Shown here: one piece after another, positions 1 through 64,000 of the stretch | Position numbering within the stretch: position 1 is the stretch's first letter | Layout: the number at the start of each line of letters is the position of its first letter | Assembly (NCBI GenBank): GCA_002633005.1 | Contig: NMRA01000907.1 | Coordinates: forward strand, 20,255 to 84,254 | Direction: 5' to 3' | DNA: 64,000 nucleotides | DNA from: Phoronis australis | Lineage: Eukaryota; Animalia; Phoronida | Made by a program: the position numbers and the translations under genes | Notes under the pieces: generated by a model | The model's database searches: none | Told to the model about the DNA's origin: nothing | Seen by the model: only the letters and a program-made list of their open reading frames with translations

Positions 1-10
1 CTCCCTCCCT

Positions 11-41
<31 letters not shown>

Positions 42-42
42 C
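1..42. repeat. (CCCT)n/(CT)n microsatellite
   Basis: Directly visible ctccctccct...ctctctctct run at the window start. Confidence 0.95.
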
Positions 43-329
43 TTGCTTAGCCTACTTTTTATTATCTGTGCTGAGTTTATGGCGACTTCATGTATGTTCC
101 GCCAAAATGATCGTTTAAAACATGTAAATATAGGTTCACTACATATGAATCTTTTGTTATTATTATGCCGATGACGCGGTTTTTTATAAGCGAATTGTTA
201 AAACTTCTTAAGACTTTATTGGACCAGTTCCACAAGTTAGGAACAATTCATTCTATATGGATTGGCTCTTTGAAATTCATCGGGTTACGCCTTTGTGCAA
301 AATTAAATCTCTCATGAAGCCGAGATTCA

Positions 330-700
330 TTTAGCGCTCTTGGTATCAACTTTCATGTTAACTTAACAGAAATGTTGGAGGATAATTGAGATGATCAAAT
401 TCAAGAAGATAAGTTTACTTTAACAAATTGGTCCAAAAGGTTTCTAACGCCTCTTGACAAAATAAGTACAGTATTATTAAATCATTTACTTTGACAACTT
501 TGCCTTCACCGTCAGACGACACAGTTGAATTGTTAGACAAACATGGTTTTTTTTAGCAAACTATACCAATATGGTTCTGGCTTTTTTGTTGGGAGGGAAC
601 AAATCGGTGCATTTGAAGTAATTTATCATGCCTTTAAATTTTCATTTTTAAAGGATAAATATTACGTTGTAATAGATCCTGGATGAATTTTCAACAAATG
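330..700 (+). mobile_element. Degraded L1/Tx1-type LINE ORF2 fragment (post-RT region)
   Basis: Manual translation with stops/frameshifts: LGINFHVNLTEMLEDN*...LTNWSKRFLTPLDKI...IIKSF...TLPSP. This matches the Tx1 pattern LG..F...W.KR.LT..G+I..IKS and the copy at 15989-16249. Confidence 0.55.
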
Positions 701-1004
701 GGAAAGGTATTTTTGAAATATGGGATACTTGATTTGCCTTTTGGCTGCTGACGGTACAGTAAGTGTCTGTGGATGAATTTAGTTTAATACAAACATTTCA
801 ATTGACAAGGATTACATTGTTCTTGAGAGTTAGACTTTAATGGCAATTCATATTTAATGAATACTTAAGTGATGATTATGAACTCTCCTCACTGTTTGCA
901 GTATTCCTGAGAGTGAGTTTATAACTACTTTACCTCATAGACGCAAAAGCGAGAGCAATACTTGTAAGTCTGCTAATTGTTCATACAAAAACAAAAATTA
1001 CAAA

Positions 1005-2890
1005 CGGCTAAATCACAATCAAGGTCAATATTCCAGAGTTGACTGTTTTACGGTCTAATATAAATTTTTGGTCCCTTAACAAATGCATACTAAATCTCAT
1101 ATCCAAAGAGTTATTTAGTTGTGCAAATTAAAAAAGAATCATCAAAATCGGGTAATGTTTGAAACATTCATGCATGTTTTTGTCTATGAATTTGATGCAT
1201 TTTTAGCGTTACGAGTGGCCATTTTAAAAATTAAAAATTTCAACTGTCAACAGTATTAAGTAATCAAATACTTAGATATGACTGGGAATAACTTAAGTCA
1301 CTTTCAAAATAACTTAGATGAAGTTGTGCTTAATCATTGAGAAATGGTAGGGTTCATCATAAAACAAGCGCCCCTTACGAAATTTGTAAATTTTGTGTTT
1401 CTAACCCTCACCTACTGTAAAGAAGGTTAAAAACTGAAGCTCACACTCTGTAATAAGAGGAACTGCAGAATATGTCAGCCTAGACAACACAGCAAACAAT
1501 TCAATATCTAAACAAACAAAAAGTTGGATATTGACTGGGTTCTGCTATATTGAAAATCGGCCAAAAGTCTAACAAAATGTAGTGTACGTATCCCTACGTG
1601 GAATTCAGTGACACAAATTGTCATTACAAATGAAATCATTACCTTTTAAATAACAGCATGATGCTTATTATCATCAAAGAAAAATAAATGGCCATACAAC
1701 ATTACGTTACCATGTGATGTAGAAACTGAGATGTAGTATACGCACCCCCTTTTGCAGTGTACGTACCCCCATGTTCACAAATGCCATGAAATTAAATATC
1801 ACTTGGTATGTGATCAACATTGGTCATAGACTGTTTCATTACTTAAAAGTGTTAGGTTGAATGGTGTTTATTGCAAATAGCTTGTTTTGAGCGAAATATT
1901 AGTATTTGTGTAGTGTATGCACACCTATATTTTAATTTGTGTCTATTTTCAAAGTATGGAAGATATGCACATGAACGCTGTGCTTTTTATTTTTTCGCTT
2001 TGAATTGATTTAGTAAATCATCTAAATCTCAGTAGATTCTCAGTATTTAGTTGCAAGCCTAACATGTCATTGAAATGTAGTGTACGTACCCCTGTGTAGT
2101 GTACGTACCTTCAACATCTGTGCTATGAAGTATTGCCCACAAGTATTTTTACATACTATTGTTCTCATGAACAATAATATTTCCAAAATAAACCCAGAGT
2201 GACAAAAAACAATGAGCATTATCAAATTTGTGGACAATAGAATGCCACAAAGGACTTCGCTAGTACTTAACATCCTAGAAGAAACATCATATGACAACTG
2301 ATATTGCAGAGGCAGGTTCTCTATCTCTCAAGACAACTTGCAATAAACCAACAATTAGAGGCAGCACAAAACTTTGGATCACCCCATACATTTGTAAATT
2401 AATCAAAATGTGACGTTNATCAACTGGTGACTGTATTGAAAACTAGGCAAATAGCACCAATAACATTTATGAAAAAAATTAGTCACTTTGTGTAAGAATC
2501 ATGTTGCAAGATAAGAAGTTCTCATTATACCGTGTTAATGTATGCAATGTATCATCCTCTAGAACAACTTGATCAGCACGGTAATAACTTTTCTTACTTT
2601 AGTATTGTGATACTTCTTCAATTTGATCAAGAGCTACCTTATGAATTCTTCAGTGCAAGGTAGAAGTGGGAAGTGACCACAAGTTGTAGTGTACGTACTC
2701 TTTTATACAACTGTGATGCATAAGGTCATAAAATTTTATTCGGTGGTTTTTGTGCAAAATGTTTTAGATATTACAAACCAAGAATGAGGGTACTTTAAAA
2801 TAACCCAGCTTTTGCAGTTATATGACAACCTTCATTTTTACCACAAGTGGTCACCGAATATACATGTAGACCTTGATTGTGGTTTGCCCG
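1005..2890 (+). mobile_element. Non-autonomous TIR DNA transposon, copy 1 (~1.9 kb)
   Basis: Terminal inverted repeats cggctaaatcacaatcaaggtc / gaccttgattgtggtttgcccg; collinear with 28390-30390; repeated internal GTAGTGTACGTACCCC motifs; no credible ORF. Confidence 0.85.
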
Positions 2891-5800
2891 AAGGTAAGTG
2901 TGAAAGTTGTCCAAATGTAGTACCTTTAAGCGAGTGGTGGTGAAACGTCCCGCAGATTAAATTCTACGTTCACTAGTGACACCAATCTCAAATGTCTTCA
3001 AAAAGTCTTACTCACAAAATCCTCGGTACAAAATATTTACTGCAGCACGAGTACATGTAGTCAGCTGAATTGCCTCTTCGGTCGGCACTTGGTCGTCCAA
3101 CTAGACAACGGATTCGGATTATACAGTAAGTATCCTCACAGTCAGCTAGTACCATTTTATGACTTAGCGGTTAAACTCTGTTGTTCTTTCTCCAGTTGCC
3201 ACTCTTGTCTTGAACAAGCAGTTTGTCAACTTTCCCTTGACTATTTAACACTGAATGAACTTATATTCCAGTCATTCTAGGGCTCCAGAGGGCCCAACCT
3301 AGAAAAAAATTGCAACAGAAGTTTTTTTGCATCTTCAAACATCCCTTAGTGCCAGAAAAAAGTCTACCGAAAGTTGACTTAAGCCCATATTATAATATTT
3401 TAGTTATTTAGTGATTGGTTAATAAAAACCACATGAGCATATCTAATCATATCATTGGCTGTTACAGTTTGTTAGAATCTCTAGAGTACTTTGGCCCCAG
3501 AACTCAAAGTTGTAAACACCATTTAGAAATAGATTTTGACGTTAAAATACATGTCAACAAGTCTGACCCCATGATTTAAATGTACACATGCACAAATTTT
3601 GGGCTACTTAAAATGGATCTATTCTTACTAATTACTTAATCAACATTTATTTTGACAAACACTGAAAAATCTGATCAATGTTTATTCACGATGTAAATCA
3701 AAAATCCAACAAAATGCACTGAAGAAAACTCACAATGTCAATTTTGTGAAGTTCAACAGACTGGTCTTTAGATACATTTTTCAGGTAAATAGTGGAAAAC
3801 AAATTAAATAAATAATCCATTTTCCATATTTTCAAATGTTTGGATTAAGTGTGCAGGAGCAAGGGAAACACATGGGAAAATAGGGCATAGATGTCGGTGG
3901 ATAATCGTATCTATTTGTTCACGTTGTTTTTCTTTCTTATAATAAATATAATGTTAAGCATTGATTGGTAAGTGGCTGCTGGGCCCTGATGGGCATCCAA
4001 GGTAGGATACCAGTGCGACCTCTATTGTTATATCTAACAAGGACACAACAAAGGAAAACTACTAGCTTCCCATAGGTGATGACCCCATTACACCCATGGC
4101 ATGGATCTTGGAAGTCAAACAATTGCTTGCGAAATCCACAAAACAACATTTGGCATGGGAAACCATAAAAAAATATATTTAGAACAGCACAAACTAGCTT
4201 TTGTATATGTTAAATTGAAGGTTGCCGTTAGTCAAACTCCATTTTTCTTATTCAACTGTGCCTACTGGGGAAATATAATTTTCTTGTAGTATCCAATCTC
4301 AAACAAATTACATTCTTTTGCTTTTGATATGTAGAAAATATACAAAATGTCATTTCTTTTAGAGTAACATGCCAAATATCATCAAATGTGGGCTTTTTGA
4401 CTAGAGACATGTTTTAAAAAAAATTCCAAACAAAACCATATCTAAACTAATTAAAAGTGATTATTTCTTTTTTTCTTTTAGGATGCAAATTAGTTTTAAA
4501 TTTAGGTATAAGTTTCTGCCAAATAGAGGTGAAATTTCTCTACAGATTGAAGTTCTCCAGCCCTGGCAGTTGTTATGTTGACCACAACAATTTATTGTCA
4601 ACTAACAATCTGCCATATACAGTGCGTGAGGAGTTAGAATGTGACATGCACTTAAAACCTATTATCAGTTTGTAGGTCAGCACATTCACATGACAATAAA
4701 ACCCAGTGGACTCCTTCTTTTAGGCTGAAAGTTAAGTCAATGTGATTCTTAGAACTGATAAATTGGTTATCTTTGGCTAGTTTTTGATCACCTCCAGGTT
4801 TAAAATATATTGGGAAGTTCTTTACCTTATTCTAAAACTTTGAAATAACTTGTGGATAAGAGTTCGCTATGATCATACTGAAAGATCGGATACATGTACA
4901 TGTATATCCAACAACAAAAAGTTATCGAAAACAGCATGAATTGAATATCCAACATTACTGACACTCTCACCAGTCGAGATTGGAAAACTCCATCTTTTTA
5001 CATGCGACGGTGCTCCAGTGGGCAGACTAGTAATTGGGGGCTATATACCGGCTGTCTAGGCAACGCGTAGCCCTTCGGTTGGCCCGTTAGGGTCTTTTAG
5101 TACGAATTTCGTCCCGTGGATTATAAACAGGCGGTAGGACAAATCCGGCCTTCGATTTGGAGTTTTTACCTCGTCAAAATACATTTCACACTTAAAACTA
5201 TCACTTAAAAAGCACTTACTTTCTTCAGTGGTCCTTTCTATTTTTACACATATCTTTGAGGAAACTTAATTACGAGATTTGAGGTGACTTTGTCGAAGAA
5301 TTCCAACTCCACATTTTTGCCACAGTCAATTTTTCACCACGCACGCGATAACCACAAAGTATATTATAGACATCTATTAAGATGTCAATAATTACTTTGA
5401 TTTCAACTGACTCACTGACATGAGTTAGGCAAAGGTTACAGCGAGAATGAGCCAAGTGCGTGATGCTGACACGTGACGCTGGCGCGTGACGCCGGCACGT
5501 GACGCTGGCGCGTGACACTTGCAAAAAAAGCGTATCGTGAGAAGGTATTTGTGCCCCTTGGACTTTTTATTCGTCTTCGTTTTCTCTGTTCCTCGATCGC
5601 AAATGACGTCACTCACTACTACATGTAAGAAAACATAAAGGTTGGACACTCGAAATATGTTTCCTAAAAATTTTCTACTCAAATGTACATGGAACTCCAC
5701 GAAACTAGCATCGAACAACTCTTAGAATACCTTCTTTCATTTGATGTCTTCAAATTGCCTTCGAGTGGTGATTTGGCGACAAAAATGCCAAAAGATTGCA

Positions 5801-6218
5801 AAAAAATCACAAATTCAAACAATTTATTCCGTGATGTCATGGCAGACGGTCTTCGCACATCCGGTTTTTTAACGGACGCTCCCGAGCTAAATCCGAAAGT
5901 TTATTTTTGCGCTCCGTCAATCCCTCGACTACTTGGTTATGAGAAGCAGAGAGCACTTTAAAAATATCATTGCCAAATAAATGTAACTACTCAGATATTA
6001 GTGTCAAATATAAATTATCCTGATACTGTATTGATATGCGAAGTTTTTTGTGTACTGTGATCTCTTATGAAGGTTTTACTTTTGGCCAAAACCATTGAGT
6101 TAACTCGTCGGCCACGCGCATTTTAATACTTGCACGGACTGCGTTTCCTGGCCGAGTGTGTGTTGTGCTTCAATCAAAAAAGTGCGTGATGTCAAGATGA
6201 GAAACAAGATATGCCAGT

Positions 6219-7088
6219 TTATACCACAATATTAGCGTCAAATGGCAGATACAACCGTGTAATAGCCCATAAAGTTATCTCACTAGTGAGATAACGATTT
6301 GGCGGGAAACCGAGAACAGAGTCGAACCCGGGACCCTGAAATTGCTGGTCGCCGATTTTACCACTACACCATGCAGCGGCTGACGTCATCATGAGTGAAA
6401 ATAAAATACTTAAATGAGCACGCGCAATAATAGCACGTTCAACAAACGGCATTGCACTGTACTTATACGTTACGAAAAATAAGACACATAATTTCCACAA
6501 AAATGATATATTAATTCAGTGAAAATTTTCTCTTGTGTCCTCTTACTTATAAATCACCGATCAATAGTTTGAATGCGGGTATCGTGTCGTCAGGATGTTT
6601 GACTTGAGAATTATATTCAGTTACCAGTGGTAACCTACTTTAGCAGACGATAATTTCCCGGTTGAAGCTTAGCGTGAAAAAACGTGTTTTAAGCTAAAAT
6701 AGTTGGTAAACCTTAATTTATAAATTCAATTTATTTCTATTATATTTAAGTTTTCAATTGGTTTTGAGTAAAAGCATTATTTGACAAAAATAGCCCGGTT
6801 TTCTTAAAAGGTCACGACCTCCGACCCGGGCCTCTGACATAGAAAGTAGTTACAAAGCCGAGGCGAGTCAAGAAAGGTAGATCGATTCATTGTAATGTTT
6901 CTCGCTCAGTATGTGATATAAATAGATTATTACATGTTCTCAGTCGTTATCCCCCTTATCTAGAGCCCTCGTGGATTTTGGAGAATTATCACCCTCGGGG
7001 CTAACGCACCTCGGGCGATAATTCTCGAAAATCCACTCGGGCTCTAGATAACGGGGGATAACGACTTCGCCATGTAATAATCTATATT
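6219..7088 (+). mobile_element. Dispersed composite repeat, copy 1 (tRNA-like segment plus terminal ~165-bp hairpin)
   Basis: Collinear with 56702-57491; ends in the fold-back atagattattacatg...catgtaataatctat. Confidence 0.85.
6309..6380 (-). pseudogene. tRNA-derived (pseudo-tRNA/SINE-head-like) sequence
   Basis: Minus strand gccgctgcaTGGTGTAGTGGtaaa...gGGTTCGACTC: Pol III A and B boxes at tRNA spacing, but poorly paired anticodon and acceptor stems; lies inside a dispersed repeat. Confidence 0.6.
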
Positions 7089-9562
7089 TATGCAATAAAA
7101 TTCTAAGTTAAGGGCTAAAATGAGCCGTCAGTGGAATAAAGTTACAAATTGTCATTAAATTACTAACTTTAACATTCTCAGTTAGTTGAGTCTAGGAACC
7201 TGGTTCCTAGGTTGAGTTCTGGATTAGAATTATTGAATTTGAAATATAGGTTGCTTGCTCAAACTCGAAGTTTCACCTACATGTACGACAGGCGTACAAA
7301 TTGAAGCACAACTGAAATCCGCCATGTTTAATATTTGAGGTCCTTGAATTCCGAGTTTTGAGATTGTTTTGGAAATTCCATCGCCAATTCACCACTCGCG
7401 AAGGCAGTTAATAGGATCCAGGAAAGATAGAGCTTCGAAGGTTGATGCAATACCAAACTGAGGGAGGTGCACGCAGATTTTATTTGGATTTTGGACAGTT
7501 GAAGTTGGGAGCCTCGGCTTGGCAACGTTTTAGTGTCCAACCTTTATGTTTCTTATATATATGGTTATGATTGATCTGGAAATCCGAGCGTCTGTGGTCA
7601 CATGAGTGATTTCATATAACTTCCTCAAAATGGCCTCCCAAGAGAAAGTCGAGTAAACCGCTACAGATTTTCACCGATTTCTTCAAATTATGTTGACTGA
7701 ATCTTCTCCAGACTTATGGTATGTGTTAATTATAACTCCTTGTGCATATATGCGTGTTTCATATCATTTTATTTCCTGTATTTTTAAATTCGTAAGTTTT
7801 TGTGGGGATGTACTACCGCCCCTGTATGCCTGTGGCATCCAGGGCGATGTAATTGCCTACCGACTGCGTAGCATTGAATACAAATTAATTATGACACTGG
7901 AATCATGAGCTTCAAGTTGAAACTAAAATTAGTCAATAAGACTTCCCCAAGTTTTTTTTGCAGAACAGCCCGGCTGTTGCCAAACAAGACATACAGTTGA
8001 GTGAAGTACGTCTCTTGTGAAGCTTTGAGTTAGGAGTTATGAAACCAGAAATCAACCCTGCAAGATAAGCGTAACGAGGCCATGTTTTTGTTTTAGTTGA
8101 ACTTGGAATCTTGCTGAATTTCAAAACTTGTTACCTCATCCTCGGACAATGTACGTTCACAAGGTACATGTACATGCAAAGTTTCCTTGATCTACAGCGG
8201 ATGTGTACAACTGACGAATTTTTACACAGTACTGTAGGCATGCACTGATTTTCAATAAATAGGTCCATGAGAGGAAAATGTTTTCCATTTTTGTGCCACT
8301 ATGATGCCAAAGGGAAATAAGGGGTTGGACTTAACTTAGAATATTGGTTTATTACCCTCATAATGGAGGGGTTGAGCAATATAGTATAGGCATAGGAACC
8401 ATTTGATGGTTGAAAGACGGGGAGTCAATCTATTCACTGTCCATACTTAATAATGAATCATTATTTAATCGACATTCATTGACACCCGCAATATTGGGGG
8501 TGGAAACCTGTCACTTCCCCTCATTATTTTGGCTGATGGAGCGGTCCGAGCATTAGGGAAAGAAATATTATGAAACCAAAGAAAACATTGGTTCACCATG
8601 CAAGTATGAAATTGGCACAATAAACAAAATGAATAAATCCCAGTGTTCTTTCCATTAAGAACAAAATGCGTTAAAGGAAAGGGGAATGCACAAATTTGTT
8701 TCAGGCCATGGGGTGCATCACTGGACAACAAACATTTGTCTTTCAAACAAGATACTTGTACAACGATGAGACAACTTTCAACAAGCTGATCGGTGAGTTG
8801 CCTTGTGTGGAATTTTATCATTACAGGCAGGGCTGTGGCTGGAAAAGCACATGTAGCCCTTAAATAGCTAAAACTTGAAGTTGGTAGAATTCACAAACTT
8901 GCGTTTGAGGTTGTTATTTAGGCTCGTGGTCCATTGTGTGGTGACGAAAAGTCTTATGTGACTTGAAAACATTGGCTATGATTTACGTGCCGATTCATGT
9001 TCTGTCACGTGATTGGAGGGGCCCAGCCCGAAGGCGACTGAAGAACAAAGATGTTTGTATTGATAGGGAGCCTCACCTAAAGCCAGTCAAAAAGCGGTCC
9101 AATCTTGCAATTTTACGTGACTCCACAAGAAGATGGATGAGCGTTGGGACCTTCCTGTAATAGTCAGGAGCCGTCACCAAAGGTAGACAAAAAGTGGCGA
9201 CCCTATACTAATGTTAATGTAAGGCACGTCGCACTTCGGCGACCTATAAACTCCGTTTCCCCCTTCAAGTAGGCTGCCTATATTAAAATTAACGGCCTCG
9301 CTCTTCGGGTGGGGTCACTCATATTCATATAAGAAGTCTCGCCGGTTTTGGGCCCCCTTTTTGCGAGGCCTTCTATAACATTATAGGAGGCCTTGCTCTT
9401 GGGGCCCGAAATTCAATTTTTTGCCTACGTCAGTTTAATAAGAATAAGTCGTTTTAAATAATAAGCTGTTAAAAGTCTTTACTTGAATTTTCATTTTTAT
9501 GTAAAATACATTCATTTGAGGAATCAAAAATAGTGATCTGTATTCACTTGTTCTTAGCCACG

Positions 9563-10740
9563 GTTGGCAGATTGCATACTGAGATGAGCTTTCTGGGGTG
9601 TATTTGATACACGTACGTAATGTCAGGCACGGGGCTTCAAGAAGTTTTTGACACGTGCATGCATGAAACAGTGTGATCTATGTGCTAAATGGAAAAAAGT
9701 GTGCATAGAGCAGTAACGGGGTATATGTTGGTAGACTCATCAGTAAAAGCCTATATAAAAGTCACAGCATCCAATATCAAACTTTCCAATATTGACAGAT
9801 CAAGTAACGCCAATCCAGAACCAAAAAAAGAAGTTCTGGTTCTTCTGAAATTGCAGGAGTCCTGAATATCACCAACACAGAACACACAGATCCCGTGCCA
9901 AGAGGTGGAGCAATTCAGTGCTTGTACACAAATGTTGGCTGATCAGAGTATGGAGAGGGAATCTTCAGACATCCCAACTGATCACATAACTAGATGTACA
10001 TGTATACGCTGGGGTATGCAATGCACAGACAGTGTCTTCCGATTCTGAACCTTGGATTACAGTGGAATACCCTCATGAGAGTCCACTTCTGGCTTCCGAC
10101 TCACTGCCCCTGTTATATTTAAACACGAATGAATCAGAGTATAGATCTTCAGAATGTGCAGTGATAGAGACTAGTACGTCAGAACAATCGATGGCCATAT
10201 ACTCGATGATGACTTGAAAGCTGGTCTGAAGCTGTATGATGACCTTATTGCTGGCATGACGTGCGGGGATGTATGCGCGTCGGAGTGTCTTGTAGGTATG
10301 CATAAAAAGTCGAAACACATAAATAAAACTTGTTCTTGCAAAATCGAATCATCAGTCTTCGGCTGCAGTATTTGAGGATGACTGACATCCTTCGACTTTT
10401 AAAAGCAGAAATAACAAAAACAGTTTCTTAAATGCTACCTTACTTTGCAGCTGCTGGTCACAACTCTTATGCAAAATCCTCATACATATACTTGCAGCAG
10501 ACGCAGCAACTCGAAGACACCCGTCCAGACGTCTACGACCAACACGCCATAAGACAAAGTGACAGATTCTGGTCAGGCTTGTCATATGATCTTGAAATTG
10601 AACAAAAGCTCATGAAAAGTATTGAAGTAACAGGAGGTTTAACTAGAGGTTGCGAAATGGGAGATACACAGAGTGCAACGTGGCTGCTTTCCTTGCCGGC
10701 ATTCTCAAGTATACATGTAAATGTTGCCATGCAGACTGTG
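9563..10740 (+). mobile_element. Academ-like DNA transposase relic in two pieces
   Basis: 9563-9740 reads GRLHTEMSFLGCI*...MSGTGLQEVF...LNGK..RAV.G.MLVD; 10432-10740 reads MLPYFAAAGHNSYAKS..YLQ...RQSDRFWSGLSYDLEIEQKLMKSIEVTGGLTRG...WLLSLP. I recall these motifs from Academ-type transposases; the family assignment is from memory. Confidence 0.55.
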
Positions 10741-13700
10741 ACTATGCAGTGTGTATATTATACAGATGTTTGTGGGTGACTTTCGCAGGGATATTCATGG
10801 ACTGCGCCTCTGCGCCATCAGCGCATAAACTATAAAAAGGCGCAAGTATAGTGCAGTATTGCGCCCCCAGGACGCATCTTTTAAAATGCAACACTTCCAA
10901 AAATACAAGATTCTTTTCAACTTACAGTCAGTCGGGTAAAACATGACTGTTCTTATTACGCTTACCCTTGTGGTTTCTGTTTCATATGTTACCACTTATA
11001 TTACACTAAGTCTGCTGGGCACAACTTTTTGAAAAAGCCATACTTTTATCATCAGGTGCGCCCAAAGAGCTTACGCTCAAACCTGGTCAGGAATATCTCT
11101 GCTTTAGTGAAAAATCCAGCCAAACACACCATGATTTGGAAACTGCAATATTGATAAGATCTTGCCTGTGTGCGGGTCTGCCGGTATATTACACAAAACC
11201 CTATTAGAGTTGGAAGCTATTATCAGGTTCGTTACCAACATTAAATTTGGTTAAAAATGGTCTTGGAACGGAAACATCCACCCGCAATTGATATTTATCT
11301 TACATTAACATAACGAGTTCAGCGAGATCTCCCTGTACGCATTTTTCGTCCCAACAGACTGGAGGGGAGATGCGATTGAGACAATTATTAAATGATATCA
11401 ATGACTATCCACGTAGCCTCGAAGTTTCACGGGATTTCAAAATACGGTTAATCCGCAAAACGTGATGCAAAAGCAGATATTACTAATGCACATGATAACG
11501 TCACACGAAAGTGAACGAACTTCTTATCGAATGAGCATGCTACCGCTTTGTGGCAAAATCGCACTAAAGGTGGCGCTGTGACAGTCAATTTCAATTGTTC
11601 GCTCTAGCTCTACCTCTGCCGTCCATTAAGTGATTATGTTCTGAAATTCGGTATGTGGATAGTTTTTTCCAAGAGTTATCTAAAAGAGGGAACCATTTCT
11701 CTCTACGACGTTTCTTTCTAGGTCTCATATTTTCCGATGTCAATTTCTCGTTGCCTAGCTCCGACGTCCTAAAGTAATCTTTCTCAATTTTCGTATGTAA
11801 AGAGATCTTGCCAATCGCTACAAAACAACTTTCTCATGCCGTTCCCGGCGTTGTTGGTATGGGATCCGCAACTTTGCTCTTGTATCATCAATACAAGAAA
11901 ACTGTTAAATTGGGCAAATTTTCTTGTTTAAAGAAAGTTCCTTATATATTTTAATTCCGGTAACAGCTGGAGATACTTTCCAAGACTAATCGGTTAATTG
12001 TTGTGTTTTACCGTCAACGATCGCTGACGGATAGAAGTTATTTAGCCTGTTATGATTTAAAAGGCATGGCAGGTTTAGCCGGGTTCATCACAATAGTCAC
12101 ACGCACTAGGATTCCTGAATACTGTAGGTCCTAACCACCTGTCTGTAGACACCGATTGTGTGATACGCCTCCTATAGAATATCGTTGGCAACAAGTTGAT
12201 CTTTCAGAGTTCGCTTTTATGAACATCCGACAAACTTCTGCTGAAGGTAGTACCTTGACAAGCTTAAATTTAATAATTAACGACCCAAGATTTTTCAATC
12301 TAAATGCACTCTGTTTGTGATAACGAAATTACGTTTTAACTACTATTTCTGCAAAGGTGACTTTTTTCTGTCAGCGGTCAAAATTTGGAGAAGTGATCTT
12401 TCATTAATGGACCCAAGTTTTCTTGTGGTATATCCTATATAGCACTGGTTATGAACGGATATAAGCTAAAAATTCTCCCTGGGGACATCAATGAGCTAAC
12501 AGCTCCTGCCGTTACCGGTGCACATCACACCGTGGAATTAAAGTGCGATTGGGTTAGAGTGTACTCCGCTTCTGCATCCTCTCACAACTTGTTGAGAGGG
12601 TCAGCTTACTGTATGTTGACGTATGTCACATTTTTTTGACAAACCACGAGACACAATGCATTGGGGTCGTCTAGTTCTTGCTTGCAACCGGCTAGTTCTT
12701 GGCCAACATTTGCCAATTTTTCCGCTCCAACCGACATTTCTTGACTACTTTAGACTTTTGCGAACACCGCTAGATGAAAGGCAGAGCGCCACTGAAATTT
12801 GTGCCGAGATAAAAACCAAAATACTTGCTGGGGTGGAAAGTTTAGTTTGTCGTGAGTGCCTAAACACTGCTGAATTACACTTTGGTGAATAAGGTAACGC
12901 GCAAGAACATCGGTTATCCTATGAGTTATCACCCGTTTTCGATCCCTTTTCACCCTACCTTGAACTACTATTTCCGTAGAAATTCTGTCTTTGTACAAGT
13001 CTACCAGTCACAGTGTACATGTATACGTACAAGAATGCATCAGCTCCAGCCTAATCAAACCTACAGCACTAGCGTTGGGTAGTGAAAAACTGCTATTATT
13101 TGACTAGTCAAAAGCATACTTTCCTGGTTAAATTGCTGTTCTTTCTCTAGATAGGCCTATGTATTTTTCATTAATTAAAAGAGTAGCGATAATTCGTTTT
13201 GTTTAACAGCCCACCTACGGCTAATTGTTATGTTGGCCTTAAAAAGTCATGACAGTTACAAGTGTATGCCACAGGCTAACCTGTGGGCTGTGTCTCCATA
13301 AGGAGATGGCGAAGAAAACGTCTTTTTTGTAGGCCTATGTAGGGAGTTGATCGCTCGTGACGTGGCTTTACCCACAAGTGGTGATGATTTCCCGTTAAAT
13401 GTTATTTATTTCAAAGTAAAGGGAATAACTGGTGCATCATGCAATGCAATTATGCGCAGCCATGGGTTATGATTAACATATATACCAAGACTATGAAGAC
13501 AATTTAGTCAAAACAACAGGGCCGTTCCGGATGTGATAGTGCGTGACCTCTTTTTGGAAATTTCTTGTCTCTCGTTGATGTCGGGATGGCGATGAATTTC
13601 ACATCATGCATCCACGGGTATTTGTCTAGTTTATCAAACTTTCTCACGTCGGAGTTGCAGCCCGGCACAGCGTTAATACTTTAAAAGTATTGGAAGGATA

Positions 13701-14779
13701 AATAGAGTGTTTCAACGAAGACAATCTTGTAAAGGACCTGACAACAACAAGTCACATGGGGAACTCTATGACACGAAAACAAGGATTCGAAGCAAATGTG
13801 GCTGGCGGATGTTTACGACATTGTGTGTCGATGTGTAATCCGGGACCATCCTATTAAAACACGTGAAATTATTTCGAGCTTCATATGGCGGCCGCAATTT
13901 TGAGGGCGTTACATGTATATGTCCCAGTCCCAACTCGTGTGACGTAAATTAAGCTTATCACTGATTATCGCATGCGATGGAAAAGTACAGGGCGTCCAAA
14001 AAGTGCAGTTGAAATTCTTCGCGAAATCTGTCATTAATTGAGATAAATATGCTTCAGTGAGGTTAAAGTTTCCATGTTTCGTCAGTAGTTATACATGGAA
14101 TTGAAATATTAACTATAGAGTGCACATTCGGTGTACACCTGGTCGTTAAAACCATAGGAAATGGATGAATACCAGGAAAATTATCAGTTGCGAGTTGCTT
14201 AGTGCAATTTGTACAATGCACCTTTCCAATTTTAAATCCCAAAAAGTAATTTAAAAATATCCATTTTCTTGAAGTTATCTCTACCATTCTAATTAAAATC
14301 TGTTGAAAACAATGGTTCACGAGTATTGTTGAATTCCTGGACTTTTTCTGTTAAATTGACACTTGATCTACTTGTTATTGCATTTTCCGTGTATTGTTGA
14401 GTGAGACATGACTATCGTACATGCCCAACACACTACGCCTCACAAAGTTGGTATTTGTCTTATAGGGACCGCCAAGCCAAATAAAAGAGAGCACTTCAAT
14501 TGTCACTCTCAAAAATAATTTTAAACTGCATACCACTACTCTAGACTTGCCAGTTCCATTGACATCGTTCTAACTTCCTCGCAATCAAGAAGTCAGCCCA
14601 CTACAGGTCAAGATGCGGACTTACGGTAAAATGGCGCCTGCAGTGCACAACACGTGCGTTTTGTTGCTCTGTAAAATTTCAAAATTATCTTCCCCTTGTT
14701 GCTTGAAATGGGACGTCCAAAAAGAACCACATCATCTCCTGTACCAAGAGACGGCGAGGAAGTTCCAGAGAATGGACCC

Positions 14780-15370
14780 GGGTGGTTGTCATCATTAGAA
14801 AGTGATTTAAAAAGGTCTGATAAAGAGAATCTTTAAACTTTGTCGTTAACACTGTGGAAGAAGCCTTAGCAAATTCCAAACAGTGTGTAGAGAAAACTTC
14901 TGTGTTGGAGAAAAAAACGAGTATTGAAATTCAAAATTTCATCTCTTGAAATGCATTCTAGAAGGAACACTCTCGTGTATGTTGGGATCCCGCAATCGCA
15001 GGGCATGTCGTGTAAGAATAGTTTGTCTGTATTGCTAATCAATATACATGTATGGGCCTCGACAACAACACCTTTGAAAGATTGCACCCAATTGGCGATA
15101 AAGATACAATCATTGCTGAGCTTTCGTTCCATAAACAACGACAAGTGTGGAAGGAAAAGAGAAAGTTTCAAGGTTAGAAAAATTTTTGTGAGTGAGGACT
15201 TCCCACATGAAACCATTGTCAATCGAAAGCGCCTGATACCTTTTCTCAAGTCAGCGAGACGATGCCCGCATGTAAACAAAGTATAGCTGAATAGAGATAG
15301 GTTGGTGATTGACGGCAAAACCTTAACAGTTGACAATATGGATGCAATTCCCACCTTCAGTGAACAGTGG
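14780..15370 (+). mobile_element. Non-LTR retrotransposon ORF1 relic (L1-ORF1/Transposase_22-like)
   Basis: ORF 14924-15286 has LEMHSRRNTLVYVGIPQ...IFVSEDFPHETIVNRKRLIPFLKSAR and continues past a stop as LNRDRLVIDGKTLTVDN; these are typical LINE ORF1 motifs. Confidence 0.7.
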
Positions 15371-15436
15371 CGATGAAGAACTAGAGAAAGATGGCGTGGA
15401 GAGCCCTGAAACAACTGTTATTCATAGATTAGTGTT

Positions 15437-15589
15437 CGCGGCTATGGTCTTGTCATTAAAAGTTTCAGTATTTGGTCCTGTTTTTCTGTGCCCAGTCTTT
15501 TCAGTTTTTTTTTTATTCAATATAATAGGTACGGTACGGATCATACAATTACAGACGCAATAACGTTTTTGTACTATTCAAGGAACAGT
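15437..15589. repeat. ~140-bp local direct repeat (second copy about 16298-16428)
   Basis: gcggctatggtcttgt...attcaaggaacag occurs twice; the second copy interrupts the Tx1 element between its endonuclease and RT remnants. Confidence 0.8.
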
Positions 15590-15639
15590 TAAGGTGTTAA
15601 CTTACAGTTCTGATATGTACATGTACAAAGGTAATTTGA

Positions 15640-18600
15640 CATGGAAGAAAAAAACACAGTATAGGCTATGAATCATTCAGAATAAGCAAACAAGGTCAAG
15701 ATCTTGCCAGCGCTCTATAAATTCACCATACTACATTTTGTTTATATATACACCGTTCAGTGGAAAAGTGCAATGCAACTTCGTTTTTAAAGATTGCAAC
15801 GCAGCGATATTTACCCTTTAATCTTTCAATTGTTTATAAATGTGGAACTTGCCGAGACAAACAACCATACTTTGTAAAACTGCTTCCGCCTGAACACAGA
15901 ACAGAACTGATTGTATAGACAGTTCTAAACTATGTACAACTGCATCTTCGAGAAATTATTTACATTAGTCCAAAACTTCTGAGTAACGTTACAACATTTT
16001 GTTCAGCTGTTGTAGGAAAGCCTGTGAAGGGAGCGGGAGACTTGTAAAAAGATGAATGAGTTTTGGCATAATTATCGAATTCACAACTGCTATCCTTCCA
16101 AAAAGTATCAAGTTTCTTTTTCCCCACATGTCTATAGCCTTCTCTATTTCACCAAGCTTATTGATAAAATTAATGTTGGGAATTTTATTTAAATAATTGG
16201 AGAATTGATTACCCAGTAAAGTGAATTCCAGTTTTACGTCACAGCACATTTTTGATAGCTACCCTTCATAGAACATATCCAAATACAAATTGTTTTTGCG
16301 GCTATGGTCTTGTAATTAAAGTTTTACTATTTGGTGCAGTCTTTCCAGTTTTTTTATTCAATATAATAGGCACGGTACAGATCATACAATTACAGATGCA
16401 ATAACTTTTTGTTCTATTCAAGGAACAGCTATAGCCAGGCAGAATTGTGACGGCATCCGTGAGTGAAAGCAGTTTTTCAGAAATTAAAAAGAAGTCCAAT
16501 CGGGCCCTTTGTACTGGATTCCTTCGTGGCCAGGTATTTTTTTTGTCTAGATCGTACACTATCCATGGGTCTACAAGGTTACGTGTAGTGTTTAGGTTGA
16601 GGACTTCCTTAGAGGCATTTACATTATTTCGTCTTTTGTACCCTTGACAATCGTTGTCATAACTTTGTACAAGATTCCAGTCATATAATTATGAATTCAG
16701 AGTTAAAATCCGACATAACTGTCTGAACACTTTTGTAGAAATCTGGGTGGTCTCTGTTTTGACCGTACAAATTTATCAGAGATACCAGATAATTGATTTC
16801 GATCAAGACTTCCGTGGCAACCAGATTACCATCCGAATCTGTTTTTGGACTTCACTTCAAATTCAAAGTTATTATTAAAAAGAATGCACACACCACGCGA
16901 TTCTTGTCTTCCTGGGCTCATCAATATATCATATAGCCAGTTGGAATGAACTAAATTCGTTTCTTATTTGGTGACGTGAGTGTCCTGGAGGCAGAAAGTG
17001 GAACACATCTCTACGCTTTGTTAAGTCTGCTAGACCTCTACAATTCATTGAGGCAAAGCTAACCATAATCCAGTTGATACAGAGATGTGCTAATTTCCTT
17101 GACCAAAACCTGAGTAAATGAAATCACTGTACCGACACCAACAACTATGAGAGAAAATAATGAAAGAAAAATGATCATGCACAAGTCGAATGCAGTGGCA
17201 ATATTTGTTGCCAATATATGTGCACATGTAATAAAATGGCATAAAACTAAATAAACACTCCAATGGGATACTATCACATCTCAATGACTCAGTCTCAGCC
17301 CGCAGCACGATCCACAACACAAGCACACCAGGGGTTATCTACACCTAATGCCACCAAAGGGCAGTCACGACTGTAGTATACAAGTACCCAACGGGATACG
17401 TGCTACAAGATGAGTCCAAGCCATGGTCAAGTGAAGATTTAGTCGATCAGATTATACACAGAGTGAGAAAACATGCTAAGAAGCTAAACAAAGTAGGCGA
17501 ATAATCACATGTTGATTATTCCTACGCTCCTGTTGCGCTCATGAACTATTAAACTCAAAACGTACGTCTCGCACTCTCAGCAAGTGGTCTCATCCGTCGC
17601 AATGGAAGAACGAGAAGAGATTCCAGAAATAATGAGCCACGAGTAAACGTTCGTACCAAACGTCACTAGGTGATCTCAAAGAGGGTCAGCGAAACACATG
17701 CCTCAACCGCACATACATGTACAAACATGATTGTACATAAATACAGGTGTACCGGAAGTAAACAAAGGGGGTTACACCCAATGGCTTACACAACACTCTG
17801 AGAGAGGCAGAGAGAAATATATATATTGAACTAATGTTACCGGTGTACTACTCACAATATGCGTCACAGTGGAGTAGCACGAGTCTACTTACACCTTTCG
17901 CTTGCTATTTAAATTCCTGACAAATCCTGTAGACTACGTATTCACTTGCCTTACATCGCCAGCCCATTCTTTGTATTATACGAGACCATCGAATGTCCAG
18001 CAACAATGCACCTTTTCACCTAGGTCTCTGCAGGCTTTGAAAAGCTGTGCCCTCAGTATGGTCAACCTCTCGTTTTCAAAAACTCTGCTTGCAACGTCTT
18101 TTAGATTTTTCTTCTTTTTCATAAAGTCAGACCGAGCATTGTAGGACCCAAATTTCACAATTATAGGGCGCTTATTGGTAGAGGCTAAATCTTTTCTACC
18201 CAGTCGATGCCTGTGTCTAATGTCAGACTTTTGGGTTGAGGCTCCCATTTTTTGCGCGAGCGAGATCACAATATCGTCGGTGTTTTATCCGTTTGTTTCT
18301 GTTACTCCATTGATAATCAAGCAGTTTCGCCGGCTATATTGTTGAAGTTCTTCCATTCCACTCCCCCTGTGTTGGTGCTAGTCACTCCACCACTTCTTTC
18401 AATTCCGAAAGTTGATTTTCCAGGGAGTATATTTTTTGTCCTTTTCTTCCAGCTTTTTGCCGCATTCCAACTCTAAGGCCTTGTAAATCTCATCCCTCAT
18501 ATCCTCTATTAAATATTTTAGTAGGCCTTTGAACATAGATTGGATTTCACCGTCCATCAAGGCTTCCTTGAGGTCATTTTTCAGTGAAAGCTTTGACGTT

Positions 18601-18790
18601 TTGTCGGTGACCTGTTTTTCCTTGGCCAAAATGGCTTCCATGGTAGGCTGCTTCAATGATTTTAAACAAGATGATTTTCGTAGTTCCTCAGTGTCCTAAC
18701 TAGGCACACGTTTCCTACCCTGTTTTGTCTTCTCCTTGGTTTTACAACTCATGTGTAGCTGATTTGAAGATGTTTATCTCGTCAGTTTAG
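15640..18790 (-). mobile_element. Degraded, internally deleted L1/Tx1-clade LINE
   Basis: ORF1 pieces at 18399-18656 and 17976-18269 (HRLGRK...RPIIVKF...NERLT...CWTFDG); APE endonuclease from ~17067 (MVSFASMNCRGLADLTKRRDVF..CLQDTH; TWPRRNPVQRARLDFFLIS); post-RT piece 15989-16249 (WGKRNLILFGRIAVVNS..MPKLIHLFTSLP). Confidence 0.85.
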
Positions 18791-20765
18791 ATATTTCTGC
18801 AAAAATTTTGGGGAGACTTGGGGAGTGTCAGAAATTCGACCTTCCAGCCATCATGACGTCTTCAGCCCCGTCTCTCCAGTTACTAGTTATAAGTCCCTAT
18901 TTGAAGACATATAATAACATGTCCTTCATTGGATGCCTAATTTCTTTTATTTTCGTTTTGTTTATGTTTCGTTTTTACCAGTTCTTCATGTTGTTTTTAA
19001 TATTTTGCTTCTATCCTTTGTCGTGTAAGTACCATTGCTCGTATATGATAATGCTGTTGGATTGACGATATTTCATTGTGTGGATCACAGTTCGATTTAC
19101 AAGTTGTCCGTGATGAATACAGTACAATTGGTATCATACATACGGGTAACTGAATGATATTTCATATCCGTGGAACAGTTATTGTCGATATGTTTCACTG
19201 ATTGTTTCATCAAAATAAGTTATTATGTTGGTTTAGGGTTCCTGTGGCTTCGGTTGTTTTTAGAATGTTTAGAACACACACAAAACAATGTGATTCATTT
19301 GTATTTAATGAGCAAGGTTGTATGGTTGAGTTTAGAAATACCTTAATTATCTTCATATGACAGACAATTTAAAAATGTCATCTTTTAACTGTAGAGGTCT
19401 AGGAACACGGTCAAAAAGACGAGATGTTTTCAAATACATAGGGCAGCGTGCGTACAGTATTTTCTGCCTACAAGATANAACATTTTGGCTAAGTTTCATT
19501 CTCATAACAGTGGGGGCAGATTTGGTACAGCAGTGTACTGAACACAACCTCAAAATGGCATAACGGGGGGCAGTGTAGTAAAACTACTAAATGAGGGTGG
19601 TAAATCGGAATCGTGTTTCAAAAGACATCTGCGTAACAATCTATAGGCTCCACTAAACAATGACAAGTGAATACTAAATCAATAGCTTTCATTCAAGGAA
19701 AAATATGAACAGTTAAAACTGGACATTTTTTATACCGTGAAAACATGGCTGCGAAGCCGTAAAATGTGTTTGAACCTATAACTTTAGAAAAACGCAATAT
19801 TTTGAGGAAATATTTTACCGCTGTTTATAGATCGCATAGGACTACATATGTGCCAAATTTGGTGAAAATCGGCTGACCCCCACCTTGCCGCTCATGGTTG
19901 GTGCTCTCGTGGACTAGTACTTAAACAAGATGATTTTCGTAGTTCCTCAGTGTCCTTACTAGGCACACGTTTCCTACCCTGTTTTGTATTCTCCTTGGTT
20001 TTACAACTCATGTGTAGCTGATTTAAAGATGTTTATCCCGTCAGTTTAGATATTTCTGCATAAATTTTGGGGAGACTTGGGGAGTGTCAGAAATTCGACC
20101 TTCCAGCCATCATGACGTCATCAGCCCCGTCTCTCCAGTTATTAGTTATAAGTCCCTATTTTCTTCCTGTAATTTTTATAATTTTGGAAGGTGAAGACAT
20201 ATGATAACATGTCCTTCATTGGATGCCTAATTTCTTTTATCTTCGTTTTGTTTGTGTTTCGTTTTTTCCAGTTCTTCATGTTTTTTAATATTTTGCTTCT
20301 AGCCTTTGTCGTGTAAGTACCATTGCTCGTATATGATAATGCTGTTGGATTGACGATATTTCATTGTGTGGATCACAGTTCGATTTACGAGTTGTCCGTG
20401 ATGAATACAGTACAATTGGTATCATACATACGGGTAACTGAATGGTATTTCATACCCGTGGAACAGTTATTGTCGATATGTTTCACTGATTGTTTCATCA
20501 AAATAATTCATTATGTTGGTTTAGGGTTCCTGTGGCTTCGGTTGTTTTTAGAATGTTTAGAACACACACAAAACAATGTGATTCATTTGTATTTAATGAG
20601 CAAGGTTGTATGGTTGATTTTAGAAATACCTTAATTATCTTCATATGACAGGCAATTTAAAAATGTCATCTTTTAACTGTAGAGGTCTAGGAACTCGGTC
20701 AAAAAGACGAGATGTTTTCAAATACATAGGGCAGCGTGCGTACAGTATTTTCTGCCTACAAGATA
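18660..20765. repeat. ~820-850 bp direct duplication (18660-19477 vs ~19920-20765)
   Basis: Near-identical sequence from ttaaacaagatgattttcgtag to ctgcctacaagata, with a few SNPs and a ~32-bp indel; the first copy ends exactly at the N at 19478. Confidence 0.9.
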
Positions 20766-21350
20766 ATCACTTTACTGCTGCAGAGGAATTCATAATTCGA
20801 GCTCAGCCATGGTGAAGCCAGGAGTTTTGCCATCTTGCTTTATAGTAATTTTGAAATTTAAGTTTCATCTTTTCCTTCATTTACTGAAGGAAATCTCCTT
20901 GTAATTTTTGAGAAGAAGGTGACTCTTGATCTGAGGGACCAATGGCGTGTTTATCATCCCTCAGGGAAAAAGTTGACATGGGCCAGGCCAAATTCGGTTA
21001 AAAAAGCTACGTTAGATTATTTTCTTTTTACCCAACAATTACTCTCGCGAATCGAAAGTGTGGAAATTCAGTCGGGCTACCGATCGGACCAATATAACGT
21101 CGTTTTAACTGTACAATTATCTACGATCAAAAAGGACCGAGGTTTTGGAAATTTAATAACTCACTTCTGAAAGACAGATTATATTAATCTCTTCAAGAAT
21201 GAGATTCTGTGTACGAAAAAACAACATGCTCTTCCAGTACTCGATTTCAACAAAATACAAGAAATTGACTCTGATAATCTTCAGTTTTATATATCTGATC
21301 AATTGGTTTTGGAGACGTTATTGTTAAATATTCGAACGGTAACTATTCCA
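20645..21350 (+). mobile_element. L1/Tx1-clade LINE ORF2 5' fragment (APE endonuclease)
   Basis: MTGNLKMSSFNCRGLGTRSKRRDVFKY..IFCLQDNH, then DQWRVYHP..TWARPN...LDYFL...GYRSD..GFWKFNNSLLKD with frameshifts; the start is duplicated at 19357-19477. Confidence 0.8.
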
Positions 21351-21759
21351 GAGACAACAATTTGGGCAAGCATAAGTTGTAAATTTTCAATGCCGACTTA
21401 AAAGTCCAAATAACCGAAGGCTACGCGGAAAAGCCACCCATCTCAAACATCAGGTTTCAATTTGTGACCCAACCTGCGCGCTGCTGACTCGCAAAAAGCG
21501 GGTTTGCCGTCTATTGATGCATACAGTGTACATGTAAGAATTAATTTGGTATGGGCCCTGAATGCCGAATCTGCATCTTTGTCAAAGTAAATTTAAAACA
21601 CACGTAAGAAAAAAAGTAACGTTTGCCTATGCTCGTTAGATCACGTCTAATCAAGTTTTGAGACAGTCCCCAAATTGACCGTTTATAAACGCGTGGCTTT
21701 CGCGCGAGATTTTTCCTGAGGAGGAACTGCCGTGTCTTCGACGATTTCAGTTTCTTTCT

Positions 21760-21990
21760 CATTGCTGGTTATGCTGCCTGGCTGATAGAGCCATTCAAGT
21801 TGATTCTCCATCGACAAAACTATGCACATTGCCGCAACTCTTACTAAGTGGATAGACGGTAAGTAGTGATGGTGAGGCTTACGACTGATTTGCTCTTCCA
21901 ACGCAATATCACCTCGTTCTCTCTATTTGTTTGACAATTAAAGATGTTGAATGCCCATGTTAATGACGCAGTTTCTGTGACTGAAACAAA
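21760..21990 (-). mobile_element. Possible degraded THAP-domain fragment of a DNA transposon
   Basis: Joining frames across indels gives FNIFN...ENEVILRWKS.ISRK...RV.GN..FVDGEST, which resembles the THAP pattern W...I.R...RVCSNHFVDG.PT; heavily disrupted. Confidence 0.3.
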
Positions 21991-22639
21991 CACGCGGTGA
22001 CGAGTAACTTTAGTGCGCTTCGCTGGTAGACCTAGGAAGTATTAACGAAAACGTTGTAATACTCATTGCGGAAAGATAATGTACAATATCGGAAGTTATG
22101 GTCTACAGATTCGTTTTGTGTTTTGTATGGTCCCTTCTCCTTTCAATCATCGATATTTCCACATTCTTTCCTGTATTTTTTCTCATACAGAATTGAATGG
22201 TAATCAATACAATTTTGGAACATAGAAAATGAATTGCTATTTTTTTTCAAAACGTGTTCTAAATCTTTAATTTTTTTGCGATTATAAATTGTCAAATTAT
22301 ATTCGAATTGGTCCTGGTATACAAATTTAATACAGTTATAAAGAACGTTTGCATTCGTTTGCATTTTCCGCGACTTCTTTCCTCGTCATTTTGAAAGCAG
22401 AAGTGGCGACATTTCTCCTAAGTTTAACAGGCGATAAATAATTAAACATAAAAAATGAAAAGTCCTGCCACGCCTAGTGTTGTTCTTGGCTTTGCTGACT
22501 AATAAACATAAGAACTTGCAGTTGAACCGGATCAGGTACAGTCTATGTCGAAAACGCAAACAGATATAAACGCAATTGAAGTATATTTAATAAGGTCAGG
22601 TGGCAGCGTCGTTTGGCCACATTATACGAACTTTTTGCA

Positions 22640-22770
22640 CTAAGCTTACCGTTAAAACTACCCTCAAACTCTTGCCTCTTGGCTTGCCATTAAGGTCACC
22701 ATTGAACTTACCATTACGGTTACCTTTGAGCTAACCATTAAACGTGCCATTAAGCGAGCCATTAGGTTAC
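22640..22770. repeat. Degenerate ~12-bp minisatellite (aacttaccatta-like); a related block at about 24045-24120
   Basis: Repeated cttaccgtta/cttgccatta/cttaccatta/ctaaccatta units. Confidence 0.6.
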
Positions 22771-24625
22771 TTTTCTGATAAACAAATTGTCAGTAAATGT
22801 CACCAAAACTATAAATACATGATATGTCGCTTCTCTCAGAAAAAATAACATAATTTAATACCTAAGCGTACTATAGAAAGTCAAAACGTTTAAGTTGAAA
22901 CTGATGTTAAAACGTTTAAATTTTGGGGAATATCGTTTGAAGAGTTATTATCGTCGTCGATAACTTAGTGGGAACACAAGTTGCGCAAACCTGTGGCTTA
23001 CTTAAAAACTCAAGAAATATCTGCCTCTAGTCACACTTAGAACGATTTACTACTCCTTTACTACTCCACTCACTTAACGTTTGACATCACAAAGGAATTC
23101 TGAGGTTCCCTGTTCTCCTATCCGACGAATAACAGTTCATCGACCGTAGAGCCACCCACTCTTCCGATCCCACTCGTAAATGAGGTCAACAGAACAATTG
23201 TGATACAGAGGTAATAAATCTAAGAAAACTGTTAATAATTTAAAGTTTGGGAAGTCAACGCGAACCTTTAAACGAATGTATAAGGAAATATTGTCTGACT
23301 TAGAAACTCGCAGTAGAGACTTCGTGGGGACTTGGAATTTTCCCCAGGAAATTGTTCGCCAGATACCTTCTTGTGAACGTTATTGTTAATAATTGGAACT
23401 GCAGTTCTATGTTCAAGATTCCATCATACAAATCAATCACGGCAAGTCATAGCTCACGTTTTCAGGTTCCTAGAATTATCAACGAAAGTAAAACACCCTC
23501 TTTAATTCTAGATTAGATAAACAACCTCACTTGCTGGACTTCCAAGATATTACAAAAACAAACTCTTAGATATTCACTCATTATGTAATAACTTAAGCTG
23601 CTTGTCTTGCCACTATGTCCATCACGACTATCCTTATAGAAATAGCAAACAGAAATGCTATTAATTTTTCACACATATACGCACACACACCCACACACAC
23701 ATCCAAATGTAGTTAATACGTGTGCACGTCAATCAATCTGCTTATCATGTTATAGTCAGTGCGTACATGTAGCACCTTTTTGTTGATCTTAAGCAAGGTG
23801 CCACGTTTATCTATATGTTTGTTCGTTTATTGAAGTACGTAAACCTTTGATTTATTATGATAATTTTTTAATCAAAAGTCATATGTATGAATTAATAGTA
23901 AATAATTACTGTCCCGTTTTTATATTCCTTACTTGTATTATGTGTAATTCTATGGTATTGTACTGTGGTCCTCTTTGAAACCGCTTTGGCTTCCAGAATA
24001 TCCGGCTTATTACATCTTTATGCATGTACCTATATATTTTCATTTAACTTACCATTCAACAAGCCAGTAACTTTACCATTAAAGTTGAATTTACCGATAA
24101 ACTTACCATTAAACTTATCCTTTTCTGCTGTTCCTGAAGATTGAGTTGGCAGCAACAAATTGTTTTGTAATTTTCATGTTGAAAATGTGGCCTACTAGTA
24201 GGGTTCACCGGTGGGCGGAGGTTATCAGTAGTCAATTCTCCGAATTAATAAACGACTCACTGGGACCTTCCAGGAATGGCGTCTGTATTTATTGTATTAC
24301 GGCTTACAGCCAAATATCCTTAGATCGTTTACATCTTTGTTCCGATCAATATCCCGGGGACAGGTCTCAAAAATACGCAAAAGGATGAAGAAAGTAAAAT
24401 GCACGCTCTCGCGTGGCAGCTAAGACAGGAACAGGGTCAGCTCTGTCGGCCGATAAAACATATGTGTAGTAATAAGTATGGGTAGTACTTTAGCCAAAGA
24501 AAGCTGAAGATTCGAGAGTATAGTACATGTATTTTTAAGACCACAAACACGCAACGCCATTTTTTCTTGGAGAACATCCATACTGTAATGATCGGCAAGG
24601 CTAGAAACTCCAGCAGAAAAATGGA

Positions 24626-25168
24626 TACTGTAGTGTCGCGTATTAACGCTGGTCCTTCAATAAGCGCCGGCTTTGAATATGAGCCTGGTAAAAGTCAATT
24701 AAAAACATCATTTTTAATAAGCGCAGGGTCAACCACCGGGAGCTTTAAATGAAGACCTATTGAAAAAGCAATTCGGAAGGAAACTCGGTATAATTTTCTG
24801 CATTGTTTATGTCATACTGTAAGTCAACGTAGTGCCGGTAGTTATTGAATATGTGCGTTGCAATCAAATCATGAGTGACGTAATGGTCGTTTTAAGAAAA
24901 TATGTAACGCGCAGTCCCGCAAACGTGTGGATATCGTTGTCAAGTGAAACAAACATTGTTCAAAACCACGTTTATAAGTGAAAAGATATTAAACTTACAT
25001 GTACACGATGCAGTTGGCAACAACAGTCAACAGTAAGTGAGCGCCTTGTCTGCAAAATTGGCTTTGTTGAATAAGCACTGTGGTTTGAAACAAGCGCCAG
25101 ATTGGAATAAGCACCAGGTCGAAAATTGTAGACAAAGCACCTAGGCGTTAATTCGCGACACTCCTCTA
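24626..25168. mobile_element. pogo/Tc1-mariner-type MITE
   Basis: TA-CTGTA start; TIRs gtgtcgcgtattaacgc / gcgttaattcgcgacac; internal aataagcgcc repeats. Confidence 0.65.
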
Positions 25169-27779
25169 TTTTGATTTACGAGGGCGTGTTTCATGAGAAC
25201 TGATTTTAAGACTTTAGACAGGAATTTGGTCTTGCGACCCACATAATTCTTTCTGAAAAATAATTTCAACTGAATTTAGCAAAATAATAAATGCACAAAA
25301 AACGTATCGAGAATGGCATTGATGTACCTGTAGTTTTATCCCACCGGACATTATTCCGTGGAATAACGTCGAGTGCGATATTAGCTCCTCTACGCCAATC
25401 GAGGTGCGTTTTTTATTTATCCCATACGCTTCGAATTCCTAAGTTACTTTCAATGTTTCGGTAGATTTTTAAATACTTCACTCAGGCTGTTCAAGCGGCG
25501 GATCACATTCTATATGTACATGTATGTGCCAGCGCTTTAGGTTACAAATTTTCTCATGTGAAAGAAGCAGTTTCAAATGTCAGAAAAAGGGTAATTTGTT
25601 AAGATCACGCTCATTCAATGCAACGACGTTATCATGTACACGTATAAAGACAATCGTGTGCAGTGGTTTTCCCGAATGTATATGAAGTAATGTTCTCGAC
25701 AATGTCACGCTGAATTTCGAAATAGCTGCGCCATGATAATGAAGTTTTGCTATCGCCCCAGACAGCGACCAGGTCTCTGGTTAACAGACGTTCAACGCCA
25801 CCTATAGATCCCATGTAATGAGGACGGGAGGTTTTAACCTATTCATATAAACACTGTTTTAACACCTTTCCTGGTATTATAATGCCGTGAAATTCCCATT
25901 GCTGTGCGGTAACAGGTACCAATGCCTTATGGAAAAAGGCAAAAAATTAAAATATCAATAAATGAACAAGGACACGATGTTCCATACATGTATATTTCCT
26001 ACTGCGAAAACAATCAGCGACAAAGCCAGTGTCTGAGGCACATAAAGCGGTAGAATTTCGATCCTAGCCGGATTTCTGTCCTGCAAATCTGAATTGGGGT
26101 CAAGCGGACTTCATTTTCCTGCTCTCGTTATAAAGAGCGCTTATACTATATGAAGTCCTCGTTTGACGCGTTTACTACATAAGCCAACAATAGAGTACAT
26201 GTATATTAGCCTGCGCGAAAGTAGTTCACTTTAGTCTGTCATTTTGCTCGGTACACGGCGCTTTTTGTAAACATGGTGGCTCGCGATTTCTCGTTTAGCC
26301 AGTAGGCCTATCGCGTTTCTGGATCAATGTAAGTGTTACTGAACAACTGTTGTAAATGCCGACTCAGATCAATCCCCGAAACGGAAATCTAACCTAGACC
26401 AGCCATGTACGGTTGTAATTGTATAAAAATTGAGCATACGTCGCGATTCTACTCGGGGATTCCATCGATAGGGCATTCCCCGAGTACCCTATGCATGACA
26501 AGGGAGATAAGTCTTCATTTTGATACATAAACGAATCTACAAATTCAGATTTTCTCCACTACAAGGATTATAATAACAATTTTTAAGAACTTAGTTCCAA
26601 CTTCTACAAAACTCATTCAAATTACAACAATGGCGAATCGTTTTTCTGCGGTTTATTTGGCGCGGATACGAACCGATATGATCTCGCCTGATCTAGCCTC
26701 ATCACCCGTTTTCAGTGGTGTTTTGTAAATGTGACTTGCCATATGTGAAAGACTAGTCGCCAACCGACTAGAGCTACGTCTTTCGTGAAAATGCTTTTGA
26801 CGAACATTGTGTCTAGTAAACATGGTTAAAGTCGGCCGTTAAGTAAGACTGTCGTGTTTGTCATCTCATGAAAAAGTTGAGTTTCGGTCTTCGTTAACGA
26901 TAACTATTTACGATTGAGGAAAGTCTTTCTCGTTAATTAGAAATAAAAAGTTGTTGATGTTCCCCAATTTTGTGTACAAGACACATGGATGTAGAAACGT
27001 TCCGACGAAATCTGTGAGCACTAGCAATATCTTCTCTGCTTTTTGTGATTACGGCAACATATGCATCGTCGTTGTAGTTTTGAGAAGACCTGAATTGTTT
27101 GATAGCCACCAGTTTCTTTCAGATAATTTTACAGCCTAGGTATAATTTGCTTAAATTATCCCAGTAACTAGCAGTCACAGACAATGCATACATTCACCAT
27201 TTTGAATCATTAATTTCAGGATGACCAGACCAACATGCTTTGTTTTTGAATCGTTGATGATTTCGATGTTCTTGTTGGCAACGGAAATAGAATTCTATCA
27301 TTTGACGGTAAGGAATATAACGAGACGGATTTTATGAGAGGAAAAGACTTAACTCGATTTTCGTTTTTATCCAGCCAAAGAAGGAGAAATACTACTTATT
27401 ATTTAATGTAAATATTCGACCGCTTTTAAATCTGTGACTGGTTAAAAAGTATGCAATAGAAATTATCCATGTCACTGAGCAGGAGGATAATTATCCTTCC
27501 TATCACTTAAAGAGGCTTTGAACGCAAAAACAGACTAAATTGTATAATTCAAACTGGTTCTCTACCACTGAAACAGAACTTAGCGTGTACATCCCCTTAT
27601 ATTGAAAATGTGACCTTTGACATTTGATGTAAGCAAAACAATCGCGACTTCAAGTAGCACCCGATTAAGAGGAACTTGATGTTTAAAATTGTTACAAAGT
27701 ATCGTACATGTAATATTCAAAAGATGTTCTAAAATGCGATTGGAATTACGATTAGGAAAGCTCTTGTTTCACTGTCATT

Positions 27780-27887
27780 CATCATACTGTGCTGTCCCAT
27801 CATACTGTGCTGTCCCATCATACTGTGCTGTCCCATCATACTGTGCTGTCCCATCATACTGTGCTGTCCCATCATACTGTGCTGTCA
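27780..27887. repeat. 18-bp tandem repeat x6 (catcatactgtgctgtcc)
   Basis: Six adjacent, essentially perfect copies with no spacers. Confidence 0.95.
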
Positions 27888-28389
27888 ACTTCAGATTCGG
27901 AGTTCGATCACTCATCATATTCTGACATTAATATCTTTGTCAGTCAGCTTTTTTCGACTGGCTGTGAGTGCATGCGTACGCTTATCATACGTGAGACGAA
28001 GATTAGAAACTGTGTGGTGACTACAGAGTTTTAAGAATTGGGAATTTTGTGACATTTCGTGGACACTCATTCACAAGGAAAGTTGCAAAATGATACTTTA
28101 GTCAGGAATTATTGTTTAAAATATATTTTTGACCGGCTTTTGCGTTCGATGCCTCTTAAATAGTCACGAAAACCAACTACATTTTGTGAATTCGCTGAAA
28201 ATATTTCCCCCAAATAGACAATTTACGGAAAGGGGATGCCGGAGTGGTATCAAAAGTAGAAATGTGCGCTTGTCATTGCTTTTGGTGCCCGAAATGACAA
28301 GGTTATGTCATGCTTTGATCGCCTTCAAATACCACATGTGGAGATAATGCGACAGGATTTGAGTAAGGTAATGCGCTGGTGATGGCTAT

Positions 28390-30390
28390 CGGTTAAATCA
28401 CAATCAAGGTCCATATTCGAGAGTTGACTGTGTTACGGACTAAAATAATATTTTTGGTCACTTACCAAATGCCAAATGAATATCATATGCAAAGAGTTAT
28501 TTAGATGTGCAAATTAAAAAAGATTCATCAAAATCGGACAATGTTTGAGAAATTTATGCATGTTTTTGTCTATGAATTTGATACATTTTTAGCGTTACGA
28601 GTGGCCATTTTAAAAATTACAGTTTTCAACTGTCAACAGTAGAAAATAAATTTATTTCAATTGCTTTGATATAACTGGGAATAACTTGAGTCACTTTCAG
28701 AATAACTTAGATGAAGTTGTGCTTCATCATTGAGAAATGGTAGCGTTCATCATGAAAGAGGCACTCGTTACGAAATTTATAATTCTATGTTTCTAACCCT
28801 CACCTATTGGAAAGAAGGTCAAAAACTTAAGTTCACATTCTGTAATGAAAAGAACTGCAGAATATGTTAGCCTAGGCAACACAATGAATTATTCAATATC
28901 TAAAAAAACTATTGACTGGGTTATGCTATGGTGAAAATGGCCCAAAAGGCTAACAAAATGTAGTGTACGTACCCCCATGTGGAATTCAGTAACACAAATG
29001 GTCATTGCAAATGAAATTATTGCCCTTTGAATAACAATATGGTGCTTATTATCATCAAAGACAAATAAATAGCCAAACAACATTATGTTACCATGTGATG
29101 CAGAATTAGTGACGTAGTGTAGGTACATGTACCTCTGTTGTAGTGTACGTACCCCCATTTTAACAAATGCCATGAAATTGAAATATCACTTGGTAAGTGA
29201 GCAACATTGATCATAGACTGTTTCCTTAAAAATGTTAGGTTGAAAGGTGTTTATTGCAAAAGCATTTGTTAGGAGTGAAATATTTGCATTTGTGTAGTGT
29301 ACGTACCCCCATATTTTAATTTGTGCCTATTTTCAAAGTAGGGCAGATATGCACATGAATGCTGTGCTTTTTTTCTCTTTGAATTGATTTAATAAATCAA
29401 CTAACTCTCAGTAGATTATTAGTATTTAGGAACAAACCTGACATGTCATTGAAATGTAGTGTACGTACCCCTGTGTAGTGTACGTACCTCGACCTCTGTG
29501 CTATAAAGTATTGCCCACAGGTATTTTTACGTACTGCTGTTCTCATGAACAATAATGACATTTCCAGAATGCATCCAGTTTGACAAAAAACAATGGACAT
29601 TATTAAATTTGTGAGCAGTAAAATGCCACACAGGACTTTGATAGTAACATCCTAGAAGACACGGCATGTGACAACTGATATTGCGGAGGCAGGCCCTCTA
29701 TCTCTCAAGACAACTTGCAAAAAACAACTAGTAGAGGCGGCACAAAACTGGAGATTATCCCATACATTTTTAACTTAGTCAAAATTTGACGTTGATTGGC
29801 TGTGCATACTGTACGTACCCCTCAACCAGTACCATATTTTACTGTTTGCAAGTTGAACATTGGGCCTAGCATTGCTTTAGCTATTTTGACCAACTGGTGA
29901 ATGTGTTGAAAACTACGCAAATGGCATCGATATTTTTTTTTTTGAAAAAAGTAGTTACTTGTCATTTTCTTTTTGTAAGAATCATATTGCAAGATAAGAA
30001 GTTCTCATTATACTGTGTTAAGATATGCAATGTATCATCATCTAGAACAACTTGATCAGCACGGTACTAACTTTTCTTACTTTAGTATCTTATACTTCTG
30101 CAATTTGATCAAGAACTTACATGTATTAAAGTAACAGCTGCATTAGGAATTTTTGCATGTGAGAAGTGGGCTGTGACCAGAAATTGTGATGTACGTACAT
30201 GTACCCTTTTATACAACAGCGATGCATTACGCCATACAATTTTAGTCGGTGGTTCTTGTGCAAAATTATTTTAGTTTACAAACCTCGAATGATGGTACTT
30301 TAAAATAACCTAGCTTTTCCAGTTATATGACAACCTTCATTTTTCAACAAAAGTGGTCACCGAAGATGGACCTTGAGTGTGCCCTTATCG
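28390..30390 (+). mobile_element. Non-autonomous TIR DNA transposon, copy 2 (~2.0 kb)
   Basis: TIRs cggttaaatcacaatcaaggtc / gaccttgagtgtgcccttatcg; collinear with 1005-2890; ends ~155 bp upstream of the GPCR ATG. Confidence 0.85.
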
Positions 30391-30545
30391 AATCCAGTGG
30401 CTTGCTATGCGACCGCTGGTGGATGCGCTGTCTCAACTAAGTTCGTGTCTCATATTTCATGTCATAGGTATTGTTAGACCGAAAATTTATAAAAACTTTA
30501 ATTGATGCTCTTTTTTCAAACAGGGTTCTTCAGTTTGCTCTCAAC

Positions 30546-31583
30546 ATGACGTCATCCAGTCCTGATATTCTGAATGGGACAGTCGTTATTCAGGAACTCA
30601 ACCAGGAACTCATCGTCGCAGAATGCGTGATTATCTCTCTCTACATTTTAATAGGAACTCTGGGAAACCTTCTTATAATATTTGCCATTTTGATTCAAAA
30701 AGAAGTCCGCAAAAATGTTGGCAATGCCCTTATAATAAACCTGGCGCTATCCGATCTCCTTATGTCAGGATTTTTGTTGCCAATTTTGCTGGCCAATTCT
30801 CTGTCTAATTACGCTATCCTGACTGACAGCGCGCTCTGTGTTGTCGCGGACATTATCCAACGTTTCAGCATTGTCTTGTCTGCGTACAGCATGCCCCTTA
30901 TTGCTTTCAATCGATTCGTCAATATTTGCCGCAACAATATGTACGCAACATTATTTTCAAAGCGCCGTACGTTCTGCATGATAGTTGGATTGCACGTGTT
31001 CTCGGTAATTGCCACCATTTTAAGGTTGGTGAACTTCGGGAACAACAGAAAAGAACAGTCTTGCGAAATGAATGATAATAACAAGACATTCAACACAACA
31101 AGCACTGCCATAGTTGTTACCTTCGTACTCATACCATCATTGCTGACTAGTTTTTTTTACTTTCGAATTTTTATTAAAATTCGTAACAGCACGTTTGCCA
31201 CAGGACAGAGTCTTCACAAGAAAAAATCCATCAATACTTTGTTTCTGGTCTTTTCACTATACGTCATATCGTGGTCGCCACTGCTCGTGCGCATTCTTGT
31301 AGATCCGCGCGGCCTCTGGCCACGTGAAGCCCACAAAATCGTCATGTGGATTGGATTCTCTAATTCCTGCCTTAACAGTTTCATTTATGGATTAAGATCT
31401 CAACAGTTTCGTAAAGGATACATGCGAGTCCTTTGTTTCTGGAACAGTGCTCATCACCACGTCAACGCCATCCATCCCACGTCGTTGGAACTTGCGACTT
31501 CCTCGTACAACGTGTCGACGCTGCGCACTAGTGAAAAAGTGATGCCATTTGGTCCACCCTTAGAGTCCATTAGGCATGTTTAA
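30546..31583 (+). CDS. Class A (rhodopsin-like) GPCR, melatonin-receptor-like, single coding exon (~345 aa)
   Basis: Seven hydrophobic segments; N-terminal NGT sequon; TM1 GTLGN, TM2 NLALSD, TM3 AFNRF (NR replaces DRY), TM6 SWSP, TM7 NSCLNSFIYG, helix 8 QFRKGY. First ATG at 30546, preceded by a pyrimidine tract and cag acceptor at about 30523, implying a 5' UTR intron. Confidence 0.92.
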   Translation: MTSSSPDILNGTVVIQELNQELIVAECVIISLYILIGTLGNLLIIFAILIQKEVRKNVGNALIINLALSDLLMSGFLLPILLANSLSNYAILTDSALCVVADIIQRFSIVLSAYSMPLIAFNRFVNICRNNMYATLFSKRRTFCMIVGLHVFSVIATILRLVNFGNNRKEQSCEMNDNNKTFNTTSTAIVVTFVLIPSLLTSFFYFRIFIKIRNSTFATGQSLHKKKSINTLFLVFSLYVISWSPLLVRILVDPRGLWPREAHKIVMWIGFSNSCLNSFIYGLRSQQFRKGYMRVLCFWNSAHHHVNAIHPTSLELATSSYNVSTLRTSEKVMPFGPPLESIRHV

Positions 31584-34546
31584 CTTGCCCATCTTAGGCC
31601 TACATGTATGGCCTAGAGCTTGGACATAAGTCGCGGTGGAAAGTTTCAATCGAAGGTACACAAATCCAAAAGGTATTTCTGATATTGGGAAAACAGTTAA
31701 ATTGTATCAACGGCAGCTGCTTAAATAAGAAATAGGGTTGTGACTCAAGGAATCAGTCGCTAACTGGCAATATATCTGATGCCATCAACTGTTTGTACGG
31801 AACGCCTGCCAATAGAGGACGTTTTCCTGTGACACATTCCTGTACAGAGCAAATGCGAGTGTCAGTGCATTTCAAGGCACCGACTTATCTATTTTCTGAT
31901 GGAGTATACTTAATTCCATTTCTGAATTCGGTAAGACTTAAAAAGTATTGAGAAAATGGACTTGAACATGCCGGCGACGACACGACCAGTGTTGAACGTG
32001 AATGATGTCGATGGAAACTACCAGTTGTAAGCTTGGCGGATCTTTACCAAAGATGTAATTTATTTGATTACTTTCCATTGAAGTACATTATATCTACGCT
32101 GTACGTAGACTCCCTTCTAGCTGTTTACCCAGTCAGCTAGCGGCATGAAAAGTATTGTCAAAATATTTAGTATACAGCTTTGCAACAAGGCTACAGTCTC
32201 TTTTCCTCCTGCTGTAGTTTGAACGCGTGCTCGGAAGTTTGGTGCACCGCAAAAGCAGTACAGGGCACTCCAAAACGTGTATGTATTGGGGCTCACAAAA
32301 AGCGTTTTTGCACACCTTCTCTTTAAAATGCTTTACTAGAGAGGGTCTGGGCCCGCCCGGCCACCTTTTCACTGCGTCACTGCAGACAGATCTTTGCTGG
32401 GAAAGACCATTGCCAGAAAAAGGATACGACATTCACATTTAGCGTTACAAAACTGCCAATGTCTCAGAGCACTCAATATTCCTGTTTGATTCATGGAGAG
32501 ATATGAGCCCTTGAAACCATTTTGATCATTTTTACTTTTAGCGGATAAACATTGCCATAGCTTTTTTGAAACGTGACGACAATGTTGTGAGTGCAAGGCG
32601 TGCTTTCTGTGAGCTTATCTGTTGCCTATTAGTAGTTGAGGTAGTTGCATGTCCCGAGATTGAACATCATGTACCACTTGCATGTACTGTATGTTTAAAT
32701 ACGCAGGTTGGAGGTCAGTATGGTGAGGGCAGTGGTCAAAGTCTGTAACTAATTAATGAGGACTTTCGAAACCTTAGACTTACAAGTTTTGCAACCTATT
32801 TATGTTCTTCTGAGGTCTGTTTTACGGTAAAAACGTACGGAGACCGGTATAGTGTAATTTTCTGTATGCCGGAAGAGGTGGGGATATCATTATTGCACTT
32901 ATTGTACTTACGGCAATTTTTCAAAACCGGACTGAGTTTTATCCCCAAAACATTGAAAAACTTAAGAGGACAGACTTCATCCTTACATCAGGGAATAAGT
33001 CGTACCTTTTGGCTGAATCCCTTAGGCATATATCCCTACTTTCCTTCTCAAACGGCTTCTTCTGTGGTACCGTGACAAATAATGTTTGCATAACGGACAT
33101 TAGAATAACAAATCAACAATATTTAAGCTGCAGACTTATAAGTTGTGAGTGAAGTAGCTGACACCAATACAACAATTTGGGTGCTAAGTTTTAGTTTCAA
33201 TGATTCGGAAATTTTAATTCCATGCTCAGATGGCTCAATATATTTATGTCATGAGTGCATTATATCAGGGGTCTCTTGTGACTGGGACTCGTTCAGTTTA
33301 TGCTGTTGTCAGTGATGGGCACCGGCGGCTGAGTCGAACCGACCAGGAATTCACTTCAAAGATCTAGTTGTAGCTTGATGTTTACGACTTTGTCTTGGCC
33401 GAAATGTGACAATCTAGTATTTGCCCGCTAATTCCAAATCTTTCACAAAACCACTGTCGCTCAACTACTGTCGACTGCAAATGATGACTGTCCTAAGGTA
33501 CAACGCGAACTCCTCCGACCGATTGTATGCATTTTGTAAACTGGACCAGATATTCAAAATAAAGCGGGAACATACAAACAATGCTTATTTCATTTGAGGA
33601 GAAAGGCGGTTTTCACGATTACAATGTATATACGTCAAATACTAAGGAAACACCACACATATATAACCACATGTACCATGATGCGCATGCGCCAGAGCCA
33701 TTGTCTCAATAGTTTCAAAGACGCGGCAGCAATCGTATACTGGGTGTCTTAAAAATATTCACAGAAATTATTCTCAAGTGTGTACAAAGATAAGGTTTTA
33801 CTAGAAACTAACAGTGTTTTTTTCTCATTTTTGGTACCTTGAAGTTGATTTGGCCATGAGAAGAAGTGAGAAAAATTGCTACAGTGGATTCTACAGAGAA
33901 CAGATTTTTTAGCATCAAATGCAACATGTTGTGCGGAAACATGGCGGGTATCAGGCTTTCAGCAAAACTGAGCTACTTGTTGTGCGAAGGGAGACAAAAA
34001 TGGAAGGAACTGTTTCAATGTTTTTACTGAAAAAAGGCTACAGCTGAAGATAAGTGATCTTTCTGTGAAGCATGCAAAGTCTGTAAGAGAGGTAGTTTCG
34101 CAAAGTCTAAAAAAACAATTAGTCGCACTCTCTGCATGCATTAAGAGTCAACTGTGGCATTTCTTTGGATACGAAAAACATCCTTGGTCCCCTCCGAAAC
34201 AAAATCCTGATATCCATTATTCAGAGTATCTCTAGGAACGCTTTTGGGAAACCTTCCACTTACTCTGGCCGATACACAAAGAAACGCAATGCAACACAAA
34301 CTAACTTGAGATGCAAGATAAAAGTTAAATCTCACTTTTCAGTACGGCATAATTTCGAGGATACAAATAAAAGGATTAAACATCTAACCAATAACGTACC
34401 CTATATTTTTAGGTTACATTTATCAACAAATACAACAGAGTCCACATCAACCCATGTAGGCGAATTCCATTTCCCAATCGTCTGAGTTCAAGATGTTTCA
34501 GAATCCATCCCTGAACTGGGAATAGCCGTCGTATTCTCTGGCATAG

Positions 34547-34684
34547 GCGGCTCCAGAGATCCAGACCCCTCCTTTTCTCTTAGGTTTAGTGATACCAAAT
34601 CTAGAATTGTCAAATTGTTGACTTGGACCTCCCTTTTTAAAAGTCCTCGATCCGGCCGCCCCTTTAAAAAATCCTGGATCCGCC
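34547..34684. mobile_element. Short MITE with GGCGG(A)TCCAG...CTGGATCCGCC ends; a related element at about 39848-39998
   Basis: Inverted ends ggcggctccag / ctggatccgcc. Confidence 0.55.
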
Positions 34685-36339
34685 GTATTTGGGTATGTCC
34701 AGTGCTTAGCCAATCGGGCGCTCGATACAGAAAACAATTTCTCGTGACCTTTCAAAGCCACAGAACCTGCGCACGACTGGTGCACTGCATAGGAAATTTG
34801 ACCTCCTGCACTCGTTTTTATCATTTTAAAGGGGCGTGGAATGAGAGGACTCGTAAAAAATGCGCATGTACTTATTGGAGATGCTAAATTGCGAGTTAGT
34901 CGAATCACTTTGAATACCTCAAAAAATTTTCAGATTCACTATTGTTGAAATACTGACGAACTTAAACTGTTATTAAGTATTTTATCAATATTTATTGAAA
35001 AGAAACGTGATTATACAAGGACAAAGGGAGACATTCATGCACAAATACGGGCGCATGCGCGTGTATATGCAAATTTAGTCAGTCAGTGTTATTGCCTGAT
35101 AAGATGTAAGAAAATGTTTCCTCATGTTTCTTATACTTACATGTATAGTACCATTATTCAAAAGAAGAAAGTTCTGAAATTAGGTTCGTGTTTACCATTC
35201 CCTCAAAACCAAAAATATTGGTTATTGTATTGTTGACTTTTGCTAGATATTTGAATCTCTACATCTTAAGTGAATGCCATTTCAAAACCTTACATGTACC
35301 TTCTGCTTGAGGCAGTTTCTTGAAAATAAATTTTACGCTTACTGTATGTACGGATGTTAGTAATAGGAAGGGTCAAGTGGCAAATTAACGCTGTTTAGCC
35401 GTTGAATGCTAAACTAAGAAAAAATAAGGTGTGTCATTACAAAGAGCGGCCCTTTGTCCAAGGAATGTAATTATTTCCCTTGTTTCGGGACATATATTAA
35501 TGGGGTAATTATGTTCTTAGTTCTCGGAAATCACACGTGAACAATTTGAGAACAATTTCATAACGGTAAGTGACCTAATTAAGAAGATTGCTTTCTGTCA
35601 CGGATAACGTGTTTATATCCGTTTTACATCTAGTGAGCATTATACAGCAACTTTACTATAGGAAGTGTTATGGAGCTCGTGGGGCTCGAGTTCCCTCCTT
35701 TTCCTAGACACGGCCAAAAAGCACAACTGGCATACAGCTATTAGGTGCTACAGCTACAGTTTTCCTTCGAAAAGTTGGTCACCTTACAGCATCCTATAGA
35801 TCCGCCATTACTACATGTAGAAGCGAGATTGTTCTGCAATGAATTTCTTCAATCAGCACATTTAGAACAACAAACCGACACAGCTTTCGGAAACTCTCAA
35901 GTAAATTTTCGACATACTCGAGGGTACATATACATGAACAGCTGATTGAAGATTACGTAAGCCTTAATGTCAATTCCGTACATTTAGTCAAATATCTACA
36001 GAATTACAGAATTTAATTCAGCAAAACCTTGCATTTTCTGAAAGTAGAAGTTACATAGGATTTGGGTTTTGACTTTATACCACCTGCCACTAATCATTTC
36101 TAGGTATATTTCGCAAAAAGTAAGGTACGTTCATTGCAAAACAACAGGATAAATAACGTAACCAAATTTCGTGTTCTATAAATGTTTCAGAAGAAATCTC
36201 AAAAACAATGTTACAGTTTTTAAAATCACAGTTTCGTTTTTGCTTGTGCAACATTTTTTATGAAAATAATACAAGACCTCTCATGCAACACAGTAACATT
36301 TAAAAAAATCCTAAGCCTTTTCTAGAACATGTTAATAAA

Positions 36340-36625
36340 AATAACAGCGGATTTAAAGCGGCTGGACATGTTTCGGTGTCGTTTATTTAAAGACCATCAT
36401 CATAAGAACAGAGAACATAGTGGCCACCTAACTAGGCCCAACGACAAGTAATGAAACAGACAGTCAATAACAGGGAGGGACAATAACTAGACCAACAATG
36501 ACATCCTGTGGTGTTCCAGTTGCCTATTGAGATTTGGGCTTGCACCAACTGCTGTGTAGAGCCTCAGGAATTTTAAGCTCCTTTGTTGTTTCCGTTTTGT
36601 CATTAAAACTACTCTTATCCTTCAG
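36340..36625 (-). mobile_element. Penelope-like element 3' relic (GIY-YIG tail plus degenerate hammerhead)
   Basis: Minus strand ELKIPEALH..WCK/PNLNRQLEH (GIY-YIG C-terminus, one frameshift), followed by aTGATGAtggtc...gacacc GAAACATGTC. Confidence 0.55.
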
Positions 36626-37829
36626 TAAACTTAGGAACCAGGTTCCTAGAATAAATTAACTTATTTACCAGTGTTTGAACAGTTAGCGATCGTTAATCAG
36701 CTTCTGCTTAAATTGTGATGCGTTCTCTTGTCAGTGTTGGCTTTTTGCGATTATGTCACCTGACCCTTAACCAGTTTCTTTTCCCCGGATTCGTTTGTCA
36801 AGTATTCTTCGCTGCTGGCAGCTAGGTTGCGCACATTCCACAACAAATATATAAAAATTGTTTCATTTCCTTACAAGTCTTTAGTATTTTTATACCAGCA
36901 AACCGAATTTTAGAACGAACCTTGGTGCTGCGAAACTGTCATCATCTCCCGAAAGACGTCTCAAAATTTCAGGAAATGGCGCGTGCGCTGTGTCAGCAGG
37001 GTGTTGTTTGTTTTTGAAACAGACCACACTTCTTTGTTACAAAATGCGGCGAATTATGCTAGAAAATGACGTTTATTTGATTGTTTTCCACTTAAACGGC
37101 TGCAACGAACAAAGTGAATGTCGGTTGACTACCAGATTTTGCATGCACCCCCGCCGGTCCGTTAGCTTTACACGTTGATGTACCCTAAGTTTTACGATGT
37201 GGCGAGATAAGTCAACTATATCCGGGGAGTAAAATTTTTGGGTGTATCTAACCAGCACTTCAAGTTTAGAGAGCTGAGTATTGGCATATAGCTGACTGAC
37301 TGGCTGGCTAGAGTCCACATTGCCCACGGCACAGTCAGACAAATGTAAATTGCTGATACGGACTGGTTGCACCGGCAGATTTTCGTCTGACGAAGACGAC
37401 GACTGGTTGTCACTTTGTGTTGCCTTGACTCAAAAAGGTAGCCCTGGTGACCAGACATTTCATACTAAACTTTCTTATTCCGACAATATGAAGAATGACA
37501 CTTGACTGCAGGCTTACATAGGGCAGTGGCTTTGCCCCCACCAAATACGTGACGAGAAGCAGCGCTCCAAGCGGGTATTTTTTTGAGCTTCGTTAGAGAA
37601 TATAACTTTACTTTTTAATGTTGAATTATTTGTGAAAATATTCAACAACTCATACTTTGTTATCTTGAATTGTTTGTGAAATTAATCAACAACTCATAGA
37701 AAACTATAAAAATTTATTCAGAATTAAACACAGTTCCCTTTTATGAGACAGCATTGGTTGAAAGAAGGCAATGTCGGGATTATTGTTAGACGGGGTGAAC
37801 TCGGGCTAACTGTGAAAAACAATAACTTT

Positions 37830-38650
37830 TGATTAAGGCTAACAACGCTTTACAAAGCCCAACAAACCTGTGGACATGGGGCTCACAGAGGAATCCTCGT
37901 GTGAATTGTGCAAGCACCAACAAATCTGGACTGTGCGCTGTCATCACGTTCACTGGCTCTTGCAGGGGGTGGAAAGAGCTGAAGAAGGACCGTAGGTTGA
38001 CAAGAAGCCGGGGTAAGATTCACTGATTCCATACACTGGGAAACAACAACATGGGTGAAGCGTCCTTTTGGATAAAGTAGGGGGTTGGAAGTTAACTGTG
38101 CACTTGCATAAGCGATCAAAATAGCCTGAGCAACCCTCGTCCAGAAATACATGTAGTAATGTGGTCAAGACTAACCAAAAAACGGTACTGCTGGAGTTGA
38201 CTGTGTCGTGGAAGGAGCGTGTAGAAGACGCTCATGAGAGGAAGAGAGAAAAATGTCAATAGCTAGTCGATAAGTGCCACACGAATGGCTGTTGAATATG
38301 GAAGCAGCGTTTTTAGGCCAATCTGTTTGACGGGCGTTTCTTATGCTTTACGTACGATAGACAAGGGGTACCAGGCTCAAAGAGCATCGCAGTGGTTGTG
38401 GAGAACGAAGAATGCTACATGGACAAAGGAGCGCTCTGGTGTCCCTGAAGGTAATGGAAAGGGCACATGTAGGCGGGAACCAAATGCCGGTATACAGTCC
38501 TGGGCCACGACTGATCACCTCGGTTGGCGCAACTCTGGAGGCTGTTGTGGACAGCGCCGAAACAGCCAAGGAAGGAAGACTTCCACCCGGTGACAGGACT
38601 GGTGTCGTTCCAACAGATGTTTCCAGGTAACTTACAAAAATACTCACTCA
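37830..38650 (+). mobile_element. 3' end of a restriction-like-endonuclease LINE (Hero/R2-group-like), degraded
   Basis: LQSPTNLWTWG...CELC (CCHC region), then KTVLLELTVSWKERVEDAHERKREK...VEYGSSVF...ASQWLWR; matches the RLE ELTVPWE...ERK..KY...VEVG..GF pattern. Confidence 0.7.
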
Positions 38651-40677
38651 CTTCAGAAGGGATCTCTGGAATCGAGGAGAACTGACAGCATGCTTAAAGT
38701 TAGTTACAATATATGGCTACAGGCCAGGTTTAATACGTTTCTGGTCATGCGTGAATATTTCAGCACCGAAACGGAATGTTCAAGATATTGACAAATTTGG
38801 TTATTGTAACCGAGTTCGAATCTGACTGTATGATGCCGTTTTTGGAAGCATATTCATGCTTTTAGGAAGAAAATTGACACGGGGTATTGTTTATTGCAGT
38901 TTTAAATTAATGCTATATATTATATTATCATTATATGATAAGTATTTTTGATAATTTATTTAACTAGCTGTGTTCCTGGCTCTCACTCACGCTGTGCAAA
39001 AAGACCCAGGACTTCTACATGGGGAAATATAGCCCGAATTGGGCTCTCAATGAAGCTTTTTGGAGTTACGGCCAATGTCGCACTTATCCAAATCGCTGTT
39101 GCTTCACTAGTTCTATTGGCGCGCCACTTACGAAATTTCACAAATGATCCAGTTGGAGTAGATTAGTTGACCTTGGAGAAATTGCAAATTACAGGATTCG
39201 ACAAAAATAAAAATCAATATACCTTTCTTCGGCAGTGTATCTGATTGAGTGGGACTGATTTCGTGGGTTCTCGGAGGACCTTTTTATCATGATGAGTGCT
39301 TACTGGTTCGTCGACAAAATGTTTCTGCTTTAAGTGGTAAGTCATTCATTAATCACTGAGCCGAATGGAGCTCAGTTCAGGCCGATATTCGTTCCTACTG
39401 GGTTTCGAAATAACTTGCCAGAAAAAGTCATACCGACTATGTTCTTCTGCTGGAAGAACCAAATGGAAACGTTTACTTCCATCCTATTTTCTGCGTGTTA
39501 GTACTTGATGTGTGTTTTAACATGAATTAGGCGGAGATTGGAACTAACTATGCTATGTTTGGACTTATATCACATTAAATATGGAGCAGCATTTCGAGAA
39601 TATTTTATACTTGGCTCATTCAGATTGTTATTTTTCCTACAAATGTGTTTTATTCACACCACGCTCAGCGTGTCTTCAAAGCTTTCGTTGACGTCATTTT
39701 TCGGCGCATGATGTTCGCGGGTTGGGACGGATATACGATTTCATGAGATCGAAGGCCTATTCATCGCCCACTAACCCCATTTTGGGAGTGTGAAAAATGA
39801 TCTGCCACAGCTTATCATGCATTTGAACTGAGCTCAGTTATTGAGCAGGGACGGATCCAGGGTTTTGACTTAGGGCACAGTATTAGCCAGGATTTTACCT
39901 GTCAGACATTCGCACTCCCGAACTGCCAAATGGAAACTCTAGAGAGAATATTAGGATGGGTCATGGCCTCCTTGCACTATCCCCCTATATCCGCCACTGT
40001 TGGGGCCAGTCGACTTCCTCCGAGTACTCACCATCTGTTCTCTCATGATCAACAACGCAGATCTGCATGTAGGCTACGTGGCGGTCACATTTTCATTACC
40101 AGTGTCTCCCAGGTATTCCGATAACAACATTTTCAGCCGGGGTCCGTTTCATCCAAGCTGATCAGACCTGTGTTACGATTCTAATGAGGTCGAAACTTTG
40201 ATTCCAATTTTTCATTCGGCTCATACATCTAAACGCAGCTGAAGAAGGCGGTTTTTATGCCTGAAGGTGAACAAAGCAGTGTCGTGTTTGCAGTAAGTGC
40301 CCGGTCCGGTCGTAACTTTTTACGACCGGACTTTCCTTTGATAAAGGAACCCCTTCCTTTATGAAATTCAATATATAACAAACACTAGTTTTATTCACAT
40401 TTTTTAGCTCAGCAAACAGGTTTTCTACAAGCAAATTGTTGTGTCACTTGTGTTTTTCCGTGTGAAACAAACTTTTGGTAATTCTGGCTCGAAACCTCAA
40501 AATTCTATGGTGATTCATTTTTGTCACGTGAACTTACCTGATTATGCCAGTGGGTATTGTTAATGGACCACTAGATAACTAAAGGCGAAGTCGTTAATTT
40601 GAAATAGACCAAGTTCGATTTCAACACCAATATTTTAAGCTAACTAATGACTAGCCTGCCTAAATCAAGCTCCTGCC

Positions 40678-41631
40678 TCAGGCTAACAAATTTTCACTGT
40701 TCAGTACAGTCGAATGAACTTTGTTCTTTTTGCAAAAGCAAAACACGTATCTACACGATTCTCTACAATGCCTGGATCGTAGACCGTACAAACAACCGTT
40801 TAGAAAAGCACTGGAATAGGCGCACCACATTACGACACGATGTGCAGATTGAGGCCATTCGCCGTTAGGATCCGCCACCGTCCGAGCAGTCATGGGGGCG
40901 AAGCAGACGACAAACAAGATTAACGCCATCGCTTGAGTACCAAATTCCTTTGACGCCTTGTGAAAACGATGGGGATCGCCGTCATCGCGCGACAACCGAG
41001 TTTTTACAATAATCAGTAGACTGCACGTAATTAATATAATACAAACAGATGTAAATCCCACAACCACTAAAATCAACGTTAAACTATCGATTTGTCTCCC
41101 GTTTTTACTTCCATAATTATCGCAAATCCCTGAAATTGGTAGCTTGTCTCGCCTGTAACCGCCAAAAGTTGTGAGCGCCACCAGTAACGAGCAGACAAAC
41201 GAGCACAGCAATAACACGGTCGTGTTTCTCCATGAAAACAGCTGGTCATAAAACACCTCATTCCATACTCTTACGCAGCGATTCACTGCCACTGCCGATG
41301 TCGTTAGAAAGGATAGCCCAACGCAGATGCGTAATATTATTTCACCTATAAAACACGGCGACGATTCGCCTAATAGTGCATAATTCGACAAAATGTTGCC
41401 CAGAAAGATTGGTAAAACTGTTGTTAACAGCAGAAGGTCCGACAGTGCTCGAACAAGTAGCAGAACTTTACCCGCCTTGCGACGTAACTCCTCGCGCAGA
41501 ATAATAACACCTACAACAACCACATTGGGAAGAAAGCCGACCGGAATGAGCATTGATAGAAAAACCTTTTCCGTAGCATTCAGAGCTGACGTCACGTTTT
41601 CGTAGCCATTGGAACTTCCACGGAGCACCAT
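40678..41631 (-). CDS. Class A GPCR, diverged paralog of the 30546 receptor (~317 aa)
   Basis: Seven TM segments; NVT/NAT sequons; ALSD, AVNRC, CFAP, FLNGCLYGLRS. Shares NYA.L..S..C and DP.G.WP..AH+.VMW with the other GPCR. ATG at 41631, preceded by a ttttccag acceptor at about 41657. Confidence 0.9.
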   Translation of the reverse strand: MVLRGSSNGYENVTSALNATEKVFLSMLIPVGFLPNVVVVGVIILREELRRKAGKVLLLVRALSDLLLLTTVLPIFLGNILSNYALLGESSPCFIGEIILRICVGLSFLTTSAVAVNRCVRVWNEVFYDQLFSWRNTTVLLLCSFVCSLLVALTTFGGYRRDKLPISGICDNYGSKNGRQIDSLTLILVVVGFTSVCIILITCSLLIIVKTRLSRDDGDPHRFHKASKEFGTQAMALILFVVCFAPMTARTVADPNGEWPQSAHRVVMWCAYSSAFLNGCLYGLRSRHCRESCRYVFCFCKKNKVHSTVLNSENLLA

Positions 41632-43572
41632 TGTTCTTTTTTGAGTCACGGTAATCCTGGAAAATTATGTAGTATGGCAATGAGGTACTCAAATGCGTGG
41701 AATGTTATTAACTCTACGTTATTGTTCTTAAGACTCTTAATAACATTTGGTTGCTGAACTCAGCAAAAAATTTCCTAAAAATGGTTCCAATCCCCTTGTG
41801 AATGGTAGACCAATGTGACTCGTTTTGAACAGAAGTAACTGTATTTTTGAGAGCAATGTGAAATAATTTTGACATTGTTTTTCGACCATTTGCTTTTCCA
41901 AGAAATTTTGTTAAAACACCCAACTAACCTGTTTTATTCACCTTTTCGCTCGTTACGTGTTCATTTCTCCCCGTTCTCTAGTTACAGCTGTGCTGACGAA
42001 TACTATTCGTGTACTTCAATGATGTCATCGCGCCCAGGTTTGATGTTGGTGGCGGATTCCAAGAAGTAGGAATTCAAACCGGACTTGCTCAACGTAACAG
42101 AAAGAAAACTCGTTGCAGACCGTTGTCCTCGGTTCAGCTGTGCTCTGCATCTACATGTGTTAATGATGCTTTCTCACGGCAGTTTTTGCCACGTATAGTA
42201 TTCATAGTGTAGTATCGGTATCTATATATATTGACATTCTTCCATCTGAAATCCATATTCATTGATCTGCGAAGTGCGATTAATTGATTATAGATCCGGA
42301 TTACCAGTGCCTAGTCGAGATGACAAATATTTGTACTTTAACTATAGGTATTGATGATCTCCGCTTAGACAACGTAGGCTTAACATGTTGGTTCACAGAA
42401 ATATTTGTTCGGTCACACTTCTAAACGCTTGCGTACGCGTCTGTTTGTGTTCAGACATTAGTTGACCAGTGTCCCTTGTGTGGCTCAATACCACATGTTT
42501 ACGAAAAAGCATTTATCGAGCTTATGAAAATAAGGCCTGGCCGTTCTATTTATTTGTACATCGGTTGAGTGCATCATGGCGATTTTGCAATGAATTCAAT
42601 CAATACAGTCGTTTCGTTTTAAAACAAATTCCTACACGCAAACATTGTTACTCCATTGAATGACACCCGCTATTACCTGTTCATTGGTCTACGTCTTCCA
42701 TTCCTTCTAGTTTCTCCAAAAATTAGTCATAAACTAATACCGATGACGGTCTGAGCTGCCGTTACTTTTATGAATAACTATAGCTACTGCTTTAAATTAC
42801 TGGGAGTAGACATCTCACCGAACACATGGTGTATCTTTCAACACGCCACAGATTTTTCAAAAGAAACTAAATTTAGCAAAATTCAAGTTTATATTTTATG
42901 GTTGCACAATAATAAAATGACCGCCAAGATGAATTACTTGGAAGTGGCTCAATTCTTTTATAAGCACAGGCAATTATACGAAGAGCTGAAATGTTCCTCA
43001 CTAGCTAAACAACAGCAGGATGCAAAAACACAATAGCATGTCATTCTGTCACACTAGCCAATTACAGAAGAGAATCTTTGCCAATAACGCAAGCTGCTTC
43101 ACATGAACTCCGTCCACCGTTAAATACCATATACAAATTCACAGGCACTTAAAATTAATATGTTCCTCGGTCACCACTGGCACGATCCACTGTAATAAAA
43201 CTTTGTTGCGGTGCGTCATTGAGAATATTCGTCGGCCTGTGTACAAATTGCACTACACGGAAACACTGCTCATTTTGATCACGCATGCATGCACGCATAC
43301 ACACATTAGGGCAAATAAGCACAGGCATATATACATGTGTTTAGTAATATGTAAATCTTATACAAAATGTTGTTATCACTTACACATTAACAGTTTGCTT
43401 ATATTGTATTCCGTGGAGTATATTGGATGTATAGCACTGACGTTATTTTCCTAAGGTGTCAGGTTTATGGTATTGATTCCATCAGTCTTCCAACGTTATG
43501 CATGGGAAATAAAAACTACATGTAGGCCTACAGTCTTTTATATTCTATTGCTCACTTGCATTGGATCGCATT

Positions 43573-43889
43573 GTTACTGAAAAAGGTGGGGATACTCCGT
43601 TTGTAGAAATGGTTGGATAGACGGTATCAAAAATTTGTTTAACTTAATTGACTTGTTGTATTGCATTGGTGGGGGCCCTCAATGAAACGGTTTTTCCCAT
43701 TGACTGAGACTCCACAGCTAAACTAAGCTAATATATGCCTAGGAAGAGTTTTAAATTTAATATGTTGCGTCTTTAGACCAAATTAGTGACCACGTGTAAT
43801 GATAGGTTACTGAAAAAGGTGGGGATACTCTGTTTGTAGAAATGGTTGGATAGACGGTATCAAAAATTTGTTTAACATAATTGACTTGT
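43573..43889. repeat. 84-bp local direct repeat (43573-43656 and 43806-43889)
   Basis: gttactgaaaaaggtggggatactc...taattgacttgt occurs twice with 2 mismatches. Confidence 0.9.
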
Positions 43890-46840
43890 AATCCTGTTTT
43901 CAAAATTTGGCTAATTGTATCATAGTAGAAGCTAGAAACAAACTATTTGAATACTCGAAACATATTTAGTCCGAGTCTTTTGTAACAGAATCGAAGTTAA
44001 GAATGTATATTTTATTTAAGCTGAGTTTTCAAGTGAACCGTGTGTGAAGCTTAATTTATCTCGTTCTGAGTGATCTGTTTTGGCTCCGTTCAGAAGAGGA
44101 AATCTTCCGAATGCACTTAGAAAAACTGGTCGTTAGTAAACACTCCTGTAAGTGAAAGACTGCTTGTGCTGGCTATTCCGATTCTGTGGAGGATGGGTTA
44201 CATTTTGTGTTCAGTGGTTGTTCTCTTTATAACTCACGGAGGTCTATTCAATTGTGTTTTCCTTCATGTCCCGAATTTTGCATTTTTCAGAAGATTAGAT
44301 ACGTTAAAACTGCTGTTTCAATACCTTGCCAAATATTTCAAGTCTGCTTTTGAACTTAGAAACCGTCGCATTTATGGTAGGCCTACATGTACAGTGAGTT
44401 GTGTGGCTATAGTGAATAATAAGCCCAACTGGGCTGGGTACTTGTTATTCTGACGAATGTTACACCTATAATTGTCTGAATTCATTGTGCTCACTATATT
44501 AAATTAATACATGCATACACACACACGCACACGCGTATACATACATCCGTACTTGCATGATTTCATACATACATACATTCGGCATTCAATCATTCATAGT
44601 CATAAAATTACATACACATACAGTACACCTTTCCAACTGTTTTATTATCTTTTTAAAATTGCACATGTAACGTAAGTTTATAAACGGGTCTCCGTCGGAT
44701 CTACGTTTTCAGTAAGTAGTGGGGGTTAGGGTTCGCGGGAATCCGAGTCGCCTAGTCATCATGTTCATTATCGCCACCTTTATCATCATGGTTATCCCCA
44801 TCCCCGTTCAGGTCTTTTCAGTTAATTTCGTCAAGTGCCGCTCATCCGAGTACTTGTGCAGGGAACAAATTGACACCAGTATTATAATGGTTCTATTATT
44901 GTTCTAAATCGCAAGATGACTTCTTATACAGTAGCCTTGAAAACAGAAGGGATATGTCCATATCCTGGGCTTGGTTTCACACATGATTCTCATGTGCCGA
45001 ATTCCTGATATAGGCACAGGTTCGAATATAGACGTGTGGGCCTAAATACGCGCATACATGGTCATAATATTTACACGTACGTACATGTACATGTTTGCAC
45101 CAAACTCAAGCTGTGTTGTGGCTGTGAATGAAACCCTAATACACATAAATGAATTCTGTACTTCAAGAGCGCACTGTTAACATGGTCTCTCAGTAGACAG
45201 TGGGAGGATGACCAACAGAATGAAACAGGTTTTATAATTACAGCTTGCAAAATAAGCAAATTATATTCATTTATTGCGAATGTGTTGTTTTAATAGTTCA
45301 GCCTTGCAATATTTAACGACACCCTACTCTATATTCATAAGATTGCGTGAACAGCAAGAAATGAAAAGTTACGCTAGATGGCGTGCACAACTCAGTATTA
45401 CAATTGTTCGGGAGGTTGCCTGGTCAAAATAGTCGATGATTTTCCATTATTGGACCGTGAAATACAACGGAACAGTTACATATATAATTACACGATATTT
45501 ACAATGAAAATAGATTGAAGAAAATGAAAGAAACACGTAGTGTCAAAGCACAGTGGGGCAAATCGGTAACTATATAATCACGTGAAGTGTAGACAATTAT
45601 TACATATGTACATACGTCGTACAATTCCAAGTGGTGGCACTGCTGTGTACAAATATTAGAACTAGAGCGGAACTCGGCCACCATAGTGAGACGTCAGCTG
45701 TCTTTTGATGGACATCCCGAAATTATGGACAGTATATTGTATATTGTTTACACAAATACTTACTGCAATATAAAATCAACTCACCACACTTAAATAAAAT
45801 CTGTTCAATAGCACACAATAATCCTACACTATGCTGAACTCGGCACTCGGATACTTTGTGAGGGTGAATTTAACTACATTGGCCAACATTGATTCGCCGT
45901 TGTCGAGCCAATACAGGAACACGAAACCACGCTGATCCGATGATATTCCAAACATAAATGTCTGATTTATGTTAACGTGCTTAACGAATTCGTTCGTCTC
46001 ACATCCGGAGTGTCATTCTAAAGTACAGGCACGAACTTAGGCCGATTAAACTCCCTAAAAACCGAATGGAAAGGATTCATTTTGCAACCGAACTAATAGA
46101 AGATTTTCATAATTTGCCGAATTTCGTCGTCTTAAAATTATACAGACCAAAAGTTTTTGCATGGATTAGTAGAGAACACCTGCAAAACGAATCTGTCCTG
46201 CGAAAGGGTTACTTATTCACTAAAGCTCATACATAATTCATCTCATTCTTTCTCGGCAACGCAACGTTCTCATTAGACTTCCTACATGTAGGAGCGATTA
46301 TAGCGGAGTTTCCCAGACACACATCCCCAAAGACATATAGCTAAAGACAGGCACCCTGTTGTTGAAAGCATAACCTTGTGATTTGATGCTCAACGTGTAG
46401 TCAACATTTAGGTAAAGTTTACAACAAAAAATCACTATGACTACGCTTGTACCAAGAATGGGATGCGGTCCGTAAGGAAATGTACAAAGTGGTAGTGACA
46501 TTCGAAGTGATCAACGTGGGGAGTTTGTGGACGTTGGTCCTGTTCCTTTGTTTTATGCGGCCTGGAGAACGTTTCATGTTTCTTAGAGGAAGAGCGAAAA
46601 CGAGTTGGTAACTCGTGCGACCAGTTTCCCAAAAGGTTACGTCATTAAATCGCAACAGTTCAGTGAAACAGGGTCCATAGGCCAATTTGTAATTCTTGCC
46701 AGTGCATTGCCTTATACGGACCGTATCCCATGTTGACATATCACTTTCTGTACTAGCATGACCATACTATTTTGTTATTTTTTTGTAAATTTTGGCCCCT
46801 TCAAGTTGATCATCAAACCATAAAGTCGTACCATCATAGA

Positions 46841-47158
46841 TCACAGTACACGATCTGGCCTTCCATGGAAAATGTCCGCACACAAGTCAGGATAATCGTT
46901 TAGAAAGAAGTCATAAATGAACTCCATTCTCACTCCCTGTTCAATCTCTTTAAGATGAAATTCCCCAGGCGCCACCCTTATGTCATGTCCGCACGTGTGC
47001 ATGACAGCCACGCACGCCTCCTGTTGGTGGTTAGCTACAAAGCCTGGGCTTCCTGAGCTGCCACTGCCGAATTTTGAACTGGATTGGTAAAGCGCTCGCC
47101 GTCTGTCTGTTATGTTTTTGAACATGTCTTGTTTATATTTCCTGTGTAGCCCAAGGAG
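46841..47158 (-). CDS. Last exon: protease C-terminal lobe with catalytic Ser
   Basis: Acceptor cttacag|ctc, phase 0; ALYQSSSKFGSGSSGSPGF...VAVMHTCG...IEQGVRM resembles FAM111 Y.T.F..GxSGSPVF...VAMHxxG...IEFG; ends in TGA. Confidence 0.9.
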   Translation of the reverse strand, partial: LLGLHRKYKQDMFKNITDRRRALYQSSSKFGSGSSGSPGFVANHQQEACVAVMHTCGHDIRVAPGEFHLKEIEQGVRMEFIYDFFLNDYPDLCADIFHGRPDRVL

Positions 47159-50100
47159 CTGTAAGTATAACAATGTGACTTCAGTGGTAAATGACAGGTA
47201 AAAACATGTAACGTGTCGGTCACTGATGTAAGCAAACTATGACTGTCGATCATTGAAATAGTACAATATTCTAGTTACAAAAAAGGTTTAATTTTAAGAG
47301 TGTATTTAAAAGGCATAAAATACATAACTTGTTTCCAAGAGTTTAACTCATATGTCTATGCTCCCTTTTCCCTGAACTCAAGAGAACAACTGGCATGTTT
47401 AAATTCAGTGACATGGGTATTTTAAAAGCATTCAGCTGACAAATGTCCAGTAATCCTACCGTTATAAACCTCACCCTACAATGATCTATATAACTAGCCG
47501 AATTGGTTTTATTTAAAAATGGACAAAAGTATATTGTAGGTCACATTCCATTCATTCCGAATGACATAGTAAATGTTATCGTACCTTTTCTATATTTTGT
47601 GGCGATGTACAATCATAGTCAATAGTACACATCGTATCCAAAACTTTCCCATCGCCAACTGGATGTCCAACAAAATGAATATATCGCTGTGCATCAATAG
47701 TTGCAAACTCAGTAATAGGCGGCGGAAGTGGGCATTCACTGATCTTCAGACATCGATTGAAGGCTCTTGGAAGTGATGCCTCGAAATTGAGGTCTAAGAC
47801 GGCCACATCGAGGTCCTCGCAATGAGCCAATATGGCGCGGATAGGCGCTGCAACGACACCGTCCACTTGACGAGGCTTGTTAAAATGAAACAGAGCCACG
47901 TTATGCTCGGCTGTAAAATACACATTAGAAATGACCAACAAACAGTTCAGAGCTTATAGGTTGTTACATACTACCTAAACAAGCAGACTACAACCAAAAG
48001 ATTCTGTTACCCGATGATACATGACAGAAGCTGTTAGGGTGTAGTGTAACACTGTTTCATTTGTAATGGAAGTTGAAAAGTACAAATTGAAACATTGCTT
48101 TCTTGTCTCTTAGCTTCTAGTGGCTGTCAATTGTAAGGTGTATCAACTCATAATGCATTATAGAACGCACTAAATGACTCCAATTAATGTGCTATATAGA
48201 TTATCCCACATACATAGAAATACTACTGTCATACCCTATCCAGAATTCATTTCATCTGGGAATGTCCCGGATGAGATGTGTTGTTGTTGTGTGCTTTGGC
48301 TTGTTGTTACATGACGTCATATCCATGTCAAGCCTACCTGCGCCTGTACAGCGATAGGTGATCTGTGAGGCTTAACAGCTAGTTCAGTTTTATTTCATAT
48401 TGAATTGATAAGAACTTTCAGTTTTTGAGATGTTCAAGTTAAAAAGATGAATAATTCAATTATAAATGTTAGTCGGGAACTTTGAAACAATCTCTCCGGA
48501 AGTATAAAAGTTGATCAGTTTTGCTAGCAGCAGTTTGTCGCTTTAGCTTCGATGAATTTCGTAGTTTTCTAGGTCTATTTTCCTGTATTAGGTTATGAAA
48601 CAGAACTAGTATTAGAAATGTTTCCCCTTGATGCCTTGATGGCAGAACTGGAAAGTAACGGTGGACACTGTGCCGTGTTTGAGATATCAGGAAAGTATGT
48701 CAAAAAGCAGATTTTACGCTACCAGGAGAGCCGAGGAACGCTGCGAGCGCACGCTTGTGTCGGTAAAAAGGTGCATGTTCGATGTTAGGTATCATTTCTT
48801 TGTGATTATCTTAGCTCTCAGTGTACAGTAGATATACTGCACATAAATGCTTCCATAAGAAAACGTTTTCGTTCGATTTGACTGTGCTGTAATATTGTTT
48901 TTCAACCCACTCATGGAATATAAAAGGCACCAAATGACTCCACTTGAACGGCAAAAACCTGTTGGTCCTTTAAACAAGGAAAGGAATCAACAATTAGTCG
49001 AACATGGCGGACTTCAAAGCTAGTCGACTGGACTGCTAAACCAAATTGCCGGTGATCAAACCTGTTGTTCGAACTTCAAAACGGAATGGTTTCACCCAAA
49101 AAATAGTTGACTGGACCAAAAACAGGATGGCCGGTCCCATAACCAGTTGTCCAGAGATCAAACAGGACGGCTGACTTCCTCAGAGACTCCCATTTAATTC
49201 GTTCTCAAGGATTCAAGTGATATCTACTGTCTGTGCACCCGCCAGCCCGTTTTAGGTGTGTTCAACCATTTTTTGTGTGCCGCCATCTGGTTTTAAGGTC
49301 CAACCACCAGGTTAGAACAAGGGGAATTTTATTTTTCAGTCCTGCCAACTTGTTTCAAAGTCCAGGCAAGTGGTTTTGAAGTCTGGGCAAAGGGTTTTGA
49401 AGTCTGGACAAGTGGGTTTGAAGACTGGGCAAGTGGTTTTGAAGACTGGGCAAGTGGTTTTGAAGTCTGGGCAAGTGGTTTTTAAGTCCGGGCAAGTGAT
49501 TTTGTCCGACCATTTGTTGATTCCCCTCCTTGTTGAAGCTGCTTTCGCGCCCTGTTATCGAGTTAGATAAAAACGAAAATAGAATTAGGCATTGTATTCC
49601 CGTGAAGTCAGTGTCGTCAGATTATTTGCCGTGATAAAATTCTTTCTACTACAACGGAAAATATGGAAACCATTAGTGACCCAAGAAAACGCTTCCAACG
49701 TTATTAGAGTTGGCCTTATAGACATCACACAGACTGGGTGGGCAGAACACATGGAGCTCACCTTGTCAACGTATGACGCCATATTGGAAAGTGTGACACA
49801 AAACAAAAATGTCGCAAAACACTGAGACACCTACAACATCAGTCAGGAAATATCCGGGGCTCGATGTGTTACATGTATGCCTGCAGCCAAAGAGTTGAGT
49901 GTATTGGTCCTACCATTGAATCATAGCTTTTTGGTTCTGCCATAGAGTTTAGTGGTGCTGCTTAGGTTCTGTCACCGTAGTTTAACCAGTGTAACCATGC
50001 GTTGTTTCCACCCAAGTCTAGTCTTGTTGACTGAGATCATATCAAATCAATTTAAAAAATAATTATTGGCCAGCATATGATGTTATCGAATGTTGATGCT

Positions 50101-53100
50101 GTTTGTTAATTGTACTTAAGTAAATATGTGGTATTAATGACAATGATATGTTTTTACTTGTACTGAAAAACAGAATCTGCATCATGATGCCCGCCACTCA
50201 TCCAAATCAGTACATCTACGTGAGTAACATATTTTTATTGAAATACGTACTGCCTTAAAAACTCTTTCTGAATATATATTCCCTAATCAGATATTTTTAT
50301 GTTGTATAAAGGTAAATCCACAGTCTGTACTTATGTCGCACTACTTTGCTTGCCAACAGTTGTTTTGTGACTTAAAAACTGCGTAAAAAGTGCAAAGTAA
50401 CAAAACTAGCATACCTGCACAACTGAGCTGTGCACACGACTTATATTCAATTACGAAGAATTTTAAACTCGAAACCGAGTGGAAATATTTCCATCGGAGC
50501 CGGTGTTCATTAAACAATGACCCAGTGAAAAAAATGACTATGGGTATTTTTTTCAAGGGGTATAAATTCAATGTGAAGAATTTGCCACTCGTGAATATTA
50601 CGATCAAAAGTTGGAATATGGTACCGGTAAGCATGGCGCTACTAACACATAGTGTACACACAAGGTAATGCAACACAGTCACTGAATGTCCTGGCGCTCA
50701 CTTAAGACTGGCCTTCTAGTTAGATAAGTTATAACGTTGTTTATAAAAGTACCTGAACCCCAATAGTTTTAAAACAACAGATCGCTATACAGCTCTACAT
50801 TTTTATTTGTGAAAAAAATGCCTTAATTCAAACAATTGCAAGTTCGTACTTACGTTCATGACTAAGTTCTTTTAATACATGACAGTTTGTCATGATGTAA
50901 GTTGGACCAACACGGAACCCAGATCCCACTCCTGTCCCGTCTGCTCTTGCCAATAACGCTACAGATTGGAGAGCGTCAGAAAGAGACTTGTGTAAGTCCG
51001 CCCACATCACGTTCTTACCAGGAGCATGGAATTGTGTTGTTGAACCGGTTAATTGTGTCGGAGACTGTAGGAGTGGAAAGTAATCTGGAAAATATAGAGC
51101 TGGTTCATGTAGGAACTCTTACGCTGAAACTGGAATAGGAACAGGAATTATTTTATCAAATTTGACTCCTTCCTTAAACTTTACAATTACCTGACTGCCT
51201 GGTAACCACCTCCAGTATGTCCAAGTCGCCGTCGTTTCTCTTGTTTACAGTAATTGTGACCTGTCCCTTACCGACGGCGATGGTTTGGCCTTTTGAGTAG
51301 ACATAACGTTCGAGCATTGCACAAAACTGCTTTTCAGACGGGGCAGCCCTCGCCCCCAGACATTGATCGGATGAACCCGCAGTCGCATGGGGTCTCATTT
51401 CACCACCACACTGGACACTTTGCTCCATTTTTTTGGATCGACGAGTCTGTTCCATGTGTTGCTGGAGGTGACATTGTTAAATGTAAGTAATTGGCTATTT
51501 CACATGGATTGTAATCAATACACCTCAAAAGCTTTAAACAACATGCATCCCCAAGCACTACCTCAGGAAGTAAGTTTTTCACATGAAACCTCGTCAACTG
51601 AACTTCAAGGCCGCATGCGCAGTCGTGCAACTAGGTTTGAGTGTAGCAGTGGCCTCAGGTAACTCTCACCGAGTCGAAAGTTAACGAACTGAATTAGTTC
51701 TCGATGGTTCCCTGCGTGTCCGCAAGGGGGAAGAGAACTGCAGGTATTATTTAACAGTCCTCGGTAAAATTGATACACCTGGGTATTTGCCTTACACCTA
51801 AGTTAGTCTGGACGCAAGCTACGGAAACTTTGTCTCAGAAAGCACAGAAAGCAATTTTTTCAATTAAACGTTTCCAGTCAAAATGTGGACGACTTTCACC
51901 GAAAATTGCACTCGAGATTTTTGATAAAATGGTATACCCAATCATTAGCTATGGAAGTGAGATTTGGGGATTTAAAGAATACACTAGTATCGAGCGCGTT
52001 CAATTGAAATTCTGTAAGCAACTGCTGGGTGTTGGAAGTAACTGTCCAAATCATGCTGTCCTGGGAGAACTGGGAAGGTATCCAATTTATGTAAAGCTGT
52101 TTGTTAAACTGATCAAGTATTGGTTTAAATTGTTAAAAATGCCAGCACATCGAAATCCAAAATCTGTCTATGACAAGCTTGTCACATTGGATGAGGCTAG
52201 TAGGAAGAATTGGGCTTCATCTGTTAGGAATTTGCTGCAAAGGTATGGTTTTGATTTGGTATGGTACAATCAGGGAGTTGGCTGCGAAGCATCGTTTCTT
52301 GTCATTTTTGAGCAACGAATTAAAGATTGTTTTTTACAAGACTGGAGCTTTGCTGTGGAGAATAGCTCAAAACTTAATACGTATTTCTAATTTAAAATTA
52401 ATTTTGAAATGGAATCCTATCTGTTGCGTGATATTCCATATATCTTTTTAGCAGCTATGGCTAAATTACGTTTCTCCAACCACAACTTGATGATAGAGAA
52501 AGGTAGACATACTCTCGTGGACCAAAAAATACCGTGTGTGTTGTTTCTGTGTGTCCCTAATTGAAGATGAATACCATTTTATATGTGTTTGTAAAATGTA
52601 CTGGTCTCTGAGAACTGCATTTATACCCGAGTGGTGCTGGCGAGAACCAAATCAACATAAATTTGTAAAACTTATAAAAATGTCGGAGCCCATTGCTCAG
52701 ATTAATCTAATGAAATTTGTATTTCACGCCACTGCTCTCAGGGAAAAACTGCTCAGCGTTATCCTGTAAATTTCATGTAACATGTGGGCCAAGGCCTTAA
52801 ATGTTGAAATACATGAATTTATTTATAAAAGTATTATGTAGTGATATTGAATATAACCGACACCCTACATTGTATTCACCGTGGCCCCGACTTTCGTCAG
52901 CGTTTTGTTTCGTTCCCTTTTCATTATAAATCCGTCATGAGGTGTGTGGTCTAGCTCCGTCTGGCGATTTTTCAAGTTACTAAACTAAACGCCTGAACCC
53001 TGTGCATAGGGTTTTAGATGTGGCATGGTTTACTAAAACGCTTATTTTTACGTGTATACATGAGATTTTATTTTGGCGGTTTGATCGTAGCAATATTAAT

Positions 53101-56100
53101 GAGGGCCAATATTGACAACATGGTCGAGATATCAACAAAAACAACCAGAGTTATTAACAATGGTGAAATCCTCTGTGTACATGTATAACAAGTATCATAA
53201 AATGTTTTATTACTGTACCTTAAGGAGTTTCTTTATTGATTCCTCTTTACAGACATCGTAAGCAGTTCTTCCATCCTGTAAAATAGGTAATTAAATTCAT
53301 ATTAAAATTGACATTAAGTTTAAGTCAAAACTCCACTACACAAAACACGTGACCTCCATGCATATGTATTATAGATACAGGTAAAGTTCATACATTTTGC
53401 CGTTTGTGCGAGATTTCATAGTTTGGAAGTTGAGACAACTCTTAGGCTTAAGTGAAAAATAAACTTAAAACTGTTTCTTGGAGAGTCCAGGTTGTGAACC
53501 ACTATATGTTCATGTCATCCATTTTGATGAGTTGTAAACAAAGCGTATGAATCTAATAAGGATGTTGAAAATTGATTATCAGCTACAGAGTGATGTCATC
53601 AACTGGACCCAACACACACTCCGCAGCTTTTTCTGTTGTGTTTAAAAATATTTTTCAAGAGGCTCAACTCTCCTTCGCGTGGAGGATAGTTGGGCACCTA
53701 GTCAAGGAGAGTTGAGCTCACGGTTTCCTACAGCTTTGTATAACATGCACGATTCTTAATGAGCAGTTATGAAGAAAAAATGCTCTGCTGCTTTTGTCTT
53801 TAGCTTTTCACCCTTGAGTGTAAATGAAACTTGCTGAGTAACATTAACTAATTATATTTTGCTATATACGTCACAAAAAGTGACTAAACTTTTATCTTTC
53901 CGATTTCGTTTATAGTTGTAAATCTTACAGATACATGTAGCATAGTTTGCCAACAAATTCTTCCAAAACTGGCCAAGAATTGTATGGTGACACATGGCAT
54001 ACCTCCCCGCCAACTGGTGGTTTAGTAGCTGAGACAGCTATATTACAAACCCAGCACAATTAATGGGAAAAAATAATGTGGCAATATTTTACAATAATGT
54101 TAGGTTGCAAGTCACAATTCTTGCCTTATTTTGAAAATTCCAAAACCTGACCACGTACACATTTTACGAACTATTCCGCTGCTATTTAAGCACTGTCAAA
54201 ACGAACATTTTTGTCGCCACCAGTGTGTTAGTGATGAGTCTAATTATCTAGTGACTGATAACAACATCAGGCTGTGGCGTCCAGGCCGATGTAACTGCCT
54301 GCAACTGCATTGCGTCTTTGATCTGATCTTCAGACTTTACGTTACATACACCGGTCGAGTCGCCCAGCCTCGCCCGGTGAAAATAATCTGTTCACTTGGG
54401 ATTCCTTTCACAAAGAAACTGCATCATCCGTTGTGCAATCGCATTAAAAGTAAGGCACCGGGTTACACAACTTTGAGAGAAATAATTGAAATGCCAAGTA
54501 ATTTGTCAAGGCTTTTTCTTGTCAAGTAAACATTCCAATCACTTAATTATCACCATTTATGAAAATGGTTGACTTTTTCACNGTGTGTGTGTGTATATGT
54601 ATCAATCCGTGGCAGAAATATACACAGTTCTGTAGTAGGGTTAAAAATAAACCACAGGGTTATAACACTGAAAATTGTTAAATAACCACTGCACAACAGA
54701 GAAACATAACTTAAAAACCATAAACAGACTTTCTAAATACAGGCTTGCACAGTCATGATTAAAAACCTGTGCATTTTATAATAATTGAAAAGAGAAAATC
54801 TAAACTTGTGCCTGGTGTAGGCGACTGTACGGCGTTGTTGGTCTGTTCTTAGTTTGTGTAGCCATAATACGATGAATGTTTTCAGTCAGCCAGTTGGGTC
54901 ATAGTATAAGAATCAATAAATCCATTACTGGACTTTCGGTACGTGGAGATGGCTACGTTGCGTCCTCCTCTCGAGGACTTCATCAGGCCACTGAGTTGTC
55001 ACGTGAATTGTCATGTGATCTGTCGTACAGTTTCCGCGGGATTCTCTCCAGTGCCCTATCCCATGTCCTAGGTAAGTGAAAACCGCCTGTCTATTGAGGC
55101 TAGGATTCTCAATATTCTTGTAGATAGCTTCTTTGACCCCTCTCCAAAACCAATTCTCTTCTCTATCCAGGATCTTCACATCTTGCATGGCGAAAGAGTG
55201 TTCTGTGGAATCCATGTGACTTAAGACTGCAGAACCATAGCAGTCCCCATAACTGGACCTCCGATGCTGGTTGAAACGACTTTTCAGGGCTTGTTTGGTT
55301 TCCCCAATATATGCTGCTCCACATCCCGGTTCCGAGCATGAAATGCCATACACCACATTTGATGTTTTCTCTTTGCTGGTTTTGTCTTTCACATTTAACA
55401 ATTCACTCCTTATGGTGTTAAGAGCAATGTCGTGTCCTCTCATATGTGATTTGATCTGGTCAGCGATCCCTGGCACAAAAGGCAATGTTATCCTGATGTT
55501 TCCCCTATTATCAGGCTGCGTGTTCTGAGGCCTGACTCTGTCATGGTTTGCCTTGTGGAATGACCAGTTCGGGTAGCCACATCTTTTCAACACTGTTCTG
55601 TTGTGTTCTATTTCAAAATCAATGTCCTGCTCAGTGTTGGAGATGGTTCTCGCTCGATAGGCCAACGTTCTAATCACGCCTAGTTTGTGAATCAACGGGT
55701 GATTGGAGTCAAACGGAAGATAGTAGTCCATGTGAGTGGGCTTCCTATAAACCTTGGTCTTGAAATGCTTGTCTGTAACAGTCACTAAACAATCCAGGAA
55801 CGGTAAAGTTTTTAGTCACATGAATTCCACAGAACACTCTTTCGCCATGCAAGATGTGAAGATCCTGGATAGAGAAGAGAATTGGTTTCGGAGAGGGGTC
55901 AAAGAAGCTATCTACGAGAGAATTGAGAATCCTAGCCTCAATAAACAGGGGGGCTAGGGTTTCACTTACCGAGGACATGGGATAGGGCGCTGAAGAGAAT
56001 CCCGCGGAAACTGTACGACAGATCACATGACAAGTCACGTGACAACTCAGTGGCCTGATGAAGTCCTCGAGAGGAGGACGCAACGTAGCCATCTCCGCGT

Positions 56101-59100
56101 ACTGTATGTCCAGTAATAGATTTATTGATACTTATACTTTGTGTAGCAATGTTACGATCAAGCCAGTGACTTTTATTTTACTGAGTGCTCTGGGAAGGTA
56201 CATGCAATAAGGAAACGACTGCTTGTATAGGTTCACGTAAGAGGTAGATCATTTTTGATGAGATATATATGTTAAATGAATAATTCTTCGAACTCGTTGT
56301 TCATTTAAAACACATTTATTGCAGTATGAATTAAAGACGGAGTACAACACTCTCTACGCAGTCACAGCGGCCTTTAATGATTTGAAGCTTCACAACCGCT
56401 GCGTGTCCAACCTCTGACGCCATGTGTAGCGGTGTGTCACCCCACTACAGCAAGTGAACAAACATGCCGGGGGGATTGTTGGTCAGCATTACATATACAA
56501 TAGCGAAATGCGTGGCTCAACAGGGCTTCACGTTTTATATTTTTCAAGTTCAAAACTTCACCATCAGTTGCATATTGATGACGTGGGTGGATCCACAGTG
56601 TGTGACTACAACCTAACATTTAAACTAGCACACAACTTGAGCGACATTCCTTAAATGTTCGTCTGATGTGTTGTAGCCGCGCATTGAAAAGATAATTTAA
56701 ATTATACCACAATATTAGCTTCGAATGGCAGATACAACCGTGAAGTAACCCATAAAGTTATCTCACTAGTGAGATAACATTTTGGCGGGAAACCGAGGCC
56801 GGGCCTCAACAGTTGCGAGCCGCGCAATAATCGCATGTTCAGCAAAGAGCATTACACCGACAATTATACTCTATGAAAAATAAGACGCATAATTTCCATA
56901 AAAACGATATTTTAATACAGTGAAATTTCTCTCTCGTGTTCTCTCACTTGTAAATCACCGACCTCCAATTTGAATGCAGGTGTCGTGTGGTCGGGATCCC
57001 TTGACTTGAGCATTATAGTCAGTTACTAGTGGTAACCTACTTTAGCAGACGATATATTCCCGGTCCAAGCTTAGCGTGATAAAATGTGTAGTAAGCTATA
57101 ACAGTTGCTAAACCGTAATTTACAGATTAACTTTCTTTCTATTTTGTTTTATTTTTCAATTAGTTTTGAGTAAAAACATTATTTTACAAAAATATCTCGT
57201 CTTTTCTTAAAAGGTCACGACCTGCGACCCTGGGCCTCTGACATAGAAAGTAGTTACAAAGCCGAGGCGAGTCGAGAAAGGTAGATTGATTCATTGCATT
57301 GTTTCTCGTTCAGTATGTGGTATAAATAGATTATTACATGTTCTCAGTCGTTATCCCCCTTATATAGAGCCCTCGTGGATTTTGTAGAATTATCACCCTC
57401 GGAGCTAACGCCCCTCGGGCGATAATTCTCCAAAATCAACTCGGGCTGTAGATAACGGGGGATAACGACTTCGCCATGTAATAATCTATATATATGACAA
57501 CTTGATGTTATACATAACAACAGAGCGACATTGATTTAGTGAGCACTGTGGAAATGCAAGTAAATAACAAACTCATTGTACAACTCCATGTCACCTGAAA
57601 ACCGTTTTTAATTACTTCAAAATCACGTGCTCGTCACGTCACGTGCACGTCACGAGGAGTGTAAGGAAATGTCAAGTTTACAATAAAATCATTTATCCTG
57701 ATGAATTTATTAAAACACCGAATGATTCAGACTTGTCACATCTTGTATGTTGATCATCGTTGTGTAAACAACTAGTTCAACTAAACACCCTGTGTGTCAT
57801 TAATTACCTCATCGCGGACACTCACGTTGGCCCCGTGTTGGAGGAGACTCTGCACGACGGCTGTACGACCCCACAATGATGCCCGGTGCAGCAGTGTCCG
57901 GCCATCCTATGTAATATATAATGGAGATGTGTGAATGGACGACCAACGTTTAGAGCTAATTAACATACACGGGAGAAAGTGAACTTGTAAGGTGACATCA
58001 ATGAAACATCACTGACCCCTCTAAGGTGCTAATACTTGTAATGATGTCAACAGAGAAATGTTAAGTTTAAGAACAAAACAACAGAACCTGGTTAGTGTTT
58101 CGTTTCTTCTTACTGGACGGTAACACGGGTAGTAATTGTGCGCTGTAACGTGTTGAACAACCTCCAGTGTAACGTATGGTTTGGTCTAACGAATTAGGAG
58201 TATTTTAATTAAGTTATGGGACATTTTACATGTACATGTAAGTCACGATGCATTATCTCTTCCAGTCTACACAGCTTTAGCGGTTCATGAACAGAAAGCA
58301 GACGACATTTAATTTGACATTGTTTAGGAACATTAAATTGTGAAAATATCAACAAAATTTGTGCCTGTCAGTTTTAAACATTGTTTATGCAAACAACTAG
58401 ATCAACCAAATAACCTGTGTGTCATTAATTACCTGACCACGGACATCCACTGTGGCGCTGTGTTCAACTAGACACTCCACTATCTGTGTATGACCATACT
58501 GTGCTGCCCAGTGCAGCGGTGTCTGGCCCGACTATGTAATATATAATGGAGATGTGTGAATGGACGATCAACGTTTAGAGCTAATTAACATACACGGGGG
58601 AAAGTGAACTTGTAAGGAGGCATGAATGAAACATTACTGACCCCTCTAAGGTGCTAATACTTGTAATGATGTCAACAAGGAAATGTTAAGTTTAAGAACA
58701 AAACAACAGAACCTGGTTAGTGTTTCGTTTCTCCTTGCTGGACGAAAACACCGGTAGTAATTATGCGCTGTAACATGTTAGACAACCCCAGTGCAATGTA
58801 TGTTTTTGTCTAACGAATTAGGAGTATTTTAATTAAGTTATGTGACATTTTACCTGTACATGAAAGCCACGCTGCATTATCTCTACAAGTCCACGCAGCT
58901 TTAGCGGTTCATGAACGGAAAGCAGACGACATTTATTTTGACATTGTTTAGAGGGAACAATAAATTGTGAAAAGATCAACAAAATTTGTCCCTCATCAGT
59001 TTTAAACATTGTTTGTGTAAACAAGTAGATCAACCCAATAACCTGTGTGTCATTAATTACCTTATCACAGACATTCACTGTGGCGCTGTGTTCAACTATA

Positions 59101-62100
59101 CACTTCACTATCTGTGTATGACCATACTCTGCTGCCCAGTGCAGCGGTGTCCGGCCCATCTATGTAATATATAATGGAGATGTGTGAATGGACGATCAAC
59201 GTTTAGAGCTAATTAACATACACGGGAGAAAGTGAACTTGTAAGGTGACATAAATGAAACATCAGTGACCCCTCTAAGATGCTAATACTTGTAATGATGT
59301 CAACAGGGAAATGTCAAGTGCAAGAACAAAACAACAGAACCTGGTTAGTGTTTCGTTTCTTCTTACTGGACAATAACACGGGTAGTAATTGTGCGCTGTA
59401 ACGGGTTGAACAACATCCAGTGTAATGTATGGTTTGGTCTAACGAATTAGGAGTATTTTAATTAAGTTATGTGACATTTTACCTGTACATGTAAGTCACG
59501 ATGCATTGTCTCTACCAGTCTACACAGGTTTAATTAGCGGTTCATGAACAGAAAGCAGACGACATTTAATTTGACATTGTTTAGGAACATTAAATTGTGA
59601 AAATATCAACAAAATTTGTCCCTGTCAGTTTTAAAAATTGTTTATGCAAACAACTAGATCAACCAAATAACCTGTGTGTCATTAATTACCTGATCACGGA
59701 CATCCACTGTGGCGCTGTGTTCAAATAGACACTCCACTATCTGTGTATGACCACACAGTGCTGCACGGTGCAGCGGTGTCCAGCCCTCCTATGTAATATA
59801 TAATGGAGATGTGTGAATGGACGATCAACGTTTAGAGCTAATTAACATACACGGGGGAAAGTGAACTTGTAAGGAGACATGAATGAAACATTACTGACCC
59901 CTCTAAGGTGCTAATACTTGTAATGATGTCAACAGGGAAATGTCAAGTTTAAGAACAAAACAACAGAACCTGGTTAGTGTATCGTTTCTTCTTACTGGAC
60001 GGTAAAACGGGTAGTAATTGTGCGCTCTAACTTGTTCAACAACCTCCAGTGTAATGTATGGTTTGTTCTAACGAATTAGGAGTATTATAATTAAGTTATG
60101 TGACATTTTACCTGCACATGTAAGTCACGATGCATTATCTCTACCAGTCTACACAGCTTTAGCTGTTCATGAACGGAAAGCAGACGACATTTAATTTGAC
60201 AATGTTTAGGAACATTAAATTGTGAAAATATCAACAAAATTTGTCCCTGTCAGTCTTAAAGATTGTTTATGCAAACAACTAGATCAACCAAACAACCTGT
60301 GTGTCATTAATTACCTGATCACGGACATCCACTGTGGCGCTGTGTTGAACTAGACACTTCACTATCTGTGTATAACCTAACTGTGCTGCGCAGTGCAGCG
60401 GTGTCCAGCCCTCCTATGTAATATATAATGGAGATGTGTGAATGGACGATCAACGTTTAGAGCTAATTAACATACACGGGGGAAAGTGAACTTGTAAGGA
60501 GACATGAATGAAACATTACTGACCCCTCTAAGGTGCTAATACTTGTAATGATGTCAACAGGGAAATGTTAAGTTTAAGAACAAAACAACAGAACCTGGTT
60601 AGTGTTTCGTTTCTCCTTGCTGGACGAAAACACCAGTAGTAATTATGCGCTGTAACATGTTAGACAACCCAGTGTAATGTATGTTTTAGTCTAACGAATT
60701 AGGAGTATTTTAATTAAGTTATGTGACATTTTACCTGTACAAGAAAGTCACGCTGCATTATCTCTACAAGTCCACGCAGCTTTAGCGGTTCATGAACGGA
60801 AAGCAGACGACATTTATTTTGACATTGTTTAGGGACATTAAATTGTGAAAATATCAACAAAATTTTGTCCCTGTCAGTTTTAAACATTGTTTATGCAAAC
60901 AACTAGATCAACCCAAAAACATGTGTGTCATTAATTACCTTATCACAGACATTCACTGTGGCGCTGTGTTCAACTAGACACTCCACTGTCTGTGTACGAC
61001 CCCACAGTGCTGCACAGTGCAGCGGTGTCAGGCCCTCCTATGTAATATATAATGGAGATGTGTGAATGGACGATCAACGTTTAGAGCTAATTAACATACA
61101 CGGGGAAAGTTAACTTGTAAGGTGACATTAATGAAACATCACTGACACATCTAAGACACTAAAATACCTGCAATGAGTTCAACTCAAGTTTTACAGGTGA
61201 TTCGAAAACGTTGAAACAACAACAGAACATTTTGCAGACGTGGACTGCCAGAAGTTTGCTGAACGCCTCCATAATTCACAGAGACCCCTCCAGGTTGTGT
61301 TTATACTGGCTTCCTATTTAATATAATGTTGTAATATTGAAAGGGCGATTGTCATTAAGAATAGAAAGGTATCAACGTTGAGTCGGCAAAGATATTGTTG
61401 ATAGGATTCAAATCTCAGTGCTTCTCAAGATGCATGTACCGCGTACAGAATGAAAAATACATGTCGAAGTCAGGAGAGATAAAATATGTATTTACACAAA
61501 ACATATTTAGTTAAATTTTAGATAGCATACAGTGTTTGTAAAGTGGTCTGAATTAGTTTCTATTACCACGTCTTGCATGTCTACATCGGCCCCACCCTGT
61601 AACAATAACCTCGCCACCTCTGTGCTGCCCCGCCATGCTGCTTGGTGTAGTAGGGCCTTGCGGTCCTGTAGAAACAATGAACAAGTTATAGCAAGACTCA
61701 CAATCACTAACTTTACCGTGCATCTTAATTACTAACAACCAAAACTTTGAACTTGCACATAAAATTATCAAAGCTACTCCCTGTTTAAGAGGTAATATAA
61801 CAGTCGTGGTTAGAATAGAATTCTCAGAGTGAAGACACGGATGTTCTTTTATAATATGAACACTTTTATCAAAATCCGAGCAACTGGTTGTAGCTAAGAC
61901 TAACTATCATAGTTATTGACAAAAACGTGACCTTGATATTCACACAGAATAATCAACTTTAAGAGAACGATTTCACCAGCTACACCAGCTACACGGGACG
62001 AAATGAAGCTGACCGAGAAATCATTTTTGTTAAAAATATGAGGTAATAGGCGACAGCATTGAAGCAAGATGCTTAGTACATGAGAGATGAGAGAACATCA

Positions 62101-62665
62101 ATACAAGGTTAATATATCAGAATGGGATATCAAAATATTTCAGGAAAAAAATCGCTTGGTCAATCTTTGGTTTAGGGTGCATTAATAGTTGGGATCATAG
62201 CCACTGGAAAAACACTACAAATTAAACACATGTTGAAACACATTTTACCAAAACCTTTTTTGATCAAGATCTCTGTTCAGTGGATCAATCAATCATGTAG
62301 TTTCCATTTCGACACAAATCCAAACAGTCAGTTGTTCTGCTGCACTGAGACTTGATAAACGACGAAGGAGTGGTCGGCCAGACGAAGCTTGCTATTAAAA
62401 AGAGGGCTTTGCCGGCCAGTTTTCACGTGTACACGCGATCAATTGATACATTTGCCTGTTCTTGGATTTATTTAAAGGGGCATTTCCTATTCGTAAGAAA
62501 CTAATTAAAGTCCTTGTCTAACGCGTTGTTAACCCTTATTACATGGTTAGAAGATGTTATAAGGATCCAAGAAGTACCTACCCCATAACTAATACACGAT
62601 CCGTACTCGAAAACAGTTTAAATGAACGCGCCACTCACGATTCGCACCCGAAGAAACACCGCCAT
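46841..62665 (-). CDS. Multi-exon gene: ankyrin-repeat array plus FAM111-like trypsin-fold serine protease (~640 aa)
   Basis: Exons (minus strand, all GT-AG, frames compatible, no stops): 62639-62665 (tentative), 61567-61665, 60939-61037, 60315-60413, 59690-59788, 59061-59159, 58433-58531, 57808-57906, 53219-53275, 51191-51461, 50854-51084, 47585-47910, 46841-47158. Triad motifs TNCHV / DLDVAV / GSSGSP. Confidence 0.88.
47585..47910 (-). CDS. Protease exon with catalytic Asp
   Basis: ttttacag|cc acceptor (phase 1), aag|gtacga donor (phase 0); HCEDLDVAVLDL and IHFVGHPVGDGKVLDTMC (FAM111-type IGHP.G..K.ID.C). Confidence 0.9.
49320..49527. mobile_element. Small intronic MITE with AGGGGAAT...ATTCCCCT ends containing a 21-bp tandem array (gggcaagtggttttgaagtct, ~6-7 copies)
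   Basis: Inverted ends and tandem array (49364-49505) are directly visible. Confidence 0.7.
50854..51084 (-). CDS. Protease exon with catalytic His
   Basis: ttttccag|at acceptor, c|gtaagt donor, 231 nt, phase 1-1; QSVALLARADGTGVGSGFRVGPTYIMTNCHVL. Confidence 0.9.
51191..51461 (-). CDS. Linker exon
   Basis: cctccag|caa acceptor (phase 0), g|gtaatt donor (phase 1), 271 nt, open; QHMEQTRR...YVYSKGQTIAVGKGQVTITVNK...RQS. Confidence 0.75.
51770..52830 (+). mobile_element. 5'-truncated non-LTR retrotransposon (RTE-X-like) in an intron, antisense to the host gene
   Basis: FDKMVYPIISYGSEIWG...IERVQLKFCKQLLGV...VLGELGRYP; premature stop at 52390; then IEKGR..C.FC...IEDEYHFICVC..Y..LR (C-terminal Zn motif). 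Clade is tentative. Confidence 0.8.
53219..53275 (-). CDS. Ankyrin C-terminal cap exon (DGRTAYDVCKEESIKKLLK)
   Basis: ttttacag|gat and aag|gtacag; 57 nt, phase 0-0; typical terminal half-ankyrin GxTAxD...I..LL. Confidence 0.85.
54949..54991 (-). ncRNA. Minimal type I hammerhead-ribozyme-like motif (variant core), copy 1
   Basis: GUGGC-CUGAUGA-A-GUCCUC-gagag-GAGGAC-GCAA-CGUA-GCCAU; GCAA in place of canonical GAAA. Confidence 0.6.
56050..56092 (+). ncRNA. Minimal type I hammerhead-ribozyme-like motif (variant core), copy 2
   Basis: Same sequence as copy 1, in the inverted Penelope terminus. Confidence 0.6.
56702..57491 (+). mobile_element. Dispersed composite repeat, copy 2 (tRNA-like part largely missing, hairpin retained)
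   Basis: Collinear with 6219-7088; hairpin at 57326-57489. Confidence 0.85.
57808..57906 (-). CDS. Ankyrin exon 7: DGRTLLHRASLWGRTAVVQSLLQHGANVSVRDE
   Basis: 99 nt, tag| and |gtaatt, phase 0. Confidence 0.9.
58433..58531 (-). CDS. Ankyrin exon 6: SGQTPLHWAAQYGHTQIVECLVEHSATVDVRGQ
   Basis: 99 nt, AG/GT, phase 0. Confidence 0.92.
59061..59159 (-). CDS. Ankyrin exon 5: MGRTPLHWAAEYGHTQIVKCIVEHSATVNVCDK
   Basis: 99 nt, AG/GT, phase 0; also visible in the ORF track. Confidence 0.92.
59690..59788 (-). CDS. Ankyrin exon 4: EGWTPLHRAALCGHTQIVECLFEHSATVDVRDQ
   Basis: 99 nt, AG/GT, phase 0. Confidence 0.92.
60315..60413 (-). CDS. Ankyrin exon 3: EGWTPLHCAAQLGYTQIVKCLVQHSATVDVRDQ
   Basis: 99 nt, AG/GT, phase 0. 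Confidence 0.92.
60939..61037 (-). CDS. Ankyrin exon 2: EGLTPLHCAALWGRTQTVECLVEHSATVNVCDK
   Basis: 99 nt, AG/GT, phase 0. Confidence 0.92.
61567..61665 (-). CDS. Ankyrin exon 1 (N-cap-like): DRKALLHQAAWRGSTEVARLLLQGGADVDMQDV
   Basis: tttctacag|gac and gtg|gtaata; 99 nt, phase 0; unique flanks. Confidence 0.9.
62639..62665 (-). CDS. Candidate first coding exon MAVFLRVRI
   Basis: aATGGcg start, 9 codons, then a consensus GTGAGT donor in phase 0, compatible with ankyrin exon 1; next to an N, so tentative. Confidence 0.4.
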
Positions 62666-62725
62666 TNTTACAAGGAAAAAATGGCGGCGTTCAGGACAAG
62701 TTCCTGAACTGATGAGCCGGAAATG
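62659..62725. promoter_or_regulatory. Back-to-back YY1-like (AAAATGGCGG) motifs plus an ETS-like CCGGAAAT; possible promoter
   Basis: ccgccattn...aaaatggcggc and gccggaaat in a locally CpG-richer patch; motif match only. Confidence 0.3.
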
Positions 62726-64000
62726 TGGGTACGGAAATAACCGATGACAACCGGTAATCATACGCTCAGAGAGAAGGGTCAAATACTGTTAAAAAATCGC
62801 TTTTGGCAAGAAAGGCGAAAAGAATATAAAGAAAGGGTGTCGAAAATAAGAATTTATGTAGTAAGTATTTTCGGATACTAGAACCACATGGGCAGTTTGC
62901 AACAAGGACTTTAAAGATACCATGACCAATCTTATCAAAACTGATTGCATTTTTAGTTGTTTTTTTTGGCACTCGTTTCGTCCTCTTTTCACGCGCAGGC
63001 CGTCTGCATGTTGTGTTTCGACATGGATATAATTTTCTATGTTGTTACTGAAAGTTTGAAACGATCGATTTTCATAATAATAAATTTAACAGAATCGTAC
63101 AAGCACTGAGAAATAAAAGAAAAACATAAAAACGCAAGGCAACAAAATAAAAATACAAGTGCAAGACACGGATAACATAAAAAGTCAAAGACTCATTTCC
63201 ATTATGCCGCTAATTTGTCTTATCCAACATTTTGTTTTAGATCATGGTGATAAAAAGTAAAGGTTAAAAGTGAGGTGTCAAAGAACTCCATATGTAACGG
63301 AACGACTACGACAGCTTTTATGACAAGCAACCAAGGAGTAAAAAATAAAACATCTTCAGCATTAGCTTCTTTTAGATTCTTCATCACAAGCAGCTTATAT
63401 TACGGTTACTTGGACAAAAATAGAAAAAGACTCACTGATACGTTGAAAATATGACGAGTAGTATTCAAATAATGAACAATATCATAACAGTAAAACAGGA
63501 TCAATCCCTAAAATAATAATAACATATCGTACACCAAAACATTTGTTTGGATGAAAACTATCTAAATAAAAACTTCAGTAGTCATTAAAATTTCTCCCTC
63601 GTACAAAAAGTCCCGAATACGTCTAATAATAGAAAAGCTCTGGAAATCAGACATTCATTTTTACATTAACACTGAAATAAAAACGACTCCTCATGATGAA
63701 GATCCAGCAAACGTCATTGTGGTCGTTTAGAGAAATATATATTATTCAGTTGGCAACGTATCATTGACGTTTAGAAGAGCTTAACTGACCAATCAGAACG
63801 CAGTATTCCTGACGCACCTTCGTCTGCGTTTCCAAGCCGCCATGGTACCCGACAAACAACACGTTGTCGGTAAAGCTTATTTTCGTCTATAGCTCAAGAA
63901 ATTGTGCGATAAGAATGGTGAAACGGTGTTGAGATGGCGTGTGTAATTCTCACACAGTCGTTATACACCTCGAGAAGGATATCCCGTCACTTTTTGTGCA

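Follow-up and report, generated by a model that had tools for sequence, protein, structure and literature searches.

Gene structure and transcript evidence

The window (the whole 64-kb stretch of Phoronis australis DNA that was analysed) carries a minus-strand gene whose 12 exons were joined by script. All have AG/GT ends, matching phases and the predicted positions, and together they give 1896 nt encoding 631 aa with no internal stop. The model runs from seven ankyrin (ANK) exons through a cap and a linker to a trypsin-fold domain with His, Asp and Ser intact. ANK exon 1 (61567..61665; 99 nt, phase 0), identified by the model, Pfam and a read joint to the next exon, is the first supported exon. 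ANK exon 2 (60939..61037) was located by the model, Pfam, self-comparison and an RNA joint, and ANK exons 3 (60315..60413), 4 (59690..59788), 5 (59061..59159) and 6 (58433..58531) by the sequence model, Pfam and self-comparison. ANK exon 7 (57808..57906; model, Pfam and RNA) is joined to the cap exon. By self-comparison, exons 2 to 7 are units 1 to 6 of a tandem exon+intron array (57760..61183), the sixth being more diverged.

The C-terminal ANK cap exon (53219..53275; 57 nt) and the linker exon (51191..51461; 271 nt), which ends C-terminally in a short beta-rich stretch, were placed by the model and RNA, and the three protease exons by the model and alignment. Protease exon 1 (50854..51084) encodes a helix-like stretch and the catalytic His (codon 50879-50881, residue 409); exon 2 (47585..47910) the catalytic Asp (codon 47807-47809, residue 452) and a GHP..D.C motif; and exon 3 (46841..47158) a FAM111-type insert, the catalytic Ser (codon 47054-47056, residue 561), His580, Glu599 and the stop codon. 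The 3' UTR (46500..46840, minus strand) was taken from an RNA contig of 1147 nt, which extends about 660 nt beyond 46500. Transposon fragments are present within the gene. A second copy was sought elsewhere in the 64-kb window and none was found.

A degenerate eighth ANK exon (56346..56444, minus strand) has AG/GT ends and a Pfam Ank match (E 3e-5), is skipped in the RNA contig, and is either a pseudo-exon or a rare exon. Both it and the tandem array had been overlooked in the initial annotation. The tentative first exon proposed there (62639..62665, minus strand) had no joint among the best 15 of 24 on the ANK side; it lies in a dispersed repeat with RNA reads on both strands. The accompanying claim of no signal peptide depended on that exon and is thus unconfirmed. 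Since ANK exon 1 holds no in-frame Met, further exons must lie upstream; one RNA contig has 63 different letters upstream of 61665, which were not placed.

Joints were scored in RNA runs X2, X3 and X4, taking the best 15 of 45 on the protease side and the best 15 of 24 on the ANK side. Joints 47158/47585 (6, 4 and 0 reads in X2, X3 and X4, respectively), 47910/50854 (0, 5 and 0) and 51084/51191 (5, 7 and 1) were also present in the contig, joint 51461/53219 was seen in the contig alone, and joint 53275/57808 was in the contig with five variant reads in X4. ANK-to-ANK joints of the type that goes back 99 had 9, 4 and 2 reads; 2, 7 and 0 reads spanned the splice across the 529-nt first intron. 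Read depth was modest, and X4 hardly covered the joints of the window copy. The ANK-to-protease model of 12 exons was thus borne out by splice ends, phases, the open frame, Pfam Ank matches and RNA joints, and the junction check (RNA contig and read joints) put ANK and protease in one spliced transcript path. The RNA also carries additional ANK and protease variants absent from the window, which supports more than one expressed copy or allele of the gene.

Divergence of the ANK array

All seven 99-nt exons match Pfam Ank PF00023 (E 2.8e-7 to 4.3e-11), and six lie in tandem exon+intron units of about 625 bp with about 90% self-identity. Among five array units, which are near-identical repeats from one haplotype, exon divergence exceeded intron divergence in 10/10 non-independent pairs (p<0.05 in 5/10); in the two disjoint pairs that were closest, differences numbered 12/99 in the exon vs 21/525 in the intron and 10/99 vs 20/526. 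The array ANK exons gave pN 0.148 against pS 0.021 and 0.064 for introns, with a minimum among the five of 27 non-silent changes and at most one silent change. A published ANK library has six binding positions, and 11 of the 23 minimum amino-acid changes fell on these (exact p 0.0018); the positions were named after the pattern had been seen. Variable columns made up 10/18 in these six face codons vs 69/524 in introns (p 4e-5); the framework (11/81) did not differ from introns (p 0.86), and therefore purifying selection on the ANK scaffold is not supported. The divergence counts show, at the level of sequence, an excess of amino-acid change in the tandem ANK exons at the predicted binding face, a sign of diversifying selection. 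The ankyrins had earlier been called variable, and the excess and placement of amino-acid change agree with that. Highly similar tandem repeats with a diversifying signal at the predicted binding face are also an NLR-like trait.

Protease domain

The motifs TNCHV, DLDVAV, GHP.G..K..D, GSSGSP, VMH..G and IE.G each occur once in the model, so that the catalytic residues and FAM111-type motifs of the initial annotation were all recovered. H409, D452 and S561 stand in order, with a G-x-S-G-x-P nucleophile motif, as in Trypsin_2-like members of the trypsin-fold clan PA. The protease exons are collinear with Trypsin_2 proteins in alignment, profile scores were 26-63 bits vs a shuffled maximum of 2-6 bits, and Atlas features of a protease exon fell in Trypsin/Trypsin_2 clusters (0.91, 112 shared features). 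A helix-like stretch is predicted 34-42 residues before the catalytic His, at the place of FAM111A alpha1.

Searches with single exons were less informative. The His exon matched Pfam Trypsin_2 weakly (E 0.0023, below cut-off), and the Asp and Ser exons singly matched no Pfam family. NCBIfam gave weak MarP/HtrA scores alone, on the His exon. Single protease exons had no protease match in PDB, single-exon homologue searches (47 and 188 candidates) no homologue, and plasmid tblastn a best E of just 3-8. PADLOC and the related-loci scans gave no match. Nine matches in a representative-protein search (eight BspA-LRR, one Ig-like) were rejected as spurious. The fold of one exon alone had a pLDDT of 42.7, too low for use in judging a two-barrel fold.

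Relationship to the FAM111 family

The best five pairwise matches were all animal, the best three being lancelet proteins (60.8, 52.8 and 52.0 bits), with about 23-27% identity to the best animal matches over the domain. One top-matching lancelet protein matched FAM111A alone in PDB; with the lancelet ANK protein as query, ankyrin matches swamped the list. The 27 motif loci supplied 8 animal-type and 9 bacterial sequences for the tree, the remainder being duplicates, fragments or off-frame; L011 was left out as the same protein as P0010, and P0026 for having no motif. The window protease stood on the animal side of a 97/97 split with a lancelet sister (89/74), on a long branch (3.64), and a placement outside the animal group was not rejected (AU p 0.478). 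It scored 63.2 bits with an all-animal profile, from a set partly retrieved with the window exons, vs 55.3 with the bacterial profile, and 26.5 bits with a narrow animal profile vs 45.7 with the bacterial profile. The gain from adding the window exons to the animal profile was rejected as a FAM111A-specific signal, being equal for FAM111A (about +7 bits) and V8-type proteases (about +8 bits).

The FAM111 feature set is complete in the window protease: a long HP-to-Ser insert, HP..acid-Cys/Phe, an E[FQR]G tail, and the S1 His and Glu. Two FAM111-type features, picked after the alignments had been viewed, occurred in 18/19 and 13/19 animal sequences and in 0/13 and 0/13 bacterial ones. Profile matches included TPR-protease fusions (5/17) and ANK-Death-protease fusions (2/17), and bacterial relatives adjoin EAD1, TIR or endonuclease domains. 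On the best reading, the protease appears most like the FAM111 family; the earlier description as FAM111-like is supported by the lancelet and FAM111A matches and by the shared insert and motifs, strict membership of the clade being no more than possible.

The linker matched no protein family and gave no usable Atlas match. An RHIM amyloid motif was tried there and rejected (no Pfam match at E 10 for three linker pieces), the linker having only a loose I-A-V-G core vs GIQIGA/GVQVGD of RHIM. Within the 631-aa model, which does not contain the upstream exons, Pfam detected no NACHT, NB-ARC or other nucleotide-binding switch and, unlike in the lancelet relatives, no Death domain, and there was no hydrophobic segment (best 19-residue hydropathy 1.1). 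The two UBL domains and the PIP box are likewise absent from the model, with the ANK array and short linker instead. Since invertebrate FAM111-like proteins also lack both (PMC9798293), this excludes the FAM111A/B type and not the wider family.

Proposed mechanism and alternatives

Variation mainly at the predicted gripping face, together with a FAM111-like protease, points to a likely fast-changing immune sensor with a built-in protease. On balance, we think it probable that array and protease form a one-chain immune sensor-effector in which ligand clustering switches the enzyme on; the immune role and mode of activation are what we infer. The ANK row would bind a foreign protein inside the cell; clustering would then activate the attached protease through dimerisation. 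The dimerisation step is proposed because FAM111A needs an alpha1-helix dimer, which orders the oxyanion hole according to PMC10920703, and the window protein has a helix-like stretch there. The active enzyme might cleave the bound target, or a host death or signalling substrate. The selective agent would be a variable invader ligand. Unequal crossing-over among the phase-0 units could add, remove and reshuffle repeats, with selection reshaping their binding face, by analogy with fungal NLR repeats and the one-exon-one-repeat receptors of brown algae.

The isolated FAM111A protease domain, whose narrow trench would suit linkers, is described as dimerising unaided and as active in vitro (PMC10920703); ligand-gating is therefore not a given. 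A restriction factor that binds and cuts, constitutively dimeric and active and merely supplied with foreign substrates by the array, would predict the same ANK selection signal, and would fit both the direct binding of the antiviral FAM111A to a viral protein reported in PMC10469034 and the 631 aa seen, which hold no Death or NTPase domain. We nevertheless hold it to be unlikely: PMC7534640 describes uncontrolled FAM111 activity as toxic, and in lancelet relatives Death, and once Roc-COR, adjoins the protease, which points to regulated signalling.

Diversifying selection does not identify its own cause, and the 5' exons, including the 63 unplaced letters of the contig, lie outside the model. 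Recognition of another kind (self/non-self, gamete or transposon product), or a larger or secreted protein completed by upstream exons, is nonetheless quite improbable, given a model without a hydrophobic segment, lancelet relatives in which ANK is the extreme N-terminus, and immune or conflict domains as the partners fused to this protease class. The repeat variation might instead be drift and conversion noise in a recent and unstable duplicate on which constraint is slight and which has no special sensor role, as framework sites changing at the intron rate, the skipped degenerate exon, the transposon fragments and the low coverage, particularly in X4, would allow. This is very improbable for a 12-exon open frame with an intact triad, in which face codons exceed introns in variable columns and silent change is almost nil.

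In humans, FAM111A is both an antiviral factor and a disease gene. Three animal lineages place this protease class C-terminal to ANK or TPR arrays, which suggests that it served earlier as the cleaving component of pathogen sensors and that FAM111 has a tie to bacterial defence trypsins. Going further, though we doubt it somewhat, FAM111 may have begun as the effector of a widespread, so far undescribed class of NTPase-free invertebrate immune receptors, with interchangeable repeat arrays (ANK in this animal and in lancelets, TPR in corals) joined directly to the protease, the latter being activated by dimerisation and derived from bacterial defence trypsins. The present array would be a natural DARPin-like library, diversified through duplication of one-exon-one-repeat units and through selection, its copies varying from one individual to another. 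New here are the tandem exon+intron ANK units, the excess of exon over intron divergence and the focus of change at the predicted binding face. The locus is a compact case of repertoire-building without antibodies, using modular 99-nt exons, and the array varies at the residues randomised in engineered ankyrin libraries. A designed binder could stand in for the ANK array, so that the sensor-switch proposed here and binding followed by cutting could be told apart directly.

Comparison with known systems

The human FAM111A protease domain (PDB 8S9K, 8S9L; PMC10920703, PMC9798293) has the same Trypsin_2-type motif order with His, Asp and Ser. The likeness extends to the GHP..D.C motif, the IE.G..ME.I tail, the predicted helix-like stretch at alpha1, His556 and Glu573 of the S1 region (matched by His and Glu in the window protease) and an insert before the Ser motif of 60 residues in the window and 66 in FAM111A, counted by eye. 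Triad spacings are 43/109 in the window protease vs 54/102 in FAM111A, and the former is spread over three exons that singly have no direct FAM111A match. The FAM111 family has a chymotrypsin-like P1 preference; with Gly and Ser at positions Phe537 and Phe538, the window protease may have another specificity. FAM111A has a PIP box and UBLs where the window protein has its ANK array. The initial annotation gave both to vertebrates; this stands for the UBLs, a vertebrate-wide feature, while the PIP box is confined to placental mammals (PMC9798293). UBL-less invertebrate FAM111 relatives are termed unannotated in review.

No published account of an ANK-FAM111-type protease system surfaced in the literature searched, in line with the earlier remark that no such system is known to be characterised, but lancelet records already join the two parts. 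These ANK-Death-Trypsin_2 proteins (XP_078583313.1 / XP_078583312.1; XP_078700999.1, with FN3, Roc and COR; XP_035660703.1), retrieved with a profile that included the window exons, are uncharacterised. They share GSSGSPGF and IE[QR]GV with the window protease and have an N-terminal ANK array, which in one isoform reaches 10 similar repeats. At 1004-1804 aa they interpose Death and other domains between the array and the protease, whereas the window protein has only a linker of about 115 aa. In Paramuricea clavata (CAB4007915.1, CAB3982350.1, CAB4028510.1) the array N-terminal to a FAM111-like protease is TPR, not ANK, and the protease falls in a separate clade.

The bacterial conflict-system trypsins described in PMC8195603 (EAD1-, TIR- and TPR-S/endonuclease-linked) belong to the same broad class, with GSSGSP and H..G, and like the window protein are fused to sensing or adaptor domains. 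They lack the FAM111 insert (HP-to-Ser 31-43 in 12/13, none found in one), the acid-Cys motif (0/13) and the E[FQR]G tail (0/13).

Fungal NLRs whose ANK, TPR or WD repeats are highly conserved (PMC4986451) and the exon-shuffled ROCO and NB-ARC-TPR receptors of Ectocarpus (PMC3341825) are likewise reported to have near-identical tandem repeats that vary at the binding face; in Ectocarpus each repeat has its own exon. The switch in those proteins is a NACHT, NB-ARC or Roc domain, and the 631 aa seen hold none of these. Unlike either group, the window protein has, C-terminal to its repeats, a FAM111-type protease as its effector.

Gene structure and transcription

The 12-exon model of the initial annotation was reproduced: exon ends are AG/GT, phases are compatible, and the joined minus-strand exons (46841..61665) give 1896 nt and 631 aa with no internal stops. 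Each of the seven ankyrin (ANK) repeats is a 99-nt phase-0 exon scoring above the Pfam Ank threshold, and every protease motif previously named was found in the sequence, with the catalytic triad at H409, D452 and S561 (model numbering). A window-wide scan for ANK-like exons of 99 nt returned eight, the additional one being at 56444-56346. The gene has a GC content of 36–42%, and the window content is of animal type (spliced genes, intronless GPCRs and retroelement pieces). The tentative first exon is unsupported: no joint reaches it among the 15 of 24 listed, it lies in a dispersed repeat, and a contig matching ANK exon 1 at 99% carries 63 other letters upstream of that exon; the 631-aa model therefore may not include the true start of the protein. 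Repeats at 62455-62980 and 63715-63925 have reads on both strands and many loose ends; the former contains inverted ATGGCGG motifs, which include the tentative ATG and resemble a promoter element.

RNA evidence was drawn from one contig set (RNA by guess) and three stranded raw runs (X2, X3 and X4; ~18–19% of each) under the same species label. Protease exon bins had a depth of 4.5–24 in the minus-strand-RNA orientation and ~0 in the opposite one (a single bin, in the 3' UTR in X4, at 0.08), while depth in the large intron (48430-50745) was at most 2.4. Splicing from ANK to protease was borne out: among the 15 of 45 joints listed, all five introns predicted from ANK7 to the last exon were matched, three by raw reads in at least one run, joint 51461/53219 by a contig only, and joint 53275/57808 by a contig and five variant reads in X4. 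The linker exon was represented by one 425-nt contig (depth 46.2); because its size equals 56+271+57+41, it would span the His exon, the linker, the cap and ANK7 continuously and leave out the eighth ANK exon. ANK-to-ANK splicing was seen as reads that go back 99 nt (9, 4 and 2 reads in X2, X3 and X4), mapped to a segment that contains just one array unit, where the 529-nt first intron was also crossed by reads. At 61090-61720, intron sequence lies under minus-strand reads with fixed differences (depth up to 90 in X4), and a related locus transcribes introns like these.

The gene is real and expressed, and it is accompanied by further expressed variants. Hand translation of junction letters gave at least four ANK junctions that the window does not encode, and two loose ends translate as diverged protease, one with Pro at the window's Ser558. 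In X4 the His exon was well covered, yet the three protease joints of the window copy had one read in total. These extra ANK and protease variants are alleles or paralogues.

Protease relatives

Taken singly, the protease exons proved too short to be useful as database queries. From metagenome contigs, a motif scan recovered 27 loci, eight of them with low-GC animal-type ORFs. The profile of these eight matched FAM111A, the human antiviral serine protease, at E 4e-45 (next match, 2e-4); that of seven bacterial loci also placed FAM111A first, level with V8 protease, and for this reason FAM111 and the bacterial conflict trypsins are assigned, from profile ranking, to a single broad class. The three window protease exons align collinearly along the animal-type proteins. 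A profile search for proteins >487 aa, using the animal alignment with the window exons, gave 17 matches among 7987 candidates scored (12 animal-type, 5 bacterial-type). TPR arrays were present in five of the 17, three of them named Paramuricea clavata. ANK and Death domains were present in two of the 17, both from lancelet and one additionally carrying FN3, Roc and COR. The homologues P0013-P0017 and P0029 have coral-type TPR arrays of 40-residue period fused to FAM111-like proteases. P0021 and P0028 are isoforms of one lancelet gene with 4 and 10 ANK repeats, six apart, which hints at variable repeat use in lancelet as well.

The best matches of the window protease domain were three lancelet proteins (27% identity), for one of which FAM111A was the only PDB match (E 2e-10). 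In a 33-row tree the window domain grouped with the animal sequences (97/97) and, on a long branch, was placed as sister to the lancelets (89/74). The FAM111-like assignment made initially was supported on balance. In its favour, the HP-to-Ser insert has 60 residues against 31–43 in bacteria, the acid-Cys and E[FQR]G motifs are present in the window and in 0 of 13 bacterial rows, and His580 and Glu599 match FAM111A His556 and Glu573; the FAM111A patterns Y.Q..F..I and IE.G..ME.I were also recognized by eye. Against it, constrained grouping with bacteria was not rejected (AU p 0.478), and the narrow animal profile scored the window domain below the bacterial profile (26.5 vs 45.7 bits), whereas lancelet proteins scored higher with the animal profile (96–109 vs 63–70). 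From these comparisons the protease is quite probably a very diverged FAM111-like member.

Variation in the ankyrin array

Six ANK exons lie in exon-plus-intron units of ~625 bp. Among five near-identical units, divergence is 6.4% in the introns, 2.1% at silent sites of the exons and 14.8% at non-silent sites; exon divergence exceeded that of its own intron in 10/10 unit pairs, with p<0.05 in five of these non-independent pairs. Minimum changes from the majority codon numbered 27 non-silent and 0 silent (binomial p 5.6e-4), and one silent codon pair is present between two ANK exons. At positions 2, 3, 5, 13, 14 and 33, the DARPin set, 10/18 columns were variable compared with 69/524 intron columns (p 4e-5; pattern noticed before testing); framework columns varied at the intron rate (11/81). 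A published ANK library was randomised at positions 2, 3, 5, 10, 13 and 33, its binding surface (PMC4308713), and 11 of the 23 amino-acid changes minimally needed in the array fall on these positions (exact p 0.0018; pattern likewise noticed before testing). Array variation thus clusters at positions engineered in ANK binders, the selection tests being based on five repeats of a single haplotype, with non-independent pairs and a pattern known beforehand.

Other elements in the window

The linker exon ends (51240-51290, minus strand) in a short, beta-rich segment whose I-A-V-G core loosely resembles that of a RHIM; the segment has no Pfam match and is missing from all 12 animal homologues compared. 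A Penelope-like retroelement piece (54900-56140; GIY-YIG domain, E 0.0015), one end of which is duplicated over 335 bp in inverted orientation, lies in the intron preceding the cap exon. Two broken plus-strand ORFs (51755-52770; no Pfam match, reads on both strands) resemble the tail of a LINE reverse transcriptase. A MITE-like dispersed repeat with a 175-bp palindrome and heavy read cover on both strands occurs twice (56702-57499 and 6219-7092), and a 21-bp minisatellite has seven copies at 49358-49504. Intronless rhodopsin-family GPCR ORFs were located at 30468-31583 (plus strand; 7tm_1 E 3.5e-35) and 40678-41664 (minus strand; 7tm_1 E 1.5e-19), neither with an entry in the protein collection searched. 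Dispersed or tandem duplications of 0.8–1.9 kb, 79–94% alike, pair 1005-2881 with 28390-30381 and 18662-19477 with 19921-20765.

Proposed mechanism and known systems

For the gene whose structure, splicing, triad, variable face and expressed variants are documented here, we lean towards ligand-driven clustering and activation. The ANK array would bind a foreign ligand that keeps changing, with the protease as effector; the ligand would drive clustering, which would activate the attached protease. In FAM111A the alpha1 dimer is required to order the oxyanion hole (PMC10920703), and the protease domain mediates restriction of poxvirus mutants (PMC10469034). A constitutive protease that binds and cuts is a distinctly weaker candidate. 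A non-immune role, or a larger protein, is unlikely, and drift is very improbable.

A repeat-fused FAM111 was described in none of the listed titles and covered passages on FAM111 with ankyrin, FAM111 evolution, FAM111 in amphioxus, coral, TPR or death domain contexts, ankyrin plus Trypsin_2 architecture, and invertebrate ankyrin or trypsin-like innate expansion, a scope outside which lay most subscription journals and supplementary domain tables; such tables in immunome papers could contain the architecture. Among the papers listed for the amphioxus, coral, TPR and death domain contexts, FAM111 itself was not mentioned. A FAM111 review includes UBL-less homologues from coral and lancelet, their N-terminal domains not being given in the available portion (PMC9798293). 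Bacterial trypsin effectors are treated in PMC8195603, the available portion of which does not mention FAM111; further context is provided by PMC12373286, PMC4262963, PMC8229355 and PMC8683736. Beyond the initial annotation, the present analysis brings a selection signal and parallel fusions, with ANK in lancelets and TPR in corals. The logic of a variable repeat sensor joined to an effector is already known, and the window gene, with its putative function, is no new category. ANK repeats of fungal NLRs show a regime of variation like that of the window array (PMC4986451), and Ectocarpus receptors have, as here, one exon per repeat (PMC3341825).

Follow-up and report, generated by a model that had tools for sequence, protein, structure and literature searches.

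A hypervariable ankyrin-exon array in Phoronis australis, probably joined to a putative trypsin-like protease

Results and discussion

The window analysed is a stretch of 64,000 nt from contig NMRA01000907.1 of Phoronis australis. It contains an ankyrin array of five 99-nt exons on the minus strand, A1 (60939-61037), A2 (60315-60413), A3 (59690-59788), A4 (59061-59159) and A5 (58433-58531), all in phase 0 and bounded by AG/GT. The array has a period of about 625 nt, and self-BLAST and intron alignment placed the tandem repeat of exon and intron at 57760-61183. The five introns of the repeat units are 525-530 nt long and 3.8-9.0% different when aligned; duplication in tandem acted on exon-plus-intron units. 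The exons are 67-79% identical in amino acids (mean 72%) and 86-91% in nucleotides in pairwise comparison, and none of the five contains a stop or an indel. The Pfam Ank (PF00023) cut-off was passed by all five exons scanned, namely A1, A5 and the exons A0, A6 and A7 described below. A structure model of one repeat had helices at residues 5-11 and 15-25 (pLDDT 68), burial not being visible in a model of a single repeat. No inverted repeats were found in the introns, ankyrin matches occurring on the coding strand only. A mosaic test within the array, on one haplotype, was not significant (P 0.22), and a scan of metagenome contigs for the intron motif gave two loci that share just 21 bases, a chance match. 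The introns also contain three pieces of mobile elements.

The array belongs to a larger gene, extending from 46841 to at least 61665 and read throughout on the minus strand. The flanking diverged ankyrin exons, a short cap, a linker and three protease exons had been missed by the original prediction. Upstream, A0 (61567-61665; AG/GT, 99 nt, Pfam Ank E 2.8e-7) is a diverged ankyrin exon (pS about 0.7 against A1-A5) and likely the N-terminal cap; its junction with A1 is predicted from the exon model. A candidate first coding exon of nine codons, from ATG to a GTGAGT donor in phase 0 (62639-62665), is predicted only. Beside it there is an N in the sequence at 62667. Downstream, the last full ankyrin exon, A6 (57808-57906), has 27-32 differences from A1-A5, with pN about equal to pS, yet its flanks are homogenised. 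It is followed by A7 (56288-56444; Pfam Ank E 3.8e-5), an ankyrin-like exon whose reading frame meets a stop at 56331-56333, with AATAAA at 56315-56320; it is likely to be an alternative last exon or a relic. A7 appears frame-shifted relative to the ankyrin consensus.

A 57-nt exon at 53219-53275 (AG/GT, phase 0, with stranded RNA) is likely the C-terminal ankyrin cap, a half repeat whose ankyrin likeness was judged by eye and was not detected by the profile. The linker exon of 90 codons (51191-51461) follows, and then protease exons P1 (50854-51084, His motif NCH), P2 (47585-47910, Asp motif DVAVL and GHP) and P3 (46841-47158, Ser motif GSSGSP and stop). P3 was placed by its AG acceptor, a fitting phase and a frame open to the stop, and the P2-P3 junction is predicted only. 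The exon model has 640 residues, is open without an internal stop and has a maximum hydropathy of 1.1; it would encode a single chain with neither signal peptide nor membrane segment. No NACHT, NB-ARC, NOD or ROC-COR domain was found in this model, which consists of ankyrins, linker and protease from the exons of the window.

RNA was compared as three raw-read runs (X10, X11 and X12) and one set of contigs (X6). A search of sequencing runs listed no RNA run as a carrier of the sequence, the best share being 0.25, and the DNA runs and marine-metagenome entry it gave were left out of the analysis. Most reads are 80-95% alike to the window and therefore report on relatives of this locus. Head-to-tail ankyrin joints, in which back-step and inserted letters add up to 99, were found in stranded RNA on the strand of the gene. 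The expectation that the exons are transcribed is thus borne out at the level of the family, which is transcribed and spliced. Short reads collapse onto one array unit, and the stranded depth of 150-550 at A5 is summed over all family copies. The junction letters give additional residues at codons 1, 3, 32 and 33, and the GGC of codon 2 is kept in the four junction forms that span it.

Joints between cap and linker were seen in X10, X12 and X6, and the linker-P1 joint (51084/51191) in X10 (5 reads), X12 (3) and also X6. An RNA loose end at 50854 resembles the start of P2. The connection to the ankyrins comes from one near-identical X6 contig, whose end behind 53277 has 39 loose letters; of these, 30 were compared and 29 match A6 at 57810-57839. 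An X6 contig covers the linker with two differences, and the lengths 56 + 271 + 59 + 39 equal the 425 nt of the record, suggesting that one and the same record spans the end of A6, the cap, the linker and P1. A6, cap, linker and P1 are joined in RNA, the A6-cap link through a single contig. In X10, 31 reads continue behind the cap; their consensus is mixed (agreement 0.65) and differs from A6, so other family members carry different sequence at this place. Among the 15 of 60 joints listed, none links A5 to A6 or A6 to A7. RNA ends pile up at the end of A7, 56288, in X10, X11 and X12 (5, 6 and 16 molecules) with the stop kept as TAG; these reads differ from the window at many fixed positions and therefore come from relatives.

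The exons P1-P3 are likely to be a trypsin-like protease, judging by motifs, Pfam and the Atlas. In scans of single exons P1 matched Trypsin_2 (PF13365) below threshold (E 0.0017, 19.5 bits against a cut-off of 27.6) and P2 and P3 gave no match. The first Atlas matches of P1 and P2 both scored 0.91, that of P1 being in a serine-protease cluster and that of P2 in one with Trypsin and Trypsin_2 on 25% and 10% of its members. The His, Asp and Ser motifs are in the correct order with spacings of 43 and 109, consistent with an active His-Asp-Ser protease. Around GHP and after the serine motif there is what we take to be a likeness to FAM111. A PDB search with P1 and P3 gave no protease match. Homologue searches, weak with exon-sized queries, gave none among 215 candidates for P2, none among 188 for P1 and none in 1.84 billion representatives for P3; nor did such single-exon queries, again weak by size, match FAM111A, FAM111B or FAM111A-like proteins. 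With A5 as query five generic ankyrin proteins were obtained (44-52% identity), none with a protease domain, and phage tblastn with P1 gave four rows at chance level (E 0.7).

Comparison of A1-A5 showed the array to vary as originally described: 15 of 33 codons are variable and all 18 invariant codons have identical nucleotides in the five copies. The exons at 58433 and 60315 do differ at 11 nt in eight codons, all nonsynonymous, and the sole directly synonymous difference is indeed TGT/TGC at codon 8. The predicted concentration of variation at codons 1, 3, 8, 11, 12 and 14 holds in that each has at least three residues, but nine more codons (17, 19, 21, 22, 23, 29, 31, 32 and 33) also vary, by one nonsynonymous change each. 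Mean pN is 0.146 against a pS of 0.021, with p of 0.038-0.090 in the introns.

The further claim that synonymous sites are frozen did not survive. None of 13 fourfold-degenerate third positions varies, and of about 23 synonymous sites one does. In the introns 69 of 524 columns vary, which gives P 0.34 by Fisher's test and P 0.17 by a binomial test, or P 0.078 when the rate is taken from the middle of the intron and transitions are weighted. The part of the intron beside the acceptor shows as little change (2 variable columns of 70, against 66 of 434, P 0.002). Special freezing was rejected, the observed quietness being within the chance range of the intron rate (P 0.08-0.34).

The duplicated introns provide a built-in neutral clock, which makes the test for selection unusually clean. 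In the register used, which we take to place G4 at codon 2, the exons were checked against DARPin alignments. The positions randomised in DARPins, 2, 3, 5, 13, 14 and 33, were taken from PMC8248824. The predicted match to them stood: all six are variable (P 0.0045). Their 18 sites have undergone at least 15 changes (a tree-free minimum), where the introns predict 2.6; under five settings of rate heterogeneity, none of the 20,000 neutral simulations run for each reached that count. Codon 8 corresponds to DARPin position 10, in the available text of PMC8248824 a framework position that contacts the target. An in-house site model preferred M2a over M1a (LRT 48) and assigned 21% of codons an omega of about 15; such models are inflated by conversion, and the sample is small (five copies, one haplotype). 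The remaining 79% have omega about 1, i.e. there is no purifying signal in the framework. The LRT was 31-41 with a free exon scale or the CpG rate raised 5- to 10-fold. The site model, the comparison with the intron rate and the simulations agree with the binding-face diversification originally proposed, and diversifying selection on the putative binding-face codons is supported.

It has to be asked whether a young, relaxed duplication could mimic this result through hot spots (CpG decay, multi-base changes or conversion from paralogues). The framework omega of about 1, the apparent frame shift of A7 and the mobile-element pieces agree with it. Eight of 16 CpG columns are variable and five exon columns are pure CpG transitions; non-CpG columns vary overall no more in the exon (13 of 83) than in the intron (61 of 493), and intron variation is also clumped (top-six sum up to 13, against 18 in the exon). 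Against it, the synonymous CpG sites at codons 5 and 25 are both constant, CpG observed/expected in the window is 0.84, the LRT is still 36 at a 10-fold CpG rate and the five exons are free of stops and indels. The excess at the pre-chosen DARPin positions survives CpG and hot-spot controls, and CpG decay as sole cause was rejected. Relaxed duplication is already disfavoured and is the least probable of the explanations considered.

As the exons vary mainly at binding positions and the adjoining ankyrin exon is spliced to protease exons, the gene is likely to encode a fast-diversifying intracellular defence protease. More exactly, there is about an even chance that A1-A5 form the variable central part of an ankyrin stack, joined via cap and linker to an intracellular trypsin-like protease as its fast-diversifying recognition arm. 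The ankyrin arm would bind a foreign protein, possibly a pathogen protein, and thereby direct or activate the protease. Unequal crossing-over or conversion would keep the units alike while selection kept the binding residues different. Ankyrin-only transcripts ending at an A7-like exon might serve as decoys or brakes. The name "sensor" given to the array fits a variable binding arm, but since the array is joined to a protease it covers only half of the protein.

Three other functions were considered for the array. The ankyrin face may change for escape: the stack would then keep the protease inactive or attach to a host partner, under pressure from inhibitors or mimics made by pathogens. In RNase L, among other enzymes, ankyrin stacks have an autoinhibitory role. 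The selection signal would be identical, and FAM111A is inhibited by a viral serpin in the available text of PMC11847056. Change is spread across five adjacent repeats at canonical concave binding positions, a pattern more readily explained by a search for new specificities than by escape at a single epitope, and we regard escape as unlikely, if the least so of these alternatives. Slightly less probable is that the array is mostly made as an ankyrin-only adaptor or decoy ending at A7, the protease form being minor or from other family members. The stop and AATAAA after A7, the RNA ends at 56288 in all three raw-read runs and the mixed X10 consensus upstream of the cap speak for this; the A7 reads, much diverged from the window, the absence of X6 contigs on A7 and the skipping of A7 in the contig closest to this allele (two linker differences) speak against it. 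Allorecognition or gamete recognition within the species, executed by the protease, is more doubtful again. Podospora het-d/het-e, the best-studied repeats of this type, act there according to the available text of PMC13449251, but the model has no signal peptide or membrane segment and no tie to fusion or fertilisation arose in this analysis.

Beyond the preferred reading of a protease with a diversifying recognition arm, we tentatively suggest, as a less probable extension, an animal family of re-aimable defence proteases. In these, exon-cassette ankyrin stacks, resembling a natural DARPin library, would directly determine which foreign protein is cleaved by, or activates, an intracellular trypsin-like protease, without a NOD/GTPase switch, and ankyrin-only isoforms would tune the response. 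In the texts available, FAM111A is an intracellular Trypsin_2 protease and antiviral restriction factor (PMC9798293), and bacterial counter-invader systems use trypsin-like peptidases as effectors (PMC8195603). The combination of ankyrins with a trypsin-like protease was not found in the literature searched; the supplements of PMC4986451 and Fig. 8c of PMC13449251 could hold similar proteins. A search for FAM111, ankyrin and invertebrates matched, in the text available, a poxvirus review only. If the reading is correct, it would provide invertebrate intracellular immunity with a minimal sensor-effector design, FAM111-like antiviral proteases with a possible ancestral context and re-targetable proteases with a natural template.

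Comparison with known systems

Hypervariable near-identical repeats are rare in animals, making up 0.8% of metazoan ANK/TPR/WD repeats in the available text of PMC4986451. They are known as sensors in fungal NLRs and algal receptors; here they appear to be wired directly to a protease. The likeness to both systems noted originally was upheld. In fungal HIC-repeat NLRs, too, the repeats are near-identical, positive selection falls on about five positions of the concave surface (inner helix and hairpin), the chain also contains an enzyme effector and mobile elements lie nearby; positive selection on the concave binding face is likewise indicated here by the codon comparisons. Their criterion is more than 85% identity over at least 100 residues; here identity was computed pairwise rather than as T-REKS similarity, giving 67-79% (amino acid) and 86-91% (nucleotide). 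Unlike them, the modelled gene has no NACHT or NB-ARC, on which ground NLR family membership was rejected; its repeats are N-terminal, one per exon and co-duplicated with the intron, and the predicted effector is a trypsin-like protease.

The ROCO-LRR and NB-ARC-TPR candidate receptors of Ectocarpus, in the available text of PMC3341825, likewise have each repeat on its own exon, show positive selection of the concave face and include additional, possibly inactive repeat exons. The present repeats are ankyrin rather than LRR or TPR, and no inverted repeats were found in their introns; ROCO family membership was rejected, the exon model containing no ROC-COR or NB-ARC.

FAM111A/B and invertebrate FAM111A-like proteins, as described in the available text of PMC9798293, have an intracellular C-terminal Trypsin_2-type domain with a His-Asp-Ser triad, predicted here from motifs; the spacing is 54 and 102 in FAM111A, and 43 and 109 here. 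The two ubiquitin-like domains of vertebrate FAM111 and the mammalian PIP box have no counterpart in the exon model, the N-terminus being ankyrin with only the 90-residue linker left, although invertebrate FAM111A-like members also lack ubiquitin-like domains. The word "ankyrin" is absent from the available text of that review, and the gene differs from FAM111 in its N-terminal hypervariable ankyrin stack; the single-exon queries, weak by size, gave no match to FAM111 proteins.

A parallel in the arrangement of the arm itself is offered by DARPins, which in the available texts of PMC8248824, PMC8229355 and PMC6796971 also consist of a cap, near-identical internal modules and a cap, with variation at positions 2, 3, 5, 13, 14 and 33. 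The phoronid stack differs in being natural, in its five internal modules, in extra variation at positions 10 and 16 and in its predicted fusion to an enzyme.

Results

Five 99-nt phase-0 exons on the minus strand, each encoding one ankyrin repeat, run from A1 (60939-61037) to A5 (58433-58531) with a repeat period of about 625 nt. Differences among them fall in 21 of 99 columns, affecting 15 of 33 codons; mean pN is 0.146 against a pS of 0.021. The original prediction described this variation accurately: 18 framework codons are the same in all five copies, with none of 13 fourfold-degenerate third positions varying, the sole directly synonymous difference is TGT/TGC at codon 8, and A2 and A5 differ at 11 nt over 8 codons, every change being nonsynonymous. 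Diverged ankyrin exons A0 (61567-61665) and A6 (57808-57906) flank the array on the same strand, and A7 (56444 downwards, also minus) reads into a stop and AATAAA. Between A6 and A1-A5 there are 27-32 nucleotide differences, with pN equal to pS; as the flanks of A6 are as similar as those of other units, the exon itself seems to have resisted homogenisation.

The introns duplicated along with the array units served as the neutral baseline. They differ pairwise by 3.8-9.0%, 69 of 524 columns being variable. Relative to this rate the synonymous sites of A1-A5 showed no significant deficit (P 0.34 and 0.17; 0.078 in the most favourable setting) and the intron beside the acceptor is itself quiet (2 of 70 columns variable), so the earlier claim that synonymous sites are 'frozen' cannot be counted as a finding.

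Nonsynonymous sites of A1-A5 exceed the intron baseline (20/76, P 0.005). DARPin positions 2, 3, 5, 13, 14 and 33 were taken to be codons 33, 1, 3, 11, 12 and 31 here. This register is consistent with DARPin alignments. All six positions vary in A1-A5 (P 0.0045). Their 18 sites require at least 15 changes where 2.6 would be expected, and none of 20,000 neutral simulations came up to 15 under any of five rate-heterogeneity settings. That these are the positions randomised in DARPin libraries is stated in PMC8248824. The 27 codons outside those originally singled out (1, 3, 8, 11, 12 and 14) have a minimum of 9 changes against 11.6 expected, and the post hoc top-six sum of 18 was reached by at most 0.09% of neutral simulations. 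A purpose-made codon site model, run on the intron tree, favoured placing about 21% of codons in a class of omega 13-15, with an LRT of 36-48, or 31-32 when the exon scale was left free; these values are to be read with the inflation of site models by conversion and the five array copies in mind. The posterior for this class was at least 0.97 at codons 1, 8, 11 and 12, 0.72-1.0 at codon 3 and at most 0.58 at codon 14.

RNA was aligned to 56200-58560 and 50780-53400. On the ankyrin stretch, stranded depth in three raw-read runs was 150-550 on A5 and 20-70 on A6. Joints that back-step by 85-98 with 1-14 intervening letters, totalling 99, show head-to-tail splicing of ankyrin exons. Most reads are only 80-95% alike to the window and so derive from alleles and paralogues, and their junction letters encode residues at codons 1, 3, 32 and 33 absent from the window. 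Transcription and splicing were observed for the family. No A5-A6 or A6-A7 joint was among the 15 of 60 joints listed. RNA ends cluster at 56288, which is 27 nt beyond AATAAA, and A7 reads continue through the stop, which they show as TAG, so ankyrin-only transcripts are made by relatives. Stranded depth of 50-150 was also seen over 57907-58030, the most conserved section and 3' end of the repeated intron, with mid-intron near zero; it may reflect intron retention, a splicing element or, in a relative, an exon further upstream.

Downstream of A7, in fitting phase on the minus strand, lie a cap-like exon (57 nt), a linker exon (271 nt) and three putative protease exons, P1-P3, with motifs NCH, DVAVL/GHP and GSSGSP. 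The exon model is open over 640 residues and has no hydrophobic segment. P1 matches Trypsin_2 below the Pfam threshold, and the top matches of P1 and P2 in the protein-cluster resource Atlas, at 0.91, are among trypsin-like clusters. Protein databases gave no sequence relative of P1, P2 or P3, nor did the PDB for P1 or P3, which is weak evidence as the queries were exon-sized.

On 50780-53400 one strand transcribes cap, linker and P1 alike. Cap-linker and linker-P1 joints occur in two raw-read runs (X10, X12) and in the contig set X6, classed as RNA by guess but with joints that do coincide with splice sites; letters that run on past P1 look like the first part of P2. One X6 contig passes from the cap into A6 at its 3' end, with 29 of 30 letters matching, and skips A7; the single mismatch is a difference fixed in all reads on 56200-58560. 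X6 record 3 (425 nt, two differences across the linker) is exactly as long as P1 piece, linker, cap and A6-matching loose end together, and is thus inferred to be this contig, close to the window allele. Upstream of the cap X10 is mixed, with a consensus that differs from A6. Five X10 reads show a 57-nt back-step at 53218-53274, pointing to a tandem cap-exon duplicate in some relative, and in X12 some 50% of reads have 6 nt inserted in frame within the linker (51332-51333), indicating that the linker differs among family members.

The introns of the gene hold other elements. A Penelope-like retroelement piece (54900-56141; GIY-YIG match, E 0.0015; 335-nt inverted terminal copy) sits between A7 and the cap, and a LINE-like reverse-transcriptase fragment, recognised by eye with no Pfam match, lies on the plus strand between cap and linker (51700-52810). 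An element of about 680 nt with internal inverted repeats has two copies (88%), at 6219-7092 and, within the A6-A7 intron, at 56702-57496; its RNA depth of 100-400 on both strands shows a high-copy family. An opposed pair of AAAATGGCGG-like motifs and CCGGAA motifs, of the type found in promoter/start regions, lies at 62630-62740, which may be the start of the ankyrin-protease gene and of a divergent gene. Elsewhere are two intronless rhodopsin-family GPCR genes (Pfam 7tm_1; 30468-31583, plus, and 40678-41664, minus), dispersed direct repeats of 79-94% identity that are likely mobile elements (1005-2881/28390-30381 and 18662-19477/19921-20765) and tandem arrays of an 18-mer (x5.9, 100%; 27780-27886) and a 21-mer (x7, 87%; 49358-49504). 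The GT-AG introns and the two receptor genes point to an animal host.

Discussion

The data show that exons and introns were duplicated together in tandem, that amino-acid change is in excess at the binding face, that the family is expressed in spliced form and that ankyrin exons are spliced to protease exons; the exon-cassette array is a well-supported, real case of diversifying selection of a known kind. For its function, we give about even odds to the ankyrin stack serving as a recognition arm of the protease, directed at a protein that keeps changing and is probably foreign. Unequal exchange would keep the units similar while selection holds their contact residues apart; the stack would form a single concave surface for the changing protein, whose binding would present it to the protease or release the enzyme, and ankyrin-only forms would compete.

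Four other readings are each unlikely. The strongest is that ankyrin change reflects escape from inhibitors; a function of the ankyrin part by itself, to be set beside both the ankyrin-only transcripts of relatives and the cap-A6 joint, is slightly less probable, and allorecognition a shade less again. Least probable is relaxed duplication with hot spots. Counted against selection are the fit of the remaining codons to omega of about 1 in the codon model, pure CpG transitions in five exon columns, and non-CpG columns varying at 13/83 in exons against 61/493 in introns; on the other side stands the excess at the DARPin positions.

The recognition-arm reading invites comparison with known systems. 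The array works like the ANK repeats with high internal conservation in fungal NLRs, in which five concave-face positions are under selection (PMC4986451, PMC13449251), and like the Ectocarpus receptors, with which it shares one repeat per exon (PMC3341825). The predicted likeness holds for repeat behaviour and not for kinship: the modelled gene has no NACHT, NB-ARC or ROC-COR domain, so membership of either family was rejected. What is new is an ankyrin array joined directly to a trypsin-like protease, an architecture of which no description was found in the article texts searched. The protease part is reminiscent of FAM111A, described in PMC9798293 as a restriction factor of the Trypsin_2 type that is intracellular and has invertebrate relatives without the ubiquitin-like domains; this is a likeness and not an assignment to FAM111.
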